NCBI GenBank assembly: GCA_032718475.1
Contig: JAUCBJ010001588.1
Coordinates: forward strand, 51,981-115,980
Length of the DNA stretch: 64,000 nucleotides
Direction of reading: 5' to 3'
DNA from: Nemertoderma westbladi
Lineage: Eukaryota > Animalia > Xenacoelomorpha
Made by a program: the position numbers and the translations under genes. Numbering within the stretch: position 1 is the first letter of the stretch; each line of letters starts with the position of its first letter. Below are positions 1 to 64,000 of the stretch, in pieces. The notes below the pieces were generated by a model. That model was not told the origin of the DNA, searched no databases, and saw nothing but the letters and a program-made list of their open reading frames with translations.

Positions 1-3000
1 GTTTGTCCTATTGTCCAGCCCTCCATTCCTTACAGTGTTTGTCCTATTGTCCAGCCCTCCATTCCTTACAGTGTTTGTCCTATTGTCCAGCCCTCCATTC
101 CTTACAGTGTTTGTCCTATTGTCCAACCCTCCATTCCTTACAGTGATTGTCCTATTGTCCAGCCCACAATTCCTTACAGTGTTTGTCCTATTGTCCAGCC
201 CTCCATTCCTTACAATGTTTGTCCTATTGTCCAGCCCTCCATTCCTTACAGTGTTTGTCCTATTGTCCAGCCCTCCATTCCTTACAGTGTTTGTCCTATT
301 GTCCAGCCCTCCATTCCTTACAGTGTTTGTCCTTTTGTCCAGTCCTCCATTCCTTACAGTGTTTGTCCTATTGTCCAGCCCTCCATTCCTTACAGTGTTT
401 GTCCTATTGTCCAGCCCCCCATTCCTTACTGTGTTTGTCATATTGTCCAGCCCTCCATTCCTTACAGTGTTTGTCCTATTGTCCAGCCCTCCATTCCTTA
501 CAGTGTTTGTCCTATTGTCCAGCCCTCCATTCCTTACAGTGTTTGCCCTATTGTCCAGCCCTCTATTCCTTACAGTGTTTGTCCTATTGTCCAGTCCATC
601 ATTCCTTACAGTGTTTGTCCTATTGTCCAGCCCTCCATTCCTTACAGTGTTTGTCCTATTGTTCAGCCCTCCATTCCTTACAGTGTTTGTCCTATTGTCC
701 AGCCCTCCATTCCTTACAGTGTTTGTCCTATTGTCCAGCCCTCCATTCCTTACAGTGTTTGTCCTTTTGTCCAGTCCTCCATTCCTTACAGTGTTTGTCC
801 TATTGTCCAGCCCTCCATTCCTTACAGTGTTTGTCCTATTGTCCAGCCCTCCATTCCTTACAGTGTTTGTCCTATTGTCCAGTCCTCCATTCCTTACAGT
901 GTTTGTCCTATTGTTCAGTCCTCCATTCCTTACAGTGTTTGTCCTATTGTCCAGCCCTCCATTCCTTACTGTGTTTGTCCTATTGTCCAGCCCTCCATTC
1001 CTTACAGTGTTTGTCCTATTGTCCAGCCCTCCATTCCTTACAGTGTTTGTCCTATTGTCCAGCCCTCCATTCCTTACAGTGTTTGTCCTATTGTCCAGCC
1101 CCCCATTCCTTACAGTGTTTGTCCTATTCTCCAGCCCTCCATTCCTTACAGTGTTTGTCCTATTGTCCAGCCCTCCATTCCTTACAGTGTTTGTCCTATT
1201 GTCCAGTCCTCCATTCCTTACAGTGTTTGTCCTATTGTCCAGCCCTCCATTCCTTACAGTGTTTGTCCTATTGTCCAGCCCTCCATTCCTTACAGTGTTT
1301 GTCCTATTGTCCAGCCCTCCATTCCTTACAGTGTTTGTCCTTTTGTCCAGCCTTCCATTCCTTACAGTGTTTGTCCTATTGTCCAGCCCTCCATTCCTTA
1401 CAGTGTTTGTCCTATTGTCCAGCCCACAATTCCTTACAGTGTTTGTCCTATTGTCCAGCCCTCCATTCCTTACAGTGTTTGTCCTATTGTCCAGCCCGCC
1501 ATTCCTTACAGTGTTTGTCCTATTGTCCAGCCCTCCATTCCTTACAGTGTTTGTCCTATTGTCCAGCCCTCCATTCCTTACAGTGTTTGTCCTATTGTCC
1601 AGCCCTCCATTCCTTACAGTGTTTGTCCTATTGTCCAGCCCTCCATTCCTTACAGTGTTTGTCCTATTGTCCAGCCCTCCATTCCTTACAGTGTTTGTCC
1701 TATTGTCCAACCCTCCATTCCTTACAGTGATTGTCCTATTGTCCAGCCCACAATTCCTTACAGTGTTTGTCCTATTGTCCAGCCCTCCATTCCTTACAAT
1801 GTTTGTCCTATTGTCCAGCCCTCCATTCCTTACAGTGTTTGTCCTATTGTCCAGCCCTCCATTCCTTACAGTGTTTGTCCTATTGTCCAGCCCTCCATTC
1901 CTTACAGTGTTTGTCCTTTTGTCCAGTCCTCCATTCCTTACAGTGTTTGTCCTATTGTCCAGCCCTCCATTCCTTACAGTGTTTGTCCTATTGTCCAGCC
2001 CCCCATTCCTTACTGTGTTTGTCATATTGTCCAGCCCTCCATTCCTTACAGTGTTTGTCCTATTGTCCAGCCCTCCATTCCTTACAGTGTTTGTCCTATT
2101 GTCCAGCCCTCCATTCCTTACAGTGTTTGCCCTATTGTCCAGCCCTCTATTCCTTACAGTGTTTGTCCTATTGTCCAGTCCATCATTCCTTACAGTGTTT
2201 GTCCTATTGTCCAGCCCTCCATTCCTTACAGTGTTTGTCCTATTGTTCAGCCCTCCATTCCTTACAGTGTTTGTCCTATTGTCCAGCCCTCCATTCCTTA
2301 CAGTGTTTGTCCTATTGTCCAGCCCTCCATTCCTTACAGTGTTTGTCCTATTGTCCAGCCCTCCATTCCTTACAGTGTATGTCCTATTGTCCAGCCCTCC
2401 ATTCCTTACAGTGTTTGTCCTATTGTCCAGTCCTCCATTCCTTACAGTGTTTGTCATATTGTCCAGCCCTCCATTCCTTACAGTGTTTGTCCTATTGTCC
2501 AGTCCTCCATTCCTTACAGTGTTTGTCCTTTTGTCCAGTCCTCCATTCCTTACAGTGTTTGTCCTATTGTCCAGCCCTCCATTCCTTACAGTGTTTGTCC
2601 TATTGTCCAGCCCTCCATTCCTTACTGTGTTTGTCATTTGTCCAGCCCTCCATTCCTTACAGTGTTTGTCCTATTGTCCAGCCATCCATTCCTTACAGTG
2701 TTTGTCCTATTGTCCAGTCCTCCATTCCTTGCAGTGTTTGTCCTATTGTCCAGCCCTCCATTCCTTACAGTGTTTGTCCTATTAATTGTCCAGCCCTCCA
2801 TTCCTTACAGTGTTTGCCCTATTGTCCAGCCCTCCATTCCTTACAGTGTTTGTCCTATTGTCCAGTCAATCATTCCTTACAGTGTTTGTCCTATTGTCCA
2901 GCCCTCCATTCCTTACAGTGTTTGTCCTATTGTTCAGCCCTCCATTCCTTACAGTGTTTGTCCTATAGTCCAGCCCTCCATTCCTTACAGTGTTTGTCCT

Positions 3001-6000
3001 ATTGTCCAGCCCTCCATTCCTTACAGTGTTTGTCCTATTGTCCAGCCCTCCATTCCTTACAGTGTTTGTCCTATTGTCCAGCCCTCCATTCCTTACAGTG
3101 TTTGTCATATTGTCCAGTCCTCCATTCCTTACAGTGTTTGTCCTATTGTCCAGCCCTCCATTCCTTACAGTGTTTGTCTTATTGTCCAGTCCTCCATTCC
3201 TTACAGTGTTTGTCCTATTGTTCAGTCCTCCATTCCTTACAGTGTTTGTCCTATTGTGCATCCCTCCATTCCTTACAGTGTTTGTCCTATTGTCCAGCCC
3301 TCCATTCCTTACAGTGTTTGTCCTATTGTCCAGCCCTCCATTCCTTACAGTGTTTGTCCTATTGTCCAGCCCTCCATTCCTTACAGTGTTTGTCCTATTG
3401 TCCAGCCCCCCATTCCTTACAGTGTTTGTCCTATTGTCCAGCCCTCCATTCCTTACACTGTTTGTCCTATTGTCCAGCCCTCCATTCCTTACAGTGTTTG
3501 TCCTATTGTCCAGTCCTCCATTCCTTACAGTGTTTGTCCTATTGTCCAGCCCTCCATTCCTTACAGTGTTTGTCATATTGTCCAGCCCTCCATTCCTTAC
3601 AGTGTTTGTCCTATTGTCCAGCCCTCTATTCCTTACAGTGTTTGTCCTATTGTCCAGTTCTCCATTCCTTACAGTCTTTATCCTATTGTCCAGCCCTCCA
3701 TTCCTTACAGTGTTTGTCCTATTGTCCAGCCCTCCATTCCTTACAGTGTTTGTCCTATTGTCCAGCCCCCCTTTCCTTACAGTGTTTGTCCTATTGTCCA
3801 GCCCTCCATTCCTTACAGTGTTTGTCCTATTGTCCAGCTCTCCATTCCTTACAGTGTTTGTCCTATTGTCCAGTCCTCCATTCCTTACAGTGTTTGTCCT
3901 ATTGTCCATATGTCCAGTCCTCCATTCCTTACAGTGTTTGTTCTATTGACCAGTCCTCCATCCCTTACAGTGTTTGTCGTATTGTCCAGTCCTCCATTCC
4001 TTACAGTGTTTGTCGCATTGTCCAGTCCTCCATTCCTTACAGTGTTTGTCCTATTGTCCAGCCCTCCATTCCTTACAGTGTTTGTCCTATTGTCCAGCCC
4101 CCCATTCCTTACAGTGTTTGTCCTATTGTCCAGCCCTCCATTCCTTACAGTGTTTGTCCTATTGTCCAGCCCTCCATTCCTTACAGTGTTTGTCCTATTG
4201 TCCAGTCCTCCATTCCTTACAGTGTTTGTCCTATTGTCCAGCCCTCCATTCCTTACAGTGTTTGTCCTATTGTCCAGCCCTCCATTCCTTACAGTGTTTG
4301 TCCTATTGTCCAGTCCTCCATTCCTTACAGTGTTTGTCCTATTGTCCATATGTCCATTCCTCCATTCCTTACAGTGTTTGTTCTATTGTCCAGCCCTCCA
4401 TTCCTTACAGTGTTTGTCCTATTGTCCAGTCCTCCATTCCTTACTGTGTTTGTCCTATTGTCCAGCCCTCCATTCCTTACAGTGTTTGTCCTATTGTCCA
4501 GCCCTCCATTCCTTACAGTGTTTGTCCTATTGTCCAGTCCTCCATTCCTTACAGTGTTTGTCCTATTGTCCAGCCCTCCATTCGTACAGTGTTTGTCCTA
4601 TTGTCCAGCCCTCCATTCCTTACAGTTTTTGTCCTATTGTCCAGCCCGCCATTCCTTACAGTGTTTGTCCTATTGTCCAGCCCTCCATTTCTTACAGTGT
4701 TTGTCCTATTGTCCAGCCCTCCATTCCTTACAGTGTTTGTCCTATTGTCCAGCCCTCCATTCCTTACAGTGTTTGTCCTATTGTTCAGCCCTCCATTCCT
4801 TACAGTGTTTGTCCTATTGTCCAGCCCACAATTCCTTACAGTGTTTGTCCTATTGTCCAGCCCTCCATTCCTTACAGTGTTTGTCCTATTGTCCAGCCCG
4901 CCATTCCTTACAGTGTTTGTCCTATTGTCCAGCCCTCCATTCCTTACAGTGTTTGTCCTATTGTCCAGCCCTCCATTCCTTACAGTGTTTGTCCTATTGT
5001 CCAGCCCTCCATTCCTTACAGTGTTTGTCCTATTGTCCAGCCCTCCATTCCTTACAGTGTTTGTCCTATTGTCCAGCCCTCCATTCCTTACAGTGTTTGT
5101 CCTATTGTCCAACCCTCCATTCCTTACAGTGATTGTCCTATTGTCCAGCCCACAATTCCTTACAGTGTTTGTCCTATTGTCCAGCCCTCCATTCCTTACA
5201 ATGTTTGTCCTATTATCCAGTCCTCCATTCCTTACAGTGTTTGTCCTATTGTCCAGCCCTCCATTCCTTACAGTGTTTGTCCTATTGTCCAGCCCTCCAT
5301 TCCTTACAGTGTTTGTCCTTTTGTCCAGTCCTCCATTCCTTACAGTGTTTGTCCTATTGTCCAGCCCTCCATTCCTTACAGTGTTTGTCCTATTGTCCAG
5401 CCCCCCATTCCTTACTGTGTTTGTCATATTGTCCAGCCCTCCATTCCTTACAGTGTTTGTCCTATTGTCCAGCCCTCCATTCCTTACAGTGTTTGTCCTA
5501 TTGTCCAGCCCTCCATTCCTTACAGTGTTTGCCCTATTGTCCAGCCCTCTATTCCTTACAGTGTTTGTCCTATTGTCCAGTCCATCATTCCTTACAGTGT
5601 TAGTCCTATTGTCCAGCCCTCCATTCCTTACAGTGTTTGTCCTATTGTTCAGCCCTCCATTCCTTACAGTGTTTGTCCTATTGTCCAGCCCTCCATTCCT
5701 TACAGTGTTTGTCCTATTGTCCAGCCCTCCATTCCTTACAGTGTTTGTCCTATTGTCCAGCCCTCCATTCCTTACAGTGTATGTCCTATTGTCCAGCCCT
5801 CCATTCCTTACAGTGTTTGTCCTATTGTCCAGTCCTCCATTCCTTACAGTGTTTGTCCTATTGTCCAGCCCTCCATTCCTTACAGTGTTTGTCCTATTGT
5901 CCAGTCCTCCATTCCTTACAGTGTTTGTCCTATTGTTCAGTCCTCCATTCCTTACAGTGTTTGTCCTATTGTCCAGCCCTCCATTCCTTACTGTGTTTGT

Positions 6001-9000
6001 CCTATTGTCCAGCCCTCCATTCCTTACAGTGTTTGTCCTATTGTCCAGCCCTCCATTCCTTACAGTGTTTGTCCTATTGTCCAGCCCTCCATTCCTTACA
6101 GTGTTTGTCCTATTGTCCAGCCCTCCATTCCTTACAGTGTTTGTCCTATTGTCCAGTCCTCCATTCCTTACAGTGTTTGTCCTATTGTCCAGCCCTCCAT
6201 TCCTTACAGTGTTTGTCCTATTGTCCAGCCCTCCATTCCTTACAGTGTTTGTCCTATTGTCCAGTCCTCCATTCCTTACAGTGTTTGTCCTATTGTCCAT
6301 ATGTCCAGTCCTCCATTCCTTACAGTGTTTGTTCTATTGTCCAGCCCGCCATTCGTACAGTGTTTGTCCTATTGTCCAGCCCTCCATTCCTTACAGTGTT
6401 TGTCCTATTGTCCAGCCCGCCATTCCTTATACAGTGTTTGTCCTATTGTCCAGCCCTCCATTCCTTACAGTGTTTGTCCTATTGTCCAGCCCTCTATTCC
6501 TTACAGTGTTTGTCCTATTGTCCAGCCCTCCATTCCTTACAGTGTTTGTCCTATTGTCCAACCCTCCATTCCTTACAGTGATTGTCCTATTGTCCAGCCC
6601 ACAATTCCTTACAGTGTTTGTCCTATTGTCCAGCCCTCCATTCCTTACAGTGTTTGTCCTATTGTCCAGTCCTCCATTCCTTACAGTGTTTGTCCTATTG
6701 TCCATATGTCCAGTCCTCCATTCCTTACAGTGTTTGTTCTATTGTCCAGCCCGCCATTCGTACAGTGTTTGTCCTATTGTCCAGCCCTCCATTCCTTACA
6801 GTGTTTGTCCTATTGTCCAGCCCGCCATTCCTTACAGTGTTTGTCCTATTGTCCAGCCCTCCATTCCTTACAGTGTTTGTCCTATTGTCCAGCCCTCTAT
6901 TCCTTACAGTGTTTGTCCTATTGTCCAGCCCTCCATTCCTTACAGTGTTTGTCCTATTGTCCAGCTCTCCATTCCTTACAATGTTTGTCCTATTGTCCAG
7001 CCCTCCATTCCTTACAGTGTTTGTCCTATTGTCCAGCCCTCCATTCCTTACAGTGTTTGTCCTATTGTCCAGCCCTCCATTCCTTACAGTGTTTGTCCTT
7101 TTGTCCAGTCCTCCATTCCTTACAGTGTTTGTCCTATTGTCCAGCCCTCCATTCCTTACAGTGTTTGTCCTATTGTCCAGCCCTCCATTCCTTACTGTGT
7201 TTGTCATATTGTCCAGCCCTCCATTCCTTACAGTGTTTGTCCTATTGTCCAGCCCTCCATTCCTTACAGTGTTTGTCCTATTGTCCAGCCCTCCATTCCT
7301 TGCAGTGTTTGCCCTATTGTCCAGCCCTCCATTCCTTACAGTGTTTGTCCTATTGTCCAGTCCATCATTCCTTACAGTGTTTGTCCTATTGTCCAGCCCT
7401 CCATTCCTTACAGTGTTTGTCCTATTGTTCAGCCCTCCATTCCTTACAGTGTTTGTCCTATTGTCCAGCCCTCCATTCCTTACAGTGTTTGTCCTATTGT
7501 CCAGCCCTCCATTCCTTACAGTGTTTGTCCTATTGTCCAGCCCTCCATTCCTTACAGTGTTTGTCCTATTGTCCAGCCCTCCATTCCTTACAGTGTTTGT
7601 CCTATTGTCCAGCCCTCCATTCCTTACAGTGTTTGTCCTATTGTCCAGTCCTCCATTCCTTACAGTGTTTGTCCTATTGTCCAGCCCTCCATTCCTTACA
7701 GTGTTTGTCCTATTGTCCAGTCCTCCATTTTTTACAGTGTTTGTCCTATTATTCAGTCCTCCATTCCTTACAGTGTTTGTCCTATTGTGCAGCCCTCCAT
7801 TCCTTACAGTGTTTGTCCTATTGTCCAGCCCTCCATTCCTTACAGTGTTTGTCCTATTGTCCAGCCCTCCATTCCTTACAGTATTTGTCCTATTGTCCAG
7901 CCCTCCATTCCTTACAGTGTTTGTCCTATTGTCCAGCCCCCCATTCCTTACAGTGTTTGTCCTATTGTCCAGCCCTCCATTCCTTACAGTGTTTGTCCTA
8001 TTGTCCAGCCCTCCATTCCTTACAGTGTTTGTCCTATTGTCTAGTCCTCCATTCCTTACAGTGTTTGTCCTATTGTCCAGCCCTCCATTCCTTACAGTGT
8101 TTGTCCTATTGTCCAGCCCTCCATTCCTTACAGTGTTTGTCCTATTGTCCAGCCCTCCATTCCTTACAGTGTTTGTCCTATTGTCCAGTCCTCCATTCCT
8201 TACAGTGTTTGTCCTATTGTCCAGCCCTCCATTCCTTACAGTGTTTGTCCTATTGTCCAGCCCTCCATTCCTTACAGTGTTTGTCCTATTGCCCAGCCCC
8301 CCATTCCTTACAGTGTTTGTCCTATTGTCCAGCCCTCCATTCCTTACAGTGTTTGTCCTATTGTCCAGCCCTCCATTCCTTACAGTGTTTGTCCTATTAT
8401 CCAGTCCTCCATTCCTTACAGTGTTTGTCCTATTGTCCATATGTCCAGTCCTCCATTCCTTACAGTGTTTGTTCTATTGACCAGTCCTCCATTCCTTACA
8501 GTGTTTGTCGTATTGTCCAGTCCTCCATTCCTTACAGTGTTTGTCCTATTGTCCAGTCCTCCATTCCTTACAGTGTTTGTCCTATTGTCCAGCCCTCCAT
8601 TCCTTACAGTGTTTGTCCTATTGTCCAGTCCTCCATTCCTTACAGTGTTTGTCCTATTGTCCAGCCCTCCATTCCTTACAGTGTTTGTCCTATTGTCCAA
8701 TCCTCCATTCCTTACAGTGTTTGTCCTATTGTCCAGTCCTCCATTTTTTACAGTGTTTGTCCTATTGTTCAGTCCTCCATTCCTTACAGTGTTTGTCCTA
8801 TTGTGCAGCCCTCCATTCCTTACAGTGTTTGTCCTATTGTCCAGCCCTCCATTCCTTACAGTGTTTGTCCTATTGTCCAGCCCTCCATTCCTTACAGTAT
8901 TTGTCCTATTGTCCAGCCCTCCATTCCTTACAGTGTTTGTCCTATTGTCCAGCCCCCCATTCCTTACAGTGTTTGTCCTATTGTCCAGCCCTCCATTCCT

Positions 9001-9712
9001 TACAGTGTTTGTCCTATTGTCCAGCCCTCCATTCCTTACAGTGTTTGTCCTATTGTCTAGTCCTCCATTCCTTACAGTGTTTGTCCTATTGTCCAGCCCT
9101 CCATTCCTTACAGTGTTTGTCCTATTGTCCAGCCCTCCATTCCTTACAGTGTTTGTCCTATTGTCCAGCCCTCCATTCCTTACAGTGTTTGTCCTATTGT
9201 CCAGCCCTCCATTCCTTACAGTGTTTGTCCTATTGCCCAGCCCCCCATTCCTTACAGTGTTTGTCCTATTGTCCTGCCCTCCATTCCTTACAGTGTTTGT
9301 CCTATTGTCCAGCCCTCCATTCCTTACAGTGTTTGTCCTATTATCCAGTCCTCCATTCCTTACAGTGTTTGTCCTATTGTCCATATGTCCAGTCCTCCAT
9401 TCCTTACAGTGTTTGTTCTATTGACCAGTCCTCCATTCCTTACAGTGTTTGTCGTATTGTCCAGTCCTCCATTCCTTACAGTGTTTGTCCTATTGTCCAG
9501 TCCTCCATTCCTTACAGTGTTTGTCCTATTGTCCAGCCCTCCATTCCTTACAGTGTTTGTCCTATTGTCCAGTCCTCCATTCCTTACAGTGTTTGTCCTA
9601 TTGTCCAGCCCTCCATTCCTTACAGTGTTTGTCCTATTGTCCAATCCTCCATTCCTTACAGTGTTTGTCCTATTGTCCAGCCCTCCATTTCTTACAGTGT
9701 TTGTCATTTTCC
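1..9712. repeat. 33-bp tandem satellite (~290 units, consensus GTGTTTGTCCTATTGTCCAGCCCTCCATTCCTTACA-type), intronic, continues beyond window start
   Basis: Uninterrupted tandem array of unit gtttgtcctattgtccagccctccattccttacagt with point variants; degenerates at ~9705, 25 bp before a splice acceptor. Confidence 0.99.
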
Positions 9713-9737
9713 TTACAATATAAATTTATTTTTCTAG

Positions 9738-35530
<25,793 letters not shown>

Positions 35531-35821
35531 TCGACACACCAATTAATTGACTGTTTTATATACTGTAGGTAGATCAGTGAGTGAGCTGGTGGAATTAATT
35601 TGAATTCGTATTACAGTAGGTGCGACATTTTTTACTTTCTTGTCCGTATTTTTCGTATCTGCGATGGTGCTATGTTAATTATATTTAACTACTTGTAATC
35701 GACTTCCTTATATTTAAGTTTTTTATTAAATATTTTCATTGATAAATTCCCTCATGATAGAACAACTCGTTGTTTTCATAAATAAATATTGCTACACAAT
35801 AAATTCCTAGTCTACAGTAGG

Positions 35822-36992
35822 TGTTCGCGCTTTCAGACCTTTAGCAGTTTAACCTGCCAAATTAGGATGTCTTCTAGATAATAGATCGTCTTTAGCCTAC
35901 GACAAATATTTGATACACTACATTAGCCGAAACCAGTCTATGCGCGATCATTCACCCGCTGGATATACCCGGGAGACTGGATTCGGAAGCCTAACCGTAT
36001 TGCGGGGTAGGCCTACTGTATTATTCGACTGATCGTAATATATATAATCTCTGACAAATATTATTCACTTTCGGGAAATATTAACAGTTCCTTTAGGACG
36101 TGGCGCTCTAAATATGTAAACAGAGTTATGACTTATACTAGACACAACAGGATGGCTATAGATTCACGTATATGGCGCATTCTTTAGGAGATGCTTCATT
36201 ATCAATCACGATCACACACAACGCTGCACAATGCTGCACACCAATCTGCCGACCTTCACCAATTTTAGTCACATATAAAGAGAATAACAGACAATACATG
36301 TAGGGCCTATAAAATAGCATTAGATTCACTTCAAACCACTGAATGTAAGTCGCAATCGTTATATGTAACCGGTCTCTCTAACCTTTAGTATATCAAGAAG
36401 ATTGGGGTGTCTGATTATTGATCAGTATTCCAAATATAATATTCCATCAACAAATATAATGAATAACCGACAGTAAATAGCAGTACAAAGTTTAAGGTGT
36501 GAATGGTTATGAGTGATGACCGAATAAGTTGGTTTGTTAAGTAAGATAACGGATATACGTTCTATAATTAAGCCTACTAATGTTGATGCTAAAGACTGAA
36601 ACACGGAGGTTCCACGCCGGTGTTGTAGGCTGTGGACAAAATCACATACTGACTCAACTCCACGAGTTTCTATCTACCATCTCCAACACAGAGTCCAAAA
36701 AACGCTCTGATTGGTCGACCGAACAAAGAGAGAACAAAGAACAAAGAGATGTTCTACGTGGCAATATCAGCTGTTAGCCGTCGTCATGGTAGCTACACTG
36801 TTTCAAGAGGATCCGGCGTATTGTGTCATAAAATTGCGGATTATGTCCGCTAAAGTACACATACAGAAGAAATTACTTTTATGTCCTCTAAAACACCAGT
36901 ACAGTAAGGACACGGCATTTTTATGCCTGGTAAACCAACTACAGAGTACTTTACGGGGAAAATAACCAGCTAATTACGCAAAAGCCTTTACA
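35822..36992 (-). repeat. 3' LTR of element A
   Basis: Direct repeat of 48402-49572; minus-strand TGTAAAGG...GCGAACA. Confidence 0.95.
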
Positions 36993-37001
36993 CCGCTCCC
37001 A
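36993..37001 (-). promoter_or_regulatory. polypurine tract
   Basis: Minus strand TGGGAGCGG directly abuts the TG of the 3' LTR; identical in element B at 61754-61762. Confidence 0.7.
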
Positions 37002-37095
37002 GAAAATGGGATTTAAGTCTATAAAATATAACAAATCACAGTTTCTAAAATATAAAAATACTCTAAACAGTTAGTCTTTCTTACGCGGACGGCGT

Positions 37096-38214
37096 TTACG
37101 CAGTTTTTTTGAGGCTAGCAAGAGTCCTTTTCTCTTTGGGGCGAGCCACTTTACTAGGAGGGCTGTAACTCCTGGGTGAAGGGTGCAATACAATTGCATC
37201 AGATGGTTTAGGATTACGATCGGTGTATCCGCCGGTTGAGGTACCTGGTTGATCGATATCAACCTCAGTGGAGCGAGGTCTAACGGCCTTTAGGGCGCGT
37301 CTTAGGACAGCAGCTCCTACGGGTCCTTGACGGGTCGTCTGGACAATGGCGGTAGGCGGACCGTGAGTGGTGAGAAACTTCCTTGGTTTAATGGTTCTTT
37401 CCAGCTCGCGTTCTCGGGCTCGATATTCGTAGGGCCGTCGAGATACTTCCTGTAACTCAGGGTGCGAGTTGATAAATAAATCGCCATACTCAGGGTCTTG
37501 ACGGATGTAATTGATCAAATGGTATGAAGTAATATCGTTAGGATTGACATTCCTAAGGTATTTTCGAACGAATTTGGTGGAAATACACTCACCAACACGC
37601 TTCATTAGTTCGTAACTCGGTGTGCGTGTTTTTTGTTCCACAGACGCGAATAAATAAGGATGGAACGCGTAAACTCCCTCGTAAGAGCGTCCAGGGTAGT
37701 AGCGATGGCGGGACTCACAATGTAAATCCGCGTTCGCTTCCCAAGCTCGGATGTAGCGCAGGGTAATCATCTCATCTACGCTCTCTAAATCGCGATTAAA
37801 GGGGCAATTATAACTGGCATGTCCTTTAAGTTGACAGTGGTAGCATTGAGTTATAAATTGGGGGCAGACTGCAAAAATATGAGAGTTATTAAGTCTGCAA
37901 TACGCACAATATATCTCCATCATCGGTTGTTCGTGGAAATAGGAGCAGGGTACGTCTGAGTCCATAGGGGTGAAATGGTCTCTCGATGCGCATAATCGAC
38001 AACGTTTTCGAGAAACATAGTTAGCGTGTCGATAATCGTATGCGGTGAGACATTGTAGACCTTGATACCACTCTAAGACGTAGTCGTTATCGCTGCTCCG
38101 GGGCACTGTAGGCCGAATCGCTTCAGCTTCTAAGCATATTGGTTCGTCTTCCAATTGCATAGCTGAGGTAGGTGCAGCTGTCTCCGCAAGCGGACCCACT
38201 GTCTGGACTTCCAC
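37096..38214 (-). CDS. accessory ORF, C-terminal segment: three CCHC zinc-knuckle-like motifs and a basic tail
   Basis: CRLCASRDH..C, CAYCRLNNSHIFAVC, CYHCQLKGHASYNC (canonical CX2CX4HX4C); 372 aa. Confidence 0.7.
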   Translation of the reverse strand: MEVQTVGPLAETAAPTSAMQLEDEPICLEAEAIRPTVPRSSDNDYVLEWYQGLQCLTAYDYRHANYVSRKRCRLCASRDHFTPMDSDVPCSYFHEQPMMEIYCAYCRLNNSHIFAVCPQFITQCYHCQLKGHASYNCPFNRDLESVDEMITLRYIRAWEANADLHCESRHRYYPGRSYEGVYAFHPYLFASVEQKTRTPSYELMKRVGECISTKFVRKYLRNVNPNDITSYHLINYIRQDPEYGDLFINSHPELQEVSRRPYEYRARERELERTIKPRKFLTTHGPPTAIVQTTRQGPVGAAVLRRALKAVRPRSTEVDIDQPGTSTGGYTDRNPKPSDAIVLHPSPRSYSPPSKVARPKEKRTLASLKKTA

Positions 38215-40135
38215 GACAGAATAACCCGTGGGTATTCGGGGTCTTTGTATAACAGATGAATGTAAGTTCTGTATACAAACGTCCTGAAAAAGGGCAAATC
38301 CCGCGCTGTTTAGCTTCTCCGCAGCTGAGTCTCTCAGGCTGAGTTTGGTCAGAGCGCGGTCCTTGAACTGACTTAAGCAGGTCTCTATACTTTAAATATT
38401 GTGTGGTATATGTTTCCACATCTCCATATCGTTGTATTCTTTCTTCCTCGAATAACACGTCAAGATTCCAGTGTACTAAACGAGTTTTGATGAATCCATC
38501 AAGATTATACGGAGGTATCGTTTCTTTCTCTATTCTGGAAACATTATATGGTTTTCGAAATAAGTTTACTTTAACTAACTGATCCAGATGTTTCTGCAGT
38601 TGTTCGAGTTCAACAAGATCGAGAGGATTTATTAGTGGTAGAAACTTCAGACTATGTGTAGGATCTTCCGGTTTTACCATGTAATATTGTGTTAGGTTGA
38701 CGTAATAAGGGTGATCTTTGATCCCATAAAACGAGTCCGGTAAAGGTCTAGCGCGTATGTTAACATCGTGTACCATGCGACGGACAAGATCCGCTCTATT
38801 GTCCGGAGGTTCAACGAGTATACCATCGACACGAGCGGCTTCGATGGGCGGACGCTGTAACATGGGAGCGTCAGCGATAAGATCTCGAGATCTTAGGTTG
38901 ATATCAACCGGTTGGGGTTGTACCGTCGCAAAGAGTTTGTCTCCGAAATGGGGAACCATCGAGGGATGAAGGATGGTTTTAGAGTAGAGATCCGTCATAA
39001 GGATTTGAGCTTCGGGTTGAGCTAAAGCTGCTTCTTCTCTCTCATCCAGTTCTATATGTCTCTCCTCGAGCTGATTTTCCTCCGCTTGTTGTTGTAGACG
39101 CTCATCTAGGAACTCTTGTAAAGAGTAGGTTCGTCCACGTTCGATGTCCTCCTTGAGATTTTGTATTTCTCTATCGAACTGGGGTAAAGCTAATTCCTTC
39201 ACCGCTTGGACTTGTTGCAATTTACGTTTCTCCAAACAATCGTAAGTTCCCTTTCCGATTTTCTGCCGAATAGCGTTTAACGCGTTTCGTACGACGCTCT
39301 CTTCGACTTCCGAAACGGGTTGGATCGAGGTGAAGCCGGGACGGTTGTATGGGTTAAACGGCGATATTAGATGACCGCGTCCCAATCCAGCTAGGTAGGG
39401 TTGGCGAATATCTAGTGATCCTACTACCGGGGTGCCACCGATCAACTGTTCGGGTAACACTAGATCTTTGAACAGTGAGTACAGTTCGGGAGGATCCGTG
39501 ATACTATTAGGATCAAGAGTCTGAGGTCTAACTGAGGAATGAGGAGGTCTGACCGAGTATTCCGGAACTCTGATCATCGGTTTGTTCAAGGATCGTTTGA
39601 GTCGAGCGACCGTAGGGGATACGTCGAACAGGTTTCGCTCGAAACTCCCATAAGTATATCGTGTAAAACTGTGTTTAGCGCAACGTCTCCGCGGATGTTT
39701 ATGTCTTTCCGTTTGCTGATTGGGTCTAGGGCATTCGTCGCAGTAATACCAAAGACGCACGTCCTGCAGGGGAAACGCGGGTGATCGTTCTCCAGTTTTA
39801 CAATATTCCTCCATCTGTTCGAAGCTATCTGGGACGACAGGTAGCGGTCGATCGGCGGTAAGATACATCATAGTGAAATAGAGTCGTTTGAGTTCTATCA
39901 TAGGATCATGATGTATACCTTGAGGATATCGAGTTTCGAGATTTTGTTGGCTGGCAATATTGAGATATGTCTCTCTCAGGAATTCCAGATAATCGTTGAA
40001 GTCACTGCGTTTATCTGGCTCTTCAACGTCTTCCCTTTCGAGTCTGTTTCGAATAGAGTTCTCGTGTTCTATTCTCGGTTTATCGTTCCGACTCCGCTGG
40101 GTATGATAAAACCATTTCCCTTTCGGTATCCACAT
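38123..40135 (-). CDS. accessory ORF, main segment: Cys/His motif and coiled coil, function unknown
   Basis: 670-aa open frame; YYCDECP..HKH..RRCAKH; E/Q-rich heptads; decayed homologue in element B. Confidence 0.75.
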   Translation of the reverse strand: MWIPKGKWFYHTQRSRNDKPRIEHENSIRNRLEREDVEEPDKRSDFNDYLEFLRETYLNIASQQNLETRYPQGIHHDPMIELKRLYFTMMYLTADRPLPVVPDSFEQMEEYCKTGERSPAFPLQDVRLWYYCDECPRPNQQTERHKHPRRRCAKHSFTRYTYGSFERNLFDVSPTVARLKRSLNKPMIRVPEYSVRPPHSSVRPQTLDPNSITDPPELYSLFKDLVLPEQLIGGTPVVGSLDIRQPYLAGLGRGHLISPFNPYNRPGFTSIQPVSEVEESVVRNALNAIRQKIGKGTYDCLEKRKLQQVQAVKELALPQFDREIQNLKEDIERGRTYSLQEFLDERLQQQAEENQLEERHIELDEREEAALAQPEAQILMTDLYSKTILHPSMVPHFGDKLFATVQPQPVDINLRSRDLIADAPMLQRPPIEAARVDGILVEPPDNRADLVRRMVHDVNIRARPLPDSFYGIKDHPYYVNLTQYYMVKPEDPTHSLKFLPLINPLDLVELEQLQKHLDQLVKVNLFRKPYNVSRIEKETIPPYNLDGFIKTRLVHWNLDVLFEEERIQRYGDVETYTTQYLKYRDLLKSVQGPRSDQTQPERLSCGEAKQRGICPFSGRLYTELTFICYTKTPNTHGLFCRGSPDSGSACGDSCTYLSYAIGRRTNMLRS

Positions 40136-40400
40136 CGTCTGTATCGTGTAAATCGATAGGATGGCCGGTAGTTAAGAAGTCCATATACGTACCATTACGA
40201 TGCGTATAGCGAGCGGTGAACTTTCTATAGTCCAATTCATGCGTAAGTTGCTCCGGGGACATTGGCGGTTCGATATAACGACCATCATCCTCAGTAGTAG
40301 TTGGACCAGCGTCGCCGCGTATCAAGCTATCGACAAACGCTTGTAAAGGTAGAGTATATCGCTCCCTGATGCCAAGATCATCTTCTATCAACTCAGTCAT
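40080..40400 (-). CDS. accessory ORF, N-terminal segment (106 aa)
   Basis: ATG-initiated; homologous sequence at 62812-63117. Confidence 0.6.
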   Translation of the reverse strand: MTELIEDDLGIRERYTLPLQAFVDSLIRGDAGPTTTEDDGRYIEPPMSPEQLTHELDYRKFTARYTHRNGTYMDFLTTGHPIDLHDTDDVDTEREMVLSYPAESER

Positions 40401-41218
40401 ATCTGCTATGAGTTTATCAATATTATAATGAGTTTATATATTAGGCTAGCGGGCGTCGCTGCCTACCCCTCTTTTGCCCCTGGACAGTGTAAGATCCTCA
40501 GCGCCGATGTACCGTCGTCGCTGTGCTTTCGCCAACGATGTAGCTACACCACGACAACGATAACCGGCACAAGTCACTCCACTGTCCGTCCCAAAGGCTT
40601 AGATGTACTTCAGGTTCTTTCTGGAGAGTTAGGGCTACTTTCACAATTGCGACTCGCTACTGTAAACACACTTTAGCAGTAACATCCACCTATGAACGCA
40701 CAAATTCAACACAACTGCCATAAACTGTACACATTCAGGCCATTTGTCCGTTAGTCAGTACCTTCCAGAATGTCACTGTATTTATTATGTATCCTTGGAT
40801 ACTAGCAGTGCGCTATTTATTCCGTATGCTATTCAATGGACAAGCCTTTTATTGTTCTTTTAACTCACTTCTAATTGTAGCGTGGTTGTTGCCATGGTGA
40901 CATTATGGAAAGCTAGCGGTAGAATTAGGGTAATTCTCATGCATACAGATCTGGGATGCTATTTAATAGTAATTCTTTAATTGTCAATATCCTCTCCATA
41001 TATGACTTTATGAATTTTATTGGCTATTGACTATATATTGGAGATTCTCGCATACAAATACACTTTATAGAGTGAATCTCCGCTCCCATGATCTATTAAT
41101 TAATGGAATTTTGGGAATGTTATAAATTGTATAAAATGACAATTTATTAAATTCATTGAAATATATGAATTTAAATTTATTCCCTTAAATTTTATTATTT
41201 AATGTTAAATAGACACAA

Positions 41219-41484
41219 TTTTATTCCAGAATGTGTCGGGGGACTGGGATCCTTGATTCTAGGAATTTTGTCTTTTTAAGAGTATCGGTAAGTGCTACGA
41301 TATCTTAATCGACTAGAATTTTAAAGGATCTGATATTTGACAGATTTTATAAATATTAATGGTTAATATTTAAGATGGGCACCAGTTTATTCCAGAACTT
41401 GTCTGGGGACGTTAACCACTGATTCTAGAATTTTGTCTTTCAAGTATATCGGTGGGTGCCGCAATATCTTAATCGACTAGAATT
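41219..41484. repeat. two diverged ~100-bp direct repeats in the pol-accessory ORF spacer
   Basis: tttattccagaa...atatcttaatcgactagaatt at 41219-41320 and 41387-41484. Confidence 0.75.
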
Positions 41485-42037
41485 ACAGATGGTCAAAGGG
41501 TTTAACAGATTTATTTTGCGTTATACGCTACTGTTAAAAGGACATCACGCTACTATATGTATTATTTAATATACGGTATGAGAGCAATATCGCACAAAGC
41601 AATGTCAGTGTGAAGAGGCAAGTCGTTTCCAAGGTCTACCCAGAGCTTGGTTTAGCCGAGACACGAGGATCTGAACTTTGCATTCCTAATACTCTGCCTA
41701 CCAATAATACTTAAATATAGTAGGAGCTTTATTGTACTTTAATAAGTACGGACATTTCATCTTACTGTAGTTACGTATTTGTAAGGTAATACGGACAGTA
41801 AGGAAGGAGAAAAAGAATTATTTCTCGCCGTCGCACTAAATATATAATATGTAAGTAATTAAGTAATAAACGCGAATATATATTGCACTAATCTACTAAA
41901 TTATCGCTAAAATAACATTCTACTAAATAAAATTAAATAAAACGATTATAATAAAATTACATAACAATACATACATAAATATAAAATAATAAGAATAAAT
42001 ATAAAATAATATAGTCACACACCCACTCCGTATGTTG

Positions 42038-44494
42038 TTACGTTATGGAGTCCCTAGATATTTGTTGAATTAGGGAGGTGGTCGTGGGAAGAGTATCTTG
42101 CCTTCCACAGCTTCCGGACAGTTCTCGGTCTCTTTCCAGTAAACATAAACGACCAGCTGGGCGATTGAGTGGTTGCGTTACTTTCTCCGCTCCCTTGGCC
42201 TTTCTAATCTTAGCCGGGTTAAGGTGGGGAGGCCATTCATCTTCTTTACTTAGGAAGTCGGGTTCACCTAACCAGTCTGGAGTATCCGTCAGTTCTTGAG
42301 GAGTTGCTCCTCTGGAGGCGATGTCAGCTAGATTAATCGTCTCGGGGCAATGTCTCCATTGATCTACATTGGAGTTGATGTCGTCATTATCTGAGGAGTA
42401 TGGTCTTCCCTCAGTTGGATCGTCTAACTCACTGCTCTCATCTTCCCATTCTCTTACTTGATATACCTGATCTTTCGGTAATCTTTCCATGAGAGTTCTA
42501 CGGGAAGGGCCAGTAAAGTACCAACCCACTCTAGTTCTTCCCGCATAAGCTTGTAGTGGTTGCGGTTGAGCAGGCCGTTTCTCCAATGTCTCGAGCGCTT
42601 CATGCGCGTTTTGACCGCTGAGTATTTGGACTCCAGGGTAATCGGTGTTGAATCTAGGTATTTCAAGCTGCTGGGTGAAATCGTCCTCATCCCAGTTATA
42701 AGGTTCCACTTGGCTGGTAGCGAAGTTCTTTATCGCTACCAATTTTACTGACCTTATGCTGTGTTCTCCTAGTTCATCCTGGGGGGTGGACAACGCGCCT
42801 ACATAATAATCCGCTATTACGGTAGATTTCCAAACCTGCATAATTCCTGACATGTTTAGCTTAGTTCGGAATTTGGGTTGTCCAGCAAAGATGTCTTCGG
42901 CTAGTTCTTTGTCGATGAATGCTCCTGTGCTACCGGAGTCAAGGAGGGCGTTCACTATATAACTCCTTGTAGGTCCGTGGACCCTTAACTGTACTACAGG
43001 AAATTCTCGGATTCCTACATTGGAAATTGGTGCTTTCCAAGATGGTTGTCTGTCAGAAGTAGTTAGGGTGAGCTCGCTGTCGGTGTCCTTTTCATACGTA
43101 AGTGCTCGATACACTGCGGTATTTGTCAGGTAACAGGATTCGTTTTCATCGGAGAATTCGTCCGTATAGAATCCTTCCATCTCAGATTGATCAGTGTCGT
43201 TCACATCACTGAATTGGACATGTAGTTCGGAATCACTTACCTGACTCGGACTATTTCGCTCGAATTCAGTGTGCAACAAGATATGATGTTTTGCGCCGCA
43301 CTTTGCACACCTTGCGTCGGAGTAACAGGTTCGCCGTTGGTGTCCTCGTCTGAGGCAATAACAACACAACCGCTTATCCCACATGACTTCCCATCTCTCC
43401 GCTAATGATTTCTTCAGGAATTCATCACACATATTCAAACGGTGGGTCCCGTCACATAGCGCACATTTCGGTTTGATATTACTTACCTTATTTTGAATAA
43501 CATTGTGCACACTCGTTCTTTCTTCGGGCTTTCTCACCTGAATTATCTTGGGAGACGTAGGAGGAGTTTTTCTTACCTGTTCTCTCCTGTCATTGGTTCG
43601 AGACTTGAATTTACTTACCTGTTCTTTAGGCGTTTTATTGACATAATAAGATCTTTCAGTGTCTTTCCCGCTATCCTCTCCTTGAGAAGTCTGGCTTTCG
43701 CCGTCGTCTGTATAACACACTGGTGTTACTTTTCTCCTAGAGACGGGTTTCTCACTTACCTTGTTTTCCGGTGTCTTCTCTCTGGACTGCTTTATGAGCT
43801 GTAATTTCACTTCGCCATCCAAGAATGACATGAGATCAGCCATGGTAGGGTCTCGTTGTTGTTGTTCCATCATATATAAAACTTTCTTGTCCCAGCGTGT
43901 ACCTACTCCACCCTTCGGTAAAGTAGAAGCCACTGCTCTAATAACCATAGCACTCTGATACTCATGAGACTTACCTAGCCAATCTAATTGTCTGCAGATC
44001 TCCTGAATCTCATCGGAAAACTCTATAATCCCGCTGCTAATAAACTTTCGGGGCGCTACCAACTTTGCATACAAATACCCAGCTATGTTATTCCTATTAC
44101 CATACCTGAAGTTTAGGGTATCCCAAACTTGCCTTAATCCGTCTGGATGTCCAATAAACTTTAACGCCATTAACTTGGGAGATCCTTCCAAGCACTCGAT
44201 GAGGAATCTAAGTTTCTCTCCATTAGATAGTACAGAGTTCTGTATGTTATCTTTATAATATTCATTAAAAGGTAACCATTTCATCTCATCTCCATTGAAC
44301 TTGACGATCTCTCCCACCTTTACCGCTTGCCGGGCTTCGGTTCTAGCCATTTGACGCGTAAAACTTTCTTGGGCCATCGTGTTATTTAATATCGAGCTAT
44401 CGGTATATAAATTTCTCGGATTATAATCAGGTCTATAGGGAATATCACTATCAACAGGTCTATAATTACCCTTAATAGGGTTTACTATAGGAGT
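42038..44494 (-). CDS. BEL/Pao Gag core + aspartic protease fused to RNase H and integrase C-terminal stubs
   Basis: FNGDEMKW..F..EKLRFL..L.G (DUF1759-like), CALCDGTHRLNMC, CCYCLRRGHQRRTC, CAKCGAKHHILLH, ALLDSGSTGAFI, TRVGW, QWRHCP..NLADIASRG..W..P.FL..EWP, RPAGRLCLLE; frame is open upstream of the ATG at 44377 to ~44494. Confidence 0.93.
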   Translation of the reverse strand, partial: TPIVNPIKGNYRPVDSDIPYRPDYNPRNLYTDSSILNNTMAQESFTRQMARTEARQAVKVGEIVKFNGDEMKWLPFNEYYKDNIQNSVLSNGEKLRFLIECLEGSPKLMALKFIGHPDGLRQVWDTLNFRYGNRNNIAGYLYAKLVAPRKFISSGIIEFSDEIQEICRQLDWLGKSHEYQSAMVIRAVASTLPKGGVGTRWDKKVLYMMEQQQRDPTMADLMSFLDGEVKLQLIKQSREKTPENKVSEKPVSRRKVTPVCYTDDGESQTSQGEDSGKDTERSYYVNKTPKEQVSKFKSRTNDRREQVRKTPPTSPKIIQVRKPEERTSVHNVIQNKVSNIKPKCALCDGTHRLNMCDEFLKKSLAERWEVMWDKRLCCYCLRRGHQRRTCYSDARCAKCGAKHHILLHTEFERNSPSQVSDSELHVQFSDVNDTDQSEMEGFYTDEFSDENESCYLTNTAVYRALTYEKDTDSELTLTTSDRQPSWKAPISNVGIREFPVVQLRVHGPTRSYIVNALLDSGSTGAFIDKELAEDIFAGQPKFRTKLNMSGIMQVWKSTVIADYYVGALSTPQDELGEHSIRSVKLVAIKNFATSQVEPYNWDEDDFTQQLEIPRFNTDYPGVQILSGQNAHEALETLEKRPAQPQPLQAYAGRTRVGWYFTGPSRRTLMERLPKDQVYQVREWEDESSELDDPTEGRPYSSDNDDINSNVDQWRHCPETINLADIASRGATPQELTDTPDWLGEPDFLSKEDEWPPHLNPAKIRKAKGAEKVTQPLNRPAGRLCLLERDRELSGSCGRQDTLPTTTSLIQQISRDSIT

Positions 44495-46410
44495 TTATTT
44501 CTACTTCGCTAGCAGTATAGATGCGTGTAGGCTCCACACCTTGCGCATGAGATACTTCAGACCTAATAGGTTGACATATTGTTACAGAGGGTGGTGATAT
44601 ACCCTTTTGTAAATGTACTAATTTACTTTGCTGCACTTCTTGCAACTCTAACCTACTTTCCTTTATGGTTCCCTCCATCTTTCCGAGGAGAATATCCATC
44701 CCCCGCCGTCTCTCGTCTACCCAATCAACCGCCGAAGCGGGATCCGCCAACGTTGTAGCGGGCAGACGAGGGACTACGGGCGATATATCCTTTATATTTC
44801 GCTCGGAGTCCAGGACCGACACTGTTTCAGGGGCTGTTCCTCTAGGCACAGATAATTTGGTGCTGTGTAAAGGGAATTTAAAGGTAGGTTCTGGGAGTAC
44901 AGGTGTCTCTATCACCGAAGGGGTGATTTCAAGAACAGGCCTAATTATTTCAGGCTCATCTACTATAGTAGGGAGTCTTTCTATTTTAATTATTTGGTCT
45001 GTGGGTTCTGTACTACCTAAGCCTGCGCTAGTTAGTTGTCTTTTAACAGCTGGGGGCAAATCAGGCAATTTCTGATGGTGAGATGTTCTTCTACATCTGC
45101 TTAGACGAGATCTATTTCCCCCGCCTTCAGCATCGGTGGTATCGCCTTCCTCAGATGATGTATATCCCTGTCTTTTGGGAGTAGATCGATTCATCATCTG
45201 CATATTACTAGCTGTTAATTGTTTATTGATGTTGTCTTGCCTCTCTTGAAGATTTTCCAATTCTAGTTGGGTGGTCTCTTCAGCCGCTCTCCGTTCTGCT
45301 TCTGCCACTGCCACTGCCGCTTTTCTTTCCATGTCGGCTGCTTTTCTTTCCGCTTCTGCCGCTGCCACTGCCGCTTTCTTTCTGTCTTCTATCTGTTTTT
45401 TCTTTACTTGTTCTTCTTGGACTCTAGCAATGCGGAGTTGTTCATCAAATTTAGCTTGGTTCGCAGCTATCCTATCCACATCGATTGCGTCCAACACAAG
45501 CTTGGCTCCCTCACTATTAGGGCTAAGTCCACATCCACTGCGATTTCCACGGGGCAGCTCTTTGAACTTGGAGACTCACCCGCTGTAACCAAGTCTTTAC
45601 GGCAACTTGCAACGACGTGTCTTGCTTTCTTTTCGAAGCCTCCTCAAAGGCAGATAAGATTAGTCTGATTCTTAGAATTCTTTCTCTAACTTGATAAAGC
45701 AGCTCTCCCTGCTCTTGAGGTCCTTGTGGTTGTCTAAACAGTTGCTCCTCTAATCGCTCCATAGAGCTGAAGAATCCCTGTACGTATCCGGCTGCTGACC
45801 TCTTCCATACAGCTGGATCGATGGTTTCCTTTGTTACTCCCATCCTGTGTATGTCTTCCCAAGCAGCTTCTGATAAGTCAAACGGTAGTCCGGGTCCGGG
45901 GAAGCTCCATTGCGACTCGACAATAGACTTCAGTTCTTCCCGTATATATCCCGCATAACTATCCTTGGTCGATCGCTTACTTCTCGCCCAATCAATCTGG
46001 TGTTCCTCCACCGCAATCAATACCCTGGTGAGTACGGCTGCAGGAAGGATGAGAAGGGGATCCGAATAAACCGTATCCGCTATCTTCGCGTTCGGGCATT
46101 AGCTCAACAGTCTCAACAGACTACTGGAGCTCTCGGGCCGCTGAGAACTAGGTTCTTGGCTAGGAGGTTGCTGCTGTTTGACAGCTGCTTCTTGATCCCG
46201 CTTAACTTGGGCCCGAGTACCGATGATAGACCTACGGTGTTGGATTAGCCTAGGGTCTGATATTACTACAGGAGGGATGACCTTCCTCACAGTAGGAGGT
46301 GAACTGAACTTAGGTCTAGATGGTTCTACACCCCTATCTGAGTCGCAGATAGTTACATCTAATAAACTGTCTGACAGGTTCTGCTTAGTATCAGACATGT
46401 TTGTTTGCAC
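44472..46410 (-). pseudogene. frameshifted N-terminal Gag extension (coiled-coil and Pro-rich), in three ORF pieces
   Basis: ORFs 46099-46410, 45523-46020 and 44472-45497 lie end to end on the gag strand. Confidence 0.65.
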
Positions 46411-46537
46411 AGTTGAATGCTTACTGCTATATTACAGTCTAAGCAAGTCTAGTAATTCAGTATTAACTGTTAGCCTAGTAACTAATTACCCATACTGCTA
46501 CTCAGTGCAGCGTGATATATATATAATATAATATATT

Positions 46538-46790
46538 AGAATACCGGTATGCTTATAGTATATATAAATTTTATAACAGACTAGGTTTGTCACAGAATAC
46601 CGGTATATAATTTTAGCACAAATATATATAAATATATAATAGGCCTATCGTGAATACCGGTATACAGCTTACACCTATAGTATATATATAAGTATAATTA
46701 TTAACTAGAATTAATTACAGAATACCGGTATAATTACAGCCTAAATTTATAAATATATAATAGGCCTATCGTAAATACCGGTATATCAAT
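46538..46790. repeat. five degenerate ~60-bp repeats with core AATACCGGTAT in the element A leader
   Basis: Cores near 46540, 46596, 46653, 46721, 46774. Confidence 0.7.
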
Positions 46791-47486
46791 TATTTTAAAT
46801 AATTGAATTTCTGAATTTTAGGGGTTACTTGGTTACTTTGCTTACTTTATTACCGTTATTTGAGCAGTAGTCCAACTGATATTGAGACCTAATTGTTGTA
46901 TGGTATGTTGTATTTTTAGGGTAATTTTACAAGAAGCCTACAAACCAGCCTAACAAAGGGTTAGAATTCTGGTTATTACAAACGGACAGGATACTACGGT
47001 ATTTGAAAATAATAAGCAGTAGTAAATATATTGCGCTGTCCAGATAGGAAAAATACCACCGTCTGACGACCTATAACCGTATCGCTATAGGTACTACGTT
47101 ATGTATCACGGAGTGTTCCTACCTGGAAGTTAATTACCGCGGTCTACCAGAACCAACGTGCCTATTAACCACTTTACAACACAAATATACTGCCTACACA
47201 CTAATCACCTTCGGAAAGTACTGTACACTAAACCCTAAATTAGGTACAAGTACTTGTACAACAAATAATCAGTCGTTAAAAATACTTGAACAGCTAAAAG
47301 AACCACGGTATCTGCCGGAGTGACCAAAGCATAAAATCTCCAGTCTTTACCTACGCCAAGCAGCCCTGATGTAGTACCGGGGTTAGTTTAACTATAACGG
47401 TATGTATAACAAGCACAATTACTGTAGGAATAAACTTGGGGATATGAATGTTGCGAATAATCGCATAAACTCTGAATAATAAATAT

Positions 47487-48055
47487 TACGCTACGCGTAC
47501 AGACTACTCAAACAAAATGCAGACCAAATACTGACAGACTACTATCAAGCCCAAACAAACTACGGTATATGCAGACTCCGAAATGGTTAGTTAGTATGCG
47601 TTCTAACCGAGTAGTACGACTTATTCTTTCAGAGGGGGTTTACCTCACAGCACTGGAAGCCCCTACGTTCCCAACTGGCACTTTATCGGACATACACTCT
47701 ACACACACCGAAATTTCCTCAGACCTAACAACAGCCAGACAACTATCCAGCCTACAAATTATCTAAATAAGAATTATACGCTACCTGTACAGACTACACA
47801 AACAAAGTACAGACCAAACGATGGCAGACTACTATCAAGCCTAAATAAACTACAGTATATGCAGACTCCGAAATGATTAGTTAGTATGCGTTCTAACCTA
47901 GTAGTACGACTTATTCTTTCAAAGGGGGTTTACCTCACAGCACTTGAAGCCCCTACGTTCCTAACTAGCACTTTATCGGACAGATGCTCTACACACACTG
48001 CAATCCGTTCAGACTTAACAACAGTTAGACAACAGTCAAGCCTACAAATTATCTG
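47487..48055. repeat. tandem 290-bp duplication in the element A leader
   Basis: 47487-47765 matches 47777-48055. Confidence 0.9.
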
Positions 48056-48401
48056 TACAATCTGAGCAGGCTTACACGCCTTCTGCTCAATATTAACCTA
48101 CTAGTAAATAAAACTGACAGAAATAAGTAAAATCTCAATAAAAAACCAAGGCTGCAGTCCCTGATTAATTATTAAGGCCTACCGGTATATAACTATCAAA
48201 ATCGAATAATACTGCTGTACATGTACTGCTGTAGGTACCGGTCCGGGTGGTTAGGTAGTCAGGCCTACTGGGTACCGGTTGGCCGGTACTTCAGCTTTAT
48301 TGCCTACTGCAATACAGAAGCAATATCCGTTATTGTTCTTACCAGAACAATATTAAACTGTATTTATTGCCTACCCTGCAATTAGACGAAATATCCGTTA
48401 T

Positions 48402-49572
48402 TGTTCGCGCTTTCAGACCTTTAGCAGTTTAACCTGCCAAATTAGGATGTCTTCTAGATAATAGATCGTCTTTAGCCTACGACAAATATTTGATACACTA
48501 CATTAGCCGAAACCAGTCTATGCGCGATCATTCACCCGCTGGATATACCCGGGAGACTGGATTCGGAAGCCTAACCGTATTGCGGGGTAGGCCTACTGTA
48601 TTATTCGACTGATCGTAATATATATAATCTCTGACAAATATTATTCACTTTCGGGAAATATTAACAGTTCCTTTAGGACGTGGCGCTCTAAATATGTAAA
48701 CAGAGTTATGACTTATACTAGACACAACAGGATGGCTATAGATTCACGTATATGGCGCATTCTTTAGGAGATGCTTCGTTATCAATCACGATCACACACA
48801 ACGCTGCACAATGCTGCACACCAATCTGCCGACCTTCACCAATTTTAGTCACATATAAAGAGAATAACAGACAATACATGTAGGGCCTATAAAATAGCAT
48901 TAGATTCACTTCAAACCACTGAATGTAAGTCGCAATCGTTATATGTAACCGGTCTCTCTAACCTTTAGTATATCAAGAAGATTGGGGTGTCTGATTATTG
49001 ATCAGTATTCCAAATATAATATTCCATCAACAAATATAATGAATAACCGACAGTAAATAGCAGTACAAAGTTTAAAGTGTGAATGGTTATGAGTGATGAC
49101 CGAATAAGTTGGTTTGTTAAGTAAGATAACGGATATACGTTCTATAATTAAGCCTACTAATGTTGATGCACGGAGAAACACGGAGGTTCCACGCCGGTGT
49201 TGTAGGCTGCGGACAAAATCACATACTGACTCAACTCCACGAGTTTCTATCTACCATCTCCAACACAGAGTCCAAAAAACGCTCTGATTGGTCGACCGAA
49301 CAAAGAGAGAACAAAGAACAAAGAGATGTTCTACTTGGCAATATCAGCTGTTAGCCGTCGTCATGGTAGCTACACTGTTTCAAGAGGATCCGGCGTATTG
49401 CGTCATAAAATTGCGGATTATGTCCGCTAAATTACACATACAGAAGAAATTACTTTTATGTCCTCTAAAACACCAGTACAGTAAGGACACGGCCTTTTTA
49501 TGCCTGGTAAACCAACTACAGAGTACTTTACGGGGAAAATAACCGGCTAATTACGCAAAAGCCTTTACTACA
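48402..49572 (-). repeat. 5' LTR of element A
   Basis: About 10 differences from the 3' LTR by eye. Confidence 0.95.
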
Positions 49573-50157
49573 GTAGGACCTCCACATGTTTGTAGGCACC
49601 TAATCGCCCTATCCTACCAGGCCATATCATCCAGTGATGGTTCATCTGTTACCAACCTTGCCAAGAACCGAAAGTTACACCCTTGGGAAAGTACTACAGT
49701 GACGTGTCTCCAAGTTTATAGTACAACCAATGGCGGTCGAGACCTTGGGCGGTCATGTACAAGCACCGTGGACTTTCTCCCCGAACTAGGCCAGCCTAGT
49801 CGAGAAAGTTAGTGGGAATAAGAGGACCATTAAGCATCTGCGCCAGTAGTGCATTGGGGGCGGGGTCTACGTTCAGGCAGACAATGCTGCATGTATTAAG
49901 GAATCCTTTGGCTCAGGAGATCTAACACTTTTATATTTTACACTTTAGGCACTTAAGTATACAGTACATTAGGCCCCCTAGACCCTACATATAAATTTAA
50001 GTGAACAAGTTGCCCGAACATCACAGAGACACAAGTACAGCCCGTAGCTAACTAAACCAAAAGGCGTAACCGAGATTTATAGTACAGTCGGCCCCTAATA
50101 CATACAGTATGCCACAGCTGTCTCGCTTCCATCATAATTCGTTACCATACATACTTA

Positions 50158-50375
50158 GGCCGTGAGGACCAGCCTGTGCACAATCATGTACTTTGGCGGT
50201 CTCATGGAGTTAATAAGCATGGTGGACACCCAATGACGTTCTTGAGACGCATCTTAAAGGACACTGGCCTAGAAGATGCGAAGCTCGCGAAAGTCATGGA
50301 AGATATTGTAGAGAGTTAGGGCGGCGCAATATTCGTATTTCAGCTGGCATAGGATTCTTAATGCACGCTGCATTG
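50158..50375 (+). mobile_element. diverged 3' fragment of RTE family B
   Basis: gccgtgaggaccagcc...gacactggcctagaagatgcg matches 30882-31003. Confidence 0.85.
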
Positions 50376-50757
50376 CGGCAAGTAATTGTAGGCGTACATA
50401 GATTGCGGAGGTGGCAAAATATTTTTGTTAAGCTGGCATAGCATCTTAATGGGCAACTTCAATGCATCAGGCCGATTATTGATACTGTATTTACAATAAA
50501 TCACCTGTTGTACATTGATATACAGTACTGTAGGCCTACAGTATGTTACGGTGGTGGTGACGGTGCAATCATTATCCTTTGAACCAGGCCACTAATTTGG
50601 TAGTGTTTATGATTGATTAACTTAAATACAATTGTGTGCAAAAGAACCTGATGACGTATGTCTTTAACTCCTATTGAGCATCTTTAAATGTACTGTACAC
50701 ATTGCACAGTTGGTCAGTTGCTGAGCTTATATACAGTAGGCTGTGTATCTGATTAAG

Positions 50758-51945
50758 TCATGGGCTGGGTCGGTAATCGGTTTCAGTTCGCCATGGGCTG
50801 GGTCAGTAATCGGTTTCAGTTCGCCATGGGCTGGGTCGGTAATTGGTTTCAGTTCGCCATTGGCTGGGTCCATAATTGGTTTCAGTTCGCCATGGGCTGG
50901 GTCAGTAATCGGTTTCAGTTCGCCATCCGCATGGGCTGGGTCCGTAATCGGTTTCAGTTCGCCATGGGCTGGGTCCGTAATTGGTTTCAGTTCGCCATGG
51001 GCTGGGTGAGTGTAATTGGTTTCAGTTCGGCTGGGTCAGTAATCGACTTCAGTTCGCCATGGGCTGGGTCAGTAATCGGTTTCAGTTCGCCATGGGCTGG
51101 GTGAGTGTAATTGGTTTCAGTTCGGCTGGGTCAGTAATCGACTTCAGTTCGCCATGGGCTGGGTCAGTAATCGGTTTCAGTTCGCCATGGGCTGGGTCCG
51201 TAATTGGTTTCAGTTCGCCATGGGCTGGGTGAGTGTAATTGGTTTCAGTTCGCCATGGGCTGGGTCCGTAATCGGTTTCAGTTCGCCATGGGCTGGGTCA
51301 GTAATCGGTTTCAGTTCGCCATGGGCTGGGTGAGTGTAATTGGTTTCAGTTCGGCTGGGTCAGTAATCGACTTCAGTTCGCCATGGGCTGGGTCAGTAAT
51401 CGGTTTCAGTTCGCCATGGGCTGGGTCCGTAATTGGTTTCAGTTCGCCATGGGCTGGGTGAGTGTAATTGGTTTCAGTTCGCCATGCGCTGGGTCCGTAA
51501 TCGGTTTCAGTTCGCCATGGGCTGGGTCAGTAATCGGTTTCAGTTCGCCATGGGCTGGGTGAGTGTAATTGGTTTCAGTTCGGCTGGGTCAGTAATCGAC
51601 TTCAGTTCGTCATGGGCTGGGTCAGTAATCGGTTTCAGTTCGCCATGGGCTGGGTCCGTAATTGGTTTCAGTTCGCCATGGGCTGGGTGAGTGTAATTGG
51701 TTTCAGTTCGCCATGGGCTGGGTCAGTAATCGGTTTCAGTTCGCCATGGGCTGGGTCCGTAATTGGTTTCAGTTCGCCATTGGCTGGGTCAGTAATCGGT
51801 TTCAGTTCGCCATGGGCTGGGTCCGTAATCGGTTTCAGTTCGCCATGGGCTGGGTCAGTAATTGGTTTCAGTTCGCCATGGGCTGGGTCAGTAATTGGTT
51901 TCAGTTCGCCAAGGGCTGGGTCCGTAATCGGTTTCAGTTCGCCAT
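50758..51945. repeat. 33-bp minisatellite (~36 units, CCATGGGCTGGGTCAGTAATCGGTTTCAGTTCG) with a 229-bp higher-order unit
   Basis: Identical variant blocks recur at 51204, 51433 and 51662. Confidence 0.98.
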
Positions 51946-52149
51946 GTTGATCTCGGCGCATCCCATTGCATCTGTTGGTAGCGGGTAAAGAGGCTGAGCC
52001 GCCCTGGAGCCAGACAATAATGGCCAGACAGAATATGTACTTATATTATTACAATTTCAGTATATTGCAATATTATGTATGTACTGTACAGTAGGAATAA
52101 TCCATCTAACTTTTATGTTTTTTTACTTATAGTAATTTCATGGTTTAAT

Positions 52150-52368
52150 TAAATTAAGCAAGCAAAGCAAACAATCTACCGAAGACGGAGGCTACCCGAG
52201 GGTAGGGATGGGCGCTACTCCTATCCCAAGATTTGCTCCCAGTAATTTAACTGGTACTCATTTTATCGACCCCATCGTGGATGAAAGGCTGAGTGGACCC
52301 TGACGGGGCTGAACCTACAACCACTAGATTGCTGGCCTGGCGCTCAACCAACTGGGCTGCCCTGTCTT
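52150..52368 (-). mobile_element. tRNA-derived MetaSINE-like element
   Basis: Minus strand: tRNA-like head GCCCAGTTGGTTGAGCG..GGTTCAGCCCC, then CAGCCTTTCATCC..GGGGTCGATAAAATGAGTACCAG; (TTGC)n-like tail. Confidence 0.8.
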
Positions 52369-52559
52369 TGATATTAAATTGAATTAAATGGATGTTATTT
52401 TAAAAGAATAATAAAATATCATCAATGTCATCATCAGTCGCGTTGTGAATTATGACCGATATATTTGTATTGAGACACAGTTTTCAAGACAGAACCGTTT
52501 AATGTATTGAATAATGGTAGTTTCAAATATTTTTTGACTGCAAACCATTTTATTACATA

Positions 52560-52700
52560 ATTTGTTATTTTCATTAATTTTGATATCCTTTCGATTCGAG
52601 TACATTTTATAAATTCTAATAAGTTTCTTCAGCCCATGAATTGAATTTGAGACCAACCTCAAGTCATCAGCATAAAAAATTATTTGCACGTTGGTCATTA
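52560..52700 (-). pseudogene. LINE RT fragment
   Basis: IIFYADDLRLVSNSIHGLKKLI...IKINENK. Confidence 0.6.
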
Positions 52701-52738
52701 ATAACACACAGCCTCAATACAACAACCAACACAGGCTT

Positions 52739-52915
52739 TAGGTTCCACCTTGGTGTCACGTTTAATTCACATATCTCGTAGGTCGTGGGTTCAATCCGCA
52801 CATGGGCATGGGGGCCGTTTTTGTTTCGGCACGAATGCTTTGAAGGGACTAGCCAGGGCGCATCTCATGCCTTTGCCTTGCATCCCTAAGTGGTAGTTAA
52901 ATGAGTACTGGAGAG
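52739..52915 (+). mobile_element. SINE family A copy
   Basis: Matches 20203-20375. Confidence 0.8.
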
Positions 52916-53904
52916 CTGGAGATAAATGAGTAATGAGTACAGACAGACCTGCTTAGTGCCAATCGTAACGATAAACCTCGTAGAGACCCCCCCCCCCTCA
53001 GCGCACCGATACGGTTTGGAACTGGAACTCCTGGAAGATTAACCAAAATCTATGAAAATTTATGTTAACCAGCTTATAAATTAGCTCATAATGGTTAAAC
53101 CAAATCAAATGCCTTGGAGGAATCAATAAACACAATAAAACAGTTCGCCAACTAGAATATCGGGGACAGGACTTATGACACTGGCAAGATTGTCTAAAAA
53201 ATTTAATTTACTTTCAATGCCATTTTGAAGCTAATAATTTTAATTATCTTTATTGCGGTAGAACCAACAACAAGCTGCTACAACCGCACTCTATAAATTA
53301 CAGCTCAGCTACTTAAACTAAAACGTTGTGTTGGTAAAAACTGGACGACTCATTTAAAAACTTCCGGTATCTATTTATTGAAGTCTAATATTATATAGCC
53401 ATATTATAACACACATTATATTATATTCACCCGATTTAAAAAATACTTTTTATTTAAATGTTTCTGTGAACACAACACACATGAAATAGCAAAATAAATG
53501 CCTCCTTATAGTTATGAAAATTGTTTAGATAGTGTAGGATACGGAACTGTTACAAAAAAAAATCTGACAGTGTAAGATAATAAGAGGGTAAGGGGGGGGG
53601 GGGGGGGGGGGGGGTCGACGGAATCAAAATTCATCCTTCTCGAGGGGAAAATCGACGCAAATATCAGCTGATAATTTCCAAAAATAAAACTGTAACCTGT
53701 TTTAATGACTTTAGTTTAATGTTTTGGTTAGAATAACATGCCAATGTAACCTGCTCCTTTTTCTAAATTTATAATTTAACATTGAAACGAGATTTACGGC
53801 CAGCCCTCCCCCCCCCCCCCCTTCTCTTATCTTTTTGAGGTTAATAATAATAACGTCAATAATAATGTTAACGTTAACAATTATATAATATAAGTTTAAT
53901 ATCA

Positions 53905-55242
53905 TCAATTCAATTGCCCAACATTATTTATATGTTTTTTCTCCATATGGGCGTTTAAGTAATACCTTTTGGTAAATAACTTATTGCAATGAACACAGAT
54001 GTATTTGATGCCCTGATGTACGAGTTCCCGATGTCTCTTGAGTCCCTGTCTGTCGGAGTAAACGCTGTCGCAGAGCGCGCACCCGTACTTTCGGCCTTTA
54101 TGGATGGCCTCGATGTGCAGCTTGAGACTCCAACTGGTCACGAAGGTTTTATCGCACTCGGTGCAACTGTGTTTCATATGATTATGAACGGCGTCGACGT
54201 GCCGCTTTAAACCCCGGATATCCGCGTACATTTTTTCGCAGGAATCGCAGCCATGTTTCGCTGACTTAGCGTGCGAGAACTTTAAATGTTTCTGAAGGCC
54301 GGAGGAATCGGTATAAACTTTATCGCATTCCGTGCAATTATACTTAATACCCCGGTGAATCGCTTCGATGTGTTTAGTTACACCCAAATTATCGGAATAG
54401 AGTTTATCGCAATAAAGACAACTGTACTTCTTCCCTAAATGAACGGATTCTCGATGCCTCCGCAGGTATCTTTTATCTTTAAATACTTTATCGCATTGGT
54501 GGCAGTTATAAGTAATACCTCGATGAACTGAGTCAATGTGTTTCTTTAGAATATCCCTTTTCGCGCACAACTTATTGCAGAGACTGCAGGTGTAATTAAT
54601 ACCTCTATGTATGAAATCAATATGGGTCTTTAGGTGACCTTTGGTTGCGTGTTGACTAGGGCAATGCGGACAATCATATTTAATTCCTTTATGGACGGAG
54701 TCGATATGTTTATCGAGGTTGTCTTTATTTGAACATTTTTTCTCGCAAAGGAAACACACATGTTTGTGACATTTGTGAGCGAATTCTATGTGTCTCTGCA
54801 ATCCGGTTTCCGATTCGTATTCTTTTCCGCACTCGAAACAAACGAACCCGAATTCCGATTTTACAGATTCTTCGAGATGTTCAGATTTTACTTCGGGAAC
54901 ATCAAAATTAAAACCGGAAGAAATGTCCCCGCAGTTTAAATTATCATATTGGAAGTGAGTAGGATCGTTATTATATTCTCCTTGTGTCTCATAAGGATGA
55001 AGTGGTTCATTTTGAGTTTCCATACCGGTACCCGTACCCGTACCAGTAGGTTCTCCATTATGTAGTACAATTACAAACTTATCTCCCGCCAGAATTTGAT
55101 TGTCGTCTGCGATACCATGCCGGTAATCGTTCTCAACCTTTACTTCTATATTTCTCACTGTTTTTTCTTTATCAGGGGAGATATTTATCGCAGCGTTGTC
55201 AGAGTGAGTCATTATACCGGTACCGGTATTGTTCGTCGACAT
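53905..55242 (-). CDS. C2H2 zinc-finger protein (11 HX4H-type fingers, H.GIKY linkers)
   Basis: Intact 445-aa ATG-initiated ORF with eleven CX2CX12HX4H units. Confidence 0.92.
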   Translation of the reverse strand: MSTNNTGTGIMTHSDNAAINISPDKEKTVRNIEVKVENDYRHGIADDNQILAGDKFVIVLHNGEPTGTGTGTGMETQNEPLHPYETQGEYNNDPTHFQYDNLNCGDISSGFNFDVPEVKSEHLEESVKSEFGFVCFECGKEYESETGLQRHIEFAHKCHKHVCFLCEKKCSNKDNLDKHIDSVHKGIKYDCPHCPSQHATKGHLKTHIDFIHRGINYTCSLCNKLCAKRDILKKHIDSVHRGITYNCHQCDKVFKDKRYLRRHRESVHLGKKYSCLYCDKLYSDNLGVTKHIEAIHRGIKYNCTECDKVYTDSSGLQKHLKFSHAKSAKHGCDSCEKMYADIRGLKRHVDAVHNHMKHSCTECDKTFVTSWSLKLHIEAIHKGRKYGCALCDSVYSDRQGLKRHRELVHQGIKYICVHCNKLFTKRYYLNAHMEKKHINNVGQLN

Positions 55243-56167
55243 ACTGACATATTATAGATAATTACAGAATTAGTTTAAGAAGTATTGACTAGTATGTAGT
55301 GAGTGAGTACTGCAGTATGTGTCAGATTCATTACCTTACTGCATTATATTTAATTTCTTACAGCCATGTTCTGTTAGTATGTGTTCTGATGTTGCTTCTA
55401 CCGTCTGACCTTAGTAATTGCAATGTTTTGCAATGTAATTCAGTAATTGCGACGTTTTAATCTATTTTACACAAAAAATTAAAATCAAATTTTGCTTTAA
55501 AATTAATATAGGCCAAGCACCTAGCCTACAGGCCTACAGTACAGCAGTACCCTACTCAGCTACTACTGACGCAATATGTTTAGAATATAATATTTTAGTT
55601 TTTATTACTTTTTCTTTGTACTTACAGATTTCTGGATTTATGTTGGTTTTACTCATTGCTCACCCTACAGTGTAGGCCTATACGTTACTATCGCCGTTCA
55701 GCCGTTTTTAATCTAGGCAGCTAGGTGTACTGTCTGACTGTACAGTGTACACATAAACATTTATATCCATTTTAGATTATAAATAATACTGTCAGACTGT
55801 AGCAATACTAGTTTTATTAAGCCTATATAAATTTTGTGAACGTGGTAAACATCTGAACAAATCGTTGTGAATCTATGTTCTGATGTTGGTTTTCATTATT
55901 TCGTACTATGACTGTATGACGACTTCATATAACTTGTATTTTGTTAGTGCAGTAGTGGGTGCCTTATACTGTTATACAAGACATTTATTTCTACACCCGT
56001 ACATTATTGATTTGCTTACCTTGATATCTGACTGTTGCATATTAAAACTGTATTATGGTTTTGAAGGCTACAGCCCTACAGCCTACGGTGCAACTGTGAA
56101 CTGGATGGTTATACATTACTCAGTTACTGCATTATACAACAATACCTACCGTACCGGTACTGCTGCA

Positions 56168-59100
56168 ATGCCACCAAAGAACAAGCAACCACAGACGCAA
56201 GCATGGCTGGGGCGGGGGCGGTACCTGAGGGACAACCACCTCAGCACCAAGACCTAGCCTCGGCGGCAAAATAGATATGTCGAAACTACACAACTGCGAT
56301 ATCTGCAGTGCTCTGTTCGCGAATAAGAGCGACTACGACCTCCACTCATCATCTTGCCACAACGACTCGGTAAATGTCAACTCCATGGACATTTGTCCAC
56401 ACTGTGACAAGAAAGTCGCAGGTAAGAACTGCCTTGGATGCGAAATCTGTGGACATTGGATCTATGGATCGTGCCTGAAACTATCGAATACTGAGGTATC
56501 CACCTTAGCCAAATGCGTAAACTGTAAAATCCTGTGCAATAAGTGTGAGGGAAGAGGTAGATTGGTAGTCCAGTCCTACGATTCCCCGGGAACCCGGCCA
56601 CATCGCTTTCTGACAAAATTGAAATGTTGAGTGACAGTTTAACGCTAAGGCTGTCTACTCTATCAACGGAAATTTTGGAACTCAGAACTGAGCTTGATGG
56701 GGACGAAGATGTACACGTATCCTCGCAATGGAATGTGCAACGCGGAAAAGGAAAGCCCAGGCATTCTTCCGATCCCAGTACACCAATTTCCAGAGCTGTG
56801 GATAAGTCCATAAAAGATGTTTTCCAAAAAGAACAGCTAAAGAAAGAGATCATTATTTCACGACTGAAGGAAGATAACGAGGTGTCTGTAAAGATTCGGT
56901 GCTTCAGCTCTGTGAGTTGGCCGGGGTTGACAAGTCTTCGGTGGTCGAAGTGTCCCGACTGGGACGTCTTGGGAACCATGACCGTCTCGTAAAAGTCTCG
57001 TTCAACAGCGAACAGGGGGGCCTGCGTAATAACAAGAAACAATAAAAGAACAGGGGACGGCTTTCATAAGAATGTGACTGCAAATGTATCATCATCAGAC
57101 TTATGTAAAAAGATCCGCGTTCGCCCGAGTCTATCAGCAGAACAGCGCTCGCGTATCAAAGATAGAAATAAAGAGGTTTATGACCTTAATAAAGCTGCAA
57201 AATCTGAAGATGATCATTCTGAAAGCTACAGCCTAAGGTCCGACGGTTCAGTGTGGAAATTCGTTAAACACTCTGATGGTAAATGGAAACGCGATAAAAC
57301 GTGGACCCATGTACCAGTCTCGGACCCTACCAACAATCCATCAGAGGCCTCACCGCCCTCGGAAAACCAATAGGGGGAGAGAATCGCAAAAAAACACCAA
57401 TCCTAAACTGCTGCTGCTTAAACGCCCGTTCGCTGAAAAATAAACTGTCAGATCTAGGAGTATTTCTCAAGGAGACTAGTTACGACATCATCGCGATTAC
57501 AGAAACATGGATGAACGAGACTATACCCGATGCAATGATCACATCTAGCACAAACTTTAATATGTTTCGCAATGACTGGAAAACTAGGGATGGTGGCGGA
57601 GTCATAATTTTAGTTCGCGATCAATTTCGTTGTGTACGGGTAAACCTACCCAACACCTATAATGATGCCGAACTGGTCGCCATCGATCTACTTGGAAAAG
57701 CGCCGTCCAGATTCGTGTGCGCCTACCGACCCCCATCGCGTTTACTGATTCCAGATAACAGCAGCTTACTATGCGATGCACTGTCTTTACTATCGGATGT
57801 TAACTACCCGTGCGTTATCACTGGCGATTTCAATCTTCCTTTGTTCAACTGGAAGGAAAGTATCTACCCAAATACCGAACTTTATGAACGCGTCGCAGCA
57901 CTGCTGTTAGAATCAAGTTTAACCCAGTTACAACATGAGCCTACCCGTGGCTCGAGTAATCTAGATTTGGTTTTCACTAGCGATGAACTATTTGTCGCAA
58001 ACATGCGCACATTCGAACCGTTTTCCATCAGTGACCACGCTGGAGTTTCGTTCAACATTCTGGCCCCAGCCCACAATCAGAGTCATGACAAACCGGTTGG
58101 CTACTTCGACTTCAATAAGGGTGAAGCCGCCTCTAAAGCGGCCTACCGGGCAACCTGCGAGAAAGAAACCAAAATATTGAATTCTGGTGACAGAAATCAC
58201 ATATTTAAGTACCTAAACTCGAAATGCAAAAATAAATCCGGTGTTGTTCCGTTGAATTACAAGGGCGACACGATTGTAGACGATAAAATTAAAGCCAAAA
58301 TTCTAAGTGAAGTTCTCTCCGAAAACTTCACTGAAGATAATAACTCGGTTCCAATATTTACACGTAAAGTTGGTAACAATGTTAATTTGTCTAGTGTTGG
58401 TTTCAGCCCAGTTAATGTGTTAGTTATGCTAAATAAGCTCGCGTCTAAAAAGAGTAGGACCCCTGATGGATTGCCAGCAATTTTATTTGTTAAACTAGCG
58501 TGTTGTATAGCAGCCCCATTATCAGCAATCTTTCGAGTATCATTCGAAACGCACGCATTACCATCTGTCTGGCTGACGGCCAACATAATACCAACGTTCA
58601 AAAAAGGCGATCCCCGTCAGATCCTTATAACTATCGGCCTATATCCCTTATCTGTATTGCTTGTAAACTCATGGAAATGCGCATTAAAACAGGTTTTAAT
58701 AGATTATTTATTTTCTCATAAATTAATAAGTAGGGCACAACACGGTTTTTTACATCGTAAATCCACCTGTACTCAAATGCTAGAATGTGTTACTGATTGG
58801 TTCAATTTAATTGATAAACGAAAGAACCTGGACATTATATATATAGACTTTGCAAAAGCCTTTGATTCGGTAGTTCACTCTAAATTACTATCAAAGCTCA
58901 CTAGCTACGGTGTATGCGGAGATCTGTTTCTATGGATACGTGCATTTCTATGTAATAGAACCCAAAATGTACTTGTAGGTACCGAATCATCGGACTACTG
59001 TGTAGTTACATCGGGAACTATTCAAGGCAGTGTCTTGGGGCCAGTATTGTTTCTTTTATTTATTAATGATTTACCTGATGCATTGTTACCTGTATGTAAT

Positions 59101-59320
59101 AAACTATTTGCTGATGACCTTAAGCTTTATGCACCGGAGGAAGATTGTGATTCTCTAGCCTCAGCCCTTCAAAACTTGGAAGACTGGACTAGAAAATGGC
59201 AACTAACAGTAGCGGCGCACAAATGCTCGGTTGTTTACGTAGGTGGAAATAATAATAAATTTGTTTATAATTTAAATGGTGCAGTGCTTAAATCAGATAC
59301 ATACTGTAAGGATCTAGGTT
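56168..59320 (+). mobile_element. CR1-clade LINE, decayed: ORF1 (C2H2-like + PHD finger + coiled coil) and ORF2 (APE + RT), 3'-truncated
   Basis: PHD CPHC..CEICGHWIYGSC..C..C; LNARSL, ITETW, YRPP, GDFN, LDLV, SDH; QHGF, IDFAKAFDSV, QGSVLGPVLF, FADD, KDLG; frameshifts and an internal deletion at ~58120. Confidence 0.92.
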
Positions 59321-59469
59321 TAAAACCCTTTCCGGTCTGGGGACTAGATCTAGTCCATGTAGTAGTGAGCGGCAATAAAAGTTATAAAATAAACATCATT
59401 TTCAGAGTATATTTTCGACACTCAGTGTGTCCTATTTACTTTTTGAGCATCCGAAATAGACTCTGATCA

Positions 59470-59810
59470 TCTAAAATTCTACTTTGAGAGTCGGAGATTC
59501 TACTCTGAGTGTCCGAGATTCTACTTCTGAATGTCCGAAATTCTACTTTTGAGTGTCCGAAATTCTACTTCTGCATGTCCGAAATTTTACTTTGAGTGTC
59601 CGAGATTCTACTTTGAGTGTCCGAGATTCTACTTTGAACGTCCGAAATTCTACTTTTGAGTATCCGAAATTCTACTTCTGCATGTCCGAAATTTTACTTT
59701 GAGTGTCCGAGATTCTACTTTGAGTGTCCGAGATTCTACTTTGAATGTCCGAAATTCTACTTTGAGTGTCGGAGATTCTACTTTTGAGTGTCTGAGTTTC
59801 TACTTCACAG
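59470..59810. repeat. 20-21 bp minisatellite (TTCTACTTTGAGTGTCCGAGA)n, ~16 units
   Basis: Direct inspection. Confidence 0.92.
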
Positions 59811-60563
59811 TTTCAAGGTTTCTATTTCCAAGCTGACTATTTTTTTTCAAACAAAGCATTTATTAATTTATAACACAGTATACTATGCAGTATAAAATCG
59901 CAAAAAATATAAAAATATACCGTACCGGTACTGAAATAAAATCACAACATTTTACAAATAAGGAGGATATTCACTAAAACATGTAGGGCAAAGTCCAGGT
60001 TTGTCGGGGCACATCGGGCAGATATACCGAGATTTTTTCACTATATCTTTGCTACTACAGACACGACAACGTTTCTGTGGCCATTATTGGGTTTTCCCAA
60101 TTTGTTCTTGTTTTACGAGTTTGTGTATTGGAGTCGTTGATGGTGTGGGAGGTACTGGCTGACGTATTGGTTTATGTGGGCTCGTCTGTACCTGGGAAAG
60201 GTGGTCAACGACGTCTAGATTATATTCATAAAACGTCATCCGTTTTGGTTTACCATCTTTACCATCGTGTGGTTTTTTATCACCACGATATCACGAAACT
60301 GTTTAGGACGAGACGCTGTATGTAGTGAATGCCTAGTTTGACAAACCATGAATAGGATTTACGTACAGCGCTGCATGAAGATATATAAGGTTTATTCGTT
60401 GATTTGTACTGGATACAATTATATCCACTAGTTTATCAGTGATAACAAAATCGACATAATCCTTTACCTAAAATTCCGTTGTATCTATACCTTTCCAACC
60501 AGTATCCGAGGTTTTAAAATCGCGAACTGGAACCCAGGAGTGGTTCTCTTCCCCAACAAAGGC

Positions 60564-61753
60564 TGTTCGCGCTTTCAGACCTTTGGCAGTTTAACCCACC
60601 AAATTAAGATGTCTTCTAGATATTAAATCGGTTTTTAGTCTATGACAAGTATTTGATTCACTACACTAGTCGAAACCAATCTGTGCGCGATCATTCACCC
60701 GCTGGATATTCCCGGGAGATTGGGTTCGACGGTTTAATTTTATTGCTATGTAAGCCTAATGTATTATTCGACTGACAGTATTATATAATCTCTGACAATA
60801 TTATTCACCTTCGGGAATATTAACAGTTCCTTTAGGACGTGGCGCTTTATCTATATAAACAGAGTTATGACTTAAACTACTCACAACGATATGGCTCAAT
60901 TATAATTCACATATATGGCGCATTCTTTAGGAATTGCTTCTTTAACAGACTCGCTCATACACAATGCTGCACAATACTGCACACTAATCTGCCAATCTTC
61001 ACTGATTTTAGTCACATATAAAAGGAACACAGACTGACTCATGTAGGGTCTATCAAATAACATTAGATTCACTTCAAACCACTTTAACATAAGTCACAAT
61101 CGTTATTGGTAACCTTTCTCTCTTACCTTCGGTATATCAAGAATATTGGGTTTCGGGGTTATTTATCGTTATTCCAAATATAATAATTCATCAACCATAT
61201 TATGAAGAACTGACAGTAAATAGCAGTATAAAACAACAATGAAAACACTGATTGTTATGAGTTTGCAATGTTTCAGCAGTCAGTATGTATGATCAGTTAG
61301 CAGTTAAAGGATATATGTCCTTATAATTAAACCTACTAGTGTAAGACTAAAAACTGAAACACGGAGGTGCCAAAAGCCGGTTCTTAGGCTCTGGGCAAAA
61401 ACATAACACTGAACTACTGAGTTTCTGTATATACCTCCAACACAGAGACAACAAACGCTCTGATTGGTCAACCTGAACAACGAGAGAACAAAGACAAAGA
61501 AACGTCGACGTGGCAATATCAGCTGCTAGCCGTCGTCATGGTAGCGACACTGTTTTCAAAGTATCCAGCTATTGCGTCACGAGATTGTGGATTATGTCCT
61601 CTAAAGTACAAATACAGTACAAATACATAAGAAATGACTTTTATGTCCTCTAAAACACCAGTACAGCAAGGACACGGCCCTTTTATGCCTGGCAAACCAA
61701 CTACAGAGTACTTTAAGGGAAAATAACCGGCTAATTACGCAAAAGCTTTTACA
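60564..61753 (-). repeat. 3' LTR of element B
   Basis: Starts tgttcgcgctttcagacc, ends cttttaca, followed by the same PPT. Confidence 0.92.
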
Positions 61754-64000
61754 CCGCTCCCAGAAAATGGGATTTAAGTCTATAAAATATAACAAATCAC
61801 AGTTTCTAAAATATAAAGATACTCTAAACAGTTAGCCTTTCTTACGCAGACGGCGTTTACGCAGTTTTTTGAGGCTAGCAAGAGTCCTTTTCTCTTTGGG
61901 GGGAGCCACTTTACTAGGAGGGCCATAACTCCTGGGTGAAGGGTGCAATATGATTGCATCAGAAGGTGTAGGATTGTGGTCGAGGTATCTGCCGTTTCGA
62001 TATGCTTCTCCTCGAGCTGATTTTCCTCCGCTCGTAGCTGGATACGTTCATCCAAAAACTCTCGCAGAGAATAGGATCGTCCAAGTTCGATAACTTCTTA
62101 GAGATTCTGGATTTCCCAATCAAATTGAGATAAGGCCAATTCGTTTATCGATTAGACTTACTGTTATAACTTACGTTTATCTGAACAAACGCAGGTTTCT
62201 TTTTTGATCTTTATAGAATAGCGTTTAACTCGTTTCGTACAACGCTCTCCTTCACCTTGATGAGGGGTTGTATCGCGTTAAACGGGGACGACCATACGGT
62301 TGGATAGTGATATTAGGTGTCCGCGTCACAATCCGGCTAGGTAAGATGGGCGGCTAGCTAGAAATCACTGTCGGAGTGTTACCGATTAATTGTTAGGGTA
62401 GCACTAGATCTTTGAACAGTGAATACAGTCCGCGAGGATCTGCGACACCATCAGGATCGCAGATCTGAGGTCCAACTAAGGAATGAGGAAATTTGACCGA
62501 GTATTCCGGGACTCTGATCGTAGGTTTACTCCAGGATCGTTCGAGCCGAGTGAGCATAGGTGATACGTCAACAAGTTTCGGTTTCCGTGGATGTTTATGT
62601 CTTTCCGTTTATTAGTTGGGTCTAGGGCATTTATCGTAATAATACCAAAGACGCACGTCTGGTAAGGTAAACGCGGGTGATATTTATTTGTTGTTACAAT
62701 GCTTCTATCAAGAATTCCAAATATACGTTGGAGTTACCGCGTCCATTTGTTTCTTTAGTGTCTTTTCTTTCGAGTCGATTTCGAATAGAATTTTCGCATT
62801 CGAATTTCAGTTTATGGTTCCGACTCAGCTGGGCAGGATATATAGTCGACATAGTCCGTATTGTGTAAATTGATAAAATGACCAGTAGTTAAGAAGCCCA
62901 TATACGTACCATTACGCTGCGTATATCGAGCAGCGAATTTTCTATAGTCCAACTCTCGCGAGAGCTGCACTTGGGACATTGTCGGTTCGATATAACGACC
63001 ATCGTCCTCCGCAGCAGTTGGACTAACGTCGCCGCGTATTAAGCTATCAACAAACGCTTGTAAAAGTAGAGTATATCACTCCCCGATACCAAGACCATCT
63101 TCTATCAACTCCGTCATATCTGCTATATATGAGTTTATCCATATTATAAGGAGTTTATATTTAGGCTAGCGAGCGTCGCTGCCTACTCCAATTAACCCCT
63201 GGACAGTACGAGATCCTCAGCGCCGATGTGTCGTCGCCACTGTACTTTCGCCAACGACGTAGCCGCACAACGACAACGACAACCGGCACAAGTCACTCGA
63301 CTGTCCGTCCCAAAGGCTTAGATGTACTTCAGGTTTTCCTTGGAGAGTTAGGTTACTTTTACGATTGCGACTAGCTACTGTAAACACACCTTAGCAGTAA
63401 CATTCACCTATAAACTCACAAATACCACACAACTGGTCACAACTACGCACATTCGGGCCATTTGTCCGTTAGTCAATGCCTTCCAGAATGTCACTGTATT
63501 ATTATGTATCCTTGGATACTAGCAGTGCGCTATTTATTCCCTATGCTATTCAATGGGACAAGCTTTCTATTGTTCTTTTAACTCAATTCTAATTCTAGCG
63601 TGGTTGTTGCTATGGTGACATTATGCAAAGCTAGCGGTAGAATTAGGGTGATTCCAATGCATACAGATCTGGGATGTTATTTAATAGTATTCTTTAATAG
63701 TCAATGTTCTGTTTTATACATGACTTTATGAATTTTATCGGCTATTGACTATGTTTGGGAGACTTTCGCACACTCATATGCATAATAAGATAAATCTCCG
63801 CTCCCTTGATCTATTAATTAATGGAATTTTGGGAACTTTATAAATTGCGTAAAAATGGCAATTTATTAAATTCATTAAAAGACATGAATTTAAATTTATT
63901 CCCTGAAATTTTATTATTTGATAATTAAATGGACATATTTTGATTCTAGAACATGTCTAGGGACACAAGATCCTTAATTCTATGACAATTGTCTTTTTTA
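60564..64000 (-). mobile_element. 3' part of a diverged sister BEL/Pao element (element B): 3' LTR, deleted accessory ORF and spacer; continues beyond the window
   Basis: Colinear similarity to 35822-37240 and 39050-41280. Confidence 0.93.

Follow-up and report, generated by a model that had tools for sequence, protein, structure and literature searches.

The window, the whole 64,000-nt stretch of DNA analysed, contains a 13.75-kb BEL/Pao-type element (element A) on the minus strand, which encloses three accessory open reading frames (ORFs). Its 5' LTR (48402–49572) and 3' LTR (35822–36992) are both on the minus strand, are 1.17 kb long (within the 0.2–1.2 kb of Belpaoviridae LTRs) and 98.9% identical, have TG...CA ends, and are bounded by a 5-bp target duplication (49573–49577, just outside the 5' LTR, and 35817–35821); element A is a young BEL/Pao-type element. 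A 10-bp reading of the duplication at the 5' LTR is also possible. A short purine-rich tract (36993–37000, minus strand) lies ahead of the 3' LTR. At the primer-site position (48391–48401, minus strand) there is neither a TGG tRNA-type start nor the 18-nt match to tRNA-Arg or tRNA-Gly expected of the Belpaoviridae; 11 nt are exactly complementary to 49126–49136 within the LTR, making this a candidate self-priming site whose pairing would span about 735 nt.

The gag and pol genes of element A are remnants. The probable 5' part of gag, so assigned from its position, is in three pieces separated by one stop and frame breaks (44472–46431, minus strand), and is followed by a segment (42038–44494, minus strand) encoding gag with a DUF1759 domain (Pfam, E 7e-11) and a triple knuckle (43271–43465), then a protease motif (42929–42943), in the order typical of BEL elements, and an RNase H of which only a C-terminal piece is left (42227–42358). 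One distant relative (P0001) carries Pfam PF05380, and the RNase H piece matches P0001 at E 9e-7. Reverse transcriptase (RT) and integrase were looked for in element A and neither was found; even without them the element exceeds the 4.2–10 kb range of the Belpaoviridae.

A non-coding spacer of about 1.6 kb (40434–42037, minus strand) separates the RNase H remnant side from the accessory ORFs, and is 87% identical to that of a sister element (B) over 872 aligned bases of 40401–41277. A TATA-like or branch-point-like motif and an AG right before the ORF1 ATG are retained in B and may have a regulatory role. The accessory ORFs are sense to gag, overlap one another, and lie between the gag-protease-RNase H remnant and the 3' LTR. 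ORF1 (40080–40400, minus strand) codes for an acidic protein of 106 aa from its Met, with start and stop retained in B; ORF2 (38123–40135, minus strand) for 670 aa from Met; and ORF3 (37096–38391, minus strand) for 431 aa stop to stop, or 372 from the Met at 38214. Shuffling the region 300 times gave open runs of at most 197 aa, and none reached 431 (0/300). The first-pass annotation had described three overlapping sense ORFs of 106, 670 and 372 aa after a 1.6-kb spacer; the coordinates are confirmed and the ORFs are real, but the layout is in part decay.

At the ORF2/ORF3 overlap the selected frame is that of ORF3 throughout 37760–38391, and the last ~80 codons of ORF2 form an off-frame tail. 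A putative lesion site at 38358–38379 splits ORF2 from ORF3, with other copies diverging from A on both sides in the family-contig table, and the overlap is likely a lesion of copy A rather than a design of separate ORFs. ORF3 stops roughly 100 nt short of the 3' LTR; a basic tail noted earlier is present there, but in A a frame break near 37104 truncates it, while B continues into a longer basic end. In copy A the accessory gene is interrupted in at least two places, and gag is broken too. The ORF1/ORF2 offset is common to A and B. Junction counts, made codon-wise on the long A–B alignment, show that the changes in seven codons of the ORF1/ORF2 overlap are silent in four of seven cases in the ORF1 frame and in none of seven in the ORF2 frame, so that the first Met of ORF2 is a doubtful true start. 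Selection acting on ORF2 since A and B diverged cannot serve as proof of a programmed ORF1/ORF2 frameshift, because the stretch just past the ORF1 stop has no frame preference.

All of the motifs described in the first pass were located. ORF2 has a CX2C-H-H-C-H cluster (39671–39742) and a helical charged stretch (39020–39253) predicted to form long helices or a coiled coil, and three zinc-knuckle-like motifs follow at 37945–38001, 37864–37908 and 37804–37845 (together 37804–38001, minus strand), spaced CX2CX4HX9C, CX2CX5HX4C and CX2CX4HX4C; the last is canonical and the other two are variant, and the array is uninterrupted in copy A. The Pfam zinc knuckle matches the array weakly, below cut-off (E 0.0019). 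Single-sequence AlphaFold models have pLDDT of 37 and 35; in that of ORF2, confidence is highest along the long helices (block pLDDT 57–72).

The region lies where roo, Tas and the nematode belpaoviruses carry their env-like genes, and an envelope or fusion protein that has diverged strongly was considered. A simple window of 19 residues gives maximal hydropathies of 0.46, 1.07 and 0.92 in the three ORFs, below that of a membrane helix, and no signal-like or membrane segment was found by it, as first reported. There are one or two glycosylation sequons per ORF, the cysteines cluster with histidines at zinc-finger spacing, and no sequence match to solved glycoproteins or fusogens was found. A membrane segment could hide only in sequence missing from copy A, and an envelope origin, already largely refuted, is very improbable.

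Variation within the family indicates that the region is a gene. Among variant sites of family contigs in 37760–38460, 24 of the 40 listed are synonymous (null mean 11.9; 0/5000 shuffles as high) and 25/40 fall in third codon positions; these 40 rows were picked for support from 174 and count sites, not independent events. The Cys/His ligand codons of the knuckles that are touched by variants show silent changes only (3/3), and no insertion or deletion row of at least 5% occurs in this interval among 2,027 contigs of four runs. Between A and B, dN/dS is 0.27 (0.13–0.55) for ORF1 and 0.29 (0.19–0.42) for the 5' half of ORF2, versus 0.57–1.12 in other frames and 0.67–0.88 in the spacer. The ORF2 signal stems from 39052–39420 only (20/22/50 differences by codon position), with no third-position excess across 39430–40079 (13/8/7, 9/6/9, 14/12/12); four of the six ORF2 family variants listed are silent, and the 5' part of ORF2 is under weak selection. 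Of the six residues of the Cys/His cluster, B keeps three, changes one and lacks two, and conservation of the cluster is not supported. Purifying selection is seen in ORF1, in the coiled part of ORF2 and across the knuckle region. The initial proposal of a family-level non-env gene is borne out by this selection, with A–B ratios that are not near 1, and by the lack of a membrane segment, and we put the probability that the accessory region is a real non-env gene of a BEL/Pao-type family at about 85%.

Sister element B (60564–64000, minus strand) comprises a 3' LTR (60564–61753), an accessory region that has decayed and lost 1,814 nt to a deletion, and spacer, and runs off the window. The LTRs of A and B are 83% identical and the accessory region is in the same position, as first noted, but all that B still carries is ORF1, the 5' half of ORF2 (with eight stops and several frameshifts) and the final 46 codons of ORF3; the equivalent of A 37238–39051 is gone, and with it all three knuckles. 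At least two other deletion forms exist, and the joints seen in other copies are 37234>39050, 37421>39054 and 38152>40041. The suggestion that the region has mostly survived the loss of RT and integrase is true of copy A only and fails at the family level, because B has lost the knuckle array and other copies carry deletions of 1.6–1.9 kb. No copy was seen in which RT and integrase adjoin the accessory gene. The family is very abundant: contig depths over the flank add up to thousands-fold, a measure of depth and not of copy number. On the same measure, which again is not copy number, mid-gene depth is below that of the 5' part by 4.5-, 3.3- and 2.5-fold in X1, X3 and X4, respectively, and below that of gag in X1 and X3 (6.2- and 4.7-fold) but not in X4 (0.9).

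This decay raises the prospect that the region is cargo which originated in the host or in a different mobile element, selected in the donor or an extinct ancestor and carried unused today. Besides the broken state of A and B and the several deletion forms, A and B differ neutrally over part of ORF2, and their synonymous divergence (0.43–0.65) exceeds that of the spacer (0.13), which points to mosaic copies; extra ORFs are also common to different classes of rotifer elements, according to the accessible part of one study (PMC5408684). Against this stand the shared position in two copies whose LTRs have only 83% identity, the silent variation without frame breaks across four runs, and the absence of internal termini, and we regard unused cargo as rather improbable. 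A gag belonging to some nested LTR element is rejected, because there are no own termini (the longest repeat between the flanks is 10 nt and ORF3 reaches close to the host LTR) and the knuckle spacing is unlike that of BEL/Pao gag. A putative LINE-ORF1-like protein (L001), so labelled from its pattern and on which Pfam finds no knuckle match, matches one knuckle; it was selected through a shared 8-letter pattern, has a different knuckle order, and is rejected as a homologue, the match being at motif level.

Database searches found no relatives of the accessory gene. None was recovered for ORF2 among 5.8 billion proteins (lengths 368–1173), for ORF3 among 1.84 billion representatives (0 matches at E 0.001), or for the knuckle region at E 10 (protein lengths 237–755). 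ORF2 has no match in metagenome and viral contigs, nor gag in viral contigs, and Pfam, PHROGs and PDB sequences returned nothing significant except DUF1759 on gag. In the ESM Atlas ORF2 has no match; the language-model look-alikes of ORF3 are all CCHC-array proteins (e.g. AIR2-like and hexamer-binding protein) at 0.78–0.88, and are leads only.

Coiled helices, knuckles and a basic end resemble gag and LINE ORF1 proteins, and the product could be a second structural, nucleocapsid-like protein in the virus-like particle, for example chaperoning the long-range self-priming fold. However, the element's gag already has its own triple knuckle of other spacing, and no capsid-like match was found with Pfam or fold searches, the latter carrying no weight because the models are too poor; such a role is quite unlikely.

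A nuclear regulator that binds element DNA or chromatin, as a family-specific anti-silencing factor or LTR transactivator, is also unlikely. It would fit the second Cys/His cluster, the basic, localization-signal-like end, the abundance of the family, and trans action alongside repeated gene loss, and the available portion of a 2019 review (PMC6719617) describes a precedent in the plant VANC proteins. The same portion knew of no transposon-encoded factor acting against the piRNA pathway. The accessory ORFs show no similarity to any chromatin domain in Pfam, and the Cys/His cluster is poorly kept in B. CCHC knuckles mostly bind single strands.

The reading we tentatively prefer, at somewhat short of even odds and from sequence features, is that of a soluble, zinc-binding, RNA-binding accessory protein that would act in trans on transcripts of its own family. 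It would be made from a subgenomic message, spliced or internally started, and would oligomerize through the long helices, while the three knuckles and basic end would bind single-stranded element RNA, aiding its export, stability or packaging. CCHC arrays take part in reverse transcription and in the packaging of RNA (PMC2774666, in the part available), and third ORFs typically come from spliced messages (PMC5408684, likewise in part). Defective copies could lose the gene because its product would be shared, and copy A would keep it only passively. Counting against an RNA helper are the want of a homologue or fold anchor and the non-canonical spacing of two of the three knuckles. Zinc fingers can bind DNA or protein too.

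Env-like ORFs between pol and the 3' LTR are well known in BEL/Pao elements (PMC8742986; also the accessible parts of bioRxiv 10.1101/2021.11.23.469668 and PMC13524379), including the F-type of roo, the gB-like of Tas, the phlebovirus-like of nematodes (e.g. Atlas) and the chuvirus-like of mosquitoes. The accessory gene shares their sense position but lacks a signal or membrane segment, shows zinc-finger motifs where they have disulphide patterns, and is without a viral homologue. Comparable as non-env genes are the ORF3s (DEDDy exonuclease, GDSL esterase, coiled-coil) of LTR retrotransposons in bdelloid rotifers, likewise animal, family-specific, non-env and after pol, with one non-autonomous family keeping ORF3 while losing pol; as far as the available text of that study goes (PMC5408684), these are enzymes or small coiled or membrane proteins with homologues in other lineages, whereas the gene here is an orphan of ~1,100 aa with a knuckle array. 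The extra ORFs of plant SIRE and Ogre/Tat/Athila elements are large, heterogeneous, after pol and mostly without known domains (PMC6317226, in part), but belong to copia/gypsy lineages, and no sequence similarity to the accessory ORFs was found. CCHC-array RNA binders (CNBP/hexamer-binding protein, AIR1/2, LINE ORF1p) share tandem knuckles with short spacing, and LINE ORF1p has a helical oligomerization region; the scores are below 0.9, there is no alignment-level homology, and the knuckle order is unlike that of the LINE ORF1-type L001. VANC of the VANDAL DNA transposons is a family-specific accessory gene acting in trans, as we suppose for the gene here, but it concerns plant DNA transposons and DNA demethylation (PMC6719617, same portion), and has no sequence similarity to the accessory ORFs.

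The ICTV profile gives the gene set of the BEL/Pao family as gag, pol and an env-like gene only. Non-env third ORFs are already known in rotifer and plant Ty3/gypsy-type elements (PMC5408684 and PMC6317226, each as far as accessible), and our literature search found none described for BEL/Pao, though subscription papers, Repbase reports and supplements may hold one. A large, selected, orphan non-env gene would widen the known BEL/Pao gene set. A bolder proposal, which we consider a long shot, is a ~17-kb 'complex' BEL/Pao lineage in which env was replaced by a Rev-/Tas-like zinc-knuckle regulator, possibly switched on by the conserved +1 offset after ORF1, that recognizes the family's self-primed RNA and protects it against silencing by the host, with defective copies as free riders at very high numbers; if true, this would give an animal example of a counter-silencing factor encoded by a transposon. 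The accessory gene is a concrete candidate for animal retrotransposon RNA handling or silencing counteraction, and, since deletion forms are numerous in nature, copies that have the gene can readily be compared with copies that lack it.

The window is repeat-rich, with C2H2 arrays, LINE remnants and satellites. Tandem satellite repeats occupy 1–9705, 34333–35533, 50759–51946 and 59474–59805, where the repeat unit measures 36, 50, 33 and 21 nt, respectively, and several frames are open over kilobases in the 36-mer array. Two mutually related, single-exon-like ORFs encode C2H2 zinc-finger arrays (21957–23426, rightwards; 53905–55251, leftwards). Four segments (11541–13019, 25281–26394, 28153–31081 and 56229–59466) contain endonuclease and RT-like ORFs, and by their motifs we take these to be LINE remnants; one LINE remnant has a PHD-like upstream ORF, although the PHD match is weak. 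A rightwards 286-aa low-complexity ORF (14071–14931) has no match in a Pfam search and is possibly a host exon.

Element A, a BEL/Pao-type element, spans 13.75 kb on the minus strand (35822–49572), with 1.17 kb LTRs that are 98.9% identical to each other and a 5-bp target duplication. A DUF1759 domain (E 7e-11) and a triple knuckle are encoded in its gag, as is a protease motif; the 5' gag region is fragmented. RT and integrase were sought in the element and not found, and the one distant relative recovered (P0001, Pfam PF05380) aligns only over the knuckles and at the C-terminal end of RNase H. Element A is a young insertion of a copy that was already defective beforehand. Its diverged sister, element B, extends leftwards-transcribed from 60564 to the window end, and its LTR is 83% identical to that of A. 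Three contigs from sequencing run X5 depart from the copy A sequence at 42180 (median 132 nt), the end of its pol remnant, and may represent other copies continuing into integrase.

There is no tRNA-type primer site next to the element A 5' LTR, and the region is a candidate for Tf1-like self-priming: the first 11 nt past the LTR (48391–48401) are the exact complement of an LTR 11-mer (49126–49136, also 36546–36556), as in 6 of 5000 shuffled LTRs. The pairing appears in the predicted fold and agrees with the 10-bp rule of PMC6317226. The element B LTR deviates at the 11-mer, and the B primer site lies beyond the window.

Between the pol remnant and the 3' LTR of element A are three leftwards-transcribed ORFs (ORF1, 40080–40400; ORF2, 38123–40135; ORF3, 37096–38391), with the lengths (106, 670 and 372 aa) given in the first-pass annotation. 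They are far longer than chance would give: 431 aa, the stop-to-stop length of ORF3, was reached in none of 300 shuffles. Hydropathy is below membrane level throughout, in agreement with the reported lack of an obvious transmembrane stretch, and a diverged env is a highly improbable identity for the gene. The cysteines are grouped with histidines and spaced as in zinc fingers, and the three CCHC knuckle-like motifs already described, one of them canonical, are present in ORF3 (CX2CX4HX9C, CX2CX5HX4C and CX2CX4HX4C; 37804–38001). Their spacing differs from that of the gag knuckles; that the product is a second particle protein is improbable. No internal termini flanking the region were found. 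No relatives were found in any sequence search (protein, PDB-sequence, and metagenome and viral contig sets). Structure models are poor apart from long helices in ORF2, and fold searches with these poor models gave no match. A language-model search with the knuckle region points to CCHC-array proteins (0.78–0.88), as leads only, and L001, a LINE-ORF1-like protein, has one knuckle in common with the gene.

In the A–B comparison, ORF1 has a dN/dS of 0.27 (0.13–0.55; 99 codons) and the 5' half of ORF2 one of 0.29 (0.19–0.42; 270 codons), compared with 0.57–1.12 in other frames and 0.67–0.88 in the non-coding spacer upstream of ORF1. When split by segment, the ORF2 signal is confined to 39052–39420, with no third-position excess in 39430–40079; the ORF3 tail (0.55; 0.21–1.94) is uninformative at 45 codons. 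The family is very abundant and diverse, and contigs from four public runs span the entire element. Among the best 40 of 174 variant sites in 37760–38460, 25 fall at third codon positions and, read in the ORF3 frame, 24 are silent (null mean 11.9; 0 of 5000 as high). The three knuckle ligand codons that vary do so silently, and contigs of the four runs have no listed insertion or deletion reaching 5% there. Among 40 of 3,118 variants, silent sites number 4 of 6 in ORF2 and 5 of 11 in gag. The silent excess and the A–B ratios together show that the gene is real at the family level; the evidence is strongest in ORF1, in the helical part of ORF2 and across the knuckles. That the region is cargo without use is improbable. 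A and B differ less in the spacer (40401–41277 and 63130–64000; 87% identical) and in the 3' untranslated stretch (77/78 identical) than at synonymous sites of the gene, which would reflect either constraint or mosaic copies. There is a 135-nt internal duplication at 41186–41484.

Variants in the ORF2/ORF3 overlap are silent in the ORF3 frame (6/9) and not in the ORF2 frame (0/9), so the last ~80 ORF2 codons are off-frame. At 38358–38379, contigs of other copies diverge from copy A on both sides (nine each in X1 and X3, others in X4 and X5) with no small indel among the variants listed; the split is therefore likely a lesion private to copy A, with sequence missing. A second frame break lies near 37104, where B extends into a longer basic end. 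At the ORF1/ORF2 junction the stop and +1 offset are identical in B, the overlap favours the ORF1 frame (4/7 versus 0/7 silent), and no indel at this point is among the 12 of 312 entries listed. ORF1 may be a small gene of its own, or the offset may reflect programmed frameshifting, splicing or an old lesion common to both copies.

The proposal that the gene is largely retained does not hold at the family level. B lacks 1,814 nt including every knuckle, and among 15 of 108 joints listed, contigs of other copies skip 1,815, 1,632 and 1,888 nt of the gene, the last in three runs and at the majority of local depth in X4. Judged by these deletions, a copy can do without the gene in cis, as would be expected if copies share the product, and copy A would retain it passively. 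We put at roughly 45% the probability that the product is a soluble accessory protein that binds RNA and acts in trans: it would be made from a subgenomic message and oligomerise via the ORF2 helices, its knuckles and basic end would contact element RNA, and it would help export, stability or packaging. Anti-silencing has precedents (PMC6719617), and a DNA-level regulator or anti-silencer is a less probable product, if somewhat ahead of cargo or a particle protein.

The ICTV profile (PMC8742986) gives Belpaoviridae gag, pol and an env-like gene only, 4.2–10 kb and a tRNA primer site, and extra BEL/Pao ORFs are called fusogen-like in PMC3118150, PMC13524379 and bioRxiv 10.1101/2021.11.23.469668. 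Non-env third ORFs are described in rotifer elements (PMC5408684), plant elements (PMC6317226) and the fly MDG1 group (bioRxiv 10.1101/2025.03.14.642691), and PMC2774666 attributes accessory genes to Retroviridae, Caulimoviridae and certain clades of Ty3/gypsy; among the papers searched, we found no non-env accessory gene in BEL/Pao. On sequence grounds, this BEL/Pao-type family has a real, selected, orphan non-envelope gene, broken in copy A and often deleted in others. It belongs, as a variant with a predicted function only, with the known class of extra ORFs after pol.

Follow-up and report, generated by a model that had tools for sequence, protein, structure and literature searches.

Organization of element A

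The window (the whole stretch of 64,000 nucleotides that was analysed) contains a retrotransposon of the BEL/Pao lineage, here called element A, and a sister, element B, which has its LTR and 3′ regions in common with element A and is full of stops. The coordinates of their features are collected in Table 1. By pairwise comparison the two LTRs of element A are 98.9% identical, and this identity, together with the target-site duplication, argues for recent mobility; LTRs so nearly identical indicate, we infer, that the element was recently copied by a partner. The purine-rich tract comprises 8 nt, including one C. At the outer end of the 5′ LTR (49572-49568) three additional letters follow the first TG in comparison with both 3′ LTRs, and they are the same as the target sequence beside the duplication. 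The leader, about 2 kb long, carries tandem duplications of ~290 nt at 47471-48054 and of ~107 nt at 46515-46785, besides the one described below.

The 818-aa frame matched DUF1759 in a Pfam search (E 7e-11). Each of its six database homologues is a long polyprotein in which PF05380 and PF18701 occur, and DUF1759 is present in five of the six. Deletions in pol leave Gag, protease and a remnant of the RNase H end in one open frame, and past the protease just ~45-70 aa align with the pol of relatives. Because this match is so short and no reverse transcriptase was detected in a Pfam search of its frames, element A is, judged from its sequence, a non-autonomous element of BEL/Pao descent and not a typical member. 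Its Gag-PR product looks as if it were still selected in this non-autonomous family. No close protein relative was found in the libraries searched, where the best match reached 36% identity. The 682-aa and 431-aa frames, which follow the pol remnant and precede the 3′ LTR (37096-40171, minus strand), are partly common to element B; neither had a Pfam or database match and neither was recognised as an envelope protein. The 431-aa frame has a basic end besides its knuckle-like motifs.

Table 1. Features of element A and of the 3′ LTR of element B, in coordinates of the window.
Feature	Position	Strand	Remarks
Element A	35822-49572	-	BEL/Pao-lineage retrotransposon; span 13.75 kb
Target-site duplication CCTAC, upstream copy	49573..49577	-	borders 5′ LTR
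5′ LTR of element A	48402..49572	-	1171 nt, TG..CA, 3′ end ..GAACA
CCAAT motif	49287..49291	-	also in element B (61467); putative promoter role
TCAGT initiator-like motif	49225..49229	-	also in element B (61412); candidate start ~90 nt upstream of primer, prediction only
TATA-like TTAATTATAG	49142..49151	-	just upstream of predicted primer
Exact complement ATATCCGTTAT in 5′ LTR	49126..49136	-	LTR position 437 of 1171; predicted self-primer, putative function
11-nt site ATAACGGATAT	48391..48401	-	primer-binding position, offset 0 after 5′ LTR; not TGG
Second copy of 11-nt site	48323..48333	-	in duplicated leader unit
367-aa frame	44472..45575	-	upstream of gag; no Pfam match
818-aa frame	42038..44494	-	BEL-type Gag (DUF1759), zinc knuckles, protease-like motif, short RNase H-end remnant
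682-aa 3′ frame	38123..40171	-	no family found
431-aa 3′ frame	37096..38391	-	Cys/His knuckle-like motifs; best feature score 0.88, a lead only
Purine-rich tract GGGAGCGG	36993..37000	-	adjoins 3′ LTR; same letters in element B
3′ LTR of element A	35822..36992	-	TG..CA
Same 11-nt complement in 3′ LTR	36546..36556	-	duplicate of predicted primer
Target-site duplication CCTAC, downstream copy	35817..35821	-	borders 3′ LTR
3′ LTR of element B	60564..61753	-	80.6% identical to element A 5′ LTR; 5′ end of B beyond window
Element B version of LTR complement, ATATCCTTTAA	61304..61314	-	positions 7 and 11 differ from A

A primer-binding position complementary to the LTR

The preliminary description had reported that the 11 nt directly after the 5′ LTR offer no TGG primer-binding site and that their exact complement lies within both LTRs; both statements were confirmed. 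Its two caveats, a TATA-like sequence shortly upstream of the complement and a differing element B LTR at that place, were likewise right. The first TGG after the 5′ LTR occurs at offset 57, and as a primer site it was rejected as too distant and, by eye, as lacking what we take to be a T-arm pattern. The complement is located 724 nt ahead of the 5′ LTR end. When the LTR was subjected to dinucleotide shuffling, a complement of at least 11 nt arose at offset 0 in 2 of 5000 shuffles and at offsets 0-5 in 12 of 5000. Only three of 1300 leader start positions reach 11 nt, none more, and two of the three are the 11-nt site and its duplicate. With every ACA tried as the LTR end, the best pair was obtained at the true end and was equalled in 2 of 100 shuffles. 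The published criterion for self-priming, as given in the accessible text of PMC6317226, is an LTR complement of at least 10 bp to a site starting 0-5 nt past the LTR, and element A passes it with 11 nt at offset 0. The complementarity is genuine and clearly exceeds chance expectation.

The duplicate belongs to a tandem repeat in the leader, whose units at 48406-48339 and 48338-48271 are identical over their first 17 nt and diverged beyond; the final 5 nt of the LTR and the 11-nt site recur in this manner 68 nt downstream (48338-48322), a duplication absent from the preliminary description. A primer spliced within element A itself was rejected, as the best junction match measured 8 nt and was equalled in 74 of 100 shuffles. 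Rfam gave no match across 46300-49700, and ARAGORN reported no tRNA in the 64-kb window.

Variation of the site within the family

Variation was read from family contigs of four of the seven listed runs (X1, X3, X4 and X5). The assembly may derive from X1, and the other three runs come from other studies, X5 under another organism code. At seven of the 11 site positions no variant is found at 2% or more. At position 1, T stands for A in 44% of the depth in X1 (25 contigs), 34% in X3 (10 contigs), 16.6 of 20.1 in X5 (one contig) and 0 of 384 in X4, and T is the sole alternative listed to A. The LTR partner of this position is T in element A and A in element B, and two loose ends of X5, at 48920 and 48565, match by eye the LTR letters of the B type. 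We infer one compensated pair of site and LTR in the family, A/T versus T/A, from contigs that are unlinked, are not haplotypes and have depths that do not equal copy number.

The preliminary description had proposed that compensatory changes be sought in other copies. The pair at position 1 switches in step, but for the change at position 7 of element B (G to T) the family contigs offer no corresponding site variant that reaches 2%, and element B as it stands would therefore pair at 10 of 11 positions, unless a rarer partner exists. An ordinary TGG site, also sought in family members, is found in none of the 22 listed of 51 loose ends. Three further site positions vary in X1 and X3, respectively: position 6 (15% and 10%), position 8 (7% and 5%) and position 10 (2.7% and 0%). 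These variants would break the pairing with the primer of element A unless the LTR partner changes too, and among the loose ends they look, by eye, like degenerate internal leader units. The drop in depth directly past the site was set aside as evidence of conservation, since the leader duplication accounts for it.

A metagenome search with an 18-nt LTR-end pattern returned 10 loci, which were dropped as chance matches because none resembled the LTR beyond ~35 nt. Of two sets of candidates from viral contigs, numbering 6 and 42, none was confirmed.

Promoter motifs and predicted folding

The CCAAT motif (49291) and the TCAGT motif (49229), both present in element B too, suggest a transcription start near 49227. 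If TTAATTATAG acted as a TATA box, the start would presumably be near 49116, at what we take to be the usual spacing, and thus downstream of the predicted primer. The promoter motifs of element A would allow starts on either side of that primer.

In folding predictions the site pairs with its complement at a probability as high as 0.94 only for the RNA 49136-48380. The value is 0.87 for 49136-48300, which includes the duplicate site, 0.00 for 49136-48150, and at most 0.23 for RNAs starting earlier than 49136. Folding favours the pairing for some RNA ends only, in predictions made for an RNA this long and in the absence of Gag. The predicted 11-nt duplex amounts to only -12.0 kcal/mol. Element B has a strong splice-donor-like site at 61126, downstream of the primer, element A a weaker one at 48962, and acceptor-like sites lie beyond; an intron after the primer, if real, would shorten the 724-nt loop.

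Self-complementary sites in distant BEL/Pao loci

Scanning of prokaryotic assemblies yielded 14 BEL loci (L011-L024), located in bins and in one Wolbachia assembly, which are most likely contaminating host DNA. Ten were examined, and the fragments L013, L014, L022 and L024 were left out. At L021 a copia-like element is nested inside the BEL leader; this insertion, on the opposite strand, was dropped (L021b), and the BEL element is referred to as L021a. Splice junctions were defined by a GT[AG]AG donor and a YAG acceptor with at least 6 pyrimidines in 12 positions, a rule that was loosened after a stricter first version had missed the L021a junction.

Six of the ten loci (L011, L012, L016, L018, L019 and L021a) have an 11-14 nt complement to the post-LTR site in their own LTR, across a predicted splice junction. 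One more is near (L017, with 12 of 13 nt, which fails the perfect-match test), one is too short to read (L015), and two have a TGG after the LTR and a self-complement of at most 4 nt (L020 and L023). The complements of L011, L012 and L021a are 11 nt each, at offsets 1, 2 and 0, and were reached in 1, 3 and 0 of 300 shuffles. In L018 and L019, where the LTR end was not given, 11 nt directly after an ACA were reached in 1 of 100 shuffles each, and the 14 nt of L016, obtained only without the requirement for an ACA end, in 0 of 100. All positive loci stand at 0-1 of 100 shuffles except L012, whose LTR end is inferred and whose score was reached in 10 of 100 shuffles with that end open and in 3 of 300 with it fixed. 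L019 and L021a have one sequence in common and are not independent. L011 and L021a have no TGG, and without splicing their contiguous complements are only 8 and 7 nt. In L011 and L012 the predicted first exon closes with the complement, at distances of ~95 and ~190 nt from upstream motifs of the TATA or initiator-like kind.

Crossing sites with LTRs in a 4x4 test gave a score of 11 for cognate pairs and of 5-8 for non-cognate pairs. The difference in letters from family to family provides the strongest argument that it is the pairing which has been conserved. In a quick tree of polyproteins the self-complementary loci form one clade (SH-aLRT 99), with L020 and L023 outside. In a quick Gag-PR tree element A falls on the self-complementary side (97), on a long branch of 2.22 and with no relative above 36% identity, and it thus groups only weakly with these loci.

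Comparison with known priming systems

Pairing in Tf1 involves the first 11 bases, with RNase H cleaving between bases 11 and 12, according to the accessible parts of PMC7175516 and PMC4600332. Self-priming has been demonstrated for Tf1 and predicted for certain other gypsy and certain copia lineages; Tf1/sushi, Tcn1 and copia TAR are the reported or predicted cases in the accessible parts of PMC6317226, PMC4600332, PMC5341516, PMC7175516 and PMC3601003. As far as the accessible descriptions go, element A resembles Tf1 and Tf2 of Schizosaccharomyces pombe, Tj1, and the Tf1/sushi and Tcn1 groups of Ty3/gypsy in having an 11-nt post-LTR site complementary to its own LTR and no tRNA site. Unlike the chromoviral Tf1/sushi elements, its Gag and the homologues of that protein are of the BEL type and not Ty3/gypsy. 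Membership of the Tf1/sushi group would also call for a duplex inside a supporting leader structure (a U5-IR-like stem); the pairing probability predicted for element A ranges from 0.00 to 0.94 with the RNA ends chosen. In contrast to Tf1, its predicted primer is probably internal and lies 724 nt from the site, its relatives build the primer across a predicted intron, and it is without a reverse transcriptase and an intact RNase H of its own. Self-priming of the plant Ty1/copia elements TAR, Houba and Osr-1 was predicted by the same criterion (accessible text of PMC6317226); they belong to another superfamily and kingdom than element A, and theirs is likewise a prediction only.

The family Belpaoviridae is described by the ICTV (PMC8742986) as encoding PR, RT, RNase H and integrase, with LTRs of 0.2-1.2 kb, a purine tract of ~10 nt, a genome of 4.2-10 kb, and tRNA-primed replication from an 18-nt site for tRNA-Arg or tRNA-Gly; BEL/Pao replication is called poorly understood there. 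Element A agrees with this description in Gag family, LTR length (1171 nt) and purine tract, and departs from it in that the 18-nt tRNA-Arg or tRNA-Gly site is absent, most of pol is missing and the span is 13.75 kb.

Probable self-priming and alternative explanations

We consider it likely that element A primes reverse transcription with a piece of its own RNA, independently of a tRNA, and that this primer is probably internal rather than 5′-terminal as in Tf1. The preliminary description had left a choice between self-priming and a leader stem. Self-priming is the best reading in view of the published criterion, the one pair that switches in step and the complements in distant BEL loci, while the 5′-terminal geometry of Tf1 was not borne out. 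That strict geometry is probably unneeded, since the complement of the relatives is placed at the close of a predicted first exon, ~95-190 nt past the likely start; as their complement sits internally, a start upstream of 49136 would be compatible with self-priming.

The scheme that we propose is modelled on Tf1 in all its steps. Transcription would begin within the 5′ LTR, no further downstream than 49136, with a candidate start near 49227, and the 11-nt LTR segment would fold onto the post-LTR site, probably with the help of Gag. RNase H from an autonomous BEL partner would then cleave immediately 3′ of the duplex and so release, as happens in Tf1, a 3′ end from which the reverse transcriptase of the partner would copy the rest of the LTR (724 nt unless spliced) before jumping to the 3′ LTR. 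In the relatives the primer would be assembled across the predicted intron, and the family of element A would represent an intron-less form with the primer ready-made. To a wider proposal we give even weight for and against: that a large branch of BEL/Pao gave up priming by tRNA in favour of an internal self-primer, which is usually put together when the host splices an LTR intron, and that the family of element A is an intron-less offshoot, its primer ready-made 724 nt from the target, that spreads without a reverse transcriptase of its own.

Alternatively, the pairing might exist and be under selection for its structure, as a long-range stem in the leader that serves packaging, dimerisation or the control of translation, and some other primer would then be in use. 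The distance of 724 nt to the partner would suit such a stem, as would the probably internal location of the partner in the RNA and the ability of the duplicate site to take over and lengthen the pairing in one fold. We nevertheless regard it as unlikely, because the pairing begins exactly where minus-strand synthesis is required to start, and because 11-14 nt recur in unrelated families in place of a TGG site, with no other primer site apparent.

An accidental match in a family without reverse transcriptase, or a functionless by-product of template switching, is in our judgement quite improbable. A scan of this kind covers very many elements, so that an event of 1 in 400 to 1 in 2500 is expected somewhere, and the LTR end is locally duplicated in the leader; degenerate sites on some family contigs point the same way. 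Yet the site is mostly invariant across a high-copy family in which one pair switches in step, LTR identity and target duplication speak for recent mobility, and the pattern is repeated at 6 of the 10 distant loci examined. Less probable again is priming by a host RNA (half of a tRNA, an atypical tRNA fragment or some other small RNA), with the LTR match incidental. The site of element A has no TGG, its complement is without the anticodon-loop pattern Y-T-N-N-N-R, and the site varies by family together with its LTR partner, a pattern that an unchanging host RNA would leave unexplained. In comparing element A with half-tRNA-primed elements of the Osser, Bryco and Bianca type, whose site is complementary to half of a tRNA, the analysis covered this loop pattern. 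Half-tRNA priming as such is known in Copia lineages (accessible text of PMC6317226).

Significance of probable self-priming in BEL/Pao

No paper reporting that BEL/Pao elements prime themselves came up in our literature search; subscription papers, Repbase notes and bioRxiv supplements lay outside it and may already describe the phenomenon. The words primer and tRNA were not found in the BEL surveys PMC554778, PMC3118150 and PMC6238403, the accessible parts of PMC8220671 and PMC13524379 contain nothing on BEL priming, and none of three short motifs occurs in the accessible content of nine supplement files of PMC3118150. If BEL/Pao elements do self-prime, then all three LTR superfamilies do so, and they would provide a new test case for whether hairpin priming is ancestral or was repeatedly invented, a question raised in the accessible text of PMC3601003. 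An internal and sometimes spliced primer would be a geometry unlike that of Tf1 and, where spliced, would tie the start of reverse transcription to splicing. Self-primed elements would presumably evade silencing by 3′ tRNA fragments, and annotation tools that demand a tRNA site would overlook them.

Other features of the window

Positions 1-9715 are occupied by a tandem array of 36/72-nt units, in which a 3019-aa open frame runs past the window start. Two frames with multiple C2H2 zinc fingers are located at 21957-23426 and 53905-55251, and several frames for LINE-type reverse transcriptase and endonuclease at 11541, 25426, 28153-31081 and 57298.
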